Shown: positions 1 to 64,000 of the stretch, one piece after another
How positions within the stretch are numbered: the first letter of the stretch is position 1
Layout: each line of letters starts with the position of its first letter
Virus record (IMG/VR): IMGVR_UViG_2706794668_000011
Reading direction: 5' to 3' (one strand)
Length of the DNA: 64,000 nucleotides
Source of the DNA: a virus
Taxonomy: Duplodnaviria; Heunggongvirae; Uroviricota; Caudoviricetes
Program-made: the position numbers and the translations under genes
The notes under the pieces: generated by a model
What the model was told of the DNA's origin: nothing
Seen by the model: the letters and a program-made list of their open reading frames with translations, nothing else
Database searches by the model: none

Positions 1-906
1 GTGGATAGCGCACGCGCCCTTATTGCCCGGGGATGGGGAGTAAGCTTAGTCAGCCGTTGTCTCCGGGTGTCGCGTGCGCAGTTGCACGTCATTCTCAGAC
101 GAACCGATGACTGGATGGATGGCCGCCGCAGTCGTCACACTGATGATACGGATGTGCTTCTCCGTATACACCATGTTATCGGAGAGCTGCCCACGTATGG
201 TTATCGTCGGGTATGGGCGCTGCTTCGCAGACAGGCAGAACTTGATGGTATGCCTGCGATCAATGCCAAACGTGTTTACCGGATCATGCGCCAGAATGCG
301 CTGTTGCTTGAGCGAAAACCTGCTGTACCGCCATCGAAACGGGCACATACAGGCAGAGTGGCCGTGAAAGAAAGCAATCAGCGATGGTGCTCTGACGGGT
401 TCGAGTTCTGCTGTGATAACGGAGAGAGACTGCGTGTCACGTTCGCGCTGGACTGCTGTGATCGTGAGGCACTGCACTGGGCGGTGACTACCGGCGGCTT
501 CAACAGTGAAACAGTACAGGACGTCATGCTGGGAGCGGTGGAACGCCGCTTCGGCAACGATCTTCCGTCGTCTCCAGTGGAGTGGCTGACGGATAATGGT
601 TCATGCTACCGGGCTAATGAAACACGCCAGTTCGCCCGGATGTTGGGACTTGAACCGAAGAACACGGCGGTGCGGAGTCCGGAGAGTAACGGAATAGCAG
701 AGAGCTTCGTGAAAACGATAAAGCGTGACTACATCAGTATCATGCCCAAACCAGACGGGTTAACGGCAGCAAAGAACCTTGCAGAGGCGTTCGAGCATTA
801 TAACGAATGGCATCCGCATAGTGCGCTGGGTTATCGCTCGCCACGGGAATATCTGCGGCAGCGGGCTTGTAATGGGTTAAGTGATAACAGATGTCTGGAA
901 ATATAG
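1..906 (+). CDS. insD: IS2 transposase OrfB (InsD), GTG start at window edge
   Basis: 301-aa ORF from track; sequence recognised as IS2 InsD (IS3-family DDE transposase). Confidence 0.9.
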
Positions 907-917
907 GGGCAAATCCA
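1..917 (+). mobile_element. IS2 insertion sequence, right-hand ~0.9 kb (left end and orfA lie upstream of the window)
   Basis: Complete InsD-type ORF at 1-906 followed by terminal sequence ggggcaaatcca ending at 917, recognised from memory as the IS2 right end; DNA downstream is phage-type. Confidence 0.85.
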
Positions 918-1498
918 ATACATCCATTAACAAAGCCATTCCAACAATGCCTGACGTCGGTATCGATGCGCAGGAGTTAAAGGATATCGGCTTTCGTCTC
1001 GTGCTTAGTGGGCATTACCACAACCACAAAGAGGTCATTCCTGGAGTTATCAGTGTCGGTGCACTGACCCATCAAAATTGGGGAGATGTTGGATCTCTGG
1101 CTGGTTACATGATCGTAAACCCGGACGGCAGTTTCAGTCACTACGAAACCAGTGCGCCTAAATTCATTAACCTGGAAGATGATGTTGCTGATGACCAAAT
1201 TCGCGGCAACTACGTGCGTTTCCGCGCCGTAATTGAGAACGATGAAGAAGGCATTAAGTACCAGAACATCCTCAAAACAATGGGCGCAAAAGGTGTCGTG
1301 TGCAACTTCATCCGTAAGTCATCAATGATGGAAGGGACAGCCAGCACAACTGAAACCAGCAAAATCGATAGCCTGGGAGAGTCGGTATCTGCTTATTGCA
1401 AGATTGTCCACGATACTGACGGCGGATTTGATCTGAGCAAGTTGGATATTTTGTGTCAGGAAATCCTCACCGAAGCGGAGAGTTCGGAGGCTGTGTGA
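918..1498 (+). pseudogene. 3' remnant of an SbcD/Mre11-like nuclease gene; 5' part displaced by the IS2 insertion
   Basis: Frame open from inside IS2 to stop at 1498; GHxH phosphoesterase motif (LSGHYHNH) typical of the C-terminal half of Mre11/SbcD; N-terminal metallophosphatase motifs absent; immediately upstream of the SbcC-like gene. Confidence 0.55.
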
Positions 1499-1727
1499 GA
1501 CAAAGTCGTTATGGGAGCTTTCGAGACTTTGCCATCACGATGAAAAGACTTGAACGAGGCCAGACGGTGATGTTTCACAAGCCCTACCCGCCACAAGGAA
1601 ATCCCGTAGCGTTTTATCTTGGAAGGTTAACCAGAAAAGGCGTATTGAGGCGCAGATCCTTCCCGGCGCATACGGAGTTCAGATTGAAAGAAGGTCAAAA
1701 GCTAACACACGGTATCAAAGGTGTTAT

Positions 1728-3644
1728 ATGAAGTTTTTAAAGCTCCAGGTTGAGAATTTTATGGCTATCGCCAGCGCGGAGGTCGAGTTAGATCAGCGTG
1801 GTTTAGTGCTCATTCAGGGTGTTAATAGTGATGATAGTTCCGCATCAAGTAATGGCTCTGGAAAGTCAACGCTAATGAATAGCCTGATGTGGTGTCTTTA
1901 TGGCGAAACAGCTCATGGTGTGAAGGGTGACGATGTGTTGTCTACCGACCATGAAAAGAACTGTCGTGTTGCAGTAACCATCGAGGATGAAGGCAAGAGA
2001 TATGCGATCATTCGTCACCGTAAACACAAAGAGTTCAAAAATCGGCTTATCGTTCGTGGTGAAGACGGCGATATGACGAAAGGCAAAGATGCGCTGACGC
2101 AAGAGTTCGTCGAGCGTCTGATCGGTGCATCTAAAGAGGTTTTCATGGCTTCCATCTATGCGAGCCAAGAAGCTATGCCAGATTTACCTGGAATGTCCGA
2201 CAAAAACCTCAAAACCATCGTAGAAGAAGCCGCTGGCGTTGACAGACTGACACGCGCCTACGCTATTGCTCGTGAGCGAGCTAATGCAGCTGCCGCACGT
2301 ATGGATGTGGTTAAAACCAAATTGGAGTCGACAATCTCGACCATTGAGGCAACACAGTCAGAAATTGAGTCCGCGAAAGCCTCCTCTGAATCATGGGAAC
2401 AAGAGCGTTCTAAACGTTATGACGATGCCCTGGCTGGGCTGGCAAGTGCCGAAGTTGAGTTAACGGAAGTTGAACTTGAGATCCGCACTCTTCCCGAACA
2501 GATCCGTGATACCGAGAAGGCAATCGAAAGTGAGCGCAAAAAGTTAGCCTCAAAAGAAGAACATGACGCCAAGTTGCTCAAAGTTCGTGGTGCGATAACT
2601 GATATTCGGGCAAGCATCAAAGCTACAGAAAATAGTCAGGCTGATGCAATGAACCGCGCGCGTAATTTTAAGACCAAAGCAGAAGAGGTTGGTACTAAAG
2701 TGGGATCACCATGCCCTACTTGTGGCAAAGCCTACTGCGAAGAAGATCTATCAACGGTGAAGGAGAATTTCATTGAACAAGCACGTCAGGAAATTGGTCA
2801 GGCGAAGACACTTGCAGAGGCAATGGCTAAACACAAAACGAATCTTGAGAAAGCGTTAAGCATTGAGTCTGCCCTTGTTAAAACGACACCTGATGTAACG
2901 GCTATCATTGCCCGGATTGAAGAGCTTACGAAACAACTCTCATCTTTGCGTCATCGTGAGAAGGAGATTGTTGCTATTGAGTCTCTTGTGACTCGTGCTC
3001 GTACTGAGGTCGATCGTATATCAAAAGAGATTAATCCGTTTATTGCTCTTATCGCCAGACACGAAGATAACCTGGTATCCAGTAAGTCTACCTTCAAGTC
3101 CTTAAAAGATGAGTTGAAGGCTATTCAGGAACAAACGTTGCTATTGGAAAAAGCTCGTCAGGTCTACTCTCCTGCCGGGGTGCGTTCTCATATTTTGACG
3201 TCTGTTACGCCTTTCCTGAATACACGCACTGCCGAGTATCTCAATACGTTGTCTGACGGGAATATTACTGCTGAGTGGTCGACGATGGATGTCACCAAAA
3301 AAGGTGAGTATCGCGACAAATTCAACATTAGTGTGCAGAAGAAAGGTTCAAGTAAGTCGTTCCAGACCCTCTCTGGTGGTGAGAAGCGGAAGGTTCGCAT
3401 TGCGTGTTCTTTGGCATTGCAGGATCTGGTTAGTAACCGGGCGAGTAAAAACATCGATTTGTTTATCGGCGACGAAATTGACGATGCACTCGATACAGCC
3501 GGTCTTGAACGCCTCATGGGTATTCTGGAGTCCAAAGCTCGCGAGCGAGGTACTGTGCTGATTATCTCCCATAAAGAGATGAAGTCATGGTTCCGGGAAA
3601 CTATTACGCTGGAAGTTAAAGAGGGGCGCAGCTATGTCGTTTAA
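1728..3644 (+). CDS. SbcC/Rad50-like recombination ATPase
   Basis: 638 aa; Walker A GSGKST near N-terminus, long coiled-coil middle, CxxC hook-like motif (CPTCGKAYC), ABC signature LSGGEKRK and Walker B LFIGDEIDD at C-terminus. Confidence 0.8.
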   Translation: MKFLKLQVENFMAIASAEVELDQRGLVLIQGVNSDDSSASSNGSGKSTLMNSLMWCLYGETAHGVKGDDVLSTDHEKNCRVAVTIEDEGKRYAIIRHRKHKEFKNRLIVRGEDGDMTKGKDALTQEFVERLIGASKEVFMASIYASQEAMPDLPGMSDKNLKTIVEEAAGVDRLTRAYAIARERANAAAARMDVVKTKLESTISTIEATQSEIESAKASSESWEQERSKRYDDALAGLASAEVELTEVELEIRTLPEQIRDTEKAIESERKKLASKEEHDAKLLKVRGAITDIRASIKATENSQADAMNRARNFKTKAEEVGTKVGSPCPTCGKAYCEEDLSTVKENFIEQARQEIGQAKTLAEAMAKHKTNLEKALSIESALVKTTPDVTAIIARIEELTKQLSSLRHREKEIVAIESLVTRARTEVDRISKEINPFIALIARHEDNLVSSKSTFKSLKDELKAIQEQTLLLEKARQVYSPAGVRSHILTSVTPFLNTRTAEYLNTLSDGNITAEWSTMDVTKKGEYRDKFNISVQKKGSSKSFQTLSGGEKRKVRIACSLALQDLVSNRASKNIDLFIGDEIDDALDTAGLERLMGILESKARERGTVLIISHKEMKSWFRETITLEVKEGRSYVV

Positions 3645-4377
3645 ATTAAGCCGCTCGCAGTTTTTGCAGGTATTTGCAGTGATGCAGTCGATAAAACTGA
3701 TCAATGGGCATACTTCCAATGGTGCGGCTCCACGTATTCTGTGGGGCAGCAACAATATTGACGGAGTACAATTTGCCGCGTTGCTTGGTCTAATATCCGA
3801 GACGCCATTGATGCAAAGTTTGAAATCACTACCACCTGGATGTATTGCGCCGATCCTGATTAATCCTTTTGTTGAGGGGGGATATCTTCCCAACGTCGGG
3901 CCTGGGTTTATTGCATCCCATGAAAATGAAGATCTTAACATTAATAGCGAAGGGTTCTTTGGGGGAATGGGTGCGCATCACTGTATGGCTTTCACCAACC
4001 TTATTCGACTTGCCAATAAGCGGGTGGATAGTTTGGCATCGCCAGGTGATGCTTTTACTGGTTTCCTTATCCAAAGGAGGGATAAAAAGTACAGTGCGGA
4101 CAAACTACAGTTTGTTGGTAAGTATGGAGAAATGGTAGAAATCGAACTTCAGCTCCCGCATGTTTTAGCAAACGATAGTGCAGACAGTCGGAGGCTGTTG
4201 GGCATCATGCGTCATTTCATAGCAAGTGGCGTTAAACATGCCGTAGATAAACGTGTCACGCAGGAAAATGAGTATTCAGACTTTGCAAACTCTCCCCAAC
4301 CAACGTTGCAAACGGCAATAGTAACCAATTCGTTGGAGGCGAGATTATTGGAAAACCCTATATGGGGAACATGGTAA
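3634..4377 (+). CDS. hypothetical protein
   Basis: 247-aa ORF, RBS gagggg 7 nt upstream, start overlaps stop of upstream gene. Confidence 0.5.
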   Translation: MSFKLSRSQFLQVFAVMQSIKLINGHTSNGAAPRILWGSNNIDGVQFAALLGLISETPLMQSLKSLPPGCIAPILINPFVEGGYLPNVGPGFIASHENEDLNINSEGFFGGMGAHHCMAFTNLIRLANKRVDSLASPGDAFTGFLIQRRDKKYSADKLQFVGKYGEMVEIELQLPHVLANDSADSRRLLGIMRHFIASGVKHAVDKRVTQENEYSDFANSPQPTLQTAIVTNSLEARLLENPIWGTW

Positions 4378-4386
4378 GGAGACTAT

Positions 4387-4956
4387 ATGAGTAAAAAAAT
4401 CAGCGTAGTTGGTGTTGATCCCTCAATGAGCAACTTTGGGCTTGCTGTGGGCACTTTAGACCTTGAAACGGACGAACTTGAGATTCACGACCTTACTCTT
4501 GTTGAGACTAAAGCGGGGAGTAACAAAAAGACCGTTCGTGTGAACAGTGACGATCTGCGCCGAGCCAGTGAAATATGGCGTGTTGCGAAGCCAATCATTG
4601 ATAAGGCAAATATGGTTTTTTGTGAGCTACCGGTTGGGAGCCAAAACTCTCGTTCGCAGACGTCTTACGGTATTTGTATCGGTGTACTTGCGTGTGTGGA
4701 TAAGCCATTGATCCAGGTTACTCCAAACGAAATCAAGCATTTTGTCGGCAATAAACTTACTACATCGAAAGAAGAGATTATCCAGTGGGCTACGAAAAAA
4801 CACTCTAAAGCACCGTGGCTGCGTCGTAAGCAATCTGGACAGGATGTTCTCGTGAACAAAAACGAACATTTGGCTGATGCGGTGGCTGCCATCCATACCG
4901 GTATGCAAACAGATCAGTTCCGCCAGGTGCGCGATGTTCTTAAGTCTCTCATTTGA
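4387..4956 (+). CDS. putative RuvC-fold Holliday-junction resolvase
   Basis: 189 aa; strong RBS aaggag; N-terminal VGVDPS acidic motif and central LADAVAAI motif resemble RuvC/YqgF-family nucleases. Confidence 0.45.
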   Translation: MSKKISVVGVDPSMSNFGLAVGTLDLETDELEIHDLTLVETKAGSNKKTVRVNSDDLRRASEIWRVAKPIIDKANMVFCELPVGSQNSRSQTSYGICIGVLACVDKPLIQVTPNEIKHFVGNKLTTSKEEIIQWATKKHSKAPWLRRKQSGQDVLVNKNEHLADAVAAIHTGMQTDQFRQVRDVLKSLI

Positions 4957-4963
4957 TTTCATT

Positions 4964-4988
4964 GATAGGTAAGTGCTTATCTATTAAC
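4964..4988. promoter_or_regulatory. motif B copy (gataggtaagtgcttatctattaac)
   Basis: Member of the recurring TAGGTAAGT dyad family; begins 8 nt after the upstream stop codon. Confidence 0.5.
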
Positions 4989-4990
4989 AT

Positions 4991-5021
4991 GGGCCACTAT
5001 ATTTAGTGGCCCTCTTTATTT
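4991..5021 (+). terminator. rho-independent terminator-like hairpin abutting the nrdA start
   Basis: gggccacta/tagtggccc stem followed by tctttattt; ends 8 nt before nrdA ATG. Confidence 0.6.
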
Positions 5022-5029
5022 GGTGATAC

Positions 5030-7345
5030 ATGATAAGCATCGTAAAACGTAACGGCCAAACAGAGCCGTTATCCGAAGAAAAATACAACCGCGTCGTAAT
5101 GTATGGCGTAGAAGGCATTCGTGGTGTAAGCGCATCCGCTGTAGCAATGGGAGCTGCGGCCAGCATTTTTGATGGGATGACCACCAGCCAGTTGCATGAG
5201 GCTTTGGTTAAATCTGCCGCTGATTTGATCTCACCAGAAGCACCAAATTACTCACAGGTGGCTGCCCGCCTGAACATTTTTAAAATCCGCAAAGATGCCT
5301 TCGGTCGTTACGACTATCCGAACTTCTACCAACACATTGTCAAGAACGTTAACAAGGGCGTTTATGACAAGGATTTGCTGACACATTATTCGTTTGAAGA
5401 GATCGAAGAACTCGGTAATTACATTAAGCCGAAACGTGACGATCTTTTTGGCTATGCAGCTACGGTGCAGTTGCAAAGCAAATACCTCGTTCAAAACCGT
5501 GTTACTGGTGAGATTCATGAGGGGCCGCAACATATCTATATGCTGGTAGGCATGTGTCTGTTCCAGAATTGGGAAGACGACTGCGCTGGCAAAACACGTA
5601 TGGAGATGGTCAAAGGTTTCTATGACGTTACAAGTACGTTCAAACTGTCTCTGCCCACACCAATCATGGCCGGCGTCCGTACTCCAACCCGTCAGTTCTC
5701 CAGTTGTGTGCTGATTGAGTCTGGCGATAGTCTGAAAGGGATTAGTGCAGCTTCAGCCGCAATTATCGACTACGTTTCACGTCGTGCTGGAATTGGTATT
5801 GGTTTTGGCCGTATCCGTGCGCTGGGCAGCGAGATCCGCAATGGTGAAGCCACCCATACCGGAGTTATTCCATTCCTGAAGCATTTCCAGACGGCTGTTA
5901 AATCTTGTTCGCAAGGTGGTGTTCGTGGTGGCGCAGCAACAGCGTTTTACCCGATCTGGCATCTTGAAGTTGAAAGTCTGCTGGTGGTGAAAAATAACCG
6001 TGGTATTGATGAAAACCGCGTTCGCCATCTTGATTACGGCGTCATGAGTAACCGTCTAATGTACCGTCGACTCGTCAGAAGCGAGAACATCACTCTGTTC
6101 AGCCCGCATGATGTGCCTGATATGTACGAAGCCTTCTTCACAGACCAGGAGCTGTTTGAAAAGCTGTACCATAAATACGAAGCCGATGATTCAATTCGCA
6201 AGAAGTCAGTACCTGCCATTGAGCTGTTCTCATCTCTGATGCAGGAACGAGCGTCCACGGGCCGAATTTATATTGCGAACGTCGATCATATTAATGAGCA
6301 TGGCGCTTTCATTCCTGCTCTTGCACCTGTCCGCCAGTCAAACCTGTGTATGGAGATCACCCTACCTACCCGTCCACTGGCATTTACCGACGACCCGAAC
6401 GGTGAGATCGCGCTATGCACTTTATCCGCTTTTAACCTCGGAGCCATCCGTTCACTGGAGTCTCTTAAAGAGGTGGCGTTCTATGCCGTTGCTGCACTGG
6501 ATTCGTTACTGGATTATCAAGACTATCCGATGGAGGCAGCCGAAGTGCCTGCCAAAGCTCGTCGTAGCCTGGGGATCGGTGTAACCAACTTTGCTTATTA
6601 CCTGGCAAAGAATGGCATTCGTTATTCTGATACCGCTGGTAATAAACTGGTGCATGAAACGTTCGAAGCTATCCAGTATTACCTTCTTGATGCCAGCTGC
6701 CAACTTGCTGAAGCAAAAGGTGAGTGTGACTGGTTTGAGCAGACCAAGTACGCAATTGGTCAGTTGCCGATCGACCATTACCGTTCTTCATTAGACGAAA
6801 GTGGCGAAACCAACTTTGAGTTAAAGATGCCGTGGGAAGAACTGCGTGAACGTATTGCAAAATACGGTCTTCGCAACTCCACACTGACGGCACAAATGCC
6901 ATGCGAGACTTCCAGCCAGATCACTAATTCCACAAACGGCATCGAACCGCCTCGTGGACCGGTGTCGGTGAAATCTTCTAAGGACGGCATCGTTAAGATG
7001 GTCGTGCCTGAGATTGAAAAACTGAAGGAACAGTATGAATACCTGTGGGATATGCCGGACAACCGCGGCTATCTGACAAAGGTGGCGATCATCCAGAAGT
7101 TCTTTGACCAGGCTATTTCGGCCAATACCAACTATGACCCTTCTCGCTTTGAAGGCGATAAAGTCCCAATGATGACGCTACTGTCAGATTTGCTTCTCGC
7201 CTACAAGATGGGAGTTAAAACGCTTTACTACCACAACACCAGAGATGGGGCAGGAAAGCGTGATGACGACGAACCGCAGAATCCACTGACGCAAGCTGTA
7301 GCCGTCGAGCCAGAAGATGAGTGCGACGGAGCCTGCAAAATCTGA
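5030..7345 (+). CDS. nrdA: ribonucleoside-diphosphate reductase large subunit (class Ia)
   Basis: 771 aa; collinear with E. coli NrdA as remembered, including active-site region SCVLIE and C-terminal CxxxxC tail (CDGACKI). Confidence 0.95.
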   Translation: MISIVKRNGQTEPLSEEKYNRVVMYGVEGIRGVSASAVAMGAAASIFDGMTTSQLHEALVKSAADLISPEAPNYSQVAARLNIFKIRKDAFGRYDYPNFYQHIVKNVNKGVYDKDLLTHYSFEEIEELGNYIKPKRDDLFGYAATVQLQSKYLVQNRVTGEIHEGPQHIYMLVGMCLFQNWEDDCAGKTRMEMVKGFYDVTSTFKLSLPTPIMAGVRTPTRQFSSCVLIESGDSLKGISAASAAIIDYVSRRAGIGIGFGRIRALGSEIRNGEATHTGVIPFLKHFQTAVKSCSQGGVRGGAATAFYPIWHLEVESLLVVKNNRGIDENRVRHLDYGVMSNRLMYRRLVRSENITLFSPHDVPDMYEAFFTDQELFEKLYHKYEADDSIRKKSVPAIELFSSLMQERASTGRIYIANVDHINEHGAFIPALAPVRQSNLCMEITLPTRPLAFTDDPNGEIALCTLSAFNLGAIRSLESLKEVAFYAVAALDSLLDYQDYPMEAAEVPAKARRSLGIGVTNFAYYLAKNGIRYSDTAGNKLVHETFEAIQYYLLDASCQLAEAKGECDWFEQTKYAIGQLPIDHYRSSLDESGETNFELKMPWEELRERIAKYGLRNSTLTAQMPCETSSQITNSTNGIEPPRGPVSVKSSKDGIVKMVVPEIEKLKEQYEYLWDMPDNRGYLTKVAIIQKFFDQAISANTNYDPSRFEGDKVPMMTLLSDLLLAYKMGVKTLYYHNTRDGAGKRDDDEPQNPLTQAVAVEPEDECDGACKI

Positions 7346-7404
7346 CATATGGTGGGGTGTATCCCCACCTTCTCTTTGATTTGTAAGCCTTGTTTAAACA
7401 AATA

Positions 7405-7424
7405 GGATAACAACTTGTTTAAAC
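7405..7424. promoter_or_regulatory. motif A copy (ggataacaacttgtttaaac) upstream of nrdB
   Basis: AACAA-N-TTGTT dyad 27 nt upstream of nrdB ATG; adjacent palindrome ttgtttaaacaa at 7391-7402. Confidence 0.55.
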
Positions 7425-7450
7425 ACATCAAAAAGCAAAAGGAAAAACAC

Positions 7451-8592
7451 ATGTCATATTCAACGTTCCGTTTGGGTGCTAATGATGCAACCAAAGAGCC
7501 TATGTTCCTCGGACAATNNNNNNNNNNNNNNNNNNNNNNNNNNNNNNNNNNNNNNNNNNNNNNNNNNNNNNNNNNNNNNNNNNNNNNNNNNNNNNNNNNN
7601 NNNNNNNNNNNNNNNNNNNNNNNNNNNNNNNNNNNNNNNNNNNNNNNNNNNNNNNNNNNNNNNNNNNNNNNNNNNNNNNNNNNNNNNNNNNNNNNNNNNN
7701 NNNNNNNNNNNNNNNNNNNNNNNNNNNNNNNNNNNNNNNNNNNNNNNNNNNNNNNNNNNNNNNNNNNNNNNCGTGGGTTGAAACATGGTCTTTCTCTGAG
7801 ACTATCCATAGCCGCAGCTACACCCACATTATTCGTGGCATGGTGGACGATCCGAGCATTGTTTTTGACGGTATTGTTACGGATGAAGAAATCATCAACC
7901 GAGCGATCAGTATCTCTGCTGAATATGACAGGCTTTATGGGATGACCTGCGAGCGCCAGTCGTTAGGCGAGAAGGAATTTGAGCGTCTGTACGTAAATGA
8001 ATATGGCTGGGAGCCATATCCTTTGCACCGTCAGCTTTTCCGCACGTTGGTGTCCATTAATGCGCTTGAGGCGATCCGTTTCTATGTAAGTTTTGCATGT
8101 ACGTTTGCCTTTGGCGAACGGAAGTTGCTTGAGGGTAACACCAAAATTATGCGCTTTATTGCCCGTGATGAAGCTCTGCATTGCGAAGGAACTGAACGCA
8201 TGATCCGCTTCATGCGTACCGGTCGCGAAGGTTTATTGTGGAAAGAGATTGCTGCTGATGAAGAAAACGTCATTTACGACACCATGAAATCAGTCGCCGA
8301 ACAAGAAATGAACTGGGCCGAGTATCTCTTCAAAGACGGTTCGATGATTGGTTTAAACGCGGATATTTTGAAGACCTATGTAAAATACCGCACCAATCTG
8401 GCTATGAATCGTCTTGGCCTGAAGGCTTTATTTCCAGAGGTTACCACCGATCCGCTGGTCTGGATGAACAAGTGGTTGTTAACCGACACACTGCAAATTG
8501 CACCACAAGAGGCAGAGCAAAGCACATATCTGGTAGGTCAGATCGATTCTACCGTGGACAAGGCTTCTCTAAGCCAGTTTGCAGACCTGTGA
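7451..8592 (+). CDS. nrdB: ribonucleoside-diphosphate reductase small subunit, interrupted by an assembly gap
   Basis: N-terminus MSYSTFRLGANDATKEPMFLGQ and post-gap region VETWSFSETIHSRSYTHII match E. coli NrdB as remembered; the two parts are out of frame across the N run, so the gap size is only approximate. Confidence 0.85.
7518..7771. other. assembly gap (254 N)
   Basis: run of N in the sequence. Confidence 0.99.
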
Positions 8593-8669
8593 ACCGATAC
8601 AAAGCATTATGTAACCTGGCAACGCTGGGCCACAATGGATCACAAGAATTAAGAAGGAACAAAACTAGC

Positions 8670-9539
8670 ATGAACTTTACCAAACTGACTGACCACCTGA
8701 AACTTGCCACCGATCGTCTCATTGGATTTAAGCCAGAACCATATGAGTTGCATGAAGGTCATGGTGTAGCTACTGAAAGTATTTACAAGATGGTCGATCA
8801 GTTTCATGAACTCTTCCAGCATCCGAGACGCGTTATGCCGACACCAGAGCTGCTTCGTCTCCGTGCAAGCCTGATTCATGAAGAAGCTGTAGTGGAAGGT
8901 ATTCCAGCTGCAATGAATGGGGATATTGAGCAACTGCTGGATGCAATGGCCGACTTTTTATACGTTGGTGTTGGTACGATGGTCGCCATCAAAGGTGGTA
9001 TTTCTACCGGCATGACCTATTACACGCAGGAACAGAGCATTGATCGCTTTATGCAGACAATTTTTGTGCCCGGTAACACTGTTTTCGATGATATGGCAAT
9101 GCCATTTCAGGAAGCTCGTGAGGCGTCATGTATGCTCGAAGAGCTGGCAGATAAACTTGAGAACAAGACTGTTAAGGATTCTGAGCTGATTCAGGAACTG
9201 CGCCGTGTCATGAACAAAATCTATGTGGCGTGCATGATGACCTATCGACTGGCTGATTTCCTCGGTATCAATGTAGTCGAGCTGGTTGGCGAAATTCATC
9301 GGTCTAACATGACAAAATTATGGCCTGCTGATGTAGAGGAACGTCGCCAGGCTGTGGCCAACTGCAAATACGACTCTTCAGACCTGGGATTTCGCCATGC
9401 TGATGGCACCGATAAGATGATCGGTTTTCGAATTTCCGATGGAAAGATTCTGAAGTCTCCAACCTATAGTGATGTCGATTTATCCTCCTTTGTTGAGCAA
9501 GCTAAAGCCTCAGCAATGTACGGAATGATCAAAAAATAA
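8670..9539 (+). CDS. putative all-alpha nucleotide pyrophosphohydrolase (MazG/dimeric-dUTPase-like)
   Basis: 290 aa from first ATG after nrdB with RBS aaggaa; acidic motif HEEAVVEG...DIEQLLDAMAD and later EIHRSNMTK resemble MazG-family metal-binding helices. Confidence 0.4.
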   Translation: MNFTKLTDHLKLATDRLIGFKPEPYELHEGHGVATESIYKMVDQFHELFQHPRRVMPTPELLRLRASLIHEEAVVEGIPAAMNGDIEQLLDAMADFLYVGVGTMVAIKGGISTGMTYYTQEQSIDRFMQTIFVPGNTVFDDMAMPFQEAREASCMLEELADKLENKTVKDSELIQELRRVMNKIYVACMMTYRLADFLGINVVELVGEIHRSNMTKLWPADVEERRQAVANCKYDSSDLGFRHADGTDKMIGFRISDGKILKSPTYSDVDLSSFVEQAKASAMYGMIKK

Positions 9540-9541
9540 TT

Positions 9542-9562
9542 GTAGGTGATTATCTACTAATG
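9542..9562. promoter_or_regulatory. motif B copy (gtaggtgattatctactaatg)
   Basis: Starts 3 nt after the upstream stop codon. Confidence 0.4.
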
Positions 9563-9606
9563 TATATTTGATTTGCGTATAAAACTCTGGAACGACTATT
9601 CTTTTT

Positions 9607-9630
9607 GGTGGCCTATGGCCACCATTTTTT
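9607..9630 (+). terminator. rho-independent terminator
   Basis: ggtggcc/ggccacc stem followed by atttttt. Confidence 0.8.
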
Positions 9631-9706
9631 ATCTATCTGGTCTTGTTTTATCAATGAATGTAAACTCACGTGATAAATAATTGATTACTTATCTTCGTGA
9701 GGTTTT

Positions 9707-10810
9707 ATGTCACTCCTTTTGAATCGTGAGCATACGAACGGTCAGGTAACAAACGCATCGTATGCAAAAGTTATTGAGACGGTGCTTAAAAGCGGCGTGC
9801 AGACTGATGATCGCACAGGCACTGGTACTTTAAGCACCTGCTACGTTCCCTCTTACTACATGCTTACTGGTGGGACTGTGCCGCTTATTTCTGGAAAGGC
9901 GGTAAATCTTAAGCCACTGCTTGTCGAACTTGAGTGGTATCTGAAAGGCACGGGCAACATCCAATTTCTTAAGGATAACGGCGTTAAGATTTGGGATGCA
10001 TGGGCCGATGAGAATGGCGATTTGGGGCCGGTTTACGGTAAGCAGTGGCGTCGATGGGAAGATACCCGCATCGTGAGCCATAGTGAATATCTGAGCAAGA
10101 TCGCTACTTTCCGTGAACGCGGGTACAAAGTCGAGGGATACCTGGGTATCAGTGAAGATCGCGTAGTGCTGTCCCGTGAAATCGATCAGCTACAGCGTAT
10201 TGTCGACACACTGCGCACGAACCCTACCGATCGTCGCATCATGCTTAACGCATGGAACGTAGGCGAGCTTGAGGATATGAAACTGCCACCTTGCCACTTT
10301 GTCTTCTCTTTGTGGAGTCGTGAGCTTGATTTTGAAACCCGTTTAACGATGGCAACTGACATTGGTCTTCAACACAGTCGCTTCGGTTATGAGTCTATCT
10401 ACACCAAGATGCTATACGATCTGGAGATGGACGGCAGTGTTACTGAAACTGAACTGGATGAACTTGGAATCCCCAAACGCATCCTCAACTCCTGCCTCGT
10501 ACAGCGTAGCGTAGACACTTTTGTTGGTATGCCATTCAATATTGCTGGCTATGGCATTCTCACTCATTTTCTCGCGAAGATTACGGGTCACATGGCCGGT
10601 GCATTTGTGCATTTTGGCTTTGACGTGCATTTGTACAACAACCACATGGAAGGTGTGTGTGAGCTAATGAAACGACAGGCTCCAGAGCATTCAGATCCGG
10701 TCGTTATTTTCCCTCATGAATGGTCTGAGCTGGATGATTTCAAATGGGACGATATTCTGATTCTTGGCTATGACCCTCTACCGTGGATCAAGGTTCCAGT
10801 GGCGGTGTGA
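9707..10810 (+). CDS. thyA: thymidylate synthase with two internal insertions
   Basis: 367 aa; DRTGTGT, ADENGDLGPVYGKQWR, AWNVGEL and catalytic LPPCH motifs shared with E. coli ThyA; ~40-aa and ~50-aa insertions relative to it. Confidence 0.9.
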   Translation: MSLLLNREHTNGQVTNASYAKVIETVLKSGVQTDDRTGTGTLSTCYVPSYYMLTGGTVPLISGKAVNLKPLLVELEWYLKGTGNIQFLKDNGVKIWDAWADENGDLGPVYGKQWRRWEDTRIVSHSEYLSKIATFRERGYKVEGYLGISEDRVVLSREIDQLQRIVDTLRTNPTDRRIMLNAWNVGELEDMKLPPCHFVFSLWSRELDFETRLTMATDIGLQHSRFGYESIYTKMLYDLEMDGSVTETELDELGIPKRILNSCLVQRSVDTFVGMPFNIAGYGILTHFLAKITGHMAGAFVHFGFDVHLYNNHMEGVCELMKRQAPEHSDPVVIFPHEWSELDDFKWDDILILGYDPLPWIKVPVAV

Positions 10811-10811
10811 T

Positions 10812-11225
10812 ATGGCAAGAGGTATGTATGTCTTATGCGAAATTGAAGGTGTGCTGGCAAATACCAGCCATCGTAAATCTGTACCTGACACGGATGCAGG
10901 CCAGCTCATTGCCGGTGATGAACTCATTTTCCCCACCAGCCGTATGTTGCGTGGTTTTGCTCGCTCAGGGGCTGAAGTGGTGCTTATCAGTAGCCGCTCT
11001 GAAACTCTTGAAGCGCCCACTAAACGATGGCTGAAAGATTTTGGCGTTGATTACGACTGGCTTCATCTCGTACCGAATGGCACCAGTTATGAGAAGCATA
11101 TTAAGCGCACATTAGCGGAGCATAAAGGCGATCTGCTTATCGCTGCGCTGGTGCACGATCCTCGACTCCGTGCCGCTTTAGCTGACTCTCATCATAGACC
11201 GGTCATCTATGAGGTGAGCAAATGA
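10812..11225 (+). CDS. hypothetical protein
   Basis: ATG directly after thyA stop; 3' end overlaps DHFR start; function not recognised. Confidence 0.45.
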   Translation: MARGMYVLCEIEGVLANTSHRKSVPDTDAGQLIAGDELIFPTSRMLRGFARSGAEVVLISSRSETLEAPTKRWLKDFGVDYDWLHLVPNGTSYEKHIKRTLAEHKGDLLIAALVHDPRLRAALADSHHRPVIYEVSK

Positions 11226-11698
11226 AGATGATAGCTGCTGTTGGCCGTAACTATGAGATCGGCATAGCGAACGAACTGCCCTGGCGTTGTTCTACCGATC
11301 TGAAGCTATTTAAGAGACTCACCAAAAACGCCACTGTCGTTATGGGGCGTAAAACGATGGAAAGTCTCAAACGCCCTCTTCCAGAGCGTCATAACCTCGT
11401 TTTGACGCGCTCTCATGGCTTTGTACCAAATGGATTCTACCCTGCTGGTGTGGATGATGTGTTGCGATTACCAGAGCCTGTGTGGGTGATTGGCGGGGAA
11501 CAAATTTACTCGCTATTCATGCCGCATGTTGAAGAGATTTGGCTCTCCCACATCGGCGTTGATGTGCCAAACGCCGATGCATTCTTCCCGGCAAGCATGA
11601 TGCGTAATTTAGGCTTTGTGCCTGTTGAAACAGTTTTTACCCAACGAGCCAGCGAGGAAGAGCCTGGCTTTTCGCAGATCGTATACAGAAGGTCGTAA
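11222..11698 (+). CDS. folA: dihydrofolate reductase
   Basis: 158 aa; pattern AAVGRNYEIG...LPW...VMGRKT...RPLPER...VIGG matches the DHFR fold and E. coli FolA. Confidence 0.9.
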   Translation: MKMIAAVGRNYEIGIANELPWRCSTDLKLFKRLTKNATVVMGRKTMESLKRPLPERHNLVLTRSHGFVPNGFYPAGVDDVLRLPEPVWVIGGEQIYSLFMPHVEEIWLSHIGVDVPNADAFFPASMMRNLGFVPVETVFTQRASEEEPGFSQIVYRRS

Positions 11699-12342
11699 TG
11701 GATTACCGGATTGGGATCACTGGTGCTCAGGGCAGTGGGAAAACAACCCTGGCAAAATATATCGACAAACATTACGGAATCCCTTACGTGGATGCTGGTG
11801 TCGGAAGTTTGATGAGCCGACTCGGTGTTCGAGTAGGTGAGTCTATGCCTCTATATGAGCGGCTTCAGATTCAAATGGAAATCGCAAAGCATATAGAGCT
11901 ACTTACGCGTGGTGTTGAAGGCTTTGTTATCGATCGCACACCTGCTGATGTTATGGCCTACACGTTGGATTTGGTCGGCCATACCAATGAAGATCGATGT
12001 ATTGAGTTAGCCCTCGATATCGAAAAGTTTTGCCACAAAACTGCTATTTCAAACTTTAACGCCATTGCTGGCCTACGCCCGGGAGTCGCTCTCTCAGAGC
12101 GAGATTACTTGCGATCACAACGAGCATCATTAGACCGTCTGTATGTCGCTCGTATTGATGCGTTGATGTGCGGGGAACTGACAAAAATTCACCTGCATCC
12201 GCAAAGGGGGGATCTGCAAACCTTCGTCGTTTCCAACCGATATCGCACGGTTGAAGCAAGAGCCAGATCAGTGATGAGAATGCTAGATAACGCTGTAGAA
12301 AAGATAGAAAACCGGTTCTGTGGTCGAGTGACCGTTCATTAG
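11698..12342 (+). CDS. P-loop nucleotide kinase-like protein (possible dNMP kinase)
   Basis: 214 aa; N-terminal Walker A GAQGSGKTT; context within the dNTP-synthesis module. Confidence 0.55.
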   Translation: MDYRIGITGAQGSGKTTLAKYIDKHYGIPYVDAGVGSLMSRLGVRVGESMPLYERLQIQMEIAKHIELLTRGVEGFVIDRTPADVMAYTLDLVGHTNEDRCIELALDIEKFCHKTAISNFNAIAGLRPGVALSERDYLRSQRASLDRLYVARIDALMCGELTKIHLHPQRGDLQTFVVSNRYRTVEARARSVMRMLDNAVEKIENRFCGRVTVH

Positions 12343-12403
12343 AAATTGTTCGCCTCTTCGACATTGCGACAATAAAACTCTCAAAATGGGTTAAGGATAA
12401 AAA

Positions 12404-12823
12404 ATGTTTAGTGAAATGTTGCTTGAAGATGAACTGGATCGGAAAACAACAGAGGCTTTGATTCGTGTAGCGGACGAACATTCCCGGTCGCTTATGAGCG
12501 ATCGAGAGGCTCGTCTGGCTATTCGTGCCATATTCGAAACTGCGCAGGGGCTTGTTGGCGCACAAGTAGGTGAAGCCATTAACATCGCCATGTCTCAGTT
12601 CAGTGAAGACAGTAAAAAGCCTCTGTTTCCTATGCATTTGATGCTGGCTGGTGGCACGGTGCTTTATATCTCTGTTTGTCTGGATAGCAACCAAATCAAT
12701 ATTCTCAACACTGCGTCAGGTAAGTGGAAAGATCCGATTGTCTGTGAAACCAGTGAAGAAACTTTGAAAAAAGCGGCTCAATTTGTACGTAGCGCACTAC
12801 TTAAGGGCGCTAAGAAGTTGTAA
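12404..12823 (+). CDS. hypothetical protein
   Basis: 139-aa ORF with RBS aagga. Confidence 0.5.
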   Translation: MFSEMLLEDELDRKTTEALIRVADEHSRSLMSDREARLAIRAIFETAQGLVGAQVGEAINIAMSQFSEDSKKPLFPMHLMLAGGTVLYISVCLDSNQINILNTASGKWKDPIVCETSEETLKKAAQFVRSALLKGAKKL

Positions 12824-12832
12824 GGAGTTCTG

Positions 12833-13390
12833 ATGACAACGATTGTTGCAGGCATCGATATCGAGTCTACGGGACTGGATTTCCTTGCTGGTCATAAAAT
12901 TATTGAAATCGCAATTACCCGCTATGAACTGGAGACACAGAGACATATTGATAGTCTGGAGATGCGTTTTAACCCTCGCAGAAACATAGATCCGAAAGCT
13001 CAAGCCGTTCATGGCATTTCATTAGAACAGCTCGCAGCTGAACCTTTGTTGTCAAATCATGCTAGCGAAATTGGCGCTTATATGGAGGCATGTAGTGCGT
13101 GGGTTGCTCATAACGGCGAAGCGTTTGATATACCATTTATTAGACACGAGTTTTCAGGGTATGGAGTAAGACTGCCAGACGTTCCCGTTATAGATACTAT
13201 GTTATCGGGATTGTGGGCCACAGAAGACGGTAAACGTCCTCGCCTTGAAGAATTGGCCTTCTCTCTTGGCTTTATATACGATCATGCCAAAGCACATAGT
13301 GCCTTATATGACACAAACTTAATGATGCAATGCTTCTTTAAGGCACGTAATAAATACGGATTTTTTAAATTACCCTCTGAAATTGTGTAA
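12833..13390 (+). CDS. DnaQ-like 3'-5' exonuclease (DEDDh)
   Basis: 185 aa; Exo I motif GIDIESTG, Exo II HNGEAFDIPF, Exo III HSALYD; strong RBS aaggag. Confidence 0.75.
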   Translation: MTTIVAGIDIESTGLDFLAGHKIIEIAITRYELETQRHIDSLEMRFNPRRNIDPKAQAVHGISLEQLAAEPLLSNHASEIGAYMEACSAWVAHNGEAFDIPFIRHEFSGYGVRLPDVPVIDTMLSGLWATEDGKRPRLEELAFSLGFIYDHAKAHSALYDTNLMMQCFFKARNKYGFFKLPSEIV

Positions 13391-13396
13391 AACAAA

Positions 13397-13436
13397 AGCC
13401 TGCTTTAAAGAGAGTTTGAAGCAGGCTTTCTTTTAA
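13397..13436 (+). terminator. rho-independent terminator
   Basis: agcctgctt/aagcaggct stem followed by ttcttttaaa. Confidence 0.7.
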
Positions 13437-13550
13437 AGAACAGTCGCCTTTCAATCATTTCCTGCCTGTATTTAATACTTTTCCGCCTGATAGGTTTAGT
13501 CAAAATGTAGCCATCGAAACGCAAATGCAACTAAACAGAAGGAGACTTAC

Positions 13551-14360
13551 ATGAGTTCGGTTGAAAATGTAATGACAAATGATGATCTGGATGAGCTGAC
13601 AGCCATGTTGCAATCACTTGATGAACCAGTAAAAAAAGCTGCACAGGTTGAAAATACTGATGATATTGACGATCTGCTTCTCGGCCTCGATGCTGGCGTA
13701 GCCATGAGTTCTGATGATGTTGCCGAAGAACTGTTCAATGAAGAAAAAGCAGGTGATTTCAGCTCTGCTTTAAATGAGTTGGAGTTAGCGCATGAGCCTA
13801 TAAACGTAATTAACGCTGAAAGTGGTGAAGCTGCCGAAAATGAGCCAGAACAGTTGGGGATCATTGAGGTTGAAGATTGTGTTGAGGTTAATGATGAATT
13901 AAAAGTTCAACAGTCAAATGATAGCAATACAAATAAAAAAACTCGTGCTGCAAGAGGTCCTAGTTTTACTTTAAGTGATAAAGATGATTCGTTTTTCAAT
14001 AAAGCAGGCTTAGAAAAAGATATTTTCTTAGACGCTTACGAAAACGCGCCTGTCAAAGCGAAGGATAAGATATTAAACCTTCTTAATTGGTTTAGCGGAG
14101 GTCCAGATATTAGTGTTTACACGGTAATTTCCATGAGACACCTTCTTACAGAAAAGAAGGCTACAAGTAATAGTATTAAGATTGCTTTAATGAGCAATCC
14201 AGAAAAACCGTATCCGCTTAACACTGCGTCAACTCAGGCTGGGCAAATGATGGCTGTATTTCCAGCTACAGGAATTGCCGTTAGAGACGGTGGAAATCTA
14301 ACATTGAACGAAGAATCACCGATCGTTAAGAAGTTTGTCGCGGAGTACACTATTGGATGA
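13551..14360 (+). CDS. hypothetical strongly acidic protein (possible DNA-mimic or anti-restriction protein)
   Basis: 269 aa with RBS aaggag; about 28 percent Asp+Glu in the first ~130 residues and very few basic residues; immediately upstream of the Dam-like methylase. Confidence 0.5.
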   Translation: MSSVENVMTNDDLDELTAMLQSLDEPVKKAAQVENTDDIDDLLLGLDAGVAMSSDDVAEELFNEEKAGDFSSALNELELAHEPINVINAESGEAAENEPEQLGIIEVEDCVEVNDELKVQQSNDSNTNKKTRAARGPSFTLSDKDDSFFNKAGLEKDIFLDAYENAPVKAKDKILNLLNWFSGGPDISVYTVISMRHLLTEKKATSNSIKIALMSNPEKPYPLNTASTQAGQMMAVFPATGIAVRDGGNLTLNEESPIVKKFVAEYTIG

Positions 14361-14438
14361 CGTTCCCCTACTGAAAATAAAGCCCATAGAGAGCTTTATA
14401 GTGCTGGGTAAGATAACCCATACCCAGCACCAAAAAAA

Positions 14439-14483
14439 CGCGCCAGAGAGCTTCTTGTTCGCATTTCTGGCGCGTTTTATTTG
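14439..14483. terminator. bidirectional terminator-like hairpin
   Basis: cgcgccaga/tctggcgcg stem flanked by an A-run on one side and ttttatttg on the other; a second perfect 10-bp hairpin lies at 14401-14430. Confidence 0.6.
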
Positions 14484-14511
14484 ATTGCCATACATAAAAT
14501 CAAATGCAAAA

Positions 14512-14531
14512 ATAGGTATTTACTTACCTAT
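14512..14531. promoter_or_regulatory. motif B copy (ataggtatttacttacctat), near-perfect dyad
   Basis: taggta/taccta inverted repeat 12 nt upstream of dam ATG. Confidence 0.5.
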
Positions 14532-14542
14532 CGAGAAAGAAG

Positions 14543-15136
14543 ATGATTGCAGCCGAAAAAATCAAACAGCGAAAGCGCGACAACTCTCTTCGTGACCTCT
14601 GGAGAACACCTGATTGGCTGTTTTCTGCCATTCAACGTTATCTTGGAGTGACATTTGATGTTGACGTTGCCTGCAACAAGGACAACGCAAAGCTGCCTAA
14701 TTTCATAGGCATTGAGCGTGATGCTTTGAAATCTGAATGGGGACAGCCAGGTACAATTGCCTTCCTCAATCCACCCTACTCCAAAATCTCCCCCTGGATT
14801 GATGCTGCTATACGTGAGCAGGCTCGCGGAGTTACTACAGTGATGCTAATTCCTCAATCCCTCGATACAAAGTGGTATGAGCGTGCAACAGAGTATGCGA
14901 ATGAGACGATTATTCTGTCTGGTGGCCGCGTAGCGTTTGTCGAGCCTGACGTCAATTTGGGTCAGGTAGAAGTAAACATCAACCCCGGTGGCAGTATGCT
15001 CGTTGTTTTTCGAGGATTCTGTCAGGACGCTGGGCACTCTATAAGCAAGATCCCTTTGGACGTCATGAAAAGTCTGGGAGGGTATGATCCTGCGAATGTG
15101 ATCAGGAAAAAAAGACCATCAAAGAAGGCTGCTTAG
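14543..15136 (+). CDS. dam: phage-type DNA N6-adenine methyltransferase (Dam-like)
   Basis: 197 aa; WRTPDWLF, FDVDVAC and LNPPYS motifs characteristic of the small phage Dam family. Confidence 0.8.
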   Translation: MIAAEKIKQRKRDNSLRDLWRTPDWLFSAIQRYLGVTFDVDVACNKDNAKLPNFIGIERDALKSEWGQPGTIAFLNPPYSKISPWIDAAIREQARGVTTVMLIPQSLDTKWYERATEYANETIILSGGRVAFVEPDVNLGQVEVNINPGGSMLVVFRGFCQDAGHSISKIPLDVMKSLGGYDPANVIRKKRPSKKAA

Positions 15137-15167
15137 TTTGTTCTGGCGTCTGTAATTAGCCTGCTTC

Positions 15168-15228
15168 TGTATATATATAAATAACTACATATTAATTATT
15201 AATATACGGAAGCAGGCTGTTTTGTATC
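15168..15228. repeat. long palindromic element, copy 1 (17-bp GC-clamped arms around an AT-rich loop)
   Basis: agcctgcttctgtatat ... atatacggaagcaggct; a near-identical arm sequence occurs at 40904-40959. Confidence 0.7.
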
Positions 15229-15323
15229 AGAGACTCCAGACCTGAACATCACTACAGAATCCACTAGACCCCCTTCCCAGACGCTTTAAAATCGATTTTA
15301 TGAACCACTTTAAGGAAACCAAC

Positions 15324-15554
15324 ATGTCATACCCGACTAATGTCGTTGCGCTCGTAGACAGCGATTTTCTGGCCCAGGCTCGTGAAATGATGAAAGATCG
15401 TGAGCAGGCTTTCAACTTGTACGAGTGGGCAATTAAGTGCTTGCATCTTGGGGAGCATCGCGAACTTGTTGAACAGCTTTTAGGTGAGTTGATCAACGAG
15501 GTGTTTGCCTTGAATGTTCAACTACATGGTCGAGAAAATAATCAATCGAAATGA
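15324..15554 (+). CDS. hypothetical small protein
   Basis: 76 aa from internal ATG preceded by aagga. Confidence 0.4.
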   Translation: MSYPTNVVALVDSDFLAQAREMMKDREQAFNLYEWAIKCLHLGEHRELVEQLLGELINEVFALNVQLHGRENNQSK

Positions 15555-15574
15555 TAGATAAGTACAAACTATTC
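15553..15574. promoter_or_regulatory. motif B variant (gatagataagtacaaactattc)
   Basis: Overlaps the upstream stop codon. Confidence 0.35.
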
Positions 15575-16073
15575 ATAAGATGAATTGTAAGTGCTAAGAT
15601 CTGATAGTTTCCAGTCGTAGACTGGAGACTCGACCTGATGGGTGGGGGTAAGCGTCACTGGCGTCAGGTTTAAAAAAGCTCACTACCAGCGTAGAACCGG
15701 TGCCGTTTAGGTGTCGGGGAAGGGGGAACCAAAGTGAGCGGAGACAAGGGTCACTTTATGATTGTCGAGTCTGGGGTGTTTCGAGAGGTTGAATCCAGTA
15801 CTCCCCTTCATAAAGTGTGGGAAGATCTCGGTTCTGGGGTGCTGTCATCCATAACTTCCCAAGTCTAAGCTGGCAGTAGACTTAGACCATAGCTTTTCAG
15901 GTTATGAAACGACCAGGTTGGTGAGGAATTTTATACTCACCTCCCTGGGAGAGTATTACCTGAAAAGACAACCTCTCACTTCGTTCGAGGTGAACTTCAC
16001 TCACTTCGTTCGTTCAGTTCAGGTTTATAAAAACCTGTTCTGGGAAGTAATTTGTTTATTTTAATAATTATTA

Positions 16074-16098
16074 ACACGCACGCGTGTGCGCACGCGCG
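16074..16098. repeat. 25-nt perfectly alternating purine-pyrimidine tract (acacgcacgcgtgtgcgcacgcgcg)
   Basis: Read directly from the sequence; potential Z-DNA or hairpin former about 40 nt upstream of the rnhA start. Confidence 0.6.
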
Positions 16099-16135
16099 AG
16101 GAAAAATCGGCGCGGCGCTTGATTCAGGAGTTTAT

Positions 16136-16729
16136 ATGACAACGAAGACACCAGCCCGACCGCAAGCAAAAACTCGCAAAAAAGACAAAAACAAAAATTC
16201 TCCCCGCACCAATCCCACAACGCCTGTCGTAGAGTTCAATCCCCAGCTTAAAACCGTGAAAATCTTTAGTGATGGCTCTTGCCTTAAAAATCCGGGTGGC
16301 CCGGGCGGTTACGGTATCGTTCTCCAGTATCGTGGCGAGGAACGCGAGTTCTCAGATGGTTTTCATAGCACCACCAATAACCGCATGGAGATGATGGGGG
16401 CACTTATCGGGCTGGAGCGTTTGAAATATCCATGCAACGTTATTTTGCACTCTGATAGCCAGTATCTGAAAAACGGCATGACACAGTGGATGAAATGGTG
16501 GAAACGCAATGGATGGATGACTTCTGACAAAAAACCGGTAAAGAATGTTGATCTGTGGAAGCGTCTGGATGAGGCCGCAAGTCGACATAATGTTCGCTGG
16601 AAGTGGGTTAAAGGTCACGCCGGGCATCGTGAAAATGAAATATGTGATCGACTCGCGAAGATCGCAGCTTTTTCAGCAGCAGATATGCCTCACAAGAAAG
16701 ATATTGGTTTTGTTTATAACAAACAGTAA
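16136..16729 (+). CDS. rnhA: ribonuclease H (RNase HI type) with basic N-terminal extension
   Basis: Core [18 protein letters not shown]...TNNRME...HSDSQY...KNVDLW...KGHAGH matches E. coli RNase HI; RBS ggag before ATG at 16136. Confidence 0.85.
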
Positions 16730-16746
16730 GTAAGTGTTTACCTATC
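16724..16746. promoter_or_regulatory. motif B variant (cagtaagtaagtgtttacctatc)
   Basis: Contains the rnhA stop codon. Confidence 0.35.
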
Positions 16747-16874
16747 ATTATAAATCATGTATCTTATCGGCGTCAGGATGACAATGTGTCGGTAAGACAC
16801 AGTTCCAGGATGGAACGAGAAAGGCGGCTGGCGATTGCCAGCCGCAACTCTTTATGACACTGGATGGAGTCCAC

Positions 16875-17369
16875 ATGGCACGTCAAACCTATTTCACTTC
16901 TGTAACTAAACGTCCTCGTTCTTTACGTCAAATTTTGGCCGAATTATTTAGCGGTCGTGTTATGTCACGCCTTGATGAACTAGAGACTACCGTTCGGTTG
17001 CTGAATGAACGTTTAGATAATCAAGCGTCAGTTGTTGCGAACGTGTGGGCGATTGTTGCCTCTGGTTCTTCACGCGAAGCGAAAAATGCACGGCCTTTAG
17101 TGAAGGAGAAAAACAACAAGGACAGTTCGAATGGAAAATTTTCAAAGAAAGAGGCTGAAACCAATGGCCTACGTTCTCATTATAGTTTCACTGGCGACGG
17201 TAGCCGTTCCAGCCGGTCAGAGCCTTTTGATGCCGGATTCATCCATCACCACACCTCCGTCGACGACAATTACCACCACTCCAGTAGAGCGACCTGTCAC
17301 TCTGGATGGGATGACGGTGGATGCGATACCTCAAGTTCATCCAGTTACTCAGGATCATGCTGTGACTAA
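16875..17369 (+). CDS. hypothetical protein (low-complexity C-terminus); coding status uncertain
   Basis: ORF in track with internal ATG after ggag; overlaps a second ORF in another frame (17131-17382) that has a signal-peptide-like segment. Confidence 0.3.
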   Translation: MARQTYFTSVTKRPRSLRQILAELFSGRVMSRLDELETTVRLLNERLDNQASVVANVWAIVASGSSREAKNARPLVKEKNNKDSSNGKFSKKEAETNGLRSHYSFTGDGSRSSRSEPFDAGFIHHHTSVDDNYHHSSRATCHSGWDDGGCDTSSSSSYSGSCCD

Positions 17370-17378
17370 GGCGGTTGT

Positions 17379-17567
17379 ATGAACTGGTTTTCAAATCACT
17401 TTGGAAAAATTTGGCTGGCAATTCTTGCCCTCATGGCCGCCGGTTGGGTATCGAACATTATAAAACTTGTTTGCTCTGGCGATCTCCAGTTTCAGGCTGG
17501 CATGACCTTGGCTCGTGTAGTTGGGATTTTTATTTTTCCAGTCGGTTCGGTACTTGGTTATTTCTGA
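17379..17567 (+). CDS. small membrane protein (two predicted hydrophobic helices)
   Basis: 62-aa ORF; segments IWLAILALMAAGWV and VVGIFIFPVGSVLGYF. Confidence 0.35.
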   Translation: MNWFSNHFGKIWLAILALMAAGWVSNIIKLVCSGDLQFQAGMTLARVVGIFIFPVGSVLGYF

Positions 17568-17620
17568 CGGTTGTTAGTGCATATGCATTGACCGTCTTTG
17601 CGTAAGCAATTTATTTAACT

Positions 17621-17638
17621 AGAAAACAACTTGTTTTG
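17621..17638. promoter_or_regulatory. motif A copy (agaaaacaacttgttttg)
   Basis: Perfect AAAACAA-N-TTGTTTT dyad 23 nt upstream of ATG 17661. Confidence 0.6.
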
Positions 17639-17660
17639 ACCAATAACAAAAGGAAAACAC

Positions 17661-18086
17661 ATGTTAGGTTTCTTCAAAAAGAAAACTCGTAAAGCAGTTA
17701 TCGAAGTCAAAAAAATGGAGAACCGTGATGCGGTTGAAGCCACCGTGTGGGGTGGGTACATGATCTCCTATGCCAACGGTACATGCGATGCAAAAGAAAT
17801 TTCCATTCTTGAGAAAACAATTGCAGCTCTGCCTGCATTTTCTCCTTTTGCTGGTGAGATAGCCCAGATGAGCGCCAATATCCGCGCTCAATACGAAGCC
17901 TCACCGCGCCGTGCTAATGCCCAGGCTTTACGTGAGCTGGCGGATGTGGCCGGGACTGATGATGCAGTAGATGTACTTTGTCTGTGCCTTGATATTGCCG
18001 ACCAAGACGGCATTGATGAACCAGAAGAGCAGGCGCTGAAAAAGATCGCCCAGGCGCTTCAGTTGTCACTGGATGCTTATCTCTAA
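17661..18086 (+). CDS. hypothetical protein, possibly TerB-like
   Basis: 141 aa with RBS aaaagg; weak resemblance of helical repeats to TerB-type domains. Confidence 0.45.
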   Translation: MLGFFKKKTRKAVIEVKKMENRDAVEATVWGGYMISYANGTCDAKEISILEKTIAALPAFSPFAGEIAQMSANIRAQYEASPRRANAQALRELADVAGTDDAVDVLCLCLDIADQDGIDEPEEQALKKIAQALQLSLDAYL

Positions 18087-18244
18087 TGCTTGAGAGATTC
18101 CGGCTTGTGACCGTCATTGCTCTTCTGGTGATGGCGGTGTTGGTGGATTTTACGGGAAAGATGATGTCTGTCATTTCTGATGGCGTCCTCATTGGTCTGG
18201 CGATCTACTTCGCTTATCCGCTAGTCCGTAAAGCAACGTGTTAA
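18086..18244 (+). CDS. small hydrophobic protein (52 aa), translationally coupled to the upstream gene
   Basis: ATG overlaps upstream stop (taATG); two hydrophobic stretches; below the ORF-track length cutoff. Confidence 0.3.
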   Translation: MLERFRLVTVIALLVMAVLVDFTGKMMSVISDGVLIGLAIYFAYPLVRKATC

Positions 18245-18349
18245 TGACAAGGGTCAAATGGCCATTGTGTTTCGTTGACCGAAATAGAGAGTTTGCACCT
18301 TTACGTTTAGCTTGCTCCCCTTTTATGCCACATCACAATAAAGCCAATA

Positions 18350-18368
18350 AGAAAACAACTTGTTTAAG
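18350..18368. promoter_or_regulatory. motif A copy (agaaaacaacttgtttaag)
   Basis: 16 nt upstream of ATG 18384. Confidence 0.6.
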
Positions 18369-18383
18369 CATTAAGGAAAACAT

Positions 18384-18953
18384 ATGTGCGAGAAATGCAA
18401 AGCAATAGCTGATGAACAAAACGCCCTATTCGAAGAAATGGATGCTAATGAACTTGTCAAAATGTTAGCCATTCTTCGAGGAATAGAAGACGTTTCCATT
18501 TTTGAGAGAGTGGTTACAGCACTTAATTTTGAGTCCACCTTTGAAGAGCCAACTCAGGTTGTAGCTTTAGCACATCATTTCGGTGTTCATTATCTTGCTG
18601 AAAAACAGAGAGCTGATAAGTTGCAAGAGACTTTGGATATGGTGATCGAGACTCAAGGAACTCATGACAGTAACAAAAGTGAGACGATTATTGCCAGCAA
18701 AGATCGTGAAATTGCCGGGCTTAAATCCTCTCTAACGATGTTGATGTCAGCATTCAATCTGATGTCTTCTCAGGCGGGTTATAAAATGCCATCACTAAAC
18801 AGCGACGATCCGATGGTAGTTCGTCAGCTTTTAGGAGCAATGGCTGACCAACTCGACGACACAAAGAGTCGCCTTGAAGACATGATGCGTGAGTTAAGCC
18901 ATCGACATAACCTCGCAACACAGCCACACAAAGCCTTTCAAAGCTCTAATTGA
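18384..18953 (+). CDS. hypothetical protein
   Basis: 189-aa ORF with RBS aagga. Confidence 0.55.
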   Translation: MCEKCKAIADEQNALFEEMDANELVKMLAILRGIEDVSIFERVVTALNFESTFEEPTQVVALAHHFGVHYLAEKQRADKLQETLDMVIETQGTHDSNKSETIIASKDREIAGLKSSLTMLMSAFNLMSSQAGYKMPSLNSDDPMVVRQLLGAMADQLDDTKSRLEDMMRELSHRHNLATQPHKAFQSSN

Positions 18954-19007
18954 TCTGATATGGCCGCATGATCGGCCATATTATGTTGATAAAAACAAGG
19001 ATGAAAA

Positions 19008-19289
19008 ATGGCATACGGTACAGGGATCTACAATAATAAGGGAGTTAACGTTACCGGCTTCCTTACTCCTATTTTTTTTCTTGATCGATTTACAACCACG
19101 TCAGGCTCTAAGACTTACCCAAATCCACCACCTGGCAAATCATTACATGCTGTGTGCTCATTGATGCCTTTAAATAACGATAACCATGTAAATATACCTA
19201 CACCAACTATCACTATTAACGGCAATACAGTAAGTTGGTCAAATTTATACAAGGGACTTGGATCTTATATATATACATATTGGGGATAA
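19008..19289 (+). CDS. hypothetical protein in AT-rich island
   Basis: 93-aa ORF; local GC clearly below the window average. Confidence 0.35.
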   Translation: MAYGTGIYNNKGVNVTGFLTPIFFLDRFTTTSGSKTYPNPPPGKSLHAVCSLMPLNNDNHVNIPTPTITINGNTVSWSNLYKGLGSYIYTYWG

Positions 19290-19294
19290 CAATA

Positions 19295-19909
19295 ATGTTC
19301 GGGATGTCAATTACTCAGTCAAATGGTAATGTGTGGATGAGTCCAGAATTTACACCGCAAAATTTGATTAATAGGGGGACAATGTCCACGTCTAAAGGTT
19401 CTGTTTTTAAGACTTCAATACCGTCGAACAAATCATGTTTTTTCTTTATAAAAAGCAGTAATAAGGCGAATATGATGTTCGTTCATGAATTTAGAGATGG
19501 GTATAATGTTCTCAGACTGAATCAGGTTGGAGGAAACCCCGGAACGATAACAGTTTATGCTTTTTCTGATATGGTGTTACCACATTCAGGATATGGTATT
19601 GCCATGTATAATAGCGCAGGTAAAATGGTATATCACGGTGAGATGATGCCCCTTGATGCAGAGATTATCACTATTACAAATCCTCAATTTACCATAAATA
19701 TGGGATACCCGTGTGCGATAATGCCTGCAATGGTTGGAGTATATAACTATAGACGAACACCTTACGACAGACCTGTATACGTAACAATGACAGGCGCAAC
19801 GGGAAACCAAATATATAATGGTGAATGGTATTCAAGTAATGTTACATGGAATGTAAAAAAACTATATACAAATAAAGTCCTGGTTATAAATACATCCAAG
19901 TATGATTAG
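19295..19909 (+). CDS. hypothetical protein in AT-rich island
   Basis: 204 aa from ATG preceded by gggga; overlapping-frame ORF in track begins with TTG. Confidence 0.4.
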   Translation: MFGMSITQSNGNVWMSPEFTPQNLINRGTMSTSKGSVFKTSIPSNKSCFFFIKSSNKANMMFVHEFRDGYNVLRLNQVGGNPGTITVYAFSDMVLPHSGYGIAMYNSAGKMVYHGEMMPLDAEIITITNPQFTINMGYPCAIMPAMVGVYNYRRTPYDRPVYVTMTGATGNQIYNGEWYSSNVTWNVKKLYTNKVLVINTSKYD

Positions 19910-20012
19910 TCAATGCCTTTATTTTAAGTATTGCCTGTTAATTTCTATTTAGCACCTTTTTATTTTTGAAATAATTGCATCATTAAACAAATCATTTCTT
20001 AATGGTGCAATT

Positions 20013-21698
20013 ATGAATACAGCCCTTTCCATCATGGGCGATGCCAGCTCAAACACTGCTATCGACTATCGACAGGAAATGAACGTCATCCACGAAATTG
20101 TGGCCGAGTGCGAGAAAGAGATCTCCTTCATGTATCAGGTACACGACTTCGTTTATGGCGATGAACGCCACAACATGATTAATCGCCTGCTTCGACTAAA
20201 CCACCGACCAGATGAAGATCGCTCACGTTTGAATCGAGTCTGGCTGGATAACGTCGATCTGGAATGGGTGAAACAGAATATTTGGGCCGAGTACTGGAGG
20301 AAGGTTACGGATATGACTAACGTTCTGCTGATCATGCCAGCTTCCCGTCGCGACGAGTGGCGTGAGCTATTTATCGAGGGCAAGCAGGAAGTCATCAAAA
20401 CTGACAGAACCGGCTATCAGATGAAGGTTAAAGAGTTCGTTGGTGTACCGGAGTTCAAAGCAGAAACGGTCATACCAACGATGCTTAATTTGCTGAATGA
20501 CAGGCACAAATATCTCTCTGAGCGCGTGTATGGCTTGTTTAAGGCGCTGAGTCCTGCGCACAAGACAAATAAGACAAACGGTTTCAGCGAGCGTCTGATA
20601 ATCGCTGACTGCATTTCTGATTTCTGGCGTGACAGCGTTAGCGTGAACTATCGCAAAGAGGACTACATCGACGATCTGCGTGTCTTGCTTCATTTCTTCG
20701 CGCACAAAGAATTTATTACCATCAACCGCACTGCTGAGGTGCTATCAGCTGCGTATCGGGCAAACGACTGCCAGACCGGTGACTGGATGAACGTCGATGG
20801 AAATCTGATGCGCGTGAAGATGTTCAAGAACGGCAACGTTCACTTTGAAATACATCCTGACGTGGCCTGGAAGTTGAATGAGGTGCTGGCTTACAGTATG
20901 CCTGCTGCAATCCCCGCGCCATGCCGAACTGCGCCAAAAACACGGGCACCAAAGCAGTTCGGGTTAATCCAGAAGACGATCTCCGTGCCGGTTCGCACTG
21001 CGCTTCGTGACGGGCGATTGAGCAAAGACAAAGGCGTATGGTACTTCTCTGATTCAGCTCTCCAGAAGTCGCAGGTGGAAGAGCTTGAGCGCACACTGAG
21101 CTTCATTGGCGGCGTGCAGGAGAAAAAGCACTGGCAGTTCCCGTATGAGATCGGCCATACGCTAAATACGATTGTGGCTACCGGTTTAATACCGGATACA
21201 AAATCACACCAGTTCTACCCTACCCCACGCTTGATTGCTGAGTACGTTGCCAGAGCCACTGAATTGAAGCCTGGTGAGAAGCTGTTGGAGCCTCAAGCCG
21301 GACGTGGGGATCTTCTGGCCTATATTAACGCCGATCTGGAAGATGTTACCTGCATAGAAATCGCACCTCTCTTCGCTGATATCCTGCGTGGAAAAGGGTA
21401 TACGAACACGATTTGCTGCGACTTCATAAAGTGGTCTGAGGACAACGCAGGTTATCAGTTCGACAAAATCGTTATGAACCCGCCGTACTCGCTTGGTCGT
21501 CATAGAGAGCACACGCTGGCTGCGCTGGGGCATCTGAAAGTCGGCGGGCGTCTTGTAGCAGTATTGCCGGGCACTGCGCCAATACTGGACTGGATGACGA
21601 TGGATAATTACGTTTATGCCAGAGGGAAGTCGTTTACCAACGAGTTTGAAGACACAGGGATCACAGTCAGCGTATACGTTTTCAAACGCGTTAAATGA
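20013..21698 (+). CDS. DNA methyltransferase (N6-adenine or N4-cytosine type) with large N-terminal domain of unknown function
   Basis: 561 aa; C-terminal FYPTP, SAM-binding EPQAGRGDLL and catalytic MNPPYS motifs. Confidence 0.7.
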   Translation: MNTALSIMGDASSNTAIDYRQEMNVIHEIVAECEKEISFMYQVHDFVYGDERHNMINRLLRLNHRPDEDRSRLNRVWLDNVDLEWVKQNIWAEYWRKVTDMTNVLLIMPASRRDEWRELFIEGKQEVIKTDRTGYQMKVKEFVGVPEFKAETVIPTMLNLLNDRHKYLSERVYGLFKALSPAHKTNKTNGFSERLIIADCISDFWRDSVSVNYRKEDYIDDLRVLLHFFAHKEFITINRTAEVLSAAYRANDCQTGDWMNVDGNLMRVKMFKNGNVHFEIHPDVAWKLNEVLAYSMPAAIPAPCRTAPKTRAPKQFGLIQKTISVPVRTALRDGRLSKDKGVWYFSDSALQKSQVEELERTLSFIGGVQEKKHWQFPYEIGHTLNTIVATGLIPDTKSHQFYPTPRLIAEYVARATELKPGEKLLEPQAGRGDLLAYINADLEDVTCIEIAPLFADILRGKGYTNTICCDFIKWSEDNAGYQFDKIVMNPPYSLGRHREHTLAALGHLKVGGRLVAVLPGTAPILDWMTMDNYVYARGKSFTNEFEDTGITVSVYVFKRVK

Positions 21699-21719
21699 TA
21701 GGTAAATACTTACTTAATT
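21698..21719. promoter_or_regulatory. motif B copy (ataggtaaatacttacttaatt)
   Basis: Begins at the last base of the methyltransferase stop codon. Confidence 0.45.
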
Positions 21720-21759
21720 TGTGTAAGAATGTAATAACTAAACGATAAGAGAAAAACAT

Positions 21760-22065
21760 ATGAACAACCTCCAGTTAGAGCATTTTAACGTCACAGGCCA
21801 TTCTGATTTTCCTTTCAAGTTTACATTGAAAGGTTATGCAGAGGATGCGGTAGGCCAGATCATTATTGATAAAGGCATCGTTAAGTTTGAGGGGGATTTT
21901 GATGAATCCGCGAAAACATTCATAGACTTCATTGCCAAACGTTGGAGCGAGCAATGGAAAGACCTGGAAAAGCGCGCTAATGAGTTTGATCGGTTCATGG
22001 ATACAATGGATACAGCAAAAGAGGCTCTAGTTGCCAGACCACGGCCCGTATTTGTTCCGAATTGA
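21760..22065 (+). CDS. hypothetical protein
   Basis: 101-aa ORF. Confidence 0.5.
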   Translation: MNNLQLEHFNVTGHSDFPFKFTLKGYAEDAVGQIIIDKGIVKFEGDFDESAKTFIDFIAKRWSEQWKDLEKRANEFDRFMDTMDTAKEALVARPRPVFVPN

Positions 22066-22514
22066 CAGATAAGTCCAGCCTAATCTACGAAGTTAATGTA
22101 GGCGGTAATACATGGGGCGAATGCACAAGAGCTGCATACGTAAGAGCAAAAGACAATGGGGAATTAACCAGAGTTGTTACCAATCACCCAAATAATGAGC
22201 TTAAAGATCACCAAATTCGAGAACTAGTGAATGAGTTGCGGGATATTGCGGTTACGTATCACGGAACGCAGCAATTGCGGGAGAAAATTGCCAGAGCAGT
22301 GAACAACTCGCTCAAAGGTGGACAATCCCAACCGAAACGTATACGAATTACACATATAGGTGAAAACGGAACAGAAATCCCCCAATTTTCTGTTGGGGAC
22401 ATCTTTGATGTACATGGAGAAGAGTTTGGCGAGCCTCACATCACTATGCCTAGTGGCCATGTTTATTGGCTAAGAGCTATGGAGAAATATGGTGATAAAT
22501 GGGAAGTGTTATGA
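22062..22514 (+). CDS. hypothetical protein (probable TTG start coupled to upstream stop)
   Basis: 150-aa ORF with no in-frame ATG near the 5' end; TTG overlaps upstream TGA. Confidence 0.4.
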   Translation: MTDKSSLIYEVNVGGNTWGECTRAAYVRAKDNGELTRVVTNHPNNELKDHQIRELVNELRDIAVTYHGTQQLREKIARAVNNSLKGGQSQPKRIRITHIGENGTEIPQFSVGDIFDVHGEEFGEPHITMPSGHVYWLRAMEKYGDKWEVL

Positions 22515-22527
22515 GGGATGCGAAGTT

Positions 22528-23052
22528 ATGACTAAATTTGGAAAGCTGGAAGCTCATTTGCTAACTCGTAACTACCGCTATGATGTGCATCCATATAGAC
22601 AGTGGATCGATGAAAGCGAAGGAGTTGTTACATTCCCTCTATACAGGTTTGATGGGATGTTGGCCGGGTATCAGACATACAGACCAGGCGCTCCTAAGCA
22701 GCATAGCAATCCGAAGATGGCCCGGTATTTCACACGAGCGCACGGCAGACAGCTACTATGGGGAACCTATCTTCCTTTAAAAGATGGACCGATATGGATA
22801 ACTGAGTCGATTTTTAAAAGTGCAGCAGTGCACAACGCGGGCGGAAATTCGTGGGCGCTGTTAGGTTCGACTTTCTCAGCAGGATTACGTCGTCAACTGG
22901 CAATGCTGCCGTATGACTTTCGCGTAATAGGTGACAATGATGCGGCTGGTGAATCACTTGTGAAGTCTTTCGGAAAAGGTTTTGTGGCCCCGGATCTTGA
23001 CGAGCTACAACCAAATGAAGTGTCTCATTTGATTTTTAGCCATAGCCAATAA
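22528..23052 (+). CDS. hypothetical protein
   Basis: 174 aa from internal ATG. Confidence 0.45.
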   Translation: MTKFGKLEAHLLTRNYRYDVHPYRQWIDESEGVVTFPLYRFDGMLAGYQTYRPGAPKQHSNPKMARYFTRAHGRQLLWGTYLPLKDGPIWITESIFKSAAVHNAGGNSWALLGSTFSAGLRRQLAMLPYDFRVIGDNDAAGESLVKSFGKGFVAPDLDELQPNEVSHLIFSHSQ

Positions 23053-23089
23053 GCATCCCTTCTCCATTAAGGCCACTAGTTGTGGCCTT

Positions 23090-23112
23090 AAACAATTTGT
23101 TTTCTACCTTTT
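23090..23112. promoter_or_regulatory. motif A copy in reverse orientation (aaacaatttgttttctacctttt); left copy of a 23-bp direct repeat
   Basis: Identical 23-mer at 27028-27050. Confidence 0.6.
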
Positions 23113-23188
23113 CTTGTTCGAGAAAATAACGTTCCTTTGTCTGGTGCTATGTACCGATCAGTTGCACTGAGTGAGCTTCTTTCATGTA

Positions 23189-23208
23189 TACTGTGTAAAT
23201 GAACAGTA
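23189..23208. promoter_or_regulatory. LexA (SOS) box
   Basis: tactgtgtaaatgaacagta fits CTGT-N8-ACAG exactly; overlaps a plausible sigma70 promoter (ttgcac ... tgtata) 17 nt upstream of the UmuD'-like gene. Confidence 0.65.
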
Positions 23209-23224
23209 TTGAGGGCAAAACGCT

Positions 23225-23614
23225 ATGGGCTTCCCTTCTCCTGCGGCGGATTATGCTGAGAGCCGTATTTCTCTTGATCAGCAGATAATTAGACATCCTT
23301 CAGCGACCTACTTCATGAGAGCAGCTGATAGTCATCATCGTGAGGGAATATTACAGGGTGCATTGCTGGTGGTTGATTCCTCACTTACCCCGGTTGATGG
23401 TTCTCTGCTTGTATGCGCTCTGGATGGGGAATATCGCGTAAAAAGATACCGGAAGTCTCCACGTCAGCATCTGGAGGATTTAAGAACCGGTAAGAAGGAA
23501 GCATTGCCAAAGGATGACGATGGATGCACGGGCAGCAATGCCGTGTTTGGTGTGATCACTCACATTATCAACGACGCAAGAAGTGGCGAGTTTGATGATT
23601 GTCCTGTGATGTAG
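23225..23614 (+). CDS. UmuD'-like protein (pre-truncated UmuD homologue, HumD type)
   Basis: 129 aa beginning MGFPSPAADY, i.e. at the position of the UmuD Cys24-Gly25 self-cleavage site; shares HPSATYF and VFGVI motifs with UmuD; Ser/Lys dyad positions appear retained. Confidence 0.75.
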   Translation: MGFPSPAADYAESRISLDQQIIRHPSATYFMRAADSHHREGILQGALLVVDSSLTPVDGSLLVCALDGEYRVKRYRKSPRQHLEDLRTGKKEALPKDDDGCTGSNAVFGVITHIINDARSGEFDDCPVM

Positions 23615-23625
23615 GAGAACTGATT

Positions 23626-23651
23626 AGGCGGTGCAATGCACCGCCTTTTTA
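23626..23651 (+). terminator. rho-independent terminator
   Basis: aggcggtg/caccgcct hairpin followed by ttttt; lies 1 nt beyond the apbC stop on the other strand. Confidence 0.65.
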
Positions 23652-24752
23652 TCACACTGCGCGGAATGCGATTTCGCCAGGTATTACTTCACCTTGCCAA
23701 TACATTTGGGCAGCAACGCGATCTGCGAGGTCACGATAAATAGCCGTAAATTCGCTATCTGGACGACTAATAACGGTTGGTGTTCCGTTATCCAGATCTT
23801 CACGAAGAGAGATATGAAGTGGCATTTGGCCTAACAACTGCGTGTTGTATTTCTCGGCCAGTTTCTGTGCTCCACCGGTGCCAAAAATTGGCTCGTGATG
23901 ACCGCAGTTACTGCAAATATGCACACTCATGTTTTCAACGATACCCAGTACCGGCACTTCGACTTTTTCGAACATCACAATGCCTTTCTTCGCATCGATC
24001 AGCGCGATGTCTTGCGGCGTAGTTACCACAACCGCACCAGTTACAGGAATGTTCTGCGCCAGCGTCAATTGAATATCACCAGTGCCCGGTGGCATATCGA
24101 GAACGAGATAGTCCAGATCAGGCCACAGTGTTTCCTGCAACATCTGCATCAGCGCCTTGCTCGCCATCGGTCCACGCCACACCATTGCATTGTCATCGGT
24201 GACCAGATAACCAATAGAGTTGGTTGCCAGGCCATGAGACATGATAGGTGCCATGTGAGTACCGTCCGGTGAGGTTGGACGTTGGTTTTCCGCGCCCAGC
24301 ATGGTTGGAATTGATGGACCATAGATATCGGCATCCAAAATACCAACTTTCGCACCTTCAGCAGCCAAAGCCAGTGCCAAGTTTACTGCTGTGGAGGATT
24401 TACCCACGCCGCCCTTGCCTGAGCTGACGGCGATAATGTTCTTAACGCCATTAATGCCTGGTTGGTTTTTGACGCGCTTAAGCGTGGCAATGTTGTACGA
24501 CAGCTTCCAGTCAATAGCCTTTGCGCCAGTGATACGGAGCAGATCACCACTACATTGCTCTTTCAGGTCTTCAAAAGGCTTATTCCACACGAAAGGCATG
24601 ATTAGTTCGACATGCAGTGTGTCATCCATCAACGCAACATGGTGTAACGCTTTAAGCGTAGTCAAGTTGTGTTTCAGGGTTGGGTGCTGAAAATTAGCCA
24701 GCGTACCGGCTACCATTGCTCTCAGGGCATCCGGCGATTTGGACTCGCTCAT
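23652..24752 (-). CDS. apbC: Fe-S cluster carrier ATPase ApbC/Mrp, host-type
   Basis: 366 aa; very close match over the full length to enterobacterial Mrp as I remember it, including the deviant Walker A SGKGGVGKS and the CxxC motif. Confidence 0.9.
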   Translation of the reverse strand: MSESKSPDALRAMVAGTLANFQHPTLKHNLTTLKALHHVALMDDTLHVELIMPFVWNKPFEDLKEQCSGDLLRITGAKAIDWKLSYNIATLKRVKNQPGINGVKNIIAVSSGKGGVGKSSTAVNLALALAAEGAKVGILDADIYGPSIPTMLGAENQRPTSPDGTHMAPIMSHGLATNSIGYLVTDDNAMVWRGPMASKALMQMLQETLWPDLDYLVLDMPPGTGDIQLTLAQNIPVTGAVVVTTPQDIALIDAKKGIVMFEKVEVPVLGIVENMSVHICSNCGHHEPIFGTGGAQKLAEKYNTQLLGQMPLHISLREDLDNGTPTVISRPDSEFTAIYRDLADRVAAQMYWQGEVIPGEIAFRAV

Positions 24753-24909
24753 CCCGTCTCCTTTATTTTAATTTGCGCAATTGTCGCCTTGTAGTGTACT
24801 CCAGCTACGACATTTAATCATTTATGAGAAATGCTGTTATCACATGGCAGACATAAGGCCATTTTGTTACTATCAAGCCCCTTTTCACTACAAAGAAGTA
24901 ATGCCTACT

Positions 24910-26943
24910 ATGACCCAAGTCGCGAAGAAAATTCTGGTGACGTGCGCGCTGCCGTACGCTAACGGCTCAATCCACCTCGGCCATATGCTGGAGCACATCC
25001 AGGCTGATGTCTGGGTTCGTTACCAGCGAATGCGCGGCCACGAGGTTAATTTCATCTGTGCCGACGATGCCCACGGTACGCCAATCATGCTGAAAGCACA
25101 GCAGCTTGGTATCACACCGGAACAGATGATTGGCGAAATGAGTCAGGAACATCAGACTGATTTCGCAGGCTTTAACATCAGCTATGACAACTATCACTCG
25201 ACGCACAGCGAAGAGAACCGTCAGTTGTCCGAGCTTATCTACTCTCGCCTGAAAGAAAACGGTTTTATTAAAAACCGCACCATCTCACAGCTGTACGATC
25301 CGGAAAAATGCATGTTCCTGCCGGACCGTTTTGTAAAAGGCACCTGCCCGAAATGTAAATCCCCGGATCAATACGGCGATAACTGCGAAGTCTGCGGCGC
25401 GACCTACAGCCCGACTGAATTGATCGAGCCGAAATCGGTGGTTTCTGGCGCTACGCCGGTAATGCGTGATTCTGAACACTTCTTCTTTGATCTGCCCTCT
25501 TTCAGCGAAATGTTGCAGGCATGGACCCGCAGCGGTGCGTTGCAGGAGCAGGTGGCAAATAAAATGCAGGAGTGGTTTGAATCTGGCCTGCAACAGTGGG
25601 ATATCTCCCGCGACGCCCCTTACTTCGGTTTTGAAATTCCGAACGCGCCGGGCAAATATTTCTACGTCTGGCTGGACGCGCCGATTGGCTACATGGGTTC
25701 TTTCAAGAATCTGTGCGACAAGCGCGGCGACAGCGTAAGCTTCGACGAATACTGGAAGAAAGACTCCACCGCCGAGCTGTACCACTTCATCGGCAAAGAT
25801 ATCGTTTACTTCCACAGTCTGTTCTGGCCTGCCATGCTGGAAGGCAGCAACTTCCGCAAGCCGACCAACCTGTTTGTTCACGGCTATGTGACGGTGAACG
25901 GCGCGAAGATGTCCAAGTCTCGCGGCACCTTTATTAAAGCCAGCACCTGGCTGAATCATTTTGACGCTGACAGCCTGCGTTACTACTACACTGCGAAACT
26001 CTCTTCGCGCATTGATGATATCGATCTCAACCTGGAAGATTTCGTTCAGCGCGTGAATGCCGATATCGTGAACAAAGTGGTTAACCTGGCCTCCCGTAAT
26101 GCAGGCTTTATCAACAAGCGTTTTGACGGCGTGCTGACAAGCGAACTGGCTGACCCGCAACTGTACAAAACCTTTACTGATGCCGCTGAAGTGATTGGCG
26201 AAGCATGGGAAAGCCGCGAATTTGGTAAAGCTATCCGTGAAATCATGGCATTGGCTGACCTGGCTAATCGCTATGTCGATGAACAGGCTCCGTGGGTGGT
26301 GGCGAAGCAGGAAGGTCGCGATGCAGATCTGCAGGCGATTTGCTCTATGGGCATTAACCTGTTCCGCGTGCTGATGACGTACCTGAAACCGGTACTGCCG
26401 AAACTGACTGAACGTGCAGAAGCATTCCTGAATACAGAACTGACCTGGGATGGTATCCAGCAACCGCTTCTGGGCCATAAAGTGAATCCGTTCAAGGCAC
26501 TGTATAACCGTATCGATATGAAACAGGTGGAAGCACTGGTGGAAGCATCCAAAGAAGAAGTGAAAGCCACAGCTGCACCGGTAACTGGCCCACTGGCTGA
26601 CGAACCGATTCAGGAAACCATCACCTTTGACGACTTCGCCAAAGTTGACCTGCGTGTGGCGCTGATTGAAAACGCGGAGTTTGTCGAAGGTTCTGACAAA
26701 CTGCTTCGCCTGACGCTGGATCTCGGTGGTGAAAAGCGTAATGTCTTCTCAGGCATCCGTTCCGCTTATCCAGATCCACAGGCACTGATTGGTCGTCACA
26801 CCATTATGGTGGCTAACCTGGCACCACGTAAAATGCGCTTCGGTATCTCTGAAGGCATGGTGATGGCTGCCGGTCCTGGCGGGAAAGATATCTTCCTGTT
26901 AAGCCCGGATGCTGGTGCTAAACCTGGCCACCAGGTTAAGTAA
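24910..26943 (+). CDS. metG: methionyl-tRNA synthetase, host-type
   Basis: 677 aa from [10 protein letters not shown]; HLGH and KMSKS motifs, zinc knuckle CPKCK...CEVCG, C-terminal tRNA-binding domain; near-identical to E. coli MetG as remembered. The track ORF starting at 24781 is an upstream in-frame extension. Confidence 0.95.
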
Positions 26944-26963
26944 TTAAACAACCTCTCTTCGCA

Positions 26964-26990
26964 ATGCCCGGCAACACGCCGGGCATTTTC
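26964..26990 (+). terminator. rho-independent terminator downstream of metG
   Basis: atgcccggc/gccgggcat stem followed by ttt. Confidence 0.7.
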
Positions 26991-27027
26991 ATATAGACAC
27001 AATCCCTCCTGATTTACACAAGCCCTA

Positions 27028-27050
27028 AAACAATTTGTTTTCTACCTTTT
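27028..27050. promoter_or_regulatory. motif A copy in reverse orientation; right copy of the 23-bp direct repeat
   Basis: aaacaatttgttttctacctttt identical to 23090-23112. Confidence 0.6.
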
Positions 27051-27074
27051 GTTGATTGAGATAATAAGCCACAT

Positions 27075-27094
27075 AAGAAAACAACTTGTTTTGG
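27075..27094. promoter_or_regulatory. motif A copy (aagaaaacaacttgttttgg)
   Basis: 11 nt upstream of ATG 27105. Confidence 0.6.
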
Positions 27095-27104
27095 AGTAGT
27101 TGAA

Positions 27105-27404
27105 ATGTTGAACATTACCCAAGCCTACCAGGTGGCATTGATCAGTTCATCTCATACATCAGAGGAAGATGCTCGCCGATTCATGATCGCAAGCAATGAG
27201 CTGGATTGGGTTTCACAAATTGAGTACGGTTGCATTGTCCACGCCGGGTTACAGGACGATGACTGGAAAGATGAGTTGCGTCGATATGGTATATCCGAGG
27301 GTGCGATTGCGAACATTCAGAAAGTACTTGATGTAGGCTTTAACTCTGTACATTTTGATTGTGGCGCACCGGTCGTTGAAGGGCTTGAGTGCTGGCAATG
27401 GTAA
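27105..27404 (+). CDS. hypothetical protein
   Basis: 99-aa ORF with RBS ggag. Confidence 0.5.
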   Translation: MLNITQAYQVALISSSHTSEEDARRFMIASNELDWVSQIEYGCIVHAGLQDDDWKDELRRYGISEGAIANIQKVLDVGFNSVHFDCGAPVVEGLECWQW

Positions 27405-27440
27405 TCCGGCAATCGCTTCATACTAGATAACGGAGAATTT

Positions 27441-27626
27441 ATGCTTAAAGAAGACTCATATCTACTAAAGGCGCTTGAAATGAGTGGCGTTGAACCTACA
27501 GTGAAAAACGCTCACGATATCTACCTTCAGTTTTCGACAGAGCTGAAACAGCTCATAAATAAATATGGAGTGAACGACTCCAGCGTCAAAGCCATGATAG
27601 ATGATGAATTAGACCATCTCATCTAA
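27441..27626 (+). CDS. hypothetical small protein
   Basis: 61-aa ORF with RBS cggag. Confidence 0.4.
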   Translation: MLKEDSYLLKALEMSGVEPTVKNAHDIYLQFSTELKQLINKYGVNDSSVKAMIDDELDHLI

Positions 27627-27749
27627 TCAAACCGTTGATAATGGCGGTCACAATTTGATTCTTTTCTATAAGAACCCGTTGATCGCCACTACTACCCTCC
27701 CATACCAGCAATCACATCATTAAATATCAATAGGTTATGGTTGTTTATA

Positions 27750-28500
27750 CCAATAAGAAAACAACTAAATAACAGATCAACGAAACATCAACGCTTTCTC
27801 CCGATTTGGTCTAAAAAATTGACGTTATCACACATCACTTCTTATACCCGTAATTCTACGCAGCAGATAGCGCCACAGCGTCCAAATTTCACCACAGACG
27901 ACTCAACACACTACCAACAAAAACACACGCTCAAAATCGCTCCCGTTGCGTTACACAACCATATAAACAACTTATTTTCAGGCATAACAAAACAACCAAA
28001 TAACACATATGCCATTACCCAAAACAACCAACCTCTTTATGGCAGGCTACCGAAAAGACCCACCTCTTCTCCCCAGGCTACCGGACAACCAACCTAACTT
28101 TCACAGGCAATCCGAAAACATTCATACGCGCGATACCCACGACACGCCATTACCCAAACAGCGAAGAAACACCTGAACCGCTGAAACCCTAACGAAGCCT
28201 GTAACCGCAAGGTTTCTCTCAATCCCAAAAGACACGAAACATAACAATCACGGGAAACGCCATTACCCAATACACGAATAACTACAAAAGCCTTCACACA
28301 CTCCAGACAAACAACTCAAACACAATAACGAAAGCAATCGCCCACCTGCCATTACTCCATACACGGAGAAGAACAATCACCAAAACGACGAGAACACCCC
28401 CATAGAAGAACCACCGCAAAACTAACGAAACCACATACACCGACAGAGAAAACAACACACCCAATTCACCAACAGAAATAGTCGCCGTATAGAACATTCT
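27750..28500 (+). repeat. ~750-bp AC-rich, G/T-poor low-complexity tract with dispersed short repeats; probably non-coding
   Basis: Strong strand compositional skew; gccattacccaa-type repeat at 28011, 28146, 28259 and 28349; aggctaccg-type repeat at about 28041, 28074 and 28104; ORFs here look like compositional artefacts. Confidence 0.6.
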
Positions 28501-28682
28501 GGAAGGAGTGAGCATTAACGCCTATAGAGAGGTTGAGACAGATAAAACACAACATGTATAGCGAAGAAGCCAGGTATGTATAAGTGGAGAGGGAAGGAGG
28601 GGGGTCGCCTCCTTTTTCGTATTTATTCAACTCCTGATTTTATCCCCCGTAACACCCCCTACGGTCAGCCTTCGGTCCATAC

Positions 28683-28821
28683 AGGGAAAAGGTTGCATCC
28701 AGCTACAGAAACGGCTGGGTTGCCTTCGGGGGAACGGCTGGGGATTTTCAGGGAAACGGTCGAGTTGCCTGTGTGGATTTCGGGAAAAGGCTCGATGCCG
28801 GTTCTGGAACGGCGGCGTACC
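28683..28821. repeat. iteron-like tandem array (six ~20-bp repeats at ~22-23-bp spacing)
   Basis: agggaaaaggttgcatcc / cagaaacggctgggttgcc / cgggggaacggctggggat / agggaaacggtcgagttgcc / cgggaaaaggctcgatgcc / ctggaacggcggcgtacc. Confidence 0.7.
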
Positions 28822-29193
28822 GGTATAGCGAGAGAGAGTTGCAGCTACCCACCTGTAATGTGCGGGAAGAAGAGAGGCGCTCACGTGCAGGCTGACTTGC
28901 TTACCGCTGGATTCCCTCTGAATGCCAGATACAGCGTAATTGTGCCAGACAGCCAGCGGGTCACAATCGATTTCAGTAGGTTTTCGGGGAGAGGATTATT
29001 CTACCCACCAGCCCCGCGGCGCGCGTAGAGCAGAATATCGTAAATACTGGCTCTCGTGTCGTTCCCGGATATTCACTGCCCAGCCTGGCTTTCCCGACAT
29101 AAAATCCTTTTTCGCCTTTATCTTATTGCGATAATAACACCAACAAGTAAACAGCATATTTAGACGTTATAGAAACGAAGTGAGGATGAAGAG

Positions 29194-29412
29194 ATGATTA
29201 AGATGCCTGTGACGGTTGAGGTGTGGGGCGTGGATTCCCTGGCTGAGTGTCTGGATGCAGTGGGGCCGGAGTTGTACCGCAAGTTGTGGTCGTTCGTCCC
29301 GGCAGAAGGGGAATCGCCCAAAGGGAAGGATATCTGGCACCTGCTGAGTGAAGATGAAAAGCGGGAGCTGGTGGGCGCGGTACACAGCGAGTTCCCGGAC
29401 GACCAAGATTAA
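29194..29412 (+). CDS. hypothetical small protein
   Basis: 72-aa ORF with RBS gagga. Confidence 0.45.
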   Translation: MIKMPVTVEVWGVDSLAECLDAVGPELYRKLWSFVPAEGESPKGKDIWHLLSEDEKRELVGAVHSEFPDDQD

Positions 29413-29482
29413 GAGTGAGGCCACCAGCACGGTGGCTTTTGTCGCTATTAACCTCGGGGCAGCGCAGCACCGTAACGATATA

Positions 29483-29542
29483 CTTTGTGGCCGTTTTCTT
29501 ACTGGTATTGTTTACGTAATTCAGAAAACAACATGTTTAAGG
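29483..29542 (+). promoter_or_regulatory. promoter-operator cassette, copy 1 (putative -35 ttgtgg, -10 tattgt, then motif A)
   Basis: ~60-bp direct repeat of 29968-30027 (~85 percent identical); motif A cagaaaacaacatgtttaa at 29522-29540. Confidence 0.55.
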
Positions 29543-29550
29543 ATTGCTTT

Positions 29551-29880
29551 ATGTTTGCAAATATCGACATCAACCAAATTAAGAAATTGACTCAAAAAGA
29601 GTTTGACCAGTTTTATGAGCTGGAAGGTTGGTCTTCCACTCTGATTAATTCAAGATGGGTGCTGGAGCTGATGACTCGTGATGACGCACCTGCTTTGATG
29701 ATTTGCGACATGGGTGAAGATGCTGACTTTATGGATATGAGCGAATTTTGTGTGGACACATACAACCGCAGCCAGAAGTACTACTTCACATGCGATAGCG
29801 AAAATGACGTGATTTCTAAGGTCTATCTTCACCTCGTCCAGCATTGGGACGTTCAGGACTTCCTTGCGATATTCGCGTAA
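29551..29880 (+). CDS. hypothetical protein
   Basis: 109 aa from ATG preceded by aagga. Confidence 0.5.
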   Translation: MFANIDINQIKKLTQKEFDQFYELEGWSSTLINSRWVLELMTRDDAPALMICDMGEDADFMDMSEFCVDTYNRSQKYYFTCDSENDVISKVYLHLVQHWDVQDFLAIFA

Positions 29881-29967
29881 GCCCAACCAAAGCCAGCATT
29901 GCTGGCTTAACTTCATCTGTAGCCGCAGGGAAGAACCTGCATATCGCTCATGCGCCTGATCAATATG

Positions 29968-30027
29968 CTTTGTAGCCGTTTTCTTACTGGTATTATTTAC
30001 GCCATTGAGAAAACAAGTTGTTTACGG
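29968..30027 (+). promoter_or_regulatory. promoter-operator cassette, copy 2 (putative -35 ttgtag, -10 tattat, then motif A)
   Basis: Direct repeat of 29483-29542; motif A gagaaaacaagttgtttac at 30008-30026. Confidence 0.55.
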
Positions 30028-30034
30028 AGTTGTG

Positions 30035-30346
30035 ATGAAAAAATCATTGGTTCTTGGTCTGGACAAAGACCAGAAGAGAAAAGAGAAGCCTGCACTGGTT
30101 GCTCAATTAACTTTGCTGGACATCGTTGCCAATGGAACCTCTATTCGTCTGTTCCGTGAAACAGCGGTGTCTTTCGATAAAAACACCTTTACTCGTTATG
30201 TAATGAATGTTCGTCGCCAGCGTGGAAAAGGCTGGATGGCATTTCAAAGAATGTGGCCGGAACATCAGCTCGAACTGGCTTTGATGGAAGTTAACCGCGT
30301 GGCCCAGCAAGAGATTCAGAGAGCATCAGTGATGGCAATAGCCTGA
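30035..30346 (+). CDS. hypothetical protein
   Basis: 103 aa from ATG preceded by ggag. Confidence 0.5.
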   Translation: MKKSLVLGLDKDQKRKEKPALVAQLTLLDIVANGTSIRLFRETAVSFDKNTFTRYVMNVRRQRGKGWMAFQRMWPEHQLELALMEVNRVAQQEIQRASVMAIA

Positions 30347-30471
30347 TAATGTGCAAGTGGTAATTAGTCGACAGTACGACAGCCCCGCCATCCTTACGGG
30401 GTTTTTTGTATTGTAAGTACATACCTATGTCTATAAAATAGAAAAATAACCAAGACACTATGGAGAGTGAT

Positions 30472-30867
30472 ATGAGCGTTAAACGAGAAAACCTGACAGT
30501 TGATGTCTACTATGCTTCAGAAAGCGCCGAAGGTAAGAATGTAGCTAAAATCACCGTCGTTACGTACAACACCGAAACTGGAACTGAAGTTCAGGCAAGT
30601 ACTATTGTGCGTAAAGGAGATACATCAGGCGGGGAATATGAGGCGCAATATCAGTCCATTTTTGATGCAACGGACCCGTTGTTGTTGAAAATTGAAAGTT
30701 ACTTCCGTAAGGTGAATAAAGAGGTGTTTGAAACCATGATGAATATGGTTAACACCGTATTCGCTTCCAGTCTGAACACTAACACTACCTGGATTGGTCA
30801 GTATGGTCTGCGCATTACCTCCGGCATTCCTGCTGACACCTTAATCCCTGAAAGCGTATTCGCTTAA
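30472..30867 (+). CDS. hypothetical protein
   Basis: 131 aa from ATG preceded by ggagag. Confidence 0.5.
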   Translation: MSVKRENLTVDVYYASESAEGKNVAKITVVTYNTETGTEVQASTIVRKGDTSGGEYEAQYQSIFDATDPLLLKIESYFRKVNKEVFETMMNMVNTVFASSLNTNTTWIGQYGLRITSGIPADTLIPESVFA

Positions 30868-30876
30868 TCCTCTTTG

Positions 30877-30905
30877 AATGGCGCGTAAACCGCGCCATTT
30901 TCTTA
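30877..30905 (+). terminator. rho-independent terminator
   Basis: aatggcgcg/cgcgccatt stem followed by ttcttatg. Confidence 0.7.
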
Positions 30906-30911
30906 TGCCCG

Positions 30912-30931
30912 ATAACAATTTGTTTTCTGCC
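30912..30931. promoter_or_regulatory. motif A copy in reverse orientation (ataacaatttgttttctgcc)
   Basis: 55 nt upstream of ATG 30986. Confidence 0.55.
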
Positions 30932-30985
30932 TTATCTGATTTGTGAAAATGCTTTCACTGAAAGCAACTTGATAAGGAAACCATC

Positions 30986-31360
30986 ATGGGACTTGATATC
31001 TACATTGAGACGCAACCAAAAAACGATCTGAATAACGATGCATCCAGAAAGAAGGTTGCTTACTTCCGTAAGTTCAATGCTCTCTTTGGGTGGATGGAAC
31101 GCAACGTAGGTGAAGTCAAAAATTGTGAGCTTTTAGAATTAACGATGAATGACATTTGTGCTCTGAAAGCTCATTTGATGCACATGAACGAAAGTAACTG
31201 CGAAGAGTACTTACCTACCTGTGAAGGTTTTTTCTTCGGCAGTCAGGAGTACGATGAAGGGTACTGGCATGACGTGGGGGAGTTGAAAAAACTTGTGGAA
31301 GAGCTGATTAAGAACCACGACTTTCACAATAACAGACTGACCTTCTGCGCCTGGTGGTAA
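30986..31360 (+). CDS. hypothetical protein
   Basis: 124-aa ORF with RBS aagga. Confidence 0.5.
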   Translation: MGLDIYIETQPKNDLNNDASRKKVAYFRKFNALFGWMERNVGEVKNCELLELTMNDICALKAHLMHMNESNCEEYLPTCEGFFFGSQEYDEGYWHDVGELKKLVEELIKNHDFHNNRLTFCAWW

Positions 31361-31362
31361 AT

Positions 31363-31506
31363 ATGGGCGATTTCAAGAAACGCCTGAAGGAAAGAGCCGA
31401 GATAGTCAGAAAGCAAAACGCCTCTTCTGTCATCAGATACGCAAGGCAGTTTAGTCGCAACAACAAATCAGTTGAGGAAAAGATCCTTAGCGTAATCGGT
31501 CGATAA
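31363..31506 (+). CDS. small basic protein (47 aa), not in ORF track
   Basis: ATG 2 nt after upstream stop; Arg/Lys-rich; followed by a strong hairpin at 31512-31536. Confidence 0.3.
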   Translation: MGDFKKRLKERAEIVRKQNASSVIRYARQFSRNNKSVEEKILSVIGR

Positions 31507-31554
31507 TTATTAAGGCCACCACTGCTGGTGGCCTTAAATGACCATCCTGTTTCC

Positions 31555-31633
31555 CGCAGGCTAAAAACACCAACCTCTTACCTCCAGGCAACCGACAAAC
31601 CCACCTGTTCCCGTCCGGCTACCGCAACTTTCC
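31555..31633. repeat. second iteron-like family (aggc-t/a-accg-type units, ~30-bp spacing)
   Basis: aggctaaaaacacc / aggcaaccgacaaac / cggctaccgcaactt; same family as repeats at about 28041-28120. Confidence 0.55.
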
Positions 31634-31672
31634 ACTTTGACGCCTTATTCGTACAACGATAATTAACGCCAA

Positions 31673-31693
31673 CAAGAAAACAATTTGTTATTT
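31673..31693. promoter_or_regulatory. motif A copy (caagaaaacaatttgttattt)
   Basis: 18 nt upstream of ATG 31711. Confidence 0.55.
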
Positions 31694-31710
31694 ACGATAA
31701 GGAATTAATC

Positions 31711-32193
31711 ATGAATTTTATCGCTACTGTAAACGCACCCGCACATGGCAATATCGCTGTAACGTTCTCTGACATTGAAAAACGAGTACTTGGTGCATGG
31801 CGCGACAATGAGACGGTAGAACTGTCAGCACAAGAAAAATGCATTATTGCACGCGACATCATTGGCAATCGTCGTTACTCGCGGGTATTTGAGAAAGCGT
31901 ATGTGGTAAATTCTGGATTCGGAACGTTCGTCTTTCCGGTGCGCTCCGGGCGATTCTGCCAGTCCAAGCTGATTGAGTTCGCTACGCAGATTTCTGTCTG
32001 GATTAAAACTCAATCGTCGTTCAAATTTTCCGACGATGAAGCAGTATCGCAGGGGATGCGGATCGCCAACAATGCAATTAAATGCAAAAACATTACGTAT
32101 ACCGCTGGCGTTGATACATGGAAACTGTTTTGCGCTAACTTTATGCTGAATGTATACGCAAGCAACCGCATCCACATCCTTGATGGTGTGTAA
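31711..32193 (+). CDS. hypothetical protein
   Basis: 160-aa ORF with RBS aagga. Confidence 0.5.
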   Translation: MNFIATVNAPAHGNIAVTFSDIEKRVLGAWRDNETVELSAQEKCIIARDIIGNRRYSRVFEKAYVVNSGFGTFVFPVRSGRFCQSKLIEFATQISVWIKTQSSFKFSDDEAVSQGMRIANNAIKCKNITYTAGVDTWKLFCANFMLNVYASNRIHILDGV

Positions 32194-32202
32194 CTGAGAA
32201 GA

Positions 32203-32225
32203 GGGCCAGTAACGGCCCTTTCTCT
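32203..32225 (+). terminator. rho-independent terminator
   Basis: gggcc/ggccc stem followed by tttctct. Confidence 0.6.
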
Positions 32226-32242
32226 ATAGCCACCAGATGCCG

Positions 32243-32329
32243 CAGGGAAATTTTCAGAAACGGCGAGGAACGTATTCATGAACCGACGGGGAACGGCCAG
32301 GATTTTTTCGGGAAACGGCTGCATTCGCC
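32243..32329. repeat. second array of the gggaaacgg-type iteron family
   Basis: cagggaaattttc / cagaaacggcgaggaacg / cggggaacggccaggatt / cgggaaacggctgcattcgcc; homologous to units at 28683-28821. Confidence 0.65.
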
Positions 32330-32593
32330 TTTATGTAGAAAAAACATCGGGAAGCTGGTGGAATCCAACCAGCGGTTGTCGGACAGGTGAGCGGGGAAAA
32401 TTATGATGACTTTCGTCGCCTGAGACATCCAGATTTCTTTCGTAGCGTAATCGCATACGTGATTAAGTGGTGTGATTATGTGAAAAATCACGCGCACATA
32501 ATACGCGAGCGGATACGGAACAAAACAAAATGCCGATCCGCGCCGACAAATAAACGCGGATCACATAGCAAGACTAAAAGCCAATGATTAACT

Positions 32594-32808
32594 ATGCGCT
32601 ATAGCGCAATATAACGCGTTTTAAGCGCGTTAATGTGTTAAGTAATGGGTATGTACTGGCAAGGATATAAAAGCGCGTCTATGGCGTTATTTTGGCGCTT
32701 ATTTTTATGTTGTTGGAGTGAGTCAAAGACAATAAAAAACGCGCCATCATTGGCGCGTTATGGTGGGAGTATTGGAAACGAAAAAAGCGCCCACTATGGG
32801 CGCTATTG
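32594..32808. repeat. cluster of short GCGC-core hairpins in AT-rich DNA
   Basis: tgcgcta/tagcgca 32594-32607; aacgcg/cgcgtt 32614-32632; aacgcgcca/tggcgcgtt 32738-32760; agcgccca/tgggcgct 32786-32804 (flanked by A- and T-runs, terminator for the minus-strand gene ending at 32812); a near-identical hairpin recurs at 33281-33301. Confidence 0.6.
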
Positions 32809-32811
32809 TTT

Positions 32812-33039
32812 TTATTTTTCTAAGCGAATATTAAAACCAGCGTTTAAAAATTCTTGAAGCATTAAAGTAACATCTGCTTCATTGATTCCTGCGCGCGCTC
32901 TATGTTCTACGTCATTGATGTTTATTTTAAACGTTGTTTCATCAACCACTTCAGAACTTAGAGCATATCCAGCTAAACCAGCAATATCATAAACAAGAGT
33001 ATGATTATTGATATTTACGCCAGAGATGAAAATAACCAT
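32812..33039 (-). CDS. hypothetical small protein
   Basis: 75-aa ORF with canonical RBS aaggag 8 nt upstream on the minus strand. Confidence 0.45.
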   Translation of the reverse strand: MVIFISGVNINNHTLVYDIAGLAGYALSSEVVDETTFKININDVEHRARAGINEADVTLMLQEFLNAGFNIRLEK

Positions 33040-33059
33040 GATTAAGCTCCTTAAAAAAA

Positions 33060-33263
33060 TTAAATAGAATTATGAAGTTTTCCGATTAATGCGCTTAAAC
33101 GTAAGTATTCACGTTTACGCTTGCAATCTCGTTTGCTGTTAAGCAAATCAGAAAACGTAAAATTTAATTGGTCGCGTTGCGCGATTAAATCATTGATTAA
33201 TTCTAGTTTATAAGCGCGATACTTTGCGCGATATTCCGCGCGGATCTTGTCATAGCTGACCAT
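33060..33263 (-). CDS. hypothetical small basic protein
   Basis: 67-aa ORF with canonical RBS aaggag; Lys/Arg-rich and helical in character. Confidence 0.45.
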   Translation of the reverse strand: MVSYDKIRAEYRAKYRAYKLELINDLIAQRDQLNFTFSDLLNSKRDCKRKREYLRLSALIGKLHNSI

Positions 33264-33312
33264 TTTTTAAAGCTCCTTTAAAGCGCCCATAGTGGGCGCT
33301 TGATTCCATTAA

Positions 33313-33963
33313 TTACGCTTTGAAAGCGTCAGCTAGATAATTGTAGAAATCATTCTTGATAAAGCGATATTGCTGTGTACCAGCTTTGGCGCTTCCCATT
33401 CCTTTGACTTTCTCAACAAGTCCGAGACGTTCGCAAAGATTGATTAGCTGGTTAGCTTGAGTATAGCCAGCGTCCAATTTAATTTCACACGCTTTTTTAG
33501 CTTCATTCATTAAATCGAAAACAGCGCCATTCGTGAACGTGTCGATCTCGTCGTTAATCATATCGATTAAAGCGAATACACGAGATCCAGACATATCAGC
33601 GACGGAATAAACACATTTTCCAGCTTTAATTGATTTAACCAGATAAACCAGTTTTTCCAGTGAATAACTATTAGTCATAGCGTCACGAAAAAATACTTCT
33701 GGCGCTTGTTTGCTTGCTTTAATCGCATAGTAGAAAACAGAGCATAATTTTTCGTCTTCTACAGCGTTTACGACGTTGTTGATGAAGTAAGCAAGTTTAG
33801 TGGTCGCAGCTTGCATATTTGCTTTGTCTGCTTTAGTGTGCGTACCATTTTTATAATGTTCGTTATATGTTTGAGTTGCCAGATCTGCTTTTTCGCGCAG
33901 TTCGTCGGATACAATAGATGCAGCTTCAATGATGGACTTTTTAGAAATGATAATGTTAGCCAT
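33313..33963 (-). CDS. hypothetical protein
   Basis: 216-aa ORF with RBS aagga. Confidence 0.5.
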   Translation of the reverse strand: MANIIISKKSIIEAASIVSDELREKADLATQTYNEHYKNGTHTKADKANMQAATTKLAYFINNVVNAVEDEKLCSVFYYAIKASKQAPEVFFRDAMTNSYSLEKLVYLVKSIKAGKCVYSVADMSGSRVFALIDMINDEIDTFTNGAVFDLMNEAKKACEIKLDAGYTQANQLINLCERLGLVEKVKGMGSAKAGTQQYRFIKNDFYNYLADAFKA

Positions 33964-34216
33964 GATTTTATTCCTTAGTATAAATATTAAAATTTAACTC
34001 AAGAAAGAAAGTGTTTTGCACTCGTTCCTGATGCGTTCAATTATCGATACGCGAAAAAAGATTGCAAGTGTTTTTTTAAGTTTTTTTGCAGGGATGAAAG
34101 TCCTAGAAATAAATGTTAGATCGTCGAGGGTGTTCCCTAAATAAATAATCGATTCCGGCTTTAGACCTTATATATTTATACGGGGTAGAATTGAAAGAGT
34201 ATAAAATGAATGGCAT

Positions 34217-34250
34217 GTAAAATAATAACCGGACTTAGCCGGTTATTACC
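34217..34250 (-). terminator. rho-independent terminator (minus strand)
   Basis: taataaccgg/ccggttatta stem followed by a U-run on the minus-strand transcript. Confidence 0.7.
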
Positions 34251-34260
34251 CTTATAGAAA

Positions 34261-34782
34261 TTAAAACGGAAGGATTCGTTCAACCCAATCGAAGAAAATA
34301 AGTATTTTTCTACCGTCTTCCAACTTAAGTGTGACTAGACAGGCGTCAACGCCATCTGACGTTCCCTCAATTTCGCGACCGTCTGCCATGTAGACCCTTA
34401 TAGATTTGCCGTTTTGGTAAGCCTGACGACATATCTTAAAAAAGTCACGACGTGATGGCTGATTAACCATCTGTTCATTGTTTAGCGTTAGTCGACCTGT
34501 GAATGAAGTGTCAACCTCTTCTATGCCCGACTCAATTGTGCTAATGCGCTCAAGAGGGAGCCTTATACGATTTGTGTTGCTAAGCGGATCTGGTGTGAGG
34601 TTCAGCTTATTTCTTGCGCTCAATAGCCCGTAGACATACATGCAAAACACTTGGCCGTCTTCGAGAGTGACTCTTACAGGAAATTTTGCACTCCGCCAGA
34701 AGAGCAAGGTACGTTCAGCATGTTCGTAGTCTCGCGGCCATACTTCAGCCGGTATGCCGTAGGTGATGTCCAATGTTCTCAT
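34261..34782 (-). CDS. hypothetical protein
   Basis: 173-aa ORF; 4-nt overlap with upstream gene suggests co-translation. Confidence 0.5.
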   Translation of the reverse strand: MRTLDITYGIPAEVWPRDYEHAERTLLFWRSAKFPVRVTLEDGQVFCMYVYGLLSARNKLNLTPDPLSNTNRIRLPLERISTIESGIEEVDTSFTGRLTLNNEQMVNQPSRRDFFKICRQAYQNGKSIRVYMADGREIEGTSDGVDACLVTLKLEDGRKILIFFDWVERILPF

Positions 34783-35372
34783 TCTGATACTCTTAGAGGT
34801 GTTTTCAGCAACCCAAATTTAAATTCTTTGTTACCAACGACAAAGAAGGGAACCTCAACATAGATTTTTTTATCGACGGATTTAGAGTTCGCTGTTTTCT
34901 GTATGTCACGAACGATACGTTTTGAGGTATTTTCATCGATAAACAATACCTTTCCACTTGTATTCCCTTCAGCCTTGGCGTAAGTAACGATAGGCTCTTC
35001 ATTGCCAACCCTAATGTTTACTTGGCAACCTGTTGTAGCCATTTCATCACAGTAAAGTGTGCCGTCTTGAACTTCCAAAACAATTCCAGATGGCTTCATG
35101 GCTTCGTCAGAGCTTACATTAACGTTTTCTGGTACAGCGGTTCCGTTAATTTGCAACCGTAATCTTTCTTTTCCTGCATTAAGTATTGTTTCTTCTGCGT
35201 TATCTGAGAATCTGAACCAGACTGGTTGAATCAGACCTCGTGATTCGTATTTTAGTACGTCTTCAGAAGTATACATGCTGTACGTTTTTTGCATGTCGGA
35301 GACGATATCTGACAACGCATTGGCGGAAAATGACGAGAGGTATATACAAGCAAGAAGTAACGAACGTTTCAT
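34779..35372 (-). CDS. secreted or periplasmic protein of unknown function
   Basis: 197 aa; N-terminal Sec-type signal peptide MKRSLLLACIYLSSFSANA with AxA cleavage motif. Confidence 0.55.
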   Translation of the reverse strand: MKRSLLLACIYLSSFSANALSDIVSDMQKTYSMYTSEDVLKYESRGLIQPVWFRFSDNAEETILNAGKERLRLQINGTAVPENVNVSSDEAMKPSGIVLEVQDGTLYCDEMATTGCQVNIRVGNEEPIVTYAKAEGNTSGKVLFIDENTSKRIVRDIQKTANSKSVDKKIYVEVPFFVVGNKEFKFGLLKTPLRVSE

Positions 35373-35460
35373 TTTTATACAGCGATTATTGCAAAGTAGA
35401 ATTATAAATATCCAATAGTCTCAAACGATAAGTTTTCAACTGTAAATAGCAGACGTGTTT

Positions 35461-35498
35461 TCTCTAAAAGCTGTGCGGCAAAGGCGTTGTTGCCGCAC
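35461..35498 (-). terminator. terminator-like hairpin (minus strand)
   Basis: gtgcggcaa/ttgccgcac stem with short U-run. Confidence 0.45.
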
Positions 35499-35553
35499 TC
35501 TGTCTATTAGCTCTTCAAGTCTGGCAATTCTGAAATTGACTAAGAATCCAATA

Positions 35554-35832
35554 TTACGGCAGTTTGCTTAGAATTTGCTCTAAATCTTCCTTTGTCATAT
35601 TAGAGTTCTCATAGATGCGCATGATTTTCTCACGAGCCTTAGCAGAGACTCCAACGGCAGATGAAACTTTGTCAAATTCAGCCATCGTCATCGTCTCCAG
35701 AATGGTATTGATAACTTCAGCCTTAGACATTTTGATGTTTTTTTCTTTTAGTTTCATTTGAAACTTTCCAAGTTTGTCATTGGCCTTATCGGACAATGCC
35801 ACCTGACAATAAGTTGTTTTCTTTTCGCTCAT
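35554..35832 (-). CDS. hypothetical protein
   Basis: 92-aa ORF starting 3 nt after the helicase stop. Confidence 0.45.
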   Translation of the reverse strand: MSEKKTTYCQVALSDKANDKLGKFQMKLKEKNIKMSKAEVINTILETMTMAEFDKVSSAVGVSAKAREKIMRIYENSNMTKEDLEQILSKLP

Positions 35833-35834
35833 AA

Positions 35835-37394
35835 CTAATCTCGTTTCAGAACTCCAAAATCGAATGCGCCATCAATAGGCAATACACCTTCTGCAAAGCC
35901 AGGTGTGGTGTCGATGATGTGTTTTCGCTCATAAGAGTGAGACAACAGGTATTTGTTGCTAATGTCAATGAAATCAGTGATAAAACACACGTTTGCCTGA
36001 TTCTTCTTGGCTCGTAAGCCACGACCGACACGCTGCCTCATTTCAACTTCTGCTTTCCCACCACCAGCAAGAATGACCGCACCAACGCTTGGCACATCAA
36101 CACCGACATCCAGAATAGTCGAGCCTATTAAAACATCTATTTCTCCAGACGCTAAACTGTTCAGCTTTGCTTGCCTTGTCGCCTGGTTAGATTCCCCATA
36201 GATGAAGTCAACTCTAAGGCCGGACTCTTTCATCATTTCCATCAGGATTTGCCCGTGGCGTTTAAGGCGAACCAGAGTCATACAATTGAGAGAATGTTGC
36301 TTATAGAGCAATGCTTCGCGCACAATGGCCTCGTTACGTCCCAAATTATACACGATCCCCAACTGATAAGCCTTTTGGTAGGCGGTGCTCATACCAACTC
36401 TAAAATTGAGGTGTTTGTTGGCAAGTTCGGCCTTGATTCTGGCCTCGTCTGGCTTGTAGGCAACTTTATGATAAAGGAAGTACGGCTTTGCCAGAATGCC
36501 TCGATCAATCAGATACTTTTCTGTGACTTTAATTTCAATTCGCCCGGCCACCGCCATCAGGCGCATGTTGGCTTCCGTCGAATCCTTCATGAACGGCGTG
36601 GCTGTAAGCGCCAGACGATAGTCTGCGTTCACACATAATCTGGCGATGTCATAGAAATTTGAGCCTGAAGACTCATGCGCCTCTTCCAGAATAAGAAGAG
36701 AGACACTTGAAAGGAAGCGTTTCACCAACTCCCGACGTTTGAGGTGGTAGCTTTTCTTATCTGGTGTTGCATCGCGTGGTGGTTCTTCGAGGAAACTTGC
36801 AAGAGTTTGAACTGTAGCGACGTTGATATGTCGTGATACCTGGAACTCACCCGAGCCAATGACTCCAACCTTTTGGTCTTTTAACCACGGTTCGCCATTT
36901 TTGGCGCGGTAGTCGATGGATCTCTGGAAGTTTTCGGCCATTTGAAACATCAGAACAGAGCGGGTTGTTAAAAATAATGTCATTCGACCGATACGTGCAG
37001 CTGCTTTGCAGGCAACGTTAGATTTCCCGCCACCAGTAGCGATCTGCGCAATCATCATTCCCTCTCGAACCAGTGTTTCCACAGTCTGATCCTGATACGC
37101 ATAATCAGGATTGTATGGGAATGGGTTAACCGCCGGATTTGGTTTACCAAGCGCCGGGGCTTTGTCTTTGCGGATATGAACACATTTGATGCCCGCCTTG
37201 TTCAAATTAGCCGCCACGGGCTTGGCAAAGCCAGCAGGGAACGAGTTTTTGCTCCAGTTGAACATTGTGCTTGTGCCCTTCCAGTCGCCAGCCTCGACTT
37301 CGTAGCTCAACATTTGCTGCACCAGTTGCTTTACCTTGTCATCTGCGCCAGAAATAAGCGCATTTACTGCGTTAGATACAATCCGAACAGTCAT
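35835..37394 (-). CDS. superfamily-2 DNA/RNA helicase (DEAH-like)
   Basis: 519 aa; motif I ATGGGKS, motif II LEEAHE, motif III LTATPF, motif VI QRVGRGLR. Confidence 0.8.
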   Translation of the reverse strand: MTVRIVSNAVNALISGADDKVKQLVQQMLSYEVEAGDWKGTSTMFNWSKNSFPAGFAKPVAANLNKAGIKCVHIRKDKAPALGKPNPAVNPFPYNPDYAYQDQTVETLVREGMMIAQIATGGGKSNVACKAAARIGRMTLFLTTRSVLMFQMAENFQRSIDYRAKNGEPWLKDQKVGVIGSGEFQVSRHINVATVQTLASFLEEPPRDATPDKKSYHLKRRELVKRFLSSVSLLILEEAHESSGSNFYDIARLCVNADYRLALTATPFMKDSTEANMRLMAVAGRIEIKVTEKYLIDRGILAKPYFLYHKVAYKPDEARIKAELANKHLNFRVGMSTAYQKAYQLGIVYNLGRNEAIVREALLYKQHSLNCMTLVRLKRHGQILMEMMKESGLRVDFIYGESNQATRQAKLNSLASGEIDVLIGSTILDVGVDVPSVGAVILAGGGKAEVEMRQRVGRGLRAKKNQANVCFITDFIDISNKYLLSHSYERKHIIDTTPGFAEGVLPIDGAFDFGVLKRD

Positions 37395-37435
37395 AAACCT
37401 CTTTCCTTAGTGCCTTTTGTATGTTATTTGGCTAT

Positions 37436-37462
37436 TATAATAAGTAAGTGATTACTTAGTGG
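37436..37462. promoter_or_regulatory. motif B variant (tataataagtaagtgattacttagtgg) in divergent promoter region
   Basis: taagta/tactta inverted repeat between helicase and ParB-like gene starts. Confidence 0.4.
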
Positions 37463-37476
37463 ATTGTAGCAATAAA

Positions 37477-38157
37477 ATGGACGTAAAAATCACGATTTTG
37501 CAGGTTGATGTTGCCAACCTTCGCCCGAATACCTGGAACACCAATTCGGTTGGTGCGCAGAATTTCGAAAAACTGAAAGGTTCTATCGAAAAATTGGGCT
37601 TTTTTAAGCCAATTTTGGCTCGTGAACTTGAAGATGGATTTTTTGAAATCCTCGGCGGCGAACATCGCTGGCGTGCCGCTATTGAGCAAGGAATTTCAAC
37701 GGTTCCAGTGCTTTCTGTGGGCAAAATTAGCGATGTCGTAGCTAAACAGATGTCACTGGTGGACAACGAGCGATACGGTGAAGACGACCAAATCGCATTG
37801 CAACGCTTCATTGAAGAAATTCAGTCAGAACTTGACTATCAACTGTCTGAAATCGCCCCGTATGACGACGAAATCTCGATGGTTTTAGCAAAAGAGGCGG
37901 CAATCGACCTTGAAGCACTGGAGGCGTTGTCTCGTGGTAGTGATGAGCCTGTCGATACCGACAAACGAGAGAAAACCGAACGTGTGGGGGCGGAACATCA
38001 GACCATGCGCTTCAAAGTAACTTTCGATGCGTCAGATCGTGTTGCAGAAACCATAAAAAACATCATCAAAGAGCAGGCTATTAACACCGGTAATGAAATG
38101 GAGAACGCTGGTGAGGCTCTGGTGTGGCTGGTCGACTACTACAAGGAGCGTATGTAA
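37477..38157 (+). CDS. ParB/Srx-fold protein 1
   Basis: N-terminal ParB-type motif LGGEHRWRAA; start taken at first ATG (the track ORF starts at GTG 37459). Confidence 0.6.
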   Translation: MDVKITILQVDVANLRPNTWNTNSVGAQNFEKLKGSIEKLGFFKPILARELEDGFFEILGGEHRWRAAIEQGISTVPVLSVGKISDVVAKQMSLVDNERYGEDDQIALQRFIEEIQSELDYQLSEIAPYDDEISMVLAKEAAIDLEALEALSRGSDEPVDTDKREKTERVGAEHQTMRFKVTFDASDRVAETIKNIIKEQAINTGNEMENAGEALVWLVDYYKERM

Positions 38158-38825
38158 TGACCAAAAAGTTTGAAATCGTATATCGCGACCCGGCAGATCT
38201 TATTCCCTATGAGATGAATGCCAAAAAGCATGATGAACAGCAGATCAGAGATCTGGCCGCAGCCATTAAAAAGCGCGGATTTGACCAGCCAATTACGGTC
38301 GATAAGAACGACGTAATTATTACTGGCCACGGCCGTCGTGAGGCTGCAATTTTTGCTGGACTTGAGCGTGTACCGGTTATTGTTCGCGATGATCTCAGTG
38401 ATGACGAGGTTCGTGCGAAGCGCCTTGAAGATAACCGACTTGCCAGCATTGATTACGATGCAATTAAGCTACAGAAAGAGCTTGAGTCGCTTGTTCTGGA
38501 CGATATCGAGGTTTTCGGCTTCGAAGAGCGTGAGTTGAATGTTCTCGTTGGCAGTATGACAGAAGAAATGGACACCGACTCGCTAGTTATCGATCTTGGC
38601 GAAGAAACTAAACGACAGAAGGATGAACACACCGAGATCAGTCGTGAAGTTGCAGCGGAAGAAGTACGTGTTGTCGACGTATTGGGCTTTAAAACGCTTC
38701 CTGCTGGCTCTGCCATTGTTGTTGGTGATTTGCTTGCCCACATGGAAGAAATGACGGGAGAAAGCGGGGTAGACGCATTTGTGGCATATGCGGAGAAAAT
38801 CTCTTCCGGGGAGATGGCTGCATGA
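38157..38825 (+). CDS. ParB/Srx-fold protein 2 (tandem paralogue)
   Basis: ParB-type motif ITGHGRREAA; RBS aaggag; ATG overlaps upstream stop. Confidence 0.65.
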   Translation: MTKKFEIVYRDPADLIPYEMNAKKHDEQQIRDLAAAIKKRGFDQPITVDKNDVIITGHGRREAAIFAGLERVPVIVRDDLSDDEVRAKRLEDNRLASIDYDAIKLQKELESLVLDDIEVFGFEERELNVLVGSMTEEMDTDSLVIDLGEETKRQKDEHTEISREVAAEEVRVVDVLGFKTLPAGSAIVVGDLLAHMEEMTGESGVDAFVAYAEKISSGEMAA

Positions 38826-39460
38826 GCAAATACATCATCAACGTATCGTTTCAGACACGCGTAAATAAAACCACGCGCACGTTGGAAATCGCTGAGTCGT
38901 TCGGGCTTGGCCTGGACGAAAAAGAGTGGACGCTTTACGACAATCTGGAGCTGGAAGTGAAGCAGGGCGATGTGGTGTACATCACCGGCCAATCCGGTTC
39001 CGGCAAATCCGTTGTGCTGCGCGAGTTGCAACGACAGATGAAGGATGAAGGGCTGTCTGTAGCCTCCATCGATGATTTTACCTTCGATAATGAGGTTAAC
39101 GTCATCGATCAGTTGGGCAAAACGACCAGTGATGCGCTTGGGTTGTTATCTATGGCTGGTCTGAACGATGCATATCTGTTTGTTCGCAAGCCTTCTGAAA
39201 TGTCAGACGGCCAGAAATATCGTCTCAAGATTGCCAAACTGATTGAGTCAGGCGCTAAAGTATGGGCTGCTGACGAGTTCGGCGCTGTTCTAGACCGTGT
39301 AACCGCTCAGGTTGTGGCGTCTAACCTCCAGCGTGCCGCTCGAAAGGTTGGTGCGACGGTAATGGTGGCGACGACTCACGAAGACCTGAAGAACGCGCTG
39401 CGCCCGGATATGCAGATCACCAAGCACTACAAAGAACGCGTGAAGGTGGAATATGCCTGA
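38822..39460 (+). CDS. ABC-type ATPase (nucleotide-binding-domain fold only)
   Basis: 212 aa; Walker A GQSGSGKS, signature-like SDGQKYR, Walker B VWAADEFG, H-loop TTHED; overlaps upstream stop. Confidence 0.6.
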   Translation: MSKYIINVSFQTRVNKTTRTLEIAESFGLGLDEKEWTLYDNLELEVKQGDVVYITGQSGSGKSVVLRELQRQMKDEGLSVASIDDFTFDNEVNVIDQLGKTTSDALGLLSMAGLNDAYLFVRKPSEMSDGQKYRLKIAKLIESGAKVWAADEFGAVLDRVTAQVVASNLQRAARKVGATVMVATTHEDLKNALRPDMQITKHYKERVKVEYA

Positions 39461-39707
39461 TTTGAAGATCGTAGAGCTGAAGCCATCGAAAGAGACTGAT
39501 AACAACAACGTGGAAGTCATCCGCCTGCTGGAAGAAGCACTTCAGCACGCCAGAGAAGGAAAAAGCCAGAGCCTGGCGCTGTTGATGATCAACAACGACG
39601 GCAGTGTTCTTGATTGCTGGCATAACGGCGGGCGCCCGTATGTCATGGTAGGGGCGATGGAGTCTCTTCGCCTGGATTTCATCAATGCCAATATCGAGCG
39701 CAGGTGA
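39453..39707 (+). CDS. hypothetical small protein
   Basis: 84-aa ORF overlapping upstream stop. Confidence 0.45.
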   Translation: MPDLKIVELKPSKETDNNNVEVIRLLEEALQHAREGKSQSLALLMINNDGSVLDCWHNGGRPYVMVGAMESLRLDFINANIERR

Positions 39708-39712
39708 TCGAC

Positions 39713-40603
39713 ATGGCAGATATCATCATCAAACGCTACCGCCCTGAAGAGTTTCCGCGTCATCTGGACTTTCTGGAGCGAATGACTGTCACAAAGGGAA
39801 CTGTAGAGGACTGGCACGCTCTTAAGTCGCTTCACTACAAAACAGACGGCAAACCTTTCGCGCCAACTTACTATCGCTGCGAACTTGATGACCGTCTGGT
39901 GGGCGTCGTGGTTATGGCTTACCCGAAACTACTGTTGGCACCTCGCCACCGCATGTTTCCTAAGTTGAAACCAACCACTAATACCACCGTAGCTAACCAG
40001 TACTGGGGTCGGTACGTGAATAACAACTTTGCGGTGATCAGTCGCTCAGTTGTGGATACTCAGTATCGTGGCGTAGGCGTCTCTTATCGAATGATTAACC
40101 TGGTTAGCAGGATGCATGACCGGCCAATCATTGAGATCCAGTCCTCGATGAGCAAATACAATCCCTTCGCCATGAAAGCAGGGTTTAAGTTCATCCGCCC
40201 TGAGCGACCGAAGAGCTATGAAAGTGCACTGCGTGTATTCCAGCGCCATTTCCGTTCCGACCCTGGTGATAACGAGGCGATCGTCAAAGAGTTGTTCGCA
40301 ATGAGCGAGTCTCGTCGTCGCCGTGCACTGCGTGATCTGGTGGCGGACTACCACAAGAACAGTTCCCTGGCAAAAGCTGGGCGGAATCGTGGCACGACGA
40401 TTCAGGACATTGCCGACAGTCTGGTGGACGAGGCCAGCATTGTGAAGCTGCTCAAGGACATTCACAACCTGAGCTTTACGTCTCCGTTGTATGGTGTGTA
40501 CCGAAACCCTGACTTTGGTCGTCGACTGCCTGACACGCTGCCACTGCTGGCATTCGACAAACAACCTTTGGATAAACCGTTAGAAATTGCTTTACCGGCA
40601 TAA
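39713..40603 (+). CDS. GNAT-like acyltransferase-fold protein with C-terminal extension
   Basis: 296 aa from ATG after aggtga; QYRGVGVSYRMI resembles the GNAT acyl-CoA-binding motif. Confidence 0.45.
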   Translation: MADIIIKRYRPEEFPRHLDFLERMTVTKGTVEDWHALKSLHYKTDGKPFAPTYYRCELDDRLVGVVVMAYPKLLLAPRHRMFPKLKPTTNTTVANQYWGRYVNNNFAVISRSVVDTQYRGVGVSYRMINLVSRMHDRPIIEIQSSMSKYNPFAMKAGFKFIRPERPKSYESALRVFQRHFRSDPGDNEAIVKELFAMSESRRRRALRDLVADYHKNSSLAKAGRNRGTTIQDIADSLVDEASIVKLLKDIHNLSFTSPLYGVYRNPDFGRRLPDTLPLLAFDKQPLDKPLEIALPA

Positions 40604-40612
40604 GGATTTGCC

Positions 40613-40879
40613 ATGACGTTAACCGACAAACAAAAGGACATCATCAAAACGCTCAATCTCGGTTATGAGCGAGGTCATCTACTTGATCTGGACGAATTGC
40701 TTGAAGTTTTGCCGTACAAGACAACCAAGCAAAGCATCCAGTTCTCAATTCGCGCTCTGATAAAAAAGGGGCTGGTGGAGAAAGGACATACGCGCCAACG
40801 CAGTGACAATCGCTATCACCGCCGGACTCTTGGGTTAACCACTTTAGGTCGAGCCAAAGCGAAGTTACTGGTGATGTAA
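40613..40879 (+). CDS. small winged-helix-like DNA-binding protein
   Basis: 88 aa, RBS aagga; basic C-terminal half; helix-turn-helix character inferred only. Confidence 0.4.
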   Translation: MTLTDKQKDIIKTLNLGYERGHLLDLDELLEVLPYKTTKQSIQFSIRALIKKGLVEKGHTRQRSDNRYHRRTLGLTTLGRAKAKLLVM

Positions 40880-40903
40880 TCGGTCTGGGAGCTTATTTAA
40901 AGA

Positions 40904-40959
40904 CCTGCTTCTGTATATATAAATAATAAGTAACTTATTAAATATATACAGAAGCAGGC
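40904..40959. repeat. long palindromic element, copy 2 (perfect 17-bp arms cctgcttctgtatatat)
   Basis: Perfect inverted repeat around a 22-nt AT-rich loop; same arm sequence as 15168-15228; sits between the wHTH gene and terS. Confidence 0.7.
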
Positions 40960-40993
40960 TTAGTAAGACATGCCCAGACCTAATTAAACACCC

Positions 40994-41010
40994 CAGAAAA
41001 CAAGTTGGTT
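40994..41010. promoter_or_regulatory. motif A copy (cagaaaacaagttggtt)
   Basis: First of two copies upstream of terS. Confidence 0.5.
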
Positions 41011-41021
41011 AGCATATGCAG

Positions 41022-41037
41022 TAAACAAGTTGTTTTA
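41022..41037. promoter_or_regulatory. motif A copy (taaacaagttgtttta)
   Basis: 39 nt upstream of terS ATG. Confidence 0.55.
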
Positions 41038-41075
41038 GAGCGCATGGACGCGCTCTGTGTGTTTTAGAGGGATCT

Positions 41076-41708
41076 ATGACGGTCGAAAAAGACGAGGTAA
41101 AAACTCGCCTGACACCAGCGGAGTGGGCCGAAGCTGAAGCCAAATGGACGTCAGGCGAATATACACTCTCAAAGCTGGAGGAAGAGTACGGCATTCGTCG
41201 TGAAACACTCTCCAGACATTTCAAAAAGCGAGGATTAGAGAAAGGCGCGGACTCTGTTGGGAAGATGGTTCGTGAGTCTCTTAAATCTGACGCAGAGCTT
41301 CGCGCTAAAGCCCGTGCGGAAAAGATAGAAGAACGTCGTACACGTTATGACGGCTGGGCGTATGCGTTGGGGCAGATGGTGATGGTCGAAGTCACTACGG
41401 CCAAACGTGAGGGTAAGCCTTTAGGGGCGATTGAGGATTCTCTCAAGAGCTTACAGAGAGCCAGTAATACTCTTGCAAAATGCTTTGAAGTTTCGTCCAA
41501 AGCATTGGGCATGGATCATGCGGAAAATGACGAGGAAGAAATTCCGAACCTGGTATTTGGTGAGCTTACGCCTTCCCAGGTGGCGAAATTACGTCAGGAA
41601 GACGACGAGCCTGAAATCATCGATGACGAATTGCTTGAGACGTTGGAAGAAGAAGCTCTAAGCGAATTTGATGCGACAGATGATGGAAGTGAAGGGGAGG
41701 ACGAATAA
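41076..41708 (+). CDS. terminase small subunit (putative)
   Basis: 210 aa; N-terminal HTH-like segment, acidic C-terminus; immediately precedes the large terminase. Confidence 0.65.
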   Translation: MTVEKDEVKTRLTPAEWAEAEAKWTSGEYTLSKLEEEYGIRRETLSRHFKKRGLEKGADSVGKMVRESLKSDAELRAKARAEKIEERRTRYDGWAYALGQMVMVEVTTAKREGKPLGAIEDSLKSLQRASNTLAKCFEVSSKALGMDHAENDEEEIPNLVFGELTPSQVAKLRQEDDEPEIIDDELLETLEEEALSEFDATDDGSEGEDE

Positions 41709-42964
41709 TGGCAATCCCGTCCTCGCTCAGTCTTGTGCAACTGCATTCTGGACAGATGAAAGTCTTCCAGTCTCCGCATCGATTTAAAGTTGTTTGTGCT
41801 GGTCGACGCTGGGGAAAATCCCGGTTGTCGATCTCCACTATTATTCGTGCGGCGGCAAAGGAAAAAAAGCAAAGAGTCTGGTATGTCGCTCCTACTTACC
41901 AGATGGCTCGCCAGATTTTGTGGGACGATCTACAGGAAGTTCTGCCTCGTAAGTGGGTTAGGAAAAAGAACGACACCACGATGACAATCGTGTTGAAGAA
42001 CGGTTCGGAGATCGCCCTCAAAGGTGCTGATAAGCCTGACACTCTGCGCGGCGTAGCGTTGCATTTTGTAGTGCTTGATGAATTTCAGGATATGAAGGCT
42101 GACACCTGGTACAAGGTGTTACGACCTACTCTTTCATCGACACGCGGCGGTGCACTGATCATTGGTACGCCAAAAGGCTTCTCGGAATTTCACAAACTGT
42201 GGACTATAGGCCAGAACGTAGAGCTGCAAAGAAAGGGACAGTGGAAGAGCTGGCAGTTTGTAACTGCCGATTCTCCGTTTGTACCTACGGCGGAAATTGA
42301 AGCTGCTAAGAACGATATGGACCCGAAATCGTTCGCTCAGGAGTACCTGGCGAGCTTTGAGAACATGTCCGGGCGCGTTTACTACCCGTTCGATCGTAAC
42401 GTGCATGTAAAACCGCTTCAGTTCAACCCTCGGTTGCCTATATGGGTAGGGCAGGACTTCAACATTGACCCGATGTCTTCAGTAATTTTGCAACCTCAGC
42501 CAAATGGTGAGCTATGGGCAATTGATGAATTGGTGCTCTTTTCCTCTAACACGGCAGAAGTTTGTGATGAGCTTGAGAGACGCTTCTGGCGCTGGAAATC
42601 ACAGGTAACGGTATTTCCAGATCCGGCAGGTGCTTATCGCCAACATGCTCGTGGGGAGTCTGACGTAGACATATTCAAAGAGAAGGGATTCTTACGTGTC
42701 GATTATTCGAAAAAGCACCCGCCAATTGCGGATCGTGTTAATGCTGTTAACCGAATGCTGATGTCCGCATCTGGAGATATCCGGCTGTATATCGATCCGA
42801 AGTGCAAGCATTTGATTGATTCACTGGAAAAAGTCATCTACAAGCCTGGAACACGAGATATGGATAAGACAGGTGGCATTGAGCATAGTGCAGACGCATT
42901 GGGCTATCCAGTACATCGTAGGTATCCAGTAAAAAATCGTGTTATTCTTGGTGGTTCTCGATAG
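41708..42964 (+). CDS. terminase large subunit
   Basis: 418 aa; Walker A CAGRRWGKS, Walker B VVLDEF, C-terminal nuclease-like acidic motifs. Confidence 0.8.
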   Translation: MAIPSSLSLVQLHSGQMKVFQSPHRFKVVCAGRRWGKSRLSISTIIRAAAKEKKQRVWYVAPTYQMARQILWDDLQEVLPRKWVRKKNDTTMTIVLKNGSEIALKGADKPDTLRGVALHFVVLDEFQDMKADTWYKVLRPTLSSTRGGALIIGTPKGFSEFHKLWTIGQNVELQRKGQWKSWQFVTADSPFVPTAEIEAAKNDMDPKSFAQEYLASFENMSGRVYYPFDRNVHVKPLQFNPRLPIWVGQDFNIDPMSSVILQPQPNGELWAIDELVLFSSNTAEVCDELERRFWRWKSQVTVFPDPAGAYRQHARGESDVDIFKEKGFLRVDYSKKHPPIADRVNAVNRMLMSASGDIRLYIDPKCKHLIDSLEKVIYKPGTRDMDKTGGIEHSADALGYPVHRRYPVKNRVILGGSR

Positions 42965-42982
42965 GTAAGTAATTATCTAAGG
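42961..42982. promoter_or_regulatory. motif B copy (ataggtaagtaattatctaagg)
   Basis: Contains the terL TAG stop. Confidence 0.5.
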
Positions 42983-42990
42983 TTATTCAA

Positions 42991-44565
42991 ATGGAATTGA
43001 ACGACAAACAAATTAAGGATCTGGTGGCGCGACGCCACCCGGAATACGAAAAGAAAAAAGAACATTGGGACTTCCTCGCCAGCACTTACGCTGGCGGGCG
43101 TGGTTGGTTTACAGACAATATCTTTCGTTACTTTAAAGAGGGAGATCAGGAGTTTAAGGAGCGAGTTGAACGTGCTTATCGCTTCAACCACACTCGTGAG
43201 GTGGTAAACCTCATCAACAAATATCTCTTTAAAGAAGACATTCATAGAAATATCGAAGAGGCACCAGAGCAGATCCGCAATTTCTGGAAACGTGCGACTC
43301 GCCAGAATGCCTCTATTGACTCATTTATGGCCGCTATTGATTTGCAGTCGTCTATTTACGGTCGCATATGGGTTGTTGTCGATAGCACGATGAGTGGTGA
43401 TGTTGAGTCAGTAGCTGACGAGAAAAAGAAAGATGCTCGCGCCTACGCCTACTGGATTTCACCTCAGCAAATGCTGGATGTGGCATGGGACGACGACGGG
43501 AATATGTTGTGGGCGTTAATTGTGGAAGTCGCTCGTGATGACGCAGATCCTTTTACTTCTACAGGTCAGGAATACCAACGTTATCGTCTGTGGACACAAA
43601 ACGAGTGGTATCTGTTCCGTGAGGAAGTGAAGAAGGGCGCTGGTGGAGCAGGTCGCCGTCAGGCAAAAGTTATTTTAGAGGATAGCGGTGAGCATAATCT
43701 CGGCGTAGTTCCTGTGTTTCCTGTTGATTGTATTGGAGAAAGTGAATCACCGTATTTCAGCCCATCGTTGATCGATGATATCGCTTATCTTGATCGTGCG
43801 GTTGCAAACTATCTGTCAAACCTTGATGCCATTATTCAGGATCAGACATTTAGCCAGTTGGCTATACCGGTACAGTCGCTTTTACCTGGTGATGAAAACC
43901 ACACTAAAGTGCTTGAAATGGGCACAAAGCGAGTCTTCACCTACGATTCTGAAGGTGGAAACCAGCCGTTTTATCTGTCACCAGACCCGAAACAAGCTCA
44001 GATGATCATCACTACGATTAAGACGGTGATTAACGAAATCTACCATTCAGTTGGTGTAGCTGGTGAGCGAACGAAGCAGGACAACGCACAGGGAATCGAT
44101 AATTCATCTGGTGCCGCAAAAATGTATGACTTCCAGCGTGTAAATAGCTTGCTTGTCACAAAAGCAGAGCGTCTGGAAAGGGCTGAACGCCAAATCATGC
44201 TACTGGTTGCGAAATGGATGGGGGTAGATCTGGACGAAGACCACTCTTTAATTGCGTATCCAGAAAGTTTCGATATTCGTGGCCTTACTGATGAATTTTC
44301 TGTTGCCGAGAAACTGTCATTACTTCAGGCACCGGACTCTGTACGTCGTCACCAGATGGAAATGCTTATTGAGAAGATTTTCCCGAACATTACTGAGGCG
44401 ATGAAAAAGGAATTTGATAAAGATCTCTTGAATTTTCCTCCAAAAAATGATCTAAATACCCTTGAAAATAAGTCAGTACTTACTTATGATCGTGGTGCAG
44501 CCCAAGAAAGCGGGCAAGATCAACCCCGAGGGAATGGGGACTCATCTACTCAAGAGAACGAGTGA
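42991..44565 (+). CDS. portal protein
   Basis: 524 aa; position directly after terL and before scaffold and capsid genes. Confidence 0.75.
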   Translation: MELNDKQIKDLVARRHPEYEKKKEHWDFLASTYAGGRGWFTDNIFRYFKEGDQEFKERVERAYRFNHTREVVNLINKYLFKEDIHRNIEEAPEQIRNFWKRATRQNASIDSFMAAIDLQSSIYGRIWVVVDSTMSGDVESVADEKKKDARAYAYWISPQQMLDVAWDDDGNMLWALIVEVARDDADPFTSTGQEYQRYRLWTQNEWYLFREEVKKGAGGAGRRQAKVILEDSGEHNLGVVPVFPVDCIGESESPYFSPSLIDDIAYLDRAVANYLSNLDAIIQDQTFSQLAIPVQSLLPGDENHTKVLEMGTKRVFTYDSEGGNQPFYLSPDPKQAQMIITTIKTVINEIYHSVGVAGERTKQDNAQGIDNSSGAAKMYDFQRVNSLLVTKAERLERAERQIMLLVAKWMGVDLDEDHSLIAYPESFDIRGLTDEFSVAEKLSLLQAPDSVRRHQMEMLIEKIFPNITEAMKKEFDKDLLNFPPKNDLNTLENKSVLTYDRGAAQESGQDQPRGNGDSSTQENE

Positions 44566-44586
44566 TAAGTAACAAAAGGAATTTTT

Positions 44587-45474
44587 ATGAATCTGTGGCA
44601 AATGCTTTTGGCCCGTCGTGGTCTGATGGATGTCGCTGAAGCGCATGAGCGTGGAGGCGCTGGCGGTGTAGCTGCTGATAATGAGCAGAGTACACAAGAT
44701 CCTGACAAACAGGGTGAACAAAAAGAGCAGCCGAAGGGCGATGACGAATACGCTGGCATGACTCAGGAAGAGTTACTGGCCGAACTTCGTAAAACCAAGA
44801 AAGCTGGTGCTGAACTGCTGAAGGAGAACATGAAGCGCAAAGAGAAAGAGCGCACATTGGCCGATCAGCTTGCTCAGTACGGTGATATCGACCCGGCGCG
44901 TGCTCGCCAGCTTTTAGAGGCTGAACAGGCCGCAGAAAACACACGTCGTGAGGCGGAGCAAGCTGAACTGGAGCGTCGTGGTGAGTTCGATGCTGTTAAA
45001 AAACAGATGATCGAAGCACACCAGGCAGAGCTGGCACAGCGTGACGAACGTTATGCAGCACTGGAAAGTGAAAACGCATCACTGAAATCTCAATTAGTTG
45101 AGATGACCGTTGGCGCGTCATTTAGTAATTCTGCCTTCCTTCGTGACAAAGTTCTAATGACTCCCGCGAAAGCTCGCGTGATCTACGGTTCTCATTTTGA
45201 AGTCGGTGATGACGGTAGCGTAGTGGGTTATGACAAACCGGCAGGCCACAAAGATCGAGCTGTTCTGGTTGACGGTGAAGGAAACACGTTGTCATTTGAA
45301 TCTGCGATTGAACGCATTGTGCGGGCAGATCCAGAGGCTGACGCAGTCATGCGCAGCGAAGCCAAACAGGGTGCTGGTTCTAATAGCAAACCAACCCATA
45401 AGGTAGTCCAACAGAAGTCTAAGTCGACGATGGACAAGTTGACCTCTGGTCTTGGGAAAATTGGACTTAAGTAA
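44587..45474 (+). CDS. scaffolding protein
   Basis: 295 aa, highly charged and coiled-coil-rich; between portal and capsid. Confidence 0.6.
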   Translation: MNLWQMLLARRGLMDVAEAHERGGAGGVAADNEQSTQDPDKQGEQKEQPKGDDEYAGMTQEELLAELRKTKKAGAELLKENMKRKEKERTLADQLAQYGDIDPARARQLLEAEQAAENTRREAEQAELERRGEFDAVKKQMIEAHQAELAQRDERYAALESENASLKSQLVEMTVGASFSNSAFLRDKVLMTPAKARVIYGSHFEVGDDGSVVGYDKPAGHKDRAVLVDGEGNTLSFESAIERIVRADPEADAVMRSEAKQGAGSNSKPTHKVVQQKSKSTMDKLTSGLGKIGLK

Positions 45475-45499
45475 CATCTAAATCAAAGGGAATTGATAG

Positions 45500-46420
45500 A
45501 TGCCATTACTGCGTGAAGAAGCTGAAAAGCTATCCAATAATGAACTTGAACAGGGTGTGATCGAAACTATCATCGATCGCGATGACCTGTTTGCGATTCT
45601 GCCTTTTATGAAGATTAACTCGAAGGCATATCTTTATAATCGCGAAGCAACGCTTAGTGAAGCGACCTTTATTGATGTAAACGATACTATTGCGGAAGGC
45701 GCAGCAACATTCAGCGAACATGTTGCAAAACTGCGTATTCTGGCTGGTGACGTTGACGTTGATAAATTCTTAGCAACAACTATGTCCGATACTAACAATC
45801 AGTTGGCTGTTCAGGTTCGCCAGAAAGTTAAAGGTCTGGCTCGTGCATTCCGTCGAAATCTGATCTTGGGTAATTCTGAAACTAATACCAAAGCGTTTGA
45901 TGGTATTCCGCGTCTGATGCACAAAGATCAGAAGATCGACATTGCTGGTGCATCTATGACTTTCTCTATGTTCGACGAGCTGGTCGATGCGGTGAAAGAT
46001 TTGGGCGCTGACTGCATCATGATGCGTTCAGAGCACCTGCGTGCTTACCGTGCGCTGCTGCGTACAGTAAACGTAGGCCCGTCTGAAATCATGATGGAGA
46101 ACTTCGGTCGTCCTATGCTGTGCCATAATGGTATTCCATTTATTGTTAACGACTTCATTCCTAAAAATGGGGTTAAAGTTACTGAAGATTCAGAGCAGAA
46201 AACGGAAGGCCAGGAAGGCACTGCTAACATTTATTGTCTGCATTTGTCAGAAGAAAATGGTCTTACCGGTCTGTATGGCGGTGACAATGCTGGTATCGTT
46301 GTGGAGAACATTGGCACGGTACAGAATAAAGATGCAGTACGTACTCGTGTGAAATGGTACTGCTCTCTGGCGAATAAGCACGATAAGGCTATCGCTGCAC
46401 TGAACAATGTAAAAATTTAA
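45500..46420 (+). CDS. major capsid protein
   Basis: 306 aa; position and size; strong terminator downstream. Confidence 0.7.
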   Translation: MPLLREEAEKLSNNELEQGVIETIIDRDDLFAILPFMKINSKAYLYNREATLSEATFIDVNDTIAEGAATFSEHVAKLRILAGDVDVDKFLATTMSDTNNQLAVQVRQKVKGLARAFRRNLILGNSETNTKAFDGIPRLMHKDQKIDIAGASMTFSMFDELVDAVKDLGADCIMMRSEHLRAYRALLRTVNVGPSEIMMENFGRPMLCHNGIPFIVNDFIPKNGVKVTEDSEQKTEGQEGTANIYCLHLSEENGLTGLYGGDNAGIVVENIGTVQNKDAVRTRVKWYCSLANKHDKAIAALNNVKI

Positions 46421-46427
46421 CTAAAAT

Positions 46428-46450
46428 AATAGGTGTGTAATTACCTATGC
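46428..46450. promoter_or_regulatory. motif B copy (aataggtgtgtaattacctatgc)
   Basis: taggt/accta dyad 8 nt after the capsid stop. Confidence 0.5.
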
Positions 46451-46454
46451 TTAA

Positions 46455-46481
46455 GGGTGGGCTATACGCCCACCCTTTTTG
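46455..46481 (+). terminator. rho-independent terminator after capsid gene
   Basis: gggtgggc/gcccaccc stem followed by tttttg. Confidence 0.8.
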
Positions 46482-46517
46482 TAGGTTTTAAATATGCCTG
46501 TATAGCGAGAAAGCGTA

Positions 46518-46952
46518 ATGAAACCAGCAAAAATTCGTTTATTGGAACCGCAATTTTCTGATTATTCGGGAATGTTGTGTGGAGTTAAGTTTGAGAATGG
46601 GGTATCCGTTTCCGAGTTACCTTTTATCGACCAGCAGAGGATTTGTGCATCAATGCGCGCATCAACTGTTGAGGGTAAAAACGTTTCTCCATCTGCTGCA
46701 TATGGCGAACGTAATGATCTGAACGTAGATCAGATTGTTGAGCCATCAGCACCTGACATTGTTCCAATGAAGCGCGGAACGGCAGATGAACCAGCTAAAC
46801 CAATTCAAACTTTCACACGGGAAGAACTGGAGTCAATTGCTGATAGTGAGGGTATTGCCGGTTTACGTTTAATTGGGAATAAGATTGGTGTTAAGGCGAA
46901 AGGAATTGTCGAAATGATTGACGGCATCATGAAAGCACAAGGCGGTGAGTAA
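46518..46952 (+). CDS. hypothetical head-associated protein
   Basis: 144-aa ORF in head module. Confidence 0.5.
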   Translation: MKPAKIRLLEPQFSDYSGMLCGVKFENGVSVSELPFIDQQRICASMRASTVEGKNVSPSAAYGERNDLNVDQIVEPSAPDIVPMKRGTADEPAKPIQTFTREELESIADSEGIAGLRLIGNKIGVKAKGIVEMIDGIMKAQGGE

Positions 46953-47785
46953 TGGCGCAGATCGACTCGTATCGTAGCGGTGAAGCTGTTTCTCTTTCAT
47001 TTGCCTTCAACGTGCTGGATATCGAATCTGCCACCTACACAGTAAAGGACAGCACCGGGGCTATTCTCGTTGATGGCGAGCCGCTAGAAATTACCAGCGG
47101 TCAAATGTCGATTCCGGTTGTCGTGTCGGCTGAATATAACCAGCTCTCTGAGAAAGAACGAGATCTGCGGTACGTCATTGTGAAGGCTGTTGCATCGGGC
47201 CTTACGCATGAAGAGCGTCAAATGTATGTTCTGCTGAATACTTTTGAACTGTCGATACCAGAACAGTCGTTTGCAACTGTCGCTGATGCTCAAATGCAGG
47301 CGATCGATATGCTGAATGGGGACACTTTGCTGTCGGATGGTGAAGGCTTAATGCGCAAGCGTCTCATTGAGGCTACAAGACGTATTAAAACTTTACCGTT
47401 CTCAATCCGCAAAATTCTACGTATCGACTTTGACCGATACGATCGCCCTCAAAATATGCTGAATGTGTATGACATTCCGTGGGGAGCAGATGGAGCGTAC
47501 CGGCATGATTTAGTCGATTGGGAAAAGATGACTCAGGAGAAGTTTGAAGAGTTCCCTGACTACTTCAAAGAAGCGTTAATGCTAGCCGTTGTTAATGAAG
47601 CGTGTGAGATAGCAAATGGCAATGATATCGTCGCAGCACGAGAGGATGGCATTTTGTCAGAATCGATCGGTGAAACGACCAACATGTATCGTACAGGTAA
47701 ATCAGCAAACGTGCATGTTGCTCGCAGCACCTGGCGTTTACTGATCCGTTATATAGACAATCGTATGATTGTTCGACGTTCGTAA
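46952..47785 (+). CDS. hypothetical head-tail joining protein
   Basis: 277-aa ORF; ATG overlaps upstream stop. Confidence 0.5.
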   Translation: MAQIDSYRSGEAVSLSFAFNVLDIESATYTVKDSTGAILVDGEPLEITSGQMSIPVVVSAEYNQLSEKERDLRYVIVKAVASGLTHEERQMYVLLNTFELSIPEQSFATVADAQMQAIDMLNGDTLLSDGEGLMRKRLIEATRRIKTLPFSIRKILRIDFDRYDRPQNMLNVYDIPWGADGAYRHDLVDWEKMTQEKFEEFPDYFKEALMLAVVNEACEIANGNDIVAAREDGILSESIGETTNMYRTGKSANVHVARSTWRLLIRYIDNRMIVRRS

Positions 47786-47856
47786 TGTCTTTCTCATTAT
47801 TTGGTTTTGGAAGCAATAGTTTTGGCTGGCAATGAGATCGACAACAGGGAGAGAGC

Positions 47857-48201
47857 GTGAATATTTCATGGCAAACAGAAATTGCGATCTACCGCTTTGG
47901 CACAAAGAACGTCTACGGTGAAGCGCAATTGCAGTTCGTCAGGAAGACGAATGTCGGTGTAGTTAAATTCGAACAGAGTAATGAGAAATCGTCAGTTCGT
48001 GCTGATAGCTCTGGTAGTCGTGGCAAGGCGAGTCTGGAGCTGTTTGATGCTGTGTTAGTTGTCCCTTTGGAATCGGCTGTACAACTTGATGATGTACTGA
48101 TCCTTGAAGGTCAAAAATTAAAGGTGTCCAGTGTTCATCGCCGCTGGGGGCTACGAGGAAGACCTGGGCATCTTGAAGTAGGGGCGAATATATGGGTCTG
48201 A
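47857..48201 (+). CDS. hypothetical neck protein (GTG start)
   Basis: 114-aa ORF with RBS gggagag. Confidence 0.45.
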   Translation: MNISWQTEIAIYRFGTKNVYGEAQLQFVRKTNVGVVKFEQSNEKSSVRADSSGSRGKASLELFDAVLVVPLESAVQLDDVLILEGQKLKVSSVHRRWGLRGRPGHLEVGANIWV

Positions 48202-48665
48202 AATACGATGCGCATCAGTTCAAACGTGCGGGGAATAGACTCAACAACAGCCAGAAAGCATTTAAGCGATATCTTATTCGGGATATGGAAAAGCTGGCGC
48301 GTTTGGTTGAGCGCCTCAGCCGTGCAATGGCCCCGCTGGAAACCGGATCTCTGGAGACAGCCATCTTTGCTAGGGTGATTAAAGAAGGTTATTCAGGGCT
48401 GCGCATTGAGCTTTCTGTGTCTGGAGCAAAGCCACGTCAGGGGCATCCTGGCGTAGAAGTAGGTGACTATGCTAAGTACATGGAGCTGGGCAAATACCGT
48501 CTCGGTTATCTTTCTCGAATGAAGAACGTGACAAACCCACCAATTGAAGGTGTAAAACCTCGTGTTGGTCCACACTTTCTGGAAAGAGCGGTGGAAATTA
48601 GCGAGAAGCAGTTCTCCGAAGCGATTCTTGAGGCTGCCAAAAAAGCCGGGTTTACGAGAGGTTAA
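48192..48665 (+). CDS. putative neck/tail-component protein
   Basis: 157-aa ORF in the head-tail connector region; family assignment by position only. Confidence 0.45.
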   Translation: MGLKYDAHQFKRAGNRLNNSQKAFKRYLIRDMEKLARLVERLSRAMAPLETGSLETAIFARVIKEGYSGLRIELSVSGAKPRQGHPGVEVGDYAKYMELGKYRLGYLSRMKNVTNPPIEGVKPRVGPHFLERAVEISEKQFSEAILEAAKKAGFTRG

Positions 48666-48666
48666 T

Positions 48667-49050
48667 GTGTTTATTGAAGCATTTGCAAATTTGATGCAGA
48701 AGGCAAAGATTGGCACGGTAGGGACAGACATTTTCTGTCATTACTTACCTGCCTATGTCAAATCCGGTGTCCTGCTTATTAACCCAAATACCGGTATCAG
48801 TATCGATCATGAGTTACAGGGCTTTTATCATGAGTCGTTCACAATCATTGTGCGTGGCTCGTCAATTACAACGACTATTGAGAAAGCGCGTAAGATCATT
48901 GATATGTTTCCCGTAGAGGAAACGGAATCTGGAGAGGTCTATTTTCGACTTGTACGGCCTATGGCTATGCCTGTCGTTTATCCGAAAAATGATGGATCGT
49001 TAATAGAAGCCGGTATTCCAGTTGAATTTGCTGGCTATTTATTGAATTAA
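48667..49050 (+). CDS. putative tail completion protein (GTG start)
   Basis: 128 aa from GTG with RBS gagagg; the track ORF extends upstream into the previous gene. Confidence 0.45.
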   Translation: MFIEAFANLMQKAKIGTVGTDIFCHYLPAYVKSGVLLINPNTGISIDHELQGFYHESFTIIVRGSSITTTIEKARKIIDMFPVEETESGEVYFRLVRPMAMPVVYPKNDGSLIEAGIPVEFAGYLLN

Positions 49051-49053
49051 ATA

Positions 49054-49080
49054 AATAGGTAAGTATATACTTAAATATAG
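49054..49080. promoter_or_regulatory. motif B copy (aataggtaagtatatacttaaatatag)
   Basis: 4 nt after upstream stop, 44 nt before the major tail gene. Confidence 0.5.
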
Positions 49081-49123
49081 CGCAATGAATGCGTGAAATT
49101 AACGGAAAAAGGAGTTTCCATCA

Positions 49124-49861
49124 ATGTCTAATACCCATGTAAAAAACATCAAGCTTGGTGCCTGCAAGGTATCATTTGGTGGTGTGGATCTGGGTTACAC
49201 CAAAGGTGGTGTTCAGGTTGAAGTAGCCACTGAAACGCTTAAAGTTACAGTCGATCAACAAGGTCAGACAGTAATCTCTGAATTGGTTCAGGGGCGTAAC
49301 ATTACCATTACCGCACCTCTGGCCGAGTCTGTGCTCAAAAACATGGTCGATCTTATGCCTGGTTCTACTTTGAGCGAAGATGACAACTCCGTCACCATCA
49401 CATCTGCACAGGGCGTAAATCTGATCAACGTGGCGAAGGAACTCGTCCTGACACCGCAGGACACCACCGACTATGTGTTGACGCTCCCGAAAGCGGCAAC
49501 CGCTGGCAACTTCACTATGTCCTACCAGTCTGATGATGTACGTGTGTTCTCTGTTCAGTTCAACGCGTACCCTGATGATGAGGGGGTTCTTGGCAAAATG
49601 AGTGGCCCAAAACCGGTGAAAAACGTGACGATTACACCTGAATCTCCGAGTGTAAAGGTCGGGGCGACAGTTCAACTGACTGCTAATTTCACCCCAGATG
49701 ATGTAGTTGATAAAACAGGCGTATGGTCATCTGATAATAAAAAAGCCACTGTTGATCACACTGGTCTTGTGCGTGGTGTGGAACAAGGTTCTGCAAACAT
49801 ATCATTCACCAGCAATAGCGGTAGCAAGAAAGTAACCAAATTAGTGACGGTTAATCAATAA
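49124..49861 (+). CDS. major tail protein with C-terminal Ig-like domain
   Basis: 245 aa; RBS aaaggag; C-terminal ~80 aa look like a Big_2-type Ig domain; precedes G/GT and tape measure as in lambda gpV. Confidence 0.7.
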   Translation: MSNTHVKNIKLGACKVSFGGVDLGYTKGGVQVEVATETLKVTVDQQGQTVISELVQGRNITITAPLAESVLKNMVDLMPGSTLSEDDNSVTITSAQGVNLINVAKELVLTPQDTTDYVLTLPKAATAGNFTMSYQSDDVRVFSVQFNAYPDDEGVLGKMSGPKPVKNVTITPESPSVKVGATVQLTANFTPDDVVDKTGVWSSDNKKATVDHTGLVRGVEQGSANISFTSNSGSKKVTKLVTVNQ

Positions 49862-49928
49862 TCAAGCAACTTATTAATCTATAAATTGAGGCTCATGATG
49901 GGCCTCTCTTTTAAAAGGATTTTAACAA

Positions 49929-50246
49929 ATGACAAAATTACTCGATCTCGACTCCATCCTACCTCCTAAAAAAAGTGTCAAATTTGGCGGCCAGGAATAT
50001 CCCATCGTTGAAATGACGGTAGGTCTGTTCGTTTCCATTAAGCAGATGGAAGGTAAAGATCTGACCAATATGTCTCCTGTTGAGCAAGTGACAGCTTATG
50101 CAGATCTGGTTCGCAAGGTTATCCCTTCAGTGCCCGACGAAGTTCTTGAAAAACTGACTGTTCCGCAACTTCAGCAGATCTTCACCTTCGCTATGGAAGT
50201 GATTGATGAAGAAAACGAAAAAGCGGCTGGCGAAGGGGCAAAGTAA
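49929..50246 (+). CDS. tail assembly chaperone (G-like)
   Basis: 105 aa, acidic C-terminus, directly upstream of the tape-measure gene. Confidence 0.7.
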   Translation: MTKLLDLDSILPPKKSVKFGGQEYPIVEMTVGLFVSIKQMEGKDLTNMSPVEQVTAYADLVRKVIPSVPDEVLEKLTVPQLQQIFTFAMEVIDEENEKAAGEGAK

Positions 50247-50596
50247 TTTCCCGCGATGAATCCGGGACAAGGACCGTCTCAATAGATCTCGGATTCTATT
50301 TCAGTCGTATAGTTGCTCACTACGCCGTGTCGCCGTTAGAACTACTGAACATCCCTCTCACGATGTTCTGGATGCTCAGTCGCAACATCGACCGTCTACG
50401 TGCGGAAGAGGATGTCCGCAACCTGCAAGTCGCTCGCGCTGCTCAGGCAGATGGCGAGGGCGTGAAGGCGTTCATGGAGGGTTTGCAACTCAGGATTGGA
50501 AGACCAGTCGTAACAGATAAAGTCTACGATCCAAGCCAGGATAGGGCAGACCCTGACGCCAAAGAGCAACTGATGCAAATATTTGGCAGAGGATGA
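49929..50596 (+). CDS. tail assembly chaperone GT-like fusion by predicted programmed -1 frameshift
   Basis: The -1 frame is open from 50210 to 50596 and overlaps the last 37 nt of the G frame; A-rich slippery stretch gaaaaag at 50217-50223. Confidence 0.5.
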
Positions 50597-50603
50597 CAAG
50601 GGA

Positions 50604-53600
50604 ATGTCACAAAACGTAGAGTTTATCCTGTCGCTGGAAGACAAACAGTTTACAGCGTCAATCGATCGTGCGGGAAAACTGCTTACTCGATTTGGTGAGC
50701 AGGTAACAAAGCCTGCTCAAAAAATCCAAACCTTTGAACGCTCTTTGGGTTCGGTCGCCCGTATCATTGGCGTTCTGGAAAGCAAGCTCGATTCTACGGC
50801 AGATAAACTACAGGATGTAGCTGTCGGTTTTGAGCTTGCTTCAGATGCTACGCGTAAAATGCGTGGCAACATCACCAGCCTCAATTCTGGTCTTAAAGCT
50901 CTGATTGAGCGCGTCGATACGACAACTTCTTCAGTAGATAAACTCACCGCGTCATTACGTAAAGTGCAATCAGAGCTAAATGATTTCTCTGACTGGGCGA
51001 CCTATGCAAGCAAAAGCGCAAGCCGTTTTGGTACGGAGGTCAAAGAAGCCTCTGCGTCCGTGAGTGGCATGAATACGCGCCTTAACACCACGACGAAGCG
51101 ACTCAGTAATTGGGGTGTGACAACAAGCCAGGCTGCCGAGGGACTAAAAAAAGTTCGTGAGCAGATGGACGAAGTTATCGGACGTCAGCAACTCATTAAC
51201 AAGCCTGTACGCGTTCGCACATCAGGAAGCGGAAATGGTGGGGGTAGCGGTGGACGTGGTGGTTACTCTTGGCATATCGGTAAAAATAACGAAGGCAGTA
51301 TGTTCTCTGGCCTTCGTGGCAACATTTTCCTGCTTGGTGAGATCGGAGATGCTGCAAGAACCGTCACCAGTATCATGTTTGGTTGGCAGAAGCCTATTAT
51401 TGAAGCTGCGGCCGAAATGGAACGTATGCGGGTGATGCTTCGAGGGTTGAATAAGGAGAAGTCCAACCCGGGCCAGGCTGCCGCTGATGATATGAAGTAC
51501 ATCGTAGACATGGCTCAAAATGCGCCGTTCGCGATGCAGGCGTTAACAGACTCCTTCGTGAAGTTTCGTTCTGCTGGCTTAGATCCAACCGATGGTTCTC
51601 TGAAGGCGCTGGTGGACTCCGTTGCTCGTTTTGGTGGTGATAGTGAGCTGTTGAAACGTGCGGCTGTGGCCGTTCAGCAGATGTCCGGTAAGGGCGTTGT
51701 GTCAATGGAAGAGCTACGTCAGCAATTAGGTGAAGCCGTTCCTAACGCGATGCAGGCAATGGCAGACGCCGCAGGCATCACTATGGGGGAACTGACTAAA
51801 GCCGTTGCCAGCGGTACGGTTGAGGCAAAACAGGCGTTGTCTCTGATGTTTGTTGGTCTGCGTGCGGAGAATGAGAACGCAGCGAAAGACATGATGCAAA
51901 CCTACACAGGTGCGCTGGCGCAACTTCAGACGTCATTCACGTTATTTGCTGATCGGGTTGGTCAGGCCGGATATCTGGATTCTCTATCGAAGGGGATGAA
52001 AGAACTGGCTTCAATCATGAATAGCGCCGAAGGGATTTCGTTTGCCAATTCTTTAGGTTCGGGGTTAACGACGGCAATCGATGGGTTGCGTCAGCTTGCT
52101 CAATGGTTAGCAAAGAACCAAGAGCTGGTAATTAATCTCGGTAAGGTCGTGGCCGCGATGGTTGCGTTCAAACTGATGCGAGCAGGGATCATGGGAGTAG
52201 TTGGCGCAGGCAGCAAGATGGTTAGCACCTTTGCCACGATGGCGACCGCCATACAGACTCCATTTAACCTCGGCGCTACAGCAGTAACTCGATTCAATCG
52301 TGCGGCACGTATGGGGCTGGCTCCGATCCCCTCTCTTATTTTCGCCATCCGTGGGGCGATTACGGGGCTTAAAGGCGCTTTTGCTGGATTAACGGCGTTC
52401 ATTGCAGCAAATCCTATAGGGGCAGCATTTACAGTTGCCACTGTAGCTGTTGCTGGCCTAATCACGTACATGACCATGCTCCGCAGCGAAACTTCAAAGG
52501 TCGTTGACGAGATTAGGAAAATACCAGAGGCGATGACGGCGGCCAAACGTGCACAAATGGCCGACCGCGCAGAAAAGCTCGAAAAGCAGATTCTTGCTGA
52601 TCAACGAGCATTAAAAACTGGTGAGGGTGTTAATTACGTATCTAACTCTGCCGGTGTTATTACTCACAAAGAGTCGAAGGCTGACATCGAAGCACGCCTG
52701 AAAAAAAATCAGGAAGAGTATCAAAAGATAACCGGCACGATAGCTCTTGGTGACGGCGCTGTAGCAAAGCGTTTGGCTAAAGAGGCTGCCGAATCTCAGA
52801 TTGAGAAAATTCGAGCGGAAAACCAGATTTTCGCGGCAACATTCGTGAAAGCCCGGCAGGAGGCTCTGGATAAGATCCAGAAAATCAATGATGACGGTTC
52901 ACTTTCAGATGACGAAAAGAACAAGCTATTGGCACCGTTACGTGAAACGGTAAACAAAAGCTATCTGGAGCCTGCGCAAAAACTGGTTGATTCATTTTCT
53001 TCTCGTAAGAATGCTACCGAGAAGCAAATAGCGACTCTTAATGATCAGCTTGAAAAAGCCAAAAAGGATGGAAATACCGAGCAAATCCAGAAACTGCAAG
53101 GCAGTATCCGTGGTTATCAGGAGCATTTGGAAGCCGTTGCTCAGGAACTGACACAGGCAGAGTTCGAGAGAGATAACGCGGCCAAAACTGGTAAGGGCGT
53201 AATGTCAAACCAGGGGACTGTTCTTGGGTTAGGTACAACTGATAAAGCTGCTCAGAAGGCGCTGGCGCAATATATGCGAAACCAGATGGATTCTGCGACT
53301 TATCAACGTACTTTGCCTGACGGCACTCCGATGATGGACTTCGAAGGTAAGCCGATTATTGGGCCTAAACAACTCAAGACGCAGCTTAATTTGCAGAAAG
53401 CATCCAGTGCCAGCTCTCTGGAGAAAATGAGCGATGAAGAGCGTGCCGCAGCCATTGCCGCACTGACTAAAGCTCGTGAACAGGATGCCGCAGCCGCCGA
53501 GAAAGCAGCCCAACGATCAGCTAATGCCTCGCAGCGTGCGGCCAAGAAAGAACAGACAGCGCAACAGAAACTGGCAGCCGGATACCAGAAGGCTCTGGAT

Positions 53601-55160
53601 AAAGCCGATCAGCTTATGGGGCAAATGGGTGAAAGCTCTAAGGCTACGGTATCGTTTGATCAGTCTCTTCGCGATACAACGAAATCGCTGACAGATTTGG
53701 CTAATGCGGTTCCTAACGAGTTCATCACTCAAGAGATGATCGACAAGGCGAAAAAACGTCTTGAAGACCTCAAAAATGCGACACCTGAATATCGCGAGAT
53801 GTTTAATCGCCGCAATGTTGAGCAGATGATCTCCACCTGGGCACCGGAGTCGGATTCCATTATTAGTGCTGGCTATACGCCGTCTCGTGAAGAGAAAGTT
53901 GCTGATTTCGAAGACACCTACAACCGCAATCTCAAAGCGTTGATAGAACTTCGTGATAAGGCGTCTGATCCTAAAGTTGTGGCGCTTTATACAAAGAAAA
54001 TCAATCAACTGATTGCTGCTGGCAATACCGCGCTTATTAAAGAGACGGGGACTGCGACGCAGAAGTTGGCACTGGAATACGAAAACCTGGCAGAGCAGAT
54101 CGAAAGCACCTGGACTGATTTGTTTAGTGGCTTAACTGATGTCCTGACTGATTTCGTTATTAACGGGAAGATGAGTTTCTCCAGCCTATCTCAGTCCATT
54201 TTGAAAGATATCACCAATATGGTCGTGAAGTCGCAAATCACGCTGCCTCTAATGAACATGTTGGGGATGGGAACCACCGCAGCTGGTAGTTCACAGAGTG
54301 GTAATTTGCTGACCGGGGTTGCTTCCGCCGTTGCCAATCAAGGGGTACGAATGGGCAACACTGTTAACGGCGACAAGTCGGTAGGAGAAGCCACGAAGGA
54401 GACGTCCAGTTCGGTAACTGGATTAGGGCAAACAACACAGCAGACCACCAGCGCAATTGGCACTGCAACAAATGCGATTGGTAGCTGGGTATCAGGGCTA
54501 TTTGATAGCACTGAAGCCAAAGATGCCGAGACAAAAGCCGTGAAGGACTCCATCTTCTCGATGCAGAACCTCAGCTCTGTTACCGGCGCGCTGTCTGCCG
54601 CGTTTGCAATGCTTGGAGCTAATGCTTCCGGCTCTGGTAATAAGTGGTTGAGTTTTGGAGCAACGGTTGCATCTGGTCTTGTTTCAGCTTGGGCTGGCGG
54701 TGGTTTCGACAGCTTGACATCAAGCTCTGCTAAAACCGCAACCAGCAGTGTGGCTGACGGAACTAAAGGCATTCCTGCAATCCCGAAGTTTGCAAATGGA
54801 GGAATATTCGGAAAAGACGGCGTGATCCCGCTCCGGGCATACCAGAAAGGCGGTATTGCTAACTCGCCTCAATTAGCGTTGTTTGGGGAAGGTTCTATGA
54901 ATGAGGCGTATGTTCCATTGCCTGATGGCCGAACAATCCCTGTAACGCTCAGTACCGATGGTATGAGTGGAGGCGGAAATGTTCTTTCTCCTGTATCAAT
55001 TGAGATCAACGTCCATAGTGACGGTAGCACAACTGAATCCGGCGATACAGAAAGCATATGGAACAATGCCGCTCAACGGATGAAAGCAATCGCGCTTGAG
55101 ACTATCGCTCAAGAGAAACGCCCTGGCGGATCACTCAACCCAAACACTCAACGTAACTAA
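50604..55160 (+). CDS. tail tape measure protein
   Basis: ~1518 aa from first ATG (the track ORF begins at TTG 50583); long helical protein in the canonical position. Confidence 0.9.
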   Translation: MSQNVEFILSLEDKQFTASIDRAGKLLTRFGEQVTKPAQKIQTFERSLGSVARIIGVLESKLDSTADKLQDVAVGFELASDATRKMRGNITSLNSGLKALIERVDTTTSSVDKLTASLRKVQSELNDFSDWATYASKSASRFGTEVKEASASVSGMNTRLNTTTKRLSNWGVTTSQAAEGLKKVREQMDEVIGRQQLINKPVRVRTSGSGNGGGSGGRGGYSWHIGKNNEGSMFSGLRGNIFLLGEIGDAARTVTSIMFGWQKPIIEAAAEMERMRVMLRGLNKEKSNPGQAAADDMKYIVDMAQNAPFAMQALTDSFVKFRSAGLDPTDGSLKALVDSVARFGGDSELLKRAAVAVQQMSGKGVVSMEELRQQLGEAVPNAMQAMADAAGITMGELTKAVASGTVEAKQALSLMFVGLRAENENAAKDMMQTYTGALAQLQTSFTLFADRVGQAGYLDSLSKGMKELASIMNSAEGISFANSLGSGLTTAIDGLRQLAQWLAKNQELVINLGKVVAAMVAFKLMRAGIMGVVGAGSKMVSTFATMATAIQTPFNLGATAVTRFNRAARMGLAPIPSLIFAIRGAITGLKGAFAGLTAFIAANPIGAAFTVATVAVAGLITYMTMLRSETSKVVDEIRKIPEAMTAAKRAQMADRAEKLEKQILADQRALKTGEGVNYVSNSAGVITHKESKADIEARLKKNQEEYQKITGTIALGDGAVAKRLAKEAAESQIEKIRAENQIFAATFVKARQEALDKIQKINDDGSLSDDEKNKLLAPLRETVNKSYLEPAQKLVDSFSSRKNATEKQIATLNDQLEKAKKDGNTEQIQKLQGSIRGYQEHLEAVAQELTQAEFERDNAAKTGKGVMSNQGTVLGLGTTDKAAQKALAQYMRNQMDSATYQRTLPDGTPMMDFEGKPIIGPKQLKTQLNLQKASSASSLEKMSDEERAAAIAALTKAREQDAAAAEKAAQRSANASQRAAKKEQTAQQKLAAGYQKALDKADQLMGQMGESSKATVSFDQSLRDTTKSLTDLANAVPNEFITQEMIDKAKKRLEDLKNATPEYREMFNRRNVEQMISTWAPESDSIISAGYTPSREEKVADFEDTYNRNLKALIELRDKASDPKVVALYTKKINQLIAAGNTALIKETGTATQKLALEYENLAEQIESTWTDLFSGLTDVLTDFVINGKMSFSSLSQSILKDITNMVVKSQITLPLMNMLGMGTTAAGSSQSGNLLTGVASAVANQGVRMGNTVNGDKSVGEATKETSSSVTGLGQTTQQTTSAIGTATNAIGSWVSGLFDSTEAKDAETKAVKDSIFSMQNLSSVTGALSAAFAMLGANASGSGNKWLSFGATVASGLVSAWAGGGFDSLTSSSAKTATSSVADGTKGIPAIPKFANGGIFGKDGVIPLRAYQKGGIANSPQLALFGEGSMNEAYVPLPDGRTIPVTLSTDGMSGGGNVLSPVSIEINVHSDGSTTESGDTESIWNNAAQRMKAIALETIAQEKRPGGSLNPNTQRN

Positions 55161-55202
55161 CTATCGACTGCCCCGGTCGGGGCAGTCTCACAAGGATGTG
55201 AG

Positions 55203-55538
55203 ATGGAAAGACAAACGTTTAATTGGTATCCAGATTACGAATCTGAAAAGAGCGTAAAACCGAATGTAACGGTACTTAATTTTGGTGATGACTACGAGCA
55301 GCGACAGGCTCAAGGTCTTAATCGTATTAAAGAAGAATGGTCGTTAACCTTTACCAGATCATACAACGAAATTAATGCAATCGATGACTTCCTTACTGAG
55401 CGATCAGGTGTTGAATCGTTCTATTGGGTTAATCCAAGAGGCAAGCAGATTGTAGTTGTATGTGACAGTCATACGGTCAAGAGATATCAGGGGTACTGTG
55501 TCTTAACTGCTACATTCAGACAAGTATTTGAGGCTTAA
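55203..55538 (+). CDS. minor tail protein, lambda gpM-like
   Basis: 111 aa; FGDDYEQR...GLN pattern as in lambda M (FGDGYSQR...GLN). Confidence 0.7.
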   Translation: MERQTFNWYPDYESEKSVKPNVTVLNFGDDYEQRQAQGLNRIKEEWSLTFTRSYNEINAIDDFLTERSGVESFYWVNPRGKQIVVVCDSHTVKRYQGYCVLTATFRQVFEA

Positions 55539-55544
55539 GTATCT

Positions 55545-55570
55545 GGATAAGTAAGTACTAATTTACTATC
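55545..55570. promoter_or_regulatory. motif B variant (ggataagtaagtactaatttactatc)
   Basis: 7 nt after the M-like stop; followed by hairpin 55576-55598. Confidence 0.4.
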
Positions 55571-55620
55571 ATTGTGGCGCTGACAGGATGTCAGCGCCTA
55601 CTTATTTCAAGGATGAAACA

Positions 55621-56319
55621 ATGGGAATTAAAGCTGATATTCAGAGCTTATCTCCCTCTGCACTCATTGAGTTGTTCGTACTGGATATGTCGAACACAAC
55701 TTCAGGGGGGAAGCTATTCTTCCACGCCGGAACAAACGAACTGATGCAACCGGTCGTCTGGCAAGGAGTGACATACGAGCCGTGGCCAATCAAAGCATCA
55801 GGCTTTGACAAAACTGGCCAGGGAACGTTGCCACGTCCAAAAATTCAGGTATCGAACTTTGCCGGAACCGTCTCTGCGGAAGTTCAGGCGAACGACGATC
55901 TTGTTGGCTGCCGCATTATTCGCAAGATGACGCTGGCTCGCTTCCTCGATGCCGTTAATTTTAAAGACGGCAACCCAACAGCAGATCCAAACCAACATTT
56001 CCCGGATGAAATGTGGTTTATCGAACAGAAAACTCTCGAAACTCATCAGGTTGTCGAGTTTGAATTGTCCAGTGTGTTCGATTTGATGGGGGTACAACTG
56101 CCGTATCGTCAGATCATTAAAAACACCTGCCCGTGGAAATACCGAGGGCCAGAATGCGGCTATACCGGTCCATATTTCGACAAAAATAACCAGCAGACGT
56201 CTATGTCTGGTGCGGATTACTGCACAAAACGTTATGACGCCTGTAATGCGCGTCGGAATTATTTTGCCGACGGTGTGATCCATTTTGGTGGATTTATTGG
56301 AGCTACGCGGTATGGGTAA
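55621..56319 (+). CDS. minor tail protein, lambda gpL-like
   Basis: 232 aa from ATG with RBS aagga; ARFLDAVNF and CxW(K/T)YRG...ECGY(T/S)GP motifs as in lambda L; the track start 55588 lies inside a hairpin. Confidence 0.75.
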   Translation: MGIKADIQSLSPSALIELFVLDMSNTTSGGKLFFHAGTNELMQPVVWQGVTYEPWPIKASGFDKTGQGTLPRPKIQVSNFAGTVSAEVQANDDLVGCRIIRKMTLARFLDAVNFKDGNPTADPNQHFPDEMWFIEQKTLETHQVVEFELSSVFDLMGVQLPYRQIIKNTCPWKYRGPECGYTGPYFDKNNQQTSMSGADYCTKRYDACNARRNYFADGVIHFGGFIGATRYG

Positions 56320-57109
56320 TAAAGCAATCCCTGAGCTTGGCTCTGACGTTATGCAGCAAATCTATCTCTGCGCCATAAATCGCTACCCTAATGAAGCGTG
56401 TGGCTTTCTGGTTAGAACTAATGGCGACAAATATCGCTTTATGGAAGCGCGGAATGTTTCGGAGAACCCGCAGAACACTTTTGTAATGCACGTTGACGAC
56501 ATTATGGCGGCTGAGGATGCGGGTGATGTTATCGCAATCTGGCATTCACATACTGATGAATCAGCAGAAGCATCTGATGCCGATCGTGCAGGCTGCGAAG
56601 CGACGGAAGTTCCGTGGATGATTCTGGCTATTCGCAAGAATGTTGAGGGAGATGCCCCTTTCCATTTTAGCGAGATGAATGTGATCACACCTGATGGTTT
56701 CGAAATGCCATACCTGTGCAGACCGTATGTATTTGGCGTATTCGATTGCTGGATGTTGTGTCGGGACTATTTGAAGCGTGAGTTTAACGTCGAACTAAAC
56801 CCGAACGCACACCTGCATATTCCATCGTGGTACACCGGCGATAACGACATTCTCGACCAGAACTACCGAAACGAAGGATTGGTACGGCTTGCGCCCGGAA
56901 CAGAACCTCAACGTGGGGACGTCTTCTTTATCCAATACGGAAAAATGCCTGACCACTGTGCGGTTTATATCGGCGATGGAATGATTCTTCATCACCAGAT
57001 CGACCGCCTTAGTTGTCGTGCTTATTACGGCGGGATGTATCAGAAACATACGACGCATCACTTGCGTCACAGAGACTTGCTCAAGGGAGATGAGACGTGT
57101 CTGAGTTAG
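56312..57109 (+). CDS. tail assembly protein, lambda gpK-like (JAB/MPN plus NlpC/P60-like regions)
   Basis: HSHTDES...SDAD metalloprotease-like motif and downstream Cys/His motif (FDCWML ... H); ATG overlaps L stop. Confidence 0.7.
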   Translation: MGNKAIPELGSDVMQQIYLCAINRYPNEACGFLVRTNGDKYRFMEARNVSENPQNTFVMHVDDIMAAEDAGDVIAIWHSHTDESAEASDADRAGCEATEVPWMILAIRKNVEGDAPFHFSEMNVITPDGFEMPYLCRPYVFGVFDCWMLCRDYLKREFNVELNPNAHLHIPSWYTGDNDILDQNYRNEGLVRLAPGTEPQRGDVFFIQYGKMPDHCAVYIGDGMILHHQIDRLSCRAYYGGMYQKHTTHHLRHRDLLKGDETCLS

Positions 57110-57690
57110 TTCATGTGCAGCTTGGCGGCCCTATGGCCAAACATTTTGGCCGCCACTGGCATCTAAAGGTGCGCAATACAAAACAGGCTCTGGATTTAAT
57201 TGAGGCCAATAAGCCTGGTTTTAAAGCATGGATGAAGCGCAATATCAAAACCTATGACAGATACCACATCCAGATCACCAATAAACAGGGCCACAAGTGG
57301 TCTGTGGACGAGAGTGAATATCAGATGATGGGGCAGTCTGACAACATTGCCAAAATCCGCATTACCCCTGTTCCGCGAGGAAGCGGCGGATCTGCTTTTG
57401 GGTGGTTTCAGACGGTAGTAGGGGCCGCTTTGTTGGTTGTATCGGCGGTAATGATGCCCGCTCTTGCCCCTCTCGGTTTGTCACTGATGATGGGCGGTAT
57501 AGCGCAAATCATATCTCCGCAAGCCACTAACGAAAGTGTGAGGCAGGCGGATAACTCGAACTCTTATTACTTTGATGGACCTCAAAACACAACAAACCAG
57601 GGGAACCCTGTACAGCTTATCTATGGCGAGGAAATTTTAGTTGGCTCACAGGTCGTGAGTTCTTCTATCACCATCGACCAGCTTATGTAA
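57097..57690 (+). CDS. tail assembly protein, lambda gpI-like (GTG start)
   Basis: 197 aa; RBS agggag; central hydrophobic stretch; position between K-like and J-like genes. Confidence 0.65.
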   Translation: MSELVHVQLGGPMAKHFGRHWHLKVRNTKQALDLIEANKPGFKAWMKRNIKTYDRYHIQITNKQGHKWSVDESEYQMMGQSDNIAKIRITPVPRGSGGSAFGWFQTVVGAALLVVSAVMMPALAPLGLSLMMGGIAQIISPQATNESVRQADNSNSYYFDGPQNTTNQGNPVQLIYGEEILVGSQVVSSSITIDQLM

Positions 57691-57706
57691 TCAAGGATTT
57701 TTGGAC

Positions 57707-60700
57707 ATGGAACAGTTCAAGAAGAAAAAGTTACCTCTATTAATTGCAGGTTCTGGTGGCAAAAAAAGTAGCAAAAGCTCTAGTCGCACACCAGTTGAAG
57801 CAGACGATACCGTAAATTCTCGTGCTATGGCCTCTATTCTCGATCTTCTTGGAGAAGGCGTAATTGGCGGCTTGGTAAATGGCGCAAGATCTATTTTTGT
57901 CGACGATTTGCCCATAGTAAATGAAGACGGCTCTTCAAACTTTAGCGGAATTTCATGGGATTTTCGAGACGGCTCGCAAGACCAGACACCAATGTCTGGC
58001 TTTGATTTCGTCGAAACACCTAAATCGATCAATATCCAACTAAAGAAATCGCATTATGTGACGGTTTCAATAGATAACGATGAGGCCGATCGTGTTCGAG
58101 TCATCATGAAGTTCCCTTCTCTGCGAAGAATAGACCAAAAAACGGGTGATACAAACGGCACTACCGTTGAGTATAAGTTCCAGATCTCAAATGGAGATTC
58201 AACATTTGTAGATGTGGTCGCAGAAGGTGAAAAAAACGTTGGTATTAAGTTAACAGCGAAGAAAACCGGTGCTTATTATCGTAGTTATGAGCTGAAGTTA
58301 CCCAAGCCAGGTCGGGCATACAGTGTTCGAGTAGTTCGTATTACTGATGATAACAGCGGTCAGTATCTTTATAACGATACATGGGTGGACTCAATCGGTG
58401 AGATCGTTGATACACCGATGAACTACCCAAACTCTGCGTTGGTGGGACTGAAGGTTAATTCTGAGCAGTTTGGCGGCTCTATGCCTTCTCGTTCCTATCT
58501 GGTGCGGGGATTAAAAATTCGCGTACCATCAAACTACAACGAGGCTAGCAACACTTATGATGGCGTATGGGATGGCTCTTTTAAGCTGTTGTCATCTTCA
58601 AACCCTGCGTGGATTCTCTTCGACTTGCTTACCAATTCTCGATATGGGCTTGGTCAGTATGTGTCGGAATCTATGATTGATCTCGGCCAACTGTACCAGA
58701 TCGGTCGATATTGTGACGAAGAGGTTGATGATGGCTTTGGTGGTAAAGAGAAACGCTTTGCAATCAATACGCAGATCACCAGTAGACAGGATGCATACCG
58801 ACTAATTCAGGATATTGCCGGTGCATTCCGCGGCATGGTGTTTTGGGCTGGTGGCATGGTTAACATCATGCAGGATAGCCCATCAGATCCAGTAATGATG
58901 TTTACCAACTCGAACGTCAAAGATGGATTGTTTACCTATAAAGGTTCTGCGCGTAAAGATCGCCCATCCGTTGCGCTCGTAACCTACAACAACAAGGAGG
59001 ACGGTTATAAGCAAAACATTGAGTACGTTGAAGATCAGGACGCAATGCGCCGTTATGGTGAGCGTAAAACAGAAGTCGTAGCATTTGGATGTACAAGCCG
59101 AGGCCAGGCTCACCGAGTTGGTTTGTGGCTTTTGTATACCGCCAGAATGGAGTCGGATGTAATTACATTTACTGCCGGTTTAGACGCCTCATTTCTGATG
59201 CCCGGTGAAACCGTTCTGATTCAGAACAAATATCGTGCAGGTAAACGTAACTCCGGTCGAATTGTGGAGTTTACCAAAAACAGCATCACTCTCGATGCGC
59301 CTGTGTCGTTAGCTAAAAGCGGCAGCTTTATTCGGATATTGAATCAGGAAGGCAAAATCGTTGAACGCGATGTTCTTGAAACTGGCGAAAACATAACAAA
59401 GGTTACGTTTTCAAAAGCTCTGTCGTCAGCGGAAACGCCTGTTTTGAACGGTGTATGGACAATCACAGAACCAGATCTCGAACCTATGCGCGTTCGCATC
59501 GTTAACATCGCTCAGGGGGAAACGTCGGGTAGCTTTGACATCACCGCTGTTGAGAACAATCCGTCTAAATATGAGGCAATCGACAATGGTGCAACGCTTA
59601 TCCCGCAGAATACGACGGTATTGGACCCGACTTACTCCAAGCCGTCTAATTTGCAAATCACCGAAGGGACTTATCTCTCAAGCCCAGGCAACCTGTCAGT
59701 AAAACTGACTGCAACATGGGAAGGGAAATCTCCAGAGTATTGGATCAGTTGGCGACGTTCTGATGAAAACAATGTATCGAACTGGCAATCGGCACGTGTA
59801 ACCGAAGAGCAATACGAAATCGTTAATGTCGCGGAGAATGGACGCTACGACTTCCAACTGTATGCGGTTTCATTCAACGGTAAAAAAACAGAGATTATCA
59901 GTACCGTTTATCAGGTGCTGGGCACAATGACACCGCCGGATGCACCAACGTCATTAACGGCCGTTGGAGACTATCGTAATGTGATACTGAATTGGGTTAA
60001 TCCAGATTCGGTAGACCTTGATCACATTAATGTTTACGCATCCCAGACCAACAATCTGGATACGGCGAAACTGATCGCAGAGTCTGCAAGCACCACCTTT
60101 ACACATTCTGGTCTTGGGGATAGTGAAACTTGGTATTACTGGGTTAGATCAGCAAATAAGCGTGGCATGTTGAGTCGCCCAAACTCAAATCTTGGTACAG
60201 AGGCCACAACGCGAGATGTTCTTTCATTTTTAGCCAATAAAATTACCTCGTCAGAACTTGGCCAGGCTTTAAATGAGGAAATTGACAGTAAGGCTTCTCA
60301 ACAAGCTGTTGATGAAATCAATAATCATATCGATCAGAGCGTCGAATCTCTGGAAGGTGAAATTTCCGCATTAAATAAGGAGCTAACGAGTAGTATCGAT
60401 GAGTTCAAAACATCGTTTACTGAACGCAGCGAGACACTGGAGAATGCGCAAAGCGAGCTTAGAACGGAAGTTTCTAGCACTCGGGAAAAAGTAGATGATG
60501 CATTACGACAAGTTGAAAATTCAAATGCAGCACTTATTGAACTACGTAATACAGTATCAAAACAAGGTGATTCTGTTGCTGGTGTCGTAGAAGCAGCAAA
60601 TGCGGCACTTGAAAATGCATCATCTTTAATTGCCGAAGAGCGTAAAGTTCGTGCACAAGCAGATCTAGCGAATGCTAAAAAGATAGAAACGATGAGATCA

Positions 60701-62413
60701 TCGGTTGATGAAAGTGTTGCGGCTGTAGAAGAAATGCGGAGAACGGTTGCTGAGGTAGGAAGAGTAAGTTCAGAAATCACAACTAATCTTGAAGCCATTT
60801 CTAAGACAAATATCGATCTTGCGTTGCGGCAGGACGAAGATCAGCACAGACAGCTGGTAAATAACGCGAAAATTGCCACGACTCAAAAGATTCTTGTCGA
60901 TGATGTGTCAGCAATGGCGTCTAAGGTTGAAGAGATACGAGCCGAGATTGGTGACAACATTCGAGCATCTATTCTCGAAGAAGCGACAGCCAGAACTGAT
61001 GGTGATAATGCGTTAGCCAATCGTGTGACACAATTACAGAGTAAATTTGAAGGTGATATCAGTGCCGCAATAAGGACCGAACAATCTGCAAGAGCATCGG
61101 CCAATGAGACTCTTTCAAAGCAGATCACACAACTGGAGTCTAAAGTAAATACTGATATTTCAACCGCTATTAGAGAAGAGCAACAAACAAGAGCAACGCA
61201 AGATGAAGCATTATCAAGGCAAATAACTCAACTTCAAACAAAAGTTAATAACGATATATCTGCTGCTATTAAAAGTGAGCAACAAGCGCGAGTTAGCGGC
61301 GATTCAGCGTTATCCACACAAATTAATCAATTGCAGGCAAAAGTAGATGATGACATATCAGCTGCTATTAATGAGGAAAGAGAAGCCAGAGCATCAGGCG
61401 ATAGTGCACTATCAAGAGAAGTTAGTAGTTTAAAAACAAAAACAGGTAAAGACATTGCAGCGGCGGTAGCAGTTGAAACCAAAGCAAGAACTGACGCTAA
61501 CGATGCATTATCCAGACAAATTTCTTCTCTTACTACGAGGGCTAATAATCTTCAGTCCTCGATAGAGCGAGAATCGACATCTCGTACAAGTCAGGATTCT
61601 GCCATTGCAAAAGACTTGGCAAGTTTTAAAACAAAAACTGCTAAGGATATAAGTGCAGCTGTTGCGGTTGAAACTCAAGCAAGAGCTGCCGCTGATACCG
61701 CATTGACGTCGCAGATTAACTCACTAAAGACACAAACAGGTAAAGATATAAAGGCTGCTGTAGCAGAAGAGACGAAAGCCAGAACTGATGCTGATGCAGC
61801 GCTTTCGACAAGGGTAACTAATCTCCAGTCGCAAACAACAAATTATATCAATGCAGCGATTACGTCAGAGTCAAAGGCCAGAACAAGTGCAGACAACGCT
61901 CTAGGAAAACGAATTGATACACTGAAAGCGTCTGTAGATGGAAATGTTGCCGTTATTCAGCAGCAGGCTTCTGCTATAGCTGACGCTAATAGAAAAGTAT
62001 CAACCTCGTACACATTGAAGATGGAAACTTCAACGAGTGGTGGGCAGAAGTATGTAGCGGGCATTGCGCTGGGTATTGATACAACGGGGCTTTCTCAGTT
62101 TTTGGTGCGGGCAGATCGATTTGGTTTGGTCAACAATGTTAATGGGAAGATCACAACGCCATTTGTTATCGAAAACAGCGTTGCGTATATGAACGGTGCT
62201 TATATCAAAGATGGCACTATCACAAACGCAAAGGTAGGTGACTTACAATCAACAAACTTCGTAAGAGGACGAGCCGGATGGAGATTTGGCAAAAACGGAA
62301 CGCTTGAGATTAACGGTAACAGTGGAGGAAATGGGAGATTAGTTATCAATGGGCAGAGAATCGACGTTTACGACGACAATAATGTACTCAGGGTAAGAAT
62401 TGGTCGACTTTGA
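57707..62413 (+). CDS. central tail fibre / host-specificity protein, lambda gpJ-like, with C-terminal coiled-coil repeat extension
   Basis: ~1568 aa; position after I-like gene; FN3-like middle region; ~10 periodic ~29-aa repeats (DISAAI..EQQAR..D.ALS.QI.QL) encoded at about 60990-61940. Confidence 0.85.
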   Translation: MEQFKKKKLPLLIAGSGGKKSSKSSSRTPVEADDTVNSRAMASILDLLGEGVIGGLVNGARSIFVDDLPIVNEDGSSNFSGISWDFRDGSQDQTPMSGFDFVETPKSINIQLKKSHYVTVSIDNDEADRVRVIMKFPSLRRIDQKTGDTNGTTVEYKFQISNGDSTFVDVVAEGEKNVGIKLTAKKTGAYYRSYELKLPKPGRAYSVRVVRITDDNSGQYLYNDTWVDSIGEIVDTPMNYPNSALVGLKVNSEQFGGSMPSRSYLVRGLKIRVPSNYNEASNTYDGVWDGSFKLLSSSNPAWILFDLLTNSRYGLGQYVSESMIDLGQLYQIGRYCDEEVDDGFGGKEKRFAINTQITSRQDAYRLIQDIAGAFRGMVFWAGGMVNIMQDSPSDPVMMFTNSNVKDGLFTYKGSARKDRPSVALVTYNNKEDGYKQNIEYVEDQDAMRRYGERKTEVVAFGCTSRGQAHRVGLWLLYTARMESDVITFTAGLDASFLMPGETVLIQNKYRAGKRNSGRIVEFTKNSITLDAPVSLAKSGSFIRILNQEGKIVERDVLETGENITKVTFSKALSSAETPVLNGVWTITEPDLEPMRVRIVNIAQGETSGSFDITAVENNPSKYEAIDNGATLIPQNTTVLDPTYSKPSNLQITEGTYLSSPGNLSVKLTATWEGKSPEYWISWRRSDENNVSNWQSARVTEEQYEIVNVAENGRYDFQLYAVSFNGKKTEIISTVYQVLGTMTPPDAPTSLTAVGDYRNVILNWVNPDSVDLDHINVYASQTNNLDTAKLIAESASTTFTHSGLGDSETWYYWVRSANKRGMLSRPNSNLGTEATTRDVLSFLANKITSSELGQALNEEIDSKASQQAVDEINNHIDQSVESLEGEISALNKELTSSIDEFKTSFTERSETLENAQSELRTEVSSTREKVDDALRQVENSNAALIELRNTVSKQGDSVAGVVEAANAALENASSLIAEERKVRAQADLANAKKIETMRSSVDESVAAVEEMRRTVAEVGRVSSEITTNLEAISKTNIDLALRQDEDQHRQLVNNAKIATTQKILVDDVSAMASKVEEIRAEIGDNIRASILEEATARTDGDNALANRVTQLQSKFEGDISAAIRTEQSARASANETLSKQITQLESKVNTDISTAIREEQQTRATQDEALSRQITQLQTKVNNDISAAIKSEQQARVSGDSALSTQINQLQAKVDDDISAAINEEREARASGDSALSREVSSLKTKTGKDIAAAVAVETKARTDANDALSRQISSLTTRANNLQSSIERESTSRTSQDSAIAKDLASFKTKTAKDISAAVAVETQARAAADTALTSQINSLKTQTGKDIKAAVAEETKARTDADAALSTRVTNLQSQTTNYINAAITSESKARTSADNALGKRIDTLKASVDGNVAVIQQQASAIADANRKVSTSYTLKMETSTSGGQKYVAGIALGIDTTGLSQFLVRADRFGLVNNVNGKITTPFVIENSVAYMNGAYIKDGTITNAKVGDLQSTNFVRGRAGWRFGKNGTLEINGNSGGNGRLVINGQRIDVYDDNNVLRVRIGRL

Positions 62414-62442
62414 TTATGGAAAAAAATATTTTTATCGATAAT

Positions 62443-62466
62443 AATAGGTAGTTACATACTTAATGG
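62443..62466. promoter_or_regulatory. motif B copy (aataggtagttacatacttaatgg)
   Basis: Between J-like stop and Stf-like start; followed by hairpin 62465-62485. Confidence 0.45.
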
Positions 62467-62507
62467 TGGGCAAGGATAGCCCACCTGATTAAAGGAGCAG
62501 ATTCAAC

Positions 62508-64000
62508 ATGTGGTACAGGGAAGGTACTATCACATTTACACAAGGCAGCAATACTCTGGTTGGTGCTGGGACAGCATGGAACGTTACGGCCAATGGTGTG
62601 TTGCCTGGCATGATTGTCGTCGCACCTGATAATAAATTGTATGAAATTAAAAGCGTAACAAATGACACAACCTTAACGTTGGTTGAAAACTATACTGGTG
62701 AAACGCAAAGTGATATACCATGTAGGATCATCACTACCTACGAAGGAGATTTGACACAGTTTAGTGCGAGATTTACGGCTCTTTTATCACGAATGTCTGG
62801 TGATGCAAAAACAGTTCGAAATTGGTTAACTGCCGTAGATGAAGTTACTCTTGAGCGAGAAGATGGCACTAATGTTAATGTAAAACCTCTTTCTAAGATT
62901 ATCGCGGAGCATAATAAGCACGTAGAATGGTATGAAAATAATACTAACGCAATTAATTCCGCAGGAGATAAAGCAAAACAGGCTGCGGCCAGTGCGTCGG
63001 CTGCGGCGAAGAGTGCGAATCTAGCAAGCAGTAAGGCTACTCAGGCATCTAATAGTGCGTTGGATGCTACAGCGTCTAAAAATGCAGCAAATAAAAGTGC
63101 ATCAAGTGCTAAAGCATCAGAAACAAGTGCTTTAGAGGCGAAGAACGCAGCTGCAATTTCTGCATCAACAGCTTCCACTAAGGCAACAGAAGCCACAAGT
63201 TCGGCTAATGCTGCGTTGGTCTCTAAAGAGGCTGCAAAATTATCTGAAATGAATGCTGCTTCTGGTGCTGGCAGTGCATCAACTTCTGCAAATCAGGCTA
63301 GAGAGTCGGCAAGGTCTGCGAAGACATCCGCTAATCAGGCTTCAACTTATGCGTCTGCTGCTAGAGCTTCGAAGGATGAAGCTAGCCGAAAGTCTGCTGA
63401 AGCCTCAACTAGTGCTAGTAACGCATCATCGAAATCAGCTGAATCTGCGGCTAAAGCAGAAGAAGCAAAGCAAAGCCAAACATCAGCACTTGCATCGGCA
63501 GAGCGTGCAGAGATAGCTGCTACTAGAGCAGAAAGAGCTTTGTCAGCGATATCATTACATGATGCCAGTTTGACTATGAAGGGTATTGTCAAATTAAGCA
63601 GTGAGACGAGCAGTTCGTCAGAAGAATTTGCAGCAACACCAAAAGCAGTAAAGGCTGCGTTTGATCTTGCTAAATCAAAATATACTGCAAATGACGCGAC
63701 AACTTCACAAAAAGGGCTGGTTCAATTAAGTAGCGATACAAATAACGCCTCTGAATCATTGGCCGCAACAACAAAAGCGGTTAAAAGTGTAAAGGATCTT
63801 GCTGATAGAAAAGCAGCAATCAACAGCCCAGCATTTACTGGCACACCAACGGCACCAACGGCGACTCAAGGCACTAATAATACGCAAATTGCCACAACTG
63901 CTTATGTAAGAGAAGCGATCTCAGGTCTTGTAGGATCATCACCTGAAGCGCTTGATACTCTTAATGAGTTGGCAAGGGCTTTGGGTGATGATCCCGATTT
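62508..64000 (+). CDS. side tail fibre protein, lambda Stf-like (3' end beyond window)
   Basis: RBS aaggag; open to the window end; Ala/Ser-rich repeats and KGLVQLSS...AATTKAVK...SPAFTGTPTAPTA..GTNNTQIATTAYV...PEALDTLNELA segment closely parallel lambda Stf as remembered. Confidence 0.8.
   Translation, partial: MWYREGTITFTQGSNTLVGAGTAWNVTANGVLPGMIVVAPDNKLYEIKSVTNDTTLTLVENYTGETQSDIPCRIITTYEGDLTQFSARFTALLSRMSGDAKTVRNWLTAVDEVTLEREDGTNVNVKPLSKIIAEHNKHVEWYENNTNAINSAGDKAKQAAASASAAAKSANLASSKATQASNSALDATASKNAANKSASSAKASETSALEAKNAAAISASTASTKATEATSSANAALVSKEAAKLSEMNAASGAGSASTSANQARESARSAKTSANQASTYASAARASKDEASRKSAEASTSASNASSKSAESAAKAEEAKQSQTSALASAERAEIAATRAERALSAISLHDASLTMKGIVKLSSETSSSSEEFAATPKAVKAAFDLAKSKYTANDATTSQKGLVQLSSDTNNASESLAATTKAVKSVKDLADRKAAINSPAFTGTPTAPTATQGTNNTQIATTAYVREAISGLVGSSPEALDTLNELARALGDDPD

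Follow-up and report, generated by a model that had tools for sequence, protein, structure and literature searches.

Probable long-established apbC-metG cargo in a pWPMR2/pSLy3-type phage-plasmid

Results

Genes and features of the apbC-metG locus

The window, a stretch of 64,000 nucleotides from a tailed-phage record (IMGVR_UViG_2706794668_000011), carries a host-type apbC-metG pair and a UmuD′-like gene within a phage backbone, as an earlier note made from the letters alone had correctly described. Both reading frames of the pair lie where that note had placed them, with full-length Pfam matches, and their divergent arrangement is that of mrp-metG in E. coli K-12 (Table 1). The listed reading frame of metG begins further upstream, with a TTG at 24781.

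Table 1. Coordinates of features at the apbC-metG locus, in window positions
Feature	Position	Strand	Description
Toprim/primase-like gene	22489-23052		phrog_849 DNA primase match over 22489-23049; precedes hairpin
Terminator-like hairpin	23067-23091	+	10-bp stem TTAAGGCCAC...GTGGCCTTAA; abuts upstream 23-mer
Upstream 23-mer	23090-23112	+	Palindromic operator-like core AAACAAtTTGTTT (23090-23102) and spacer
LexA box	23189-23208	+	TACTGTGTAAATGAACAGTA; CTGT-N8-ACAG at 23191-23206, before humD
humD	23225-23614	+	129 aa, Peptidase_S24 (PF00717)
Bidirectional terminator hairpin	23626-23646	.	Between convergent humD and apbC; -18.6 and -17.5 kcal/mol on the two strands
apbC (mrp)	23652-24752	-	Fe-S cluster carrier P-loop NTPase, 366 aa, intact
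Divergent apbC/metG promoter region	24753-24909	.	157 bp (131 bp in K-12)
metG	24910-26943	+	Methionyl-tRNA synthetase, 677 aa, intact
Gene-conversion tract of E. coli chromosomal type in metG	25242-25737	+	K-12-like at 20 of 22 informative sites
metG terminator hairpin	26964-26990	+	ATGCCCGGC-AACAC-GCCGGGCAT, then TTTT; -19.1 kcal/mol
Downstream promoter/operator cassette	27028-27104	+	23-mer at 27028-27050
DUF5983 gene	27105-27404	+	99 aa, phrog_5003

ApbC has a deviant Walker A motif (GKGGVGKS at 112), a C-terminal CXXC (CSNC at 280) and a full-length match to PF10609 (NUBPL/ApbC-type ParA; residues 103-346, 342 bits), the P-loop, CXXC and domain that mark ApbC/Mrp proteins. MetG matches PF09334 (tRNA-synt_1g; 8-397, 550 bits), PF19303 (Anticodon_3; 416-540) and PF01588 (C-terminal tRNA_bind; 581-674), and its HLGH (at 22), KMSKS (at 333) and zinc knuckle (CPKC 146/CEVCG 159) are intact. 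Class I motifs, zinc knuckle, anticodon-binding and tRNA_bind domains together identify it as a long dimeric enterobacterial MetG by sequence. Given these motifs and a dN/dS of 0.014-0.08, the enzyme would be expected to aminoacylate in vivo.

Both proteins had been called near-identical to their enterobacterial counterparts. This holds for MetG, which shares 670 of 677 residues with K-12 (99.0%, seven differences), but the match is looser for ApbC (94.0%; 366 versus 369 residues). The MetG substitutions G134C (codon TGC, 25309-25311), A410T and D565E are unique to the window allele; position 134 is glycine in 78 of 79 chromosomal orthologues and in all six other phage-plasmid alleles.

The nucleotide sequence of humD is 86-88% identical to humD of P1, P7, D6, RCS47 and SJ46, and the P1 and P7 records have an annotated LexA site in the position homologous to the box in Table 1. 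The gene combines the S24/UmuD fold with a LexA-box promoter, as HumD does. Its length and its homology to P1 HumD suggest a P1-type pre-truncated UmuD′ homologue that lacks the cleavage segment. humD is a module separate from apbC-metG.

Boundaries of the block and the repeated 23-mer

The 23-mer AAACAATTTGTTTTCTACCTTTT is present in two exact copies at the positions given earlier (0 expected by chance), and a third copy with three mismatches lies at 30913. The palindrome occurs at 13 sites in the window against 0.5 expected, mostly 10-60 nt upstream of start codons. The 23-mer appears to be one copy of a palindromic cassette of putative operator and promoter function, and its assignment to the element's own regulatory motif was correct. 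The upstream copy is followed by a weak -10-like GAAAAT. The downstream cassette contains an extended -10-like TGAGATAAT (27057-27065) and a second palindrome, AAACAACTTGTTT (27079-27091), and ends in GGAG followed by the ATG of the DUF5983 gene. It is kept in phage Cyrano, p09EL50 and L093/L094.

Homology to K-12 is limited to 23656-26944, over which the block is 88.9% identical in nucleotide sequence, and chromosomal homology ends at the stop codons of apbC and metG. The limits are the same in about 45 other enterobacterial chromosomes, and no homology past 26944-26951 was found in K-12 and 80 other chromosomes. On the right, homology to pNT1F34-108k, a family member lacking window positions 22035-27027 and hence the block, resumes exactly at 27028, so that the left edge of the downstream cassette is a module junction. 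Only this right-hand copy of the 23-mer coincides with one. Chromosomal homology ends 564 and 84 bp inside the repeats, unlike the arrangement expected of att-like sites or a target duplication, and the upstream 23-mer was not found 5′ of humD in Cyrano, although the block is present there. The repeats are real, but the description of the block as bracketed by them was overstated, humD between them being a separate module as well; the 23-mer as an insertion scar was rejected, given the 13 sites in the window and the missing copy in Cyrano.

The hairpin between humD and apbC has no homology to the E. coli chromosome. The hairpin after metG, previously taken for a host-like terminator, is real but element-specific and not the chromosomal metG terminator; its stem carries a compensatory change in L093/L094, a second and divergent lineage of the same module. 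The DUF5983 gene is the conserved right neighbour of metG in both known lineages. Between apbC and metG, the 47 bp adjoining metG are E. coli-like (89%) and the remaining DNA aligns best with Citrobacter (approximately 73-78%); the whole intergenic region is 99-100% conserved among phage-plasmids.

Divergence and mosaic structure of the two genes

The apbC gene is 81.7% identical to that of K-12 in nucleotide sequence (dN/dS approximately 0.02), with a longest exact shared run of 33 bp. Its dS to E. coli is approximately 1.3-1.7, a divergence as great as that of Citrobacter. By comparison metG is 95.1% identical (dS 0.24, dN/dS 0.02), with exact runs of up to 259 bp, 20 of the runs being 25 bp or longer. 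Between K-12 and Citrobacter, apbC has a dS of 1.2 and metG one of 0.74, and the unequal divergence of the two genes could partly reflect synonymous rates. Such a rate difference seems insufficient, because the ratio between phage-plasmids and K-12 differs about 5-7-fold.

Within metG the K-12-like tract listed in Table 1 is set off from the rest of the gene, where 12 of 85 informative sites are K-12-like. The maximum chi-square for the window allele was 49.2, a value reached in none of 300 permutations; for the p09EL50 allele, likewise, 0 of 300 permutations reached the observed maximum. Among 5426 E. coli genomes, the best match to 25290-26000 was chromosomal metG (99.0%), above all phage-plasmid copies. 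Phage-plasmid alleles are patchworks of K-12-identical tracts placed differently in different alleles, and segment identities point to three apparent ancestries. Since it carries tracts of E. coli chromosomal type, metG therefore recombines with the host copy.

Alleles of apbC from phage-plasmids differ by 14-34 synonymous and 0-2 nonsynonymous changes. Accession WP_000004356.1 is common to five of the six PGAP-annotated plasmid relatives examined, and the ApbC protein is nearly invariant among phage-plasmids, more so than MetG. The substitution patterns indicate that both genes are under strong purifying selection.

Identity and distribution of the element

The window represents a phage-plasmid of the pWPMR2/pSLy3 type. 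Its placement in the SSU5 supergroup follows that of the pWPMR2-like elements of S. sonnei, which are assigned to SSU5 clade K (bioRxiv 10.1101/2025.09.12.675607). Its phage genes include terminase, portal, tape measure and tail J, and it carries the auxiliary metabolic genes nrdAB, thymidylate synthase, DHFR and RNase HI. A 4.2-kb region is 100% identical to the circular complete S. sonnei plasmids LR213459.1 and NZ_CP045933.1 and to 'Escherichia phage CMS-2020a', and positions 22024-39197 (17 kb) match a complete S. sonnei plasmid at 99.96% identity. Two ParB-family partition genes lie just downstream in the identical plasmid relative. Relatives are deposited as complete circular plasmids of 107-112 kb, with MOB-suite replicon calls of rep_cluster_488 or IncFIB and a non-mobilizable class. 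The element thus combines tailed-phage morphogenesis genes with partition and replication genes, on a circular replicon that is also recovered as phage.

Members of the pWPMR2 group, including p09EL50, pAUSMDU00010534_01, CMS-2020a, Cyrano and PhiR41_1, are 94-100% identical over the block and share the order humD/apbC/metG/DUF5983 and the same phage and partition genes. The window shows no essential difference from them; it is missing 4.9 kb of ead/Ea22-type genes that NZ_CP045933.1 carries. The block was found over 80% or more of its length in 185 PLSDB plasmids (94-100% identity) and, out of 5426 complete E. coli genomes, in 213. It also occurs in four phage records, among them CMS-2020a, Cyrano and PhiR41_1. 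The hosts are E. coli, Shigella and E. albertii, from many sources that include animals and water.

This distribution bears on the proposal that host DNA was recently captured between two 23-mer cassettes, or that the contig is chimeric. Two exact 23-bp copies do flank a block of higher GC content (0.50-0.52 versus 0.41-0.47 in neighbouring kilobases), the right-hand copy does mark a junction between modules, and the N run that had been pointed out is present (7518-7771). That run lies inside nrdB, however, and is collinear with the complete plasmid (254 N versus 255 bp), and the match of 99.96% to an independent circular plasmid removes the suspicion of a scaffolding artefact. The same junctions recur in hundreds of complete plasmids that were assembled independently and in the four phage records, Cyrano has the block without the upstream repeat, and the repeats enclose a P1-type humD. 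Divergence from E. coli amounts to 11% over the block and 18% in apbC, and no closer chromosomal donor was found among 80 enterobacterial genomes, a sample without E. albertii, E. fergusonii or S. sonnei chromosomes; a nearer donor for apbC or the 3′ part of metG may exist outside it. The dS of apbC and the uniformity of the block across 185 plasmids are likewise at odds with recent capture. What the earlier note had named as telling against host-identical sequence is largely what was found: the two genes have diverged, and the family of elements conserves them. For practical purposes we regard recent capture or chimerism as refuted.

The note had also suggested that the pair is a homology patch allowing an integrase-less element to integrate reversibly at metG/mrp by RecA-dependent single crossover. 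No integrase was reported in the window, plasmid and chromosomal metG do recombine, as the conversion tracts attest, and the exact runs in metG are long and numerous enough for RecA. Against this, the element-specific 167 bp that follow metG were found at 215 places in the 213 genomes, none of them chromosomal, and every chromosomal match to a query spanning the metG-to-DUF5983 junction ended at the metG stop codon. The element also brings its own ParB-type partition genes, and its database entries are circular plasmids of about 108 kb. Moreover, a homology patch would not need strong purifying selection on both proteins, and apbC, with 82% identity and no long exact run, would be useless for crossover. 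We therefore consider integration through this patch very improbable.

Discussion

The sequence comparisons show what the block is, how widely it occurs, where it ends, that its metG is a mosaic, that both genes are under selection and that it is confined to plasmids. Taken as a whole, the account that we think likely is that the block has long been established as a cargo module in a pWPMR2/pSLy3-type phage-plasmid. The element propagates both as a phage particle and as a circular plasmid, the latter about 108 kb in size. An apbC-metG pair of enterobacterial origin, cut exactly at both stop codons, would have become fixed in it beside a P1-type, LexA-controlled humD and upstream of the promoter/operator cassette and DUF5983 gene, and would have gained its own terminators. 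A second MetRS, with ApbC, would then be expressed from the retained promoter whenever the element is present, because the genes are intact, the chromosomal-type divergent promoter is kept and purifying selection appears strong. Repeated exchange of tracts with chromosomal metG by homologous recombination would explain why plasmid metG is both E. coli-like and hypervariable between plasmids. apbC is probably too diverged for such exchange and evolves on its own; we treat it as a passenger or co-selected partner.

The metG of pWPMR2-type phage-plasmids has already been published. Variable phage-plasmid-borne metG has been described in S. sonnei (PMC12452169; bioRxiv 10.1101/2025.09.12.675607). 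According to the passages in which these papers cite Tam et al. 2024 (medRxiv), phage-plasmid metG is linked to antimicrobial survival: extra, variable metG expression yields a sub-population predisposed to acquire resistance to third-generation cephalosporins, an effect that the citing text treats under antimicrobial tolerance and persistence. The suggestion of an auxiliary MetRS copy agrees with this published account of pWPMR2, as far as those passages present it.

The locus can be compared with several known systems. The chromosomal mrp-metG of Enterobacteriaceae shares the divergent orientation, the 677-residue MetG with its catalytic motifs and the 47 bp upstream of metG; in the window, by contrast, flanks, terminators and most intergenic DNA bear no relation to it, apbC reaches only about 82% DNA identity and is three codons shorter, and metG is mosaic. 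Laboratory evolution and persister screens have yielded metG mutations as tolerance or persistence alleles in E. coli. The same gene is thus implicated in antibiotic survival, and the window allele carries G134C; unlike those alleles, however, it is an extra mobile copy beside an intact chromosomal gene, and any effect would therefore be dominant or dosage-based. Plasmid-borne second aminoacyl-tRNA synthetases are known to give inhibitor resistance, for example mupA/ileS2 against mupirocin, and here too an extra synthetase gene on a mobile element would alter an antimicrobial outcome. Those second enzymes have diverged strongly and withstand a specific synthetase inhibitor, whereas the window MetRS is nearly identical to the host enzyme and the effect reported for phage-plasmid metG, as the citing papers give it, concerns survival of unrelated drugs.

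The module might instead benefit the phage, with tolerance as a side effect. Extra MetRS, with ApbC, would then aid lytic growth or plasmid maintenance by raising translation initiation capacity, by complementing the RNR/ThyA/DHFR nucleotide-metabolism set or by buffering an attack on MetRS or tRNA-Met by the host or a competitor. The element is rich in auxiliary metabolic genes, the stronger conservation of ApbC than of MetG and the second module lineage fit such a role, and the spread of the module through E. coli, Shigella and E. albertii from many sources implies that selection acts beyond clinical lineages exposed to antibiotics. Against this, the block is dispensable for the life cycle, because family members such as pNT1F34-108k exist without it, and a MetG so close to the host enzyme would add dosage rather than a new property. 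We consider this explanation unlikely.

As long-established cargo, the block resembles a phage moron: it is a self-contained transcription unit, with its own promoter region and terminators, placed among the phage genes of a variable region, and it is dispensable and probably expressed independently of the lytic programme. It differs from morons in carrying a pair of essential housekeeping genes that still recombines with the host copy. Modules in this variable region may have been swapped at the repeated palindromic operator and promoter.

Gene content and assembly of the block

The open reading frames of the apbC-metG block lie where the earlier note had placed them (see the table), the 23-mer is an exact repeat, and a hairpin with a folding energy of -19.1 kcal/mol is present at 26964-26990, 3′ of metG. 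Both genes are intact. ApbC gives a full-length Pfam match to the ApbC/NUBPL P-loop family and retains the GKGGVGKS and CSNC motifs; MetG matches the class I MetRS catalytic, anticodon-binding and C-terminal tRNA-binding domains over their full length and retains the HLGH, KMSKS and zinc-knuckle motifs. A generic scan for sigma-70 promoters gave no more hits than were obtained in shuffled sequence. Promoter assignments for metG and for the cassette, the palindromic operator/promoter unit downstream of the block, come entirely from reading of the sequence and from conservation; the plasmid genes would be transcribed from a retained divergent promoter.

Features of the window, and the corresponding module on a related contig
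Feature	Position	Strand	Remarks
S24-peptidase gene (humD)	23225-23614	+	ORF call; 129 aa
apbC	23652-24752	-	ORF call
metG	24910-26943	+	ORF call
K-12-like tract of metG	25242-25737		
Cys134 codon of metG	25309-25311		TGC
23-mer, exact copies	23090-23112; 27028-27050		
23-mer, third copy	30913		3 mismatches
Palindrome AAACAAnTTGTTT	7408, 17624, 18353, 23090, 27028, 27079, 27965, 29526, 30011, 30913, 31678, 40998, 41023		core of the 23-mer
Cassette	27028-27104		in order: 23-mer, extended -10-like TGAGATAAT, second palindrome, GGAG, ATG of the DUF5983 gene
N run	7518-7771		254 bases
Deletion site	22024-22035		
ORFs fused by the deletion	21760-22065; 22062-22514		
Nucleotide-metabolism genes	5030-14300		
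Second LexA-box-like CTGT-N8-ACAG	30149-30164		GTCTGTTCCGTGAAACAGCG
Direct repeats, two sets of three	28021-28117; 31535-31628		~30 bp each
Module in L094	3300-7200		NCBI DAFUVE010000025.1, 64-kb E. coli contig

A scaffolding artefact had been raised as a possibility because the contig contains an N gap. Positions 22024-39197 of the window agree at 99.96% identity with a plasmid that was finished independently, which confirms both junctions of the block. The N run lies within nrdB, the gene for the class Ia ribonucleotide reductase beta subunit, and takes the place of 255 bases in the finished plasmid, with which it is collinear; it represents masking or a true-size gap and not a scaffold join. 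The match to the finished plasmid and the collinearity of the N run together rule out the artefact. Relative to the near-identical plasmid NZ_CP045933.1, 4.9 kb of ead/Ea22-like, DUF551 and ClpX-zinc-finger genes are absent from the window upstream of the block. The flanks of the missing segment overlap by 12 bp, which indicates a deletion between short repeats, and two ORFs are fused as a result. Homology to the related plasmid pNT1F34-108k is also lost here, at 22034.

Occurrence on phage-plasmids

A 4.2-kb region containing apbC and metG is 100% identical to the circular complete S. sonnei plasmids LR213459.1 and NZ_CP045933.1 (~108 kb) and to 'Escherichia phage CMS-2020a'. Over the same region, p09EL50 from E. 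coli O104:H4, the phages Cyrano and PhiR41_1 and numerous further plasmids show 94-99% identity. With a coverage of at least 80%, the block is present in 185 PLSDB plasmids and in 213 complete E. coli genomes out of 5426 (~4%), whose sources include humans, livestock, wildlife and water. Among the phage genes of the window are those for terminase, portal, tape measure and tail J, and ParB-family partition genes sit just downstream in the identical plasmid. Such elements are named pWPMR2-type phage-plasmids of the SSU5 supergroup in the literature.

The block is therefore already described: it is the auxiliary metG carried by phage-plasmids of the pWPMR2 type. The only proposal of the earlier note left standing is that of an auxiliary MetRS copy, and it agrees with the published pWPMR2-type metG. 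A tolerance phenotype for phage-plasmid metG is given in PMC12452169, which cites Tam et al. 2024 (medRxiv 10.1101/2024.10.27.24316207); we take this phenotype second-hand from the literature and not from the sequence. Published work also connects mobile metG with S. sonnei lineages that are multidrug-resistant and sexually transmitted. The block is clinically relevant, as an essential translation gene carried as a mobile second copy that is reported to raise antibiotic survival. The locus is genuine and correctly assembled, but it is a previously known accessory module, and represents neither a fresh capture nor a new integration mechanism.

The window also carries a set of nucleotide-metabolism genes comprising nrdA, nrdB and genes for thymidylate synthase, dihydrofolate reductase, a 3′-5′ exonuclease and RNase HI, named by homology to NZ_CP045933.1 93000-102270. 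With this set on the phage-plasmid, metG and apbC are two among many host-like auxiliary genes.

Divergence from the chromosomal mrp-metG locus

Homology to the K-12 chromosome is limited to 23656-26944, from stop codon to stop codon, at 88.9% identity, and has the same limits in about 45 other enterobacterial chromosomes. The terminators at both ends and most of the apbC/metG intergenic region are non-chromosomal. The two genes differ in their distance from K-12: apbC is 81.7% identical at the nucleotide level (dS ~1.3-1.7; protein identity 94%), and metG 95.1% identical (dS 0.24; protein identity 99.0%, with 7 differences). The window apbC is equally distant from E. coli and Citrobacter, and the identity of these two to each other (84%) exceeds that of the window gene to E. 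coli. Within metG, identity to K-12 falls from 97.5% over the 5′ 1.1 kb to ~92% over the 3′ 0.9 kb; the 3′ segment is likewise ~92% identical to Escherichia sp. E1V33, although K-12 and E1V33 share 94% identity there.

Possible donors were sought in one genome per species with MetG relatives, a sample that did not take in E. albertii, E. fergusonii or other Escherichia species; among the sampled chromosomes listed, none had an apbC closer than 82%, and E. coli was the closest chromosome for metG among the matches listed. A search with the ApbC protein against proteins clustered at 90% gave no match above 95% identity beyond the element's own protein. Purifying selection acts on both genes: the phage-plasmid apbC alleles compared differ by 14-34 synonymous and 0-2 nonsynonymous changes, and dN/dS among the phage-plasmid metG alleles is 0.014-0.08. 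One ApbC accession recurs in 5 of the 6 PGAP-annotated plasmid relatives examined, and the MetG accession is different in each of the 6. The combination of divergence, constraint and conservation among phage-plasmids argues for a block that is old, conserved and functional. The suggestion that host-identical DNA had recently been captured is contradicted by these diverged, family-conserved genes, which are in essence the result that the earlier note had said would refute it.

Exchange of metG with the host

The metG alleles of the phage-plasmids have a mosaic structure, in which long runs identical to K-12 are placed differently in different alleles, as seen in their site patterns. A maximum chi-square test was run with 300 permutations, in which K-12 served as one parent and a consensus built from the remaining plasmid alleles as the other. 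In the window, 20 of the 22 informative sites in one tract were K-12-like, and the observed value was reached by none of the 300 permutations. A similar K-12-type tract was detected in the metG of p09EL50, and none was detected by the same test in those of Cyrano and the FDAARGOS_524 plasmid. Among complete E. coli genomes, the best matches to 25290-26000 are chromosomal metG genes (99.0%), which rank higher than every phage-plasmid copy in those genomes. The longest exact run in common with K-12 is 259 bp in metG, compared with 33 bp in apbC. These patterns clearly point to recombination of the plasmid metG with the host chromosomal gene. Such exchange explains why metG is hypervariable between plasmids yet E. 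coli-like, unlike apbC.

Three residues, G134C, A410T and D565E, are unique to the window MetG among the 7 phage-plasmid alleles compared. Glycine occupies position 134 in each of the 6 other phage-plasmid alleles and, among 79 chromosomal orthologues from across Enterobacterales, in 78. Cys134 lies 12 residues ahead of the first zinc-knuckle cysteine, and its codon is within the imported E. coli-type tract. Because the plasmid metG goes on exchanging DNA with the chromosomal copy in every host, it might act as a mobile 'allele shuttle', continuously importing host tracts and in principle exporting plasmid variants such as G134C; we put this forward tentatively, at somewhat less than even probability. 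If true, an essential translation gene could pass horizontally between lineages of E. coli, Shigella and E. albertii, and the shuttle would produce the metG copies of S. sonnei that have been reported as 'highly variable'. Discordant apbC/metG ancestry, tracts of conversion by host metG and the lineage-specific G134C may aid the reading of metG variants in surveillance; the cassette-bounded module junction and a second, divergent lineage of the module are further details of possible use there.

A second lineage of the module

The ApbC protein search also found draft E. coli assemblies (L092-L095) with a deeply diverged form of the module apbC-metG-terminator-cassette-DUF5983. Their apbC is 75.7% identical to that of the window and 72.8% to K-12; their metG is 92-96% identical to that of the window and 96-97% to K-12. 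Identity to the window counterparts is 84-87% for the terminator, the cassette and the DUF5983 gene, and the terminator stem contains a compensatory change. These data support the view that the gene pair has long been linked to the cassette and the DUF5983 gene, and also support concerted evolution of mobile metG with host metG. As this lineage likewise pairs an E. coli-like metG with an apbC that has drifted to 76%, concerted evolution with the host gene is suggested to be a general property of the module.

The left flank differs from that of the window and holds other diverged 'chromosomal-type' genes; neighbours of the module are BOF, hok, a ccp-like gene, a cybC-like gene and hsdS. Chromosomal integration was considered for L093 and L094 and seems unlikely, as the ccp-like flank shares no more than 78.6% identity with E. 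coli ccp and no complete E. coli genome has the arrangement. Their context resembles a further mobile element, perhaps a phage-plasmid of related type, and hsdMS is common to this element and NZ_AP027904.1.

Location relative to the chromosome

The earlier note had also proposed that the block is a homology patch for integration at the chromosomal locus. The 167 element-specific bases that follow metG occur at 215 places in 213 complete E. coli genomes; all are plasmid records and none is chromosomal. Chromosomal matches to a junction query reach no further than the stop codon of metG. The element and the chromosome clearly do recombine, but the junction queries gave no case of stable integration, which argues against the proposal.

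The palindromic cassette and the module junction

The 23-mer had been read as bracketing the block. Both exact copies are present, together with an imperfect third, where none is expected by chance. The right-hand copy is a junction: the cassette that it opens is kept in relatives, and pNT1F34-108k lacks window 22035-27027 with homology restarting exactly at 27028, so that the cassette edge is a true module junction. The upstream copy, however, is missing from Cyrano, although Cyrano has the block. Downstream of this copy are a LexA box and then humD, 86-88% identical to P1 humD, and these form a separate module. The block is therefore not a duplication-bounded insert; it sits in a variable region made of cassette-bounded modules. 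An empty-site search with joined flanks found no plasmid in which toprim directly adjoins DUF5983, and the same query detected loss of the larger stretch in pNT1F34-108k only. A second LexA-box-like sequence further downstream may be due to chance.

The palindrome occurs at 13 sites in the window, compared with 0.5 expected, mainly in front of small genes on the plus strand, 10-60 nt from the start codon, and often in the form AGAAAACAAnTTGTTTnnGGAG directly before it. Formation of an RNA hairpin by AAACAAnTTGTTT was considered and rejected, since a loop of 1 nt cannot form and the other possible stem, of 4 A-U pairs, is too weak. It is more plausible that a dimeric regulator recognises the palindrome as DNA, and the palindrome would then function as an operator, likely for the early or accessory genes of the element.

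The two sets of direct repeats have a consensus around ACCAACCTCTT..CAGGCTACCG. The repeat region, a CDS-poor, A-skewed stretch at ~27700-29100, has an AT skew of 0.28 and no annotated gene in the identical plasmid. Both sets resemble iterons or a non-coding feature.

Follow-up and report, generated by a model that had tools for sequence, protein, structure and literature searches.

The stretch of DNA analysed here (64,000 nucleotides; hereafter the window) carries a self-contained humD cassette, with promoter, LexA operator, ribosome-binding site, gene and terminator, under predicted SOS control, whose product would serve host UmuC as a ready-made UmuD′, a reading to which we assign a probability of roughly 0.8. 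The gene is a catalogued humD orthologue with a known LexA operator, found here on an SSU5-like phage-plasmid, and it holds little new biology, as a curated NCBIfam model exists, the orthologue of phage P1 was characterised in 1999 and the P1 LexA site is annotated. P1 HumD has been described as an already-activated short form of UmuD (PMC7092418), and humD as a LexA-regulated SOS gene (PMC9603915). Experiments on the window copy were not found in the accessible literature, and at 91% identity it is reasonable to expect, by analogy, that it acts like P1 HumD.

The humD coding sequence occupies 23225-23614 on the plus strand, with the ATG at 23225 and the stop codon at 23612-23614, and encodes a pre-truncated UmuD′ homologue of 129 amino acids (aa). 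An in-frame TGA at 23210-23212 is located 12 nucleotides (nt) 5′ of the ATG and therefore a longer N-terminus is impossible; in the list of open reading frames (ORFs), the humD start is the first start codon after this TGA. A longer, mis-called ORF was thus ruled out. The same TGA overlaps a Shine-Dalgarno sequence, GAGGG at 23211-23215, which is a good ribosome-binding site for humD. We compared the locus with 80 related viral loci, defined as those in IMG/VR whose encoded protein shares at least 91% identity with window HumD, and a usable start further upstream was absent in 78 of them. A few HumD-family protein clusters are 148-167 aa long, which suggests that upstream starts were mis-called in these entries.

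On the 3′ side, the stop codon of the convergent apbC gene (23652-24752, minus strand) is located 37 nt past the humD stop, in agreement with the claim of the first-pass annotation that the gene abuts an apbC-metG block. An intrinsic terminator with a 9-bp GC-rich stem, a 3-nt loop and TTTTT is predicted on the plus strand at 23626-23651, between the two stop codons, and it lies outside both the homology to the chromosomal apbC-metG locus (from 23656) and the homology to P1 (to 23613). On the 5′ side, a hairpin at 23067-23091 (plus strand) follows the upstream toprim-domain gene. It has a 10-pair stem including 5 GC pairs and is terminator-like with a poor T-run, belongs to the backbone sequence and is not common to P1, and it probably shields humD from upstream transcription. 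Scans for tRNA genes, Rfam families and tandem repeats were all empty.

The window protein was assigned by profile, sequence and structure comparison. NCBIfam model NF051876 ("HumD family translesion DNA polymerase", an equivalog) scored 218.7 bits against a cutoff of 120 and aligned end to end, covering residues 1-129 of 129, and Pfam PF00717 (Peptidase_S24) scored 38.1 bits against a gathering score of 23.3. The UmuD subfamily model NF007621 remained below its threshold (87.8 bits, cutoff 110). By tblastn against phage genomes, the amino acid identity was 90.7-92% to HumD of P1 and P1-like phages (P1, RCS47, SJ46 and D6), 71% to phiKO2 gp23 and 69% to N15 gp26. A single database cluster that is 98% identical to the protein holds 1081 member sequences, and public databases already label it and its relatives as "HumD family translesion DNA polymerase".

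The identity to residues 25-139 of Escherichia coli K-12 UmuD was 42-44%, and the alignment starts at UmuD residue 25. Gly2 of the window protein is aligned with Gly25 of UmuD, the first residue of UmuD′, and its counterpart in 1UMU, a crystal chain of UmuD′, is residue 1. Accordingly, the 24-residue N-terminal arm of UmuD, with its Cys24-Gly25 cleavage site, is absent from the window protein. The first-pass annotation had described a 129-aa ORF beginning at the UmuD′ cleavage point and a pre-truncated UmuD′ analogue like P1 HumD; the position of Gly2 together with the in-frame stop bears out the former, and the full-length match to NF051876 together with the identity to the P1-family proteins bears out the latter. 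The alignments that it had proposed gave 90.7% for P1 HumD, 42-44% for UmuD and 38-48% for the plasmid homologues of the MucA/ImpA type.

It had also named a LexA or CI-type repressor fragment as the result that would speak against a UmuD′ homologue. The LexA model TIGR00498 reached 27.9 bits against a cutoff of 110.95, with a match to the C-domain alone, and all 129 aa of the window protein are taken up by the S24 domain, so that a DNA-binding domain is absent. In an AlphaFold2 model built with 48 family sequences, the core (residues 25-119) was moderately confident and the termini were of low confidence. The best Foldseek matches of this model were four UmuD or UmuD′ entries (1umu, 1ay9, 8gmt and 1i4v), ahead of the C-domains of LexA and lambda cI. 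A fragment of LexA or of the lambda cI repressor was rejected on these grounds. In the protein clusters P0017-P0019, P0038, P0054 and P0055, some HumD-family proteins of 129 aa are named 'LexA family transcriptional regulator' while having no DNA-binding domain, which is likely a naming error.

E. coli UmuD/UmuD′ (1UMU, 1AY9, 1I4V and 8GMT) shares with the window protein the S24 fold, the positions of the Ser/Lys dyad and a LexA-regulated gene. It differs in having the 24-residue arm, which needs RecA*-assisted self-cleavage, in being co-transcribed with umuC and in ending without the 10-residue tail described below. The 'umuD' genes of conjugative plasmids and integrative and conjugative elements (MucA, ImpA, SamA and RumA types) also encode S24 accessory subunits on mobile elements and are SOS-linked. 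Unlike window humD, they are annotated as autoproteolytic and lie in operons with a umuC-type gene; their products are 38-48% identical to the window protein, and the alignments end at around residue 119, before the tail.

S36 and K73 of the window protein are the equivalents of UmuD Ser60 and Lys97. The residues of a putative S24 catalytic dyad are found at both positions. We examined the two columns in 54 unique pre-truncated family members from GTDB genomes (loci L088-L166). The Ser column was occupied by Ser in 12 and by Thr in 24 of the 54, with other residues in the rest, and the Lys column by Lys in 29 and by Arg in 16. N15 and phiKO2 are among the members in which the catalytic Ser is replaced with Thr, as it is in many others, whereas the window protein and P1 HumD both retain Ser and Lys. 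A non-conserved dyad is expected if self-cleavage is dispensable because nothing is left to cleave, and the pattern of residues suggests that selection on the self-cleavage chemistry is relaxed in the pre-truncated family.

The UmuD′ model leaves one conserved feature of the wider pre-truncated family unexplained, namely its C-terminal tail. All HumD-type proteins have an extension of 10 residues past the C-terminus of UmuD, of the form ...R-SGEFDDCPV[MIL], and in the window protein this family-specific acidic tail, SGEFDDCPVM, makes up residues 120-129 (GEFDDCPVM, residues 121-129, is encoded at 23585-23611 on the plus strand). In relatives as distant as roughly 45% identity, conservation of the tail is about equal to that of the core; EFDDIPVI and GEFDDTPF are among its variants, and UmuD and the plasmid UmuD homologues lack it. 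Its pLDDT was below 50 in the AlphaFold2 model, and the tail is probably flexible if the model is followed. The C-terminal tip of E. coli single-stranded DNA-binding protein (SSB; MG1655 ssb) is DFDDDIPF, and the HumD tail EFDDCPVM resembles it. The tail differs from the SSB tip in that the terminal residue is Met, Ile or Leu, not the critical Phe, and Pro is shifted by one position. From this likeness, the tail, written as [DE]-F-D-D-x-P-hydrophobic-hydrophobic-COOH, might be a docking peptide that mimics the SSB tip, which would make HumD more than a pre-cleaved UmuD′; we regard this idea as speculative and quite improbable. If it were true, the tail would engage the pockets of SSB partners (for example the chi subunit, RecQ, ExoI and PriA) or SSB-coated gaps, and HumD could deliver host UmuC to stalled forks or rival the SSB clients during SOS. 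A search of the literature for a link between UmuD-like proteins and an SSB-like tail found none.

We next describe the upstream signals. A predicted LexA operator (SOS box) of 20 bases, the palindromic TACTGTGTAAATGAACAGTA, is located at 23189-23208, leaving a gap of 16 nt before the humD ATG; the box of the E. coli umuDC operon, for comparison, is TACTGTATATAAAAACAGTA. The box claimed by the first-pass annotation, CTGT-N8-ACAG at 23189-23208, is therefore present, and the full box is unique in the window: TACTGT-N8-ACAGTA, the palindromic core with 12 specified bases, was found a single time in the 64 kb, and none of 100 dinucleotide shuffles contained it. The looser pattern CTGT-N8-ACAG occurred twice in 64 kb against 0.83 expected, and since this count is near chance, significance is confined to the full box. 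The second occurrence of the loose pattern, CTGTTCCGTGAAACAG at 30149, was rejected as a LexA site: its spacer is GC-rich, the closest annotated plasmid record has a coding sequence at this place, and the count is consistent with the expectation of 0.83. Another candidate, TACGGTATCGTTCTCCAGTA at 16310, was attributed to chance, as it mismatches at two positions, including one within the left CTG core, and 2 sequences at this mismatch level were found against 1.66 expected.

The operator is conserved together with the gene. In the P1 record AF234173, a LexA binding site located 19 nt before humD is described as lying "in the regulatory region of lxr and humD", and when the window box was aligned onto this P1 box, TACTGTATAAATGAACAGTA, one base was different in the DNA alignment. 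A CTG-N10-CAG box was found 16-19 nt before the ATG in 80 of the 80 related viral loci. Among these loci, the arms TACTGT and ACAGTA are essentially fixed and the 8-base spacer is found in about 15 versions, which is the pattern expected of selection on LexA half-sites. A box about 20 nt upstream is mostly kept even in distant genomic relatives, which share 45-73% identity and come from many genera of Enterobacterales. From these sequence comparisons, we infer that LexA probably controls humD of the window. In phiKO2 (L004 2181-2500), one annotated LexA site lies between the gene of HumD-type gp23 and the divergent gene of DinI-like gp22, and this operator thereby pairs two proteins that interact with RecA or the SOS system. 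Like the P1 site, the phiKO2 site is homologous to the operator of the window.

The candidate promoter, of the sigma-70 type, is weak and is the least secure part of the description of the locus. A standard promoter scan, with spacers of 16-18 nt, found no plus-strand promoter upstream of humD. We therefore searched with relaxed spacers of 15-19 nt and used conservation across contexts as additional information. The best candidate was TTGCAC-19-TATACT, which matches at 8 of 12 positions: the −35-like hexamer TTGCAC at 23162-23167 has 3 of 6 matches, and the −10 hexamer TATACT at 23187-23192 has 5 of 6 and extends four bases into the LexA box. The −10 hexamer was missed by the standard scan because the spacer is longer than 18 nt. 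Nearly all members of a set of 39 unique upstream sequences, which represent about five unrelated contexts, retain it, and TTGCAC or TTTCAC is found at unchanged spacing in P1-like and two other contexts. The similarity between the upstream contexts starts at the −35-like hexamer, which thus marks the left edge of the conserved humD cassette. The earlier proposal that the box overlaps a plausible promoter can be kept in part, as the conserved −10 does overlap the box, but the promoter itself is weak, with its 19-nt spacer and 8 of 12 matches, and is not seen by the standard scan. Because the −10 overlaps the box, bound LexA would occlude it. The further proposal of the first-pass annotation, expression solely during the SOS response, remains an inference.

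Comparison with P1 defined the extent of the cassette. P1 HumD (AAQ14181; AF234173) and the window protein are both 129 aa long and 90.7% identical, start alike with M-GFPSPAADY and share the SGEFDDCPV tail; the P1 gene has a LexA box in the matching place, has no umuC partner and is likewise carried by a phage-plasmid. The gap between box and ATG is 19 nt in P1 and 16 nt in the window. The surroundings differ: P1 humD is flanked by the divergent lxr on one side and the phd-doc addiction module on the other, and window humD is located between the toprim-domain gene and the convergent apbC-metG on an SSU5-like backbone. In blastn against the window, only 23178-23613 of the locus aligned with P1, at 85% identity. 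N15 gp26, phiKO2 gp23 and the wider NF051876 family of Enterobacterales prophages share the pre-truncated start, the EFDDCPV tail and the solo gene, as a rule together with a LexA box some 20 nt before the gene, and differ from the window protein in their identity of 69-73%. The 80 viral loci were split into a group in the apbC context, mostly at least 96% identical, and a group in the phd context, about 92% identical. In PLSDB, humD copies were found in 124 plasmids at at least 99% identity, in 53 at 95-99% and in 424 at 90-95%, compared with 38-48% identity to window HumD for the canonical plasmid umuD genes, and identical HumD proteins have already been deposited from more than 100 plasmids. 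The cassette of promoter, operator and gene moves among P1-like, SSU5-like and N15-like phage-plasmids and prophages. Its spread over elements of the P1, SSU5 and N15 types indicates repeated selection on temperate elements that depend on host UmuC.

The gene looks like a truncated umuD without a partner, and truncated fragments of the family do exist in Stx phages and some lambdoid phages, so that humD could be regarded as a functionless umuD remnant that has lost its 5′ end and its umuC. Between window and P1 humD, however, dN/dS was 0.06 with dS of 0.77 (Nei-Gojobori), and the two proteins differ by 12 substitutions, mostly conservative. The gene is under strong purifying selection, and the dN/dS value excludes a decaying remnant. 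Moreover, hundreds of plasmids and more than 500 protein clusters have an intact ORF, its start is conserved to the exact position, the gene has its own ribosome-binding site and operator, and the P1 orthologue was shown to be functional. By the selection and conservation data, the remnant explanation is effectively refuted, and we leave it only a negligible probability. As a separate observation, the HumD-type gene of Stx-converting and some lambdoid phages is reduced to C-terminal fragments (residues 45-128 or 73-128), often unannotated, which are apparent remnants at prophage ends.

A umuC partner, the absence of which from the neighbourhood had been stated in the first-pass annotation, was found nowhere on the element. 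In tblastn with E. coli UmuC, the 64-kb window gave no match at E ≤ 10, and the 45 kb of plasmid pMHMC-002 outside the window gave only noise, with a best E of 2.1. The annotation of the sister plasmid NZ_CP045933.1 includes no Y-family polymerase. Within 3 kb on either side of the 80 related viral humD loci, the number of UmuC matches was 0, and 2 of 79 genomic HumD-type loci had one beside them. On the host side, umuC was found in 5423 of 5426 complete E. coli genomes, and being near-universal in E. coli, this partner is normally on hand.

The working of the cassette as a supplier of ready-made UmuD′ can be outlined as follows. As long as the DNA is undamaged, LexA of the host would occupy the box over the −10 and keep humD from being transcribed. 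Upon DNA damage, RecA*-stimulated cleavage of LexA would free the promoter, and HumD would be made starting where UmuD is cut, skipping the slow RecA-mediated processing step. HumD dimers could then form a polymerase V-like translesion enzyme with UmuC, SOS-induced from the host chromosome, and RecA filaments. Such activity would appear earlier in the SOS response than through the host UmuD pathway, and the damaged replicon would be copied more readily, at the cost of mutations. The P1 protein is reported to behave as this outline predicts: in the work of McLenigan et al. in 1999, P1 HumD reportedly complements UmuD′, forms a stable dimer and binds UmuC and, in vitro, RecA filaments. It is also said to be poorly expressed and to complement well only from a high-copy vector, and for this reason its natural contribution to mutagenesis may be small.

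The binding to RecA filaments, together with the solitary gene, may be read differently, with HumD being mainly a modulator of RecA filaments and SOS that is independent of UmuC, binds RecA* and perhaps host UmuD/UmuD′, and tunes recombination, the duration of SOS or prophage induction. HumD-type genes are essentially always solo, and in phiKO2 the LexA box additionally drives, in the opposite direction, a gene whose product resembles the known RecA modulator DinI. The reported in vitro binding of P1 HumD to RecA filaments and the solved structure of UmuD on a RecA filament (8gmt) fit this explanation as well, and the conserved extra tail suggests an additional partner. Against these points, P1 HumD reportedly complemented UmuD′ in mutagenesis and bound UmuC in the same 1999 work, the UmuD′-like core is strongly conserved and UmuC is nearly always supplied by the hosts, and we consider a mainly UmuC-independent role unlikely.

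The gene content of the plasmids raises another candidate partner. The closest complete plasmids encode dnaE, primase, a DnaB-like helicase, ligase and exonucleases; UmuD and UmuD′ contact Pol III subunits, as is known from the work of Sutton and Walker; and P1 humD adjoins hot, which encodes a homologue of Pol III theta. HumD might thus work not with host UmuC but with the element's own replication machinery, for example plasmid DnaE (Pol III alpha), where it would serve as a checkpoint for damage or modulate processivity. The cassette, however, is also found in P1, N15, phiKO2 and lambdoid prophages, in none of which dnaE is near humD, and on the plasmid the two genes are about 45 kb apart with nothing specific linking them. 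This makes such a role highly improbable, and supply of ready-made UmuD′ to host UmuC is retained as the preferred reading.

The replicon of the window is a non-mobilizable phage-plasmid of the SSU5/pHCM2 type, of about 108-110 kb, from Shigella sonnei and E. coli. At both of its ends, the window matches S. sonnei pMHMC-002 (NZ_CP053753.1), the closest complete plasmid, with 100% identity, and plasmids from S. sonnei and from E. coli O104:H4 are nearly identical to it. The genes of the replicon include terminase, portal, capsid and tail genes, ParB-type partition genes, RepB, nrdAB, thymidylate synthase, dihydrofolate reductase (DHFR), dnaE, primase and helicase. Beyond apbC, metG is divergent from it and ends at 26943 on the plus strand. 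Compared with its chromosomal counterpart in E. coli, which was found in 5426 of 5426 genomes, the apbC-metG block (23656-26944) shows an identity of just about 90.5%, and the block is therefore no recent capture from E. coli itself. In the literature, phage-plasmid-borne metG in S. sonnei is tied to antimicrobial survival (Tam et al. 2024, cited in PMC12452169). The apbC-metG block is the more topical feature of the element and is already being studied. Because this type of phage-plasmid circulates in clinical S. sonnei and E. coli and carries the metG copy, an SOS-inducible, ready activator of Pol V beside metG could raise damage tolerance and mutability under fluoroquinolone exposure.

Several further features of the window were observed in the comparison with sister plasmids. 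At positions 1-912 and 881-1498, the window starts within a copy of IS2, for which many E. coli genomes contain transposase sequence at 100% identity; this IS2 splits the metallophosphoesterase (SbcD-like) gene of the plasmid, and most sister plasmids match only from position 913 on. At 22024-22035, about 1.2 kb upstream of humD, approximately 4.9 kb are missing relative to NZ_CP045933.1, corresponding to about a dozen small genes that include an ead/Ea22-like gene and those of a ClpX-type zinc finger protein and a DUF551 protein. The alignments flanking this gap overlap by 12 bases, which suggests a deletion of about 4.9 kb between short direct repeats. The product of an ORF of 561 aa at 20013-21698 contains a DUF4942 domain and is methyltransferase-like at its C-terminus; the PLSDB gene table of NZ_CP045933.1 has a gap here, but sister plasmids annotate the ORF as a DUF4942 protein. 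At about 6958-11700, a nucleotide-metabolism cluster consists of nrdA, nrdB, thymidylate synthase and dihydrofolate reductase genes, and novel trimethoprim-resistance dfrA genes on phage-plasmids were reported in 2025 (PMC12217456).

Follow-up and report, generated by a model that had tools for sequence, protein, structure and literature searches.

Phased direct repeats around a block of small early genes in an SSU5-type phage-plasmid are conserved independently of the plasmid replicon and possibly serve the phage phase

Phage P4 possesses a two-part origin, composed of ori and crr and bound by the alpha primase-helicase (octamer TGTTCACC). In the replicons of P1 (oriR/incA), F (ori2/incC) and RepFIB, two arrays of direct repeats in a 21-23-bp register flank rep, and are accompanied by DnaA boxes and AT/GATC-rich 13-mers. 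Lytic origins of the lambda type contain four to six phased O-protein iterons, placed inside the O gene beside an AT-rich region and used in the lytic phase only; lambdoid initiators read iterons via an N-terminal DNA-binding domain. Arrays of short direct repeats, bound cooperatively, are also found in R1 parC/ParR, TubR/tubC and N15 sopC, the centromeres of N15 being dispersed among its phage genes. At the RNA level, the sponge RNAs CsrB and RsmZ are long untranslated molecules with repeated short motifs, built of hairpins, and rut regions are C-rich, G-poor and unstructured.

The DNA analysed here (the window, 64,000 nt) represents a phage-plasmid of the SSU5/pHCM2 type, 99% identical to Escherichia phage CMS-2020a. 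It is most closely related to circular plasmids of ~107 kb and to phage-plasmids of the SSU5 type, which bears out the original prediction that the element is a plasmid-type prophage; the predicted absence of an integrase was confirmed as well. Apart from integrase, homologues of RepA and ParA, and iterons of the Rep type, were also missing from the window. The Cyrano annotation includes a helicase, a primase, Pol III alpha and epsilon, a gp32-like SSB, UvsW, UvsY and RecA homologues, and lists no lytic origin. Two families of repeats and an A+C-rich tract (Table 1), all exceeding chance expectation, are kept in 838 PLSDB plasmids of gut bacteria (E. coli, Klebsiella, Salmonella, Enterobacter, Kluyvera and Buttiauxella).

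Table 1. Features of the repeat region and its surroundings, in window coordinates
Feature	Position	Strand	Remarks
Conserved 5' non-coding domain	27630-27860	+	begins immediately behind the upstream gene's stop codon
A+C-rich, G/T-poor tract	27860-28490	+	holds family-2 array 1 and four GCCATTACyCmATACACGGAGAAGAAC-type motifs
Family-2 array 1	28021-28117	+	three 30-31-nt direct repeats, unit ACCnACCTCTT-n5-CAGGCTACCGAAAAG; conserved among relatives
Conserved hairpin, followed by a T-run in the window's lineage	28585-28618	+	terminator scan; terminator or 3' end of the putative A+C-rich transcript
Family-1 array 1	28683-28821	+	six iteron-like units, core (G/C)(G/A)G(A/g)AA(C/A)GG(C)
Six small early genes	29194-31506	+	29194-29412, 29551-29880, 30035-30346, 30472-30867, 30986-31360, 31363-31506
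Hairpin AAGGCCACCACTGCTGGTGGCCTT	31512-31535	+	ends the preceding gene; read off the sequence; kept in most relatives
Family-2 array 2	31535-31628	+	three 28-30-nt units, immediately before the promoter/operator of the 160-aa gene
Gene of the 160-aa protein	31711-32193	+	family-specific; between family-2 array 2 and family-1 array 2
Terminator hairpin of the 160-aa gene	32196-32224	+	
Family-1 array 2	32243-32329	+	good cores at 32257, 32290 and 32312 (spacing 33, 22); weak copy at 32246
Terminators of the opposite strand	32534-32563, 32738-32759, 32786-32804	-	terminator scan
Gene of the 216-aa protein	33313-33963	-	N-terminal helical hairpin and C-terminal winged helix; highly conserved in the family

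Family 1 is built on a 10-nt core, GGGAAACGGC, recurring in a 22-bp register in six copies in the first array and three to four in the second. On the + strand, the GRAAMGG cores of array 1 lie at 28686, 28708, 28731, 28753, 28784 and 28806, with spacings of 22, 23, 22, 31 and 22 bp; the six units predicted previously are all present. The second array exists too, with three good copies and a weak one in place of the four units expected. Pairs of cores exactly 22 bp apart were found four times in the window, compared with 0.00 in 100 shuffles. Across at least nine lineages and 50 distinct array sequences the cores were kept and the spacers diverged; in the 50 sequences, the spacing was most often 22 bp (138 times), followed by 31 bp (27), 42/44 bp (17) and 21/23 bp (5). 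The core is asymmetric and its register corresponds to about two (22 bp) or three (31-34 bp) helical turns, so that the description of the two arrays as iteron-like remains valid. In the distant variant L019 the spacings are 10, 12, 24 and 26 bp, again near whole helical turns. Relatives differ in array 1 by unit-sized indels of 23 nt, which rules out a conserved ORF there, and no sign of covariation within the arrays was detected by RNAalifold (covariation term +1.27 kcal/mol), leaving an RNA structure there unsupported. The two arrays, of 58-59% GC, are 3.5 kb apart. Each of them immediately follows a terminator hairpin and occupies a gap between transcription units, which in the case of array 2 are convergent.

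Family 2 also forms two clusters, as predicted, each of three units of about 30 nt (at 28021, 28052 and 28082, and at 31535, 31563 and 31593). Its consensus, ACCNACCTNTTN5CNGGCWA, was matched seven times against 0.13 expected; six of these matches make up both arrays and the remaining one is a chance match in metG. The arrays align with each other at ~75% identity over 90 nt. In L019 the element ACCnACCTCTT is changed to ACCACCCAAAC in both arrays together, as would be expected if one co-evolving factor reads both. Throughout the Cyrano genome, clusters of either family are confined to these two loci.

The same order (family 2, ~600 bp, hairpin, family 1) is present twice, and the unit-sized indels are a sign of replication slippage. 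Both observations would suit relics of an old segmental duplication that are by now neutral or selfish tandem repeats devoid of function. We consider this reading highly improbable, as cores and register were preserved across genera and in hundreds of plasmids despite divergence of the spacers, the units of L019 changed jointly, and a compact phage genome has retained 1.57 kb of non-coding DNA.

The region had been put forward as a candidate plasmid replication or partition locus, whose initiator might be either a small hypothetical protein or a product of a gene outside the window. In Shigella plasmid CP104415 (99.8% identical), the Rep gene is located ~0.7-1.9 kb before the window start, and the initiator was therefore not recognizable only because its gene is just beyond that border. 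Around this gene lie at least 12 iterons (ACCGCTGACAGCATA), together with a DnaA box and 13-mers rich in GATC; the Rep origin of Cyrano also contains a DnaA box and GATC 13-mers, with RepA iterons of a different type (CTCTATAGTGGAT). Between Cyrano and the window's lineage, Rep shares 50% protein identity and the iterons are unrelated in sequence, while families 1 and 2 are ~95% identical and unlike both iteron types. Since Rep and its iterons co-vary between lineages and the two families remain constant, the latter are not Rep iterons. The repeats are conserved, with their spacing, independently of the Rep/iteron module. No Rep initiator gene adjoins the arrays or lies between them, no DnaA box (up to one mismatch) was found in 27000-34000 and no AT-rich unwinding element beside the arrays, and the 160-aa protein enclosed by them matches no known fold, Rep-like folds included.

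Maintenance in lysogeny could also involve a second replicon, incA-like sites of Rep handcuffing, or dispersed centromeres resembling those of N15. The 22-bp register and the placement of two arrays around a gene block resemble P1, F and RepFIB, and family 1 has the spacing of iteron-controlled replicons (17-22-bp repeats in a register of ~2 turns). Moreover, tandem genes with ParB_N domains are located ~6 kb downstream, and in Cyrano the surroundings of parA revealed no clear direct-repeat centromere. However, the complete origin, with Rep, iterons, DnaA box and GATC 13-mers, resides elsewhere, unlike in those replicons, and Cyrano ParA is encoded at 29.3 kb, ~65 kb from the arrays, near a long palindrome which is a likelier centromere. 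The arrays share with known direct-repeat centromeres the arrangement in two clusters, but have no adjacent gene of a partner NTPase and adjoin no parA/parB operon active in lysogeny. In an LF82 (Cyrano) lysogen, features over the arrays and the winged-helix gene were at the detection floor and repA was expressed; expression of the six-gene block was low or at the floor, and that of the ParB_N genes at the floor (PMC9928086, S1 table). The region is therefore silent at the time when partition is needed. With the Rep origin and ParA located elsewhere, a plasmid replication or partition locus is unsupported, and a maintenance function of the arrays appears very unlikely. They might nevertheless constitute an additional origin for the phage mode, or an accessory centromere.

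In our view, the repeats are most likely protein-binding DNA sites used in the lytic phase, and the arrays are possibly a lytic origin or enhancer. In the reading that we prefer, though tentatively, both families are cis-acting elements of a phage-phase part of the genome silent in lysogeny, and family 1 provides the phased protein-binding sites of a phage-mode origin or enhancer. Protein binding, the identity of the binder and a role in replication are what we infer from this arrangement. Family 1 would offer phased sites to a DNA-binding protein that is sequence-specific and produced after induction. By binding cooperatively and head to tail along one face of the helix, this protein could form two nucleoprotein complexes capable of pairing by looping. 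By analogy to P4 ori/crr, the paired complexes might act as the origin or enhancer of phage-mode replication, carried out by the element's own replisome of DnaB-type helicase, primase and Pol III. P4 is likewise able to live as a plasmid and has two clusters of direct repeats several kilobases apart, with repeated asymmetric cores, which we propose to be read here, too, by one phage protein. The P4 octamer is, however, unrelated in sequence to the repeats described here, and no primase-helicase resembling alpha, with a DNA-binding domain to match, was identified. The number of phased repeats and, as proposed, their restriction to the lytic phase are shared with lambda-type origins, but the arrays studied here are intergenic, GC-rich and outside any initiator gene.

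The phased repeats are accompanied by a winged-helix gene that is silent in lysogeny and lies ~1 kb from family-1 array 2. Its product, a 216-aa protein with a coiled coil and a winged helix, is our best candidate for the binder of the arrays. Of the products of the region, for which a search for Rep-like winged-helix folds had been suggested, the 160-aa protein showed no such fold; in the 216-aa protein a winged helix was recognized, as a generic fold match, and a Serratia homologue is encoded with no arrays nearby. TubR, itself a winged-helix protein, was among the fold matches.

Proteins of this kind (MarR/ArsR/PadR-like) are usually transcription regulators, and the arrays of family 1, and perhaps of family 2, could accordingly be operator-like or insulator sites for such a phage protein, with no role in replication. 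When bound, arrays situated after terminators would prevent read-through or silence the early promoters next to them, and family-2 array 2 would act from upstream on the promoter of the 160-aa gene, as a set of activator or repressor sites. This array is indeed positioned at about -120 to -30 relative to the GATAAT box of that gene, terminator hairpins immediately precede both family-1 arrays, and the small early genes are individually controlled: most genes of the block, which match only PHROG families of unknown function and no Pfam entry above the cut-off, possess a -10 box (GATAAT) of their own as well as a palindromic operator, AAAACAAnTTGTTTT. On the other hand, this operator differs from the repeats and already serves the early promoters, the family-1 core is asymmetric, whereas palindromes are the normal targets of proteins of the MarR type, and six sites arranged head to tail in a constant 22-bp register 3' of transcription units would be unusual operators. 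We find a purely regulatory role rather unlikely.

The A+C-rich tract raises the question of a function at the RNA level. Its existence, predicted for ~750 bp (27750-28500), was confirmed, with the bias strongest from ~27850: the 630 bp of the tract contain 40.3% A, 33.3% C, 12.4% G and 14.1% T (74% A+C), and A+C amounts to 70-78% in each 100-nt window between 27850 and 28450. This bias is kept in SSU5, in elements of Klebsiella, Enterobacter, Salmonella, Kluyvera and Buttiauxella, and in a distant K. quasipneumoniae variant. Motifs of the GCCATTACCCAA type occur in it at 28011, 28146, 28259 and 28348 (five matches against 1.03 expected). The tract has no conserved reading frame and its predicted RNA is almost unstructured. 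Six lineages retain the 12-pair stem of the hairpin that follows, by way of G-U and compensatory changes, in agreement with an RNA of the + strand. The tract is thus probably the body of a separate, unstructured early non-coding RNA of ~0.8 kb, ending at this hairpin, and family 2 and the GCCATTAC motifs would be repeated recognition sites, in or beside this RNA, for some factor.

It could further be assumed that the repeats act at the RNA level, the sequence 27627-28620, with read-through into the arrays, forming an early non-coding RNA or UTR which titrates an RNA-binding protein by means of family 2, GCCATTAC...ACACGGAG and perhaps family 1. Candidate binders would be host Hfq, host Rho, as the putative RNA is C-rich, G-poor and untranslated in the manner of rut regions, and the element's own translational repressor of the FljA type (34261-34782). 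The latter is a full-length homologue (PF03614, E 1e-68) with weak Sm/Hfq-like similarity, conserved across the family, including elements of Klebsiella and Y. pestis; these hosts are non-motile. The strand-asymmetric composition conserved across genera, the hairpin retained at the 3' end and the 9-mer ACCCAATAC, common to the tract motif and the E. coli fliC leader, are in favor of this possibility, and in several relatives the hairpin terminating the 160-aa gene shares its loop and 3' arm with an overlapping family-1 core (CAGAAACGG). However, expression of the region in the lysogen is at the floor, no consensus sigma-70 promoter was predicted for the tract, both family-1 arrays are behind terminators and lack covariation, and a fixed 22/31-bp register suits the geometry of DNA better. 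Similarity to CsrB-type sponges is limited to the repeated short motifs of a putative long untranslated RNA, which, unlike them, is predicted to be unstructured, is not enriched in GGA (seven against 4.5 expected) and gave no match. At gathering score Rfam 15 had none anywhere in the window, and in 27400-32900 only sub-threshold ones, all in a cluster of terminator-like hairpins at 32731-32818. A titrating RNA of this kind is, in our opinion, doubtful.

The 5' domain preceding the tract contains five GTTGAY words, at 27633 and 27677 (+), at 27776 and 27787 (-), and as TTGACG at 27819, together with nested inverted repeats: TATAAGA (27667) and TCTTATA (27840), CGTTGAT and ATCAACG, and AAACATCAAC and GTTGACGTT. 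These elements may be protein sites or part of an RNA structure. RNAalifold nested three helices in the domain, with a few compensatory and G-U changes, and with mismatches too. The words are invariant or nearly so across 53 sequences, and in most relatives AAACGTCAAC replaces AAACATCAAC.

Comparison of the region at 27600-32400 with known phages revealed 99.1% identity to Escherichia phage CMS-2020a; for PhiR41_1 and for Cyrano, the phage-plasmid pLF82 of strain LF82, the figure is 94-98%. Parts of the region have matches in Klebsiella phage-plasmids and in Salmonella phage SSU5. When 27630-28900 was used as a query, 838 PLSDB plasmids were found to carry the region, mostly at 65-75% identity, in Klebsiella, Escherichia, Enterobacter, Salmonella, Citrobacter and Cronobacter hosts; in nearly all of them it bears no annotation. 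On the basis of these phage and plasmid matches, the sequence identifies the element as an SSU5/pHCM2-type phage-plasmid. The original prediction of a plasmid-like prophage devoid of an integrase is borne out, as the closest PLSDB match is a circular Shigella sonnei plasmid of 107,358 bp (99.8%) and the window contains no integrase homologue. Elements of this type are common in clinical E. coli, Klebsiella, Salmonella and Enterobacter, and are reported to carry antibiotic-resistance genes. A divergent pair of host-type genes, encoding an Mrp/ApbC-like ATPase (23652-24752, - strand) and a full-length methionyl-tRNA synthetase (metG, 24910-26943, + strand), has a GC content of 50-52% versus about 45% in the surroundings and is annotated in Cyrano and PhiR41_1 too; it seems to represent host DNA that was captured.

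Both repeat families noticed at the outset proved to be real. Four pairs of family-1 cores at a distance of 22 bp occur in the window versus 0.00 in shuffles, the family-2 pattern has seven matches versus 0.13 expected, and in the whole Cyrano genome clusters of both kinds are confined to these two loci. A lone family-2-like match with one mismatch (25864-25886, within metG) is an isolated chance match outside any array. The family-1 profile, built from 71 units of nine lineages, has an asymmetric core, (G/C)(G/A)G(A/g)AA(C/A)GG(C), and information-poor spacers. For array 1, of which PLSDB and IMG/VR yielded 50 distinct versions, mostly with six copies, the spacing is 22 bp in 138 cases, 31 bp in 27, 42/44 bp in 17 and 21/23 bp in five; in array 2 it is held at 33/34 and 22 bp. 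A distant variant from K. quasipneumoniae retains the core at spacings of 10, 12, 24 and 26 bp. We found no account of these repeats, or of any lytic origin, in the literature searched on SSU5-type elements.

Coordinates of the repeats, operator-like palindromes and parts of the non-coding stretch (window positions)
Feature	Position	Strand	Remarks
5' domain	27630-27860		GTTGAY present five times, invariant; nested set of three inverted repeats
A+C-rich tract	27860-28490		A 40.3, C 33.3, G 12.4, T 14.1%
Family 2, 30-nt unit	28021-28117; 31535-31628		three copies in each array
Purine-rich segment	between A+C-rich tract and hairpin		100 nt
Hairpin	28585-28618		retained in all lineages; followed by a T-run in the window's lineage
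Family-1 cores (GRAAMGG), array 1	28686, 28708, 28731, 28753, 28784, 28806	+	last part of the non-coding stretch, after the hairpin
Family-1 cores (GRAAMGG), array 2	32257, 32290, 32312	+	
AAAACAAnTTGTTTT palindrome	7407, 17623, 18352, 23089, 27027, 27078, 27964, 29525, 30010, 30912, 31677, 35806, 40997, 41022		

The first arrays lie in a non-coding stretch of 1,567 bp (27627-29193), of great length by phage standards and conserved across the SSU5-type family. Read as RNA, the putative helices of its 5' domain nest and show a few compensatory changes, with recurrent mismatches. The A+C-rich tract contains the first family-2 array, the motif GCCATTACyCmATACACGGAGAAGAAC and four GCCATTAC-type motifs. 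The hairpin that follows is retained through G-U and compensatory changes, a pattern explicable only for + strand RNA. A coding function of family-1 array 1 or of the tract was rejected, as stop-free stretches match between lineages in pieces of only 20-30 aa, in every frame and on both strands, and indel lengths are not divisible by three; in the array, indels the size of a unit (PhiR41_1, for example, lacks 23 nt) preclude a conserved reading frame. A second module has a like order: a hairpin (31512-31535), family-2 array 2, a promoter with operator, the gene of a 160-aa protein, a terminator hairpin (32196-32224) and family-1 array 2. In Y. pestis pMT1 the second module alone is retained, beside a copy of IS1541, and the genes that in Cyrano separate it from the RuvC-like gene are missing. 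A packaging (pac/cos) site was considered unlikely, with terS 8.7 kb away at 41076-41705.

The plasmid replicon was found to lie elsewhere. In the Cyrano annotation RepA occupies 60.6-61.7 kb, ParA lies at 29.3 kb, and the repeat region corresponds to 94.3-99.1 kb. Cyrano RepA has 21-bp iterons CTCTATAGTGGAT on both sides, together with DnaA boxes and GATC-rich 13-mers, and by sequence this is a textbook RepFIB/P1-type origin. The window starts inside the SbcD-like gene directly downstream of the Rep module (window position 913 corresponds to Cyrano 63832) and contains no RepA or ParA homologues and no Rep-type iterons; the suggestion that a Rep gene might be situated outside the window was thus correct, as in relatives the module is found just before the window start. 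In CP104415, a near-identical Shigella plasmid, the Rep gene (22858-24072; 50% identical to Cyrano RepA) is encircled by at least 12 iterons of a different sequence, ACCGCTGACAGCATA, and accompanied by a DnaA box and GATC 13-mers. The Rep modules of CP104415 (22279-22857 and 24073-24273) and Cyrano (10100-12400 in the Cyrano piece L010) occupy the same genomic slot and are typed in PLSDB as rep_cluster_488 and IncFIB, respectively. Such divergence of Rep and iterons in one slot suggests, at the level of sequence, that incompatibility groups turn over inside one phage lineage.

Rep and its own iterons have thus co-evolved between the two lineages, whereas the family-1, family-2 and A+C-rich regions remained about 95% identical. 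This is the strongest argument for placing the repeats outside the plasmid replicon and its copy control: they are unrelated in sequence to the Rep iterons and do not co-vary with Rep. DnaA boxes and an AT-rich element are absent beside the arrays. Expression in the LF82 lysogen points in the same direction. CYRAN_103/104, which lie over the tract and array 1, and the winged-helix gene CYRAN_113 are at or near the detection floor, the block's remaining small genes show low expression, and repA is expressed well (PMC9928086, S1 table). The proposal that repeats flanking small genes form a plasmid-type replication or partition region is therefore contradicted on the several independent counts given above, and the repeats should not serve for plasmid-replicon annotation or typing, or as incompatibility determinants.

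A 15-bp palindrome, AAAACAAnTTGTTTT, occurs in about 14 copies in the window. As a rule a copy directly follows a (TGn)GATAAT -10-like box and precedes, by 10-20 nt, a small gene's ribosome-binding site. The palindrome resembles a dispersed operator of the prophage master repressor, comparable to the scattered C1 operators of P1, and such a role would account for the silence of the whole block in lysogeny.

What, then, might the repeats do? We tentatively propose that they are putative phased protein-binding DNA sites that would operate during the phage phase; the most plausible role is that of a two-part origin or enhancer comparable to P4 ori/crr. This reading is favoured by the presence of phased, conserved repeats, shielded from transcription, in a genome segment that is off in the lysogen, and by the Cyrano annotation, in which a full replisome and T4-like recombination proteins are listed and a lytic origin is not. 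Our confidence is kept low by the lack of an AT-rich unwinding element beside the arrays, by the failure to find an initiator and by the presence of another origin-like palindrome beside helicase genes. The latter, an 18-bp perfect inverted repeat GACCTGCTTCTGTATATA / TATATACAGAAGCAGGTC with an AT-rich centre, separates CYRAN_30 from CYRAN_31, ahead of the helicase and primase genes (31157-31213 in the Cyrano piece L009), and is a rival candidate, either as centromere or as lytic origin. Family-1 array 2 sits between convergent transcription units. We give a purely regulatory or insulator role of the arrays a low probability, not far below that of our preferred reading. In the gap between convergent units at 32450-32820, dense hairpins with GCGC stems are found, three terminator-like on the - strand and one bidirectional (32786-32804); sub-threshold Rfam matches to MicX, Hrs1 and STnc350 at 32731-32818 probably reflect mere terminator resemblance.

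A role at the RNA level has about the same low probability as the regulatory one. The family-1 spacings are all near whole helical turns, as would suit proteins aligned along one side of the DNA better than a function as RNA, and RNAalifold found no covariation in these arrays that would support a conserved RNA structure. For family 2, whose unit is C-rich and G-poor with a period of 28, 30, 31 or 36 nt depending on array and lineage, the data are compatible with a reader of either DNA or RNA, if there is any. In the distant variant half of the unit, ACCnACCTCTT, is replaced by ACCACCCAAAC in both arrays in concert, which points, as judged from sequence, to a shared trans-acting reader or to gene conversion. 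If protein-binding arrays are the right reading, the repeats would be iteron-like protein-binding arrays, a known type of element. Its 1.57 kb of conserved non-coding sequence, with phased arrays, a strongly strand-biased tract and a lysogeny-silent winged-helix gene as neighbour, makes the region a concrete, testable candidate for a lytic origin or its control; at minimum, it is a clean marker of the SSU5-type family.

The 216-aa protein encoded at 33313-33963 (- strand) is among the most conserved in the region. Its model (pLDDT 83) has a long N-terminal helical hairpin and, C-terminal to it, a classic winged helix. The 160-aa protein, confined to the SSU5-type family and confidently modelled (pLDDT 85), resembles no solved structure. 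The winged-helix protein of the distant K. quasipneumoniae variant is 53% identical to that of the window. A homologue from a small Serratia plasmid is 63% identical and has no arrays within 14.6 kb, so a tie between this protein and family 1 by co-occurrence was not established. None of the small proteins of the block has a Pfam match above the curated cut-off, their PHROG matches are all of unknown function, and the sole Pfam match above cut-off in the set is DUF5983, in the flanking 99-aa gene (27105-27404).

A separate problem is the A+C-rich tract, best read as a distinct, untranslated and nearly unstructured predicted RNA. Its C-rich, G-poor composition is that preferred by Rho. A CsrA sponge was rejected: GGA occurs seven times in array 1 versus 4.5 expected and three times in the 641-nt tract, and Rfam gave no match. 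The product of the gene at 34261-34782 (- strand) is homologous to FljA over its full length (PF03614, E 1.4e-68) and shows a weak LSM/Hfq-like similarity; the gene is kept across the SSU5-type family, Klebsiella and Y. pestis elements included. Salmonella FljA is a translational repressor of fliC mRNA that targets the fliC leader; as Klebsiella and Y. pestis are non-motile, the target of the homologue in their elements is probably not flagellin. The main repeated motif of the tract, GGGAAACGCCATTACCCAATACACG (28250-28275), and the E. coli K-12 fliC 5' leader GGTGGAAACCCAATACGTAATC (331-353, - strand, of the fliC region L011) have in common the 9-mer ACCCAATAC and, near it, GGAAAC. This likeness may be due to chance; it is notable with an FljA homologue encoded 6 kb away. 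Both the Rho-like composition and the shared 9-mer are leads, not findings. A combined scheme would have the 1.57-kb region produce an early, G/U-poor, nearly unstructured lncRNA of about 0.8-1 kb, whose motifs (family 2, GCCATTAC...ACACGGAG) act as a decoy or sponge for host Rho or Hfq or for the element's own FljA-type repressor; separately, the family-1 arrays would define a two-part lytic origin, to be recognised by a novel initiator of the winged-helix type. We regard it as improbable; a sponge RNA is the more novel reading but less likely than protein-binding arrays.

A core like that of family 1 was also met in an unrelated high-GC phage (L105, IMG/VR UViG 3300046714_000194), where at least six copies of GGGAAACGG, one of them inverted, lie at 1540-1680 (- strand). 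About six non-SSU5 matches to GGGAAACGG were obtained in total, close to the chance estimate, and homology with family 1 was not inferred; the common core is probably coincidental. The copies are placed directly downstream of a 413-aa ORF whose translation reads as a putative RecA-fold/RepA-like helicase with a C-terminal winged helix, and by sequence this phage would be a clear case of iterons beside a replication gene.
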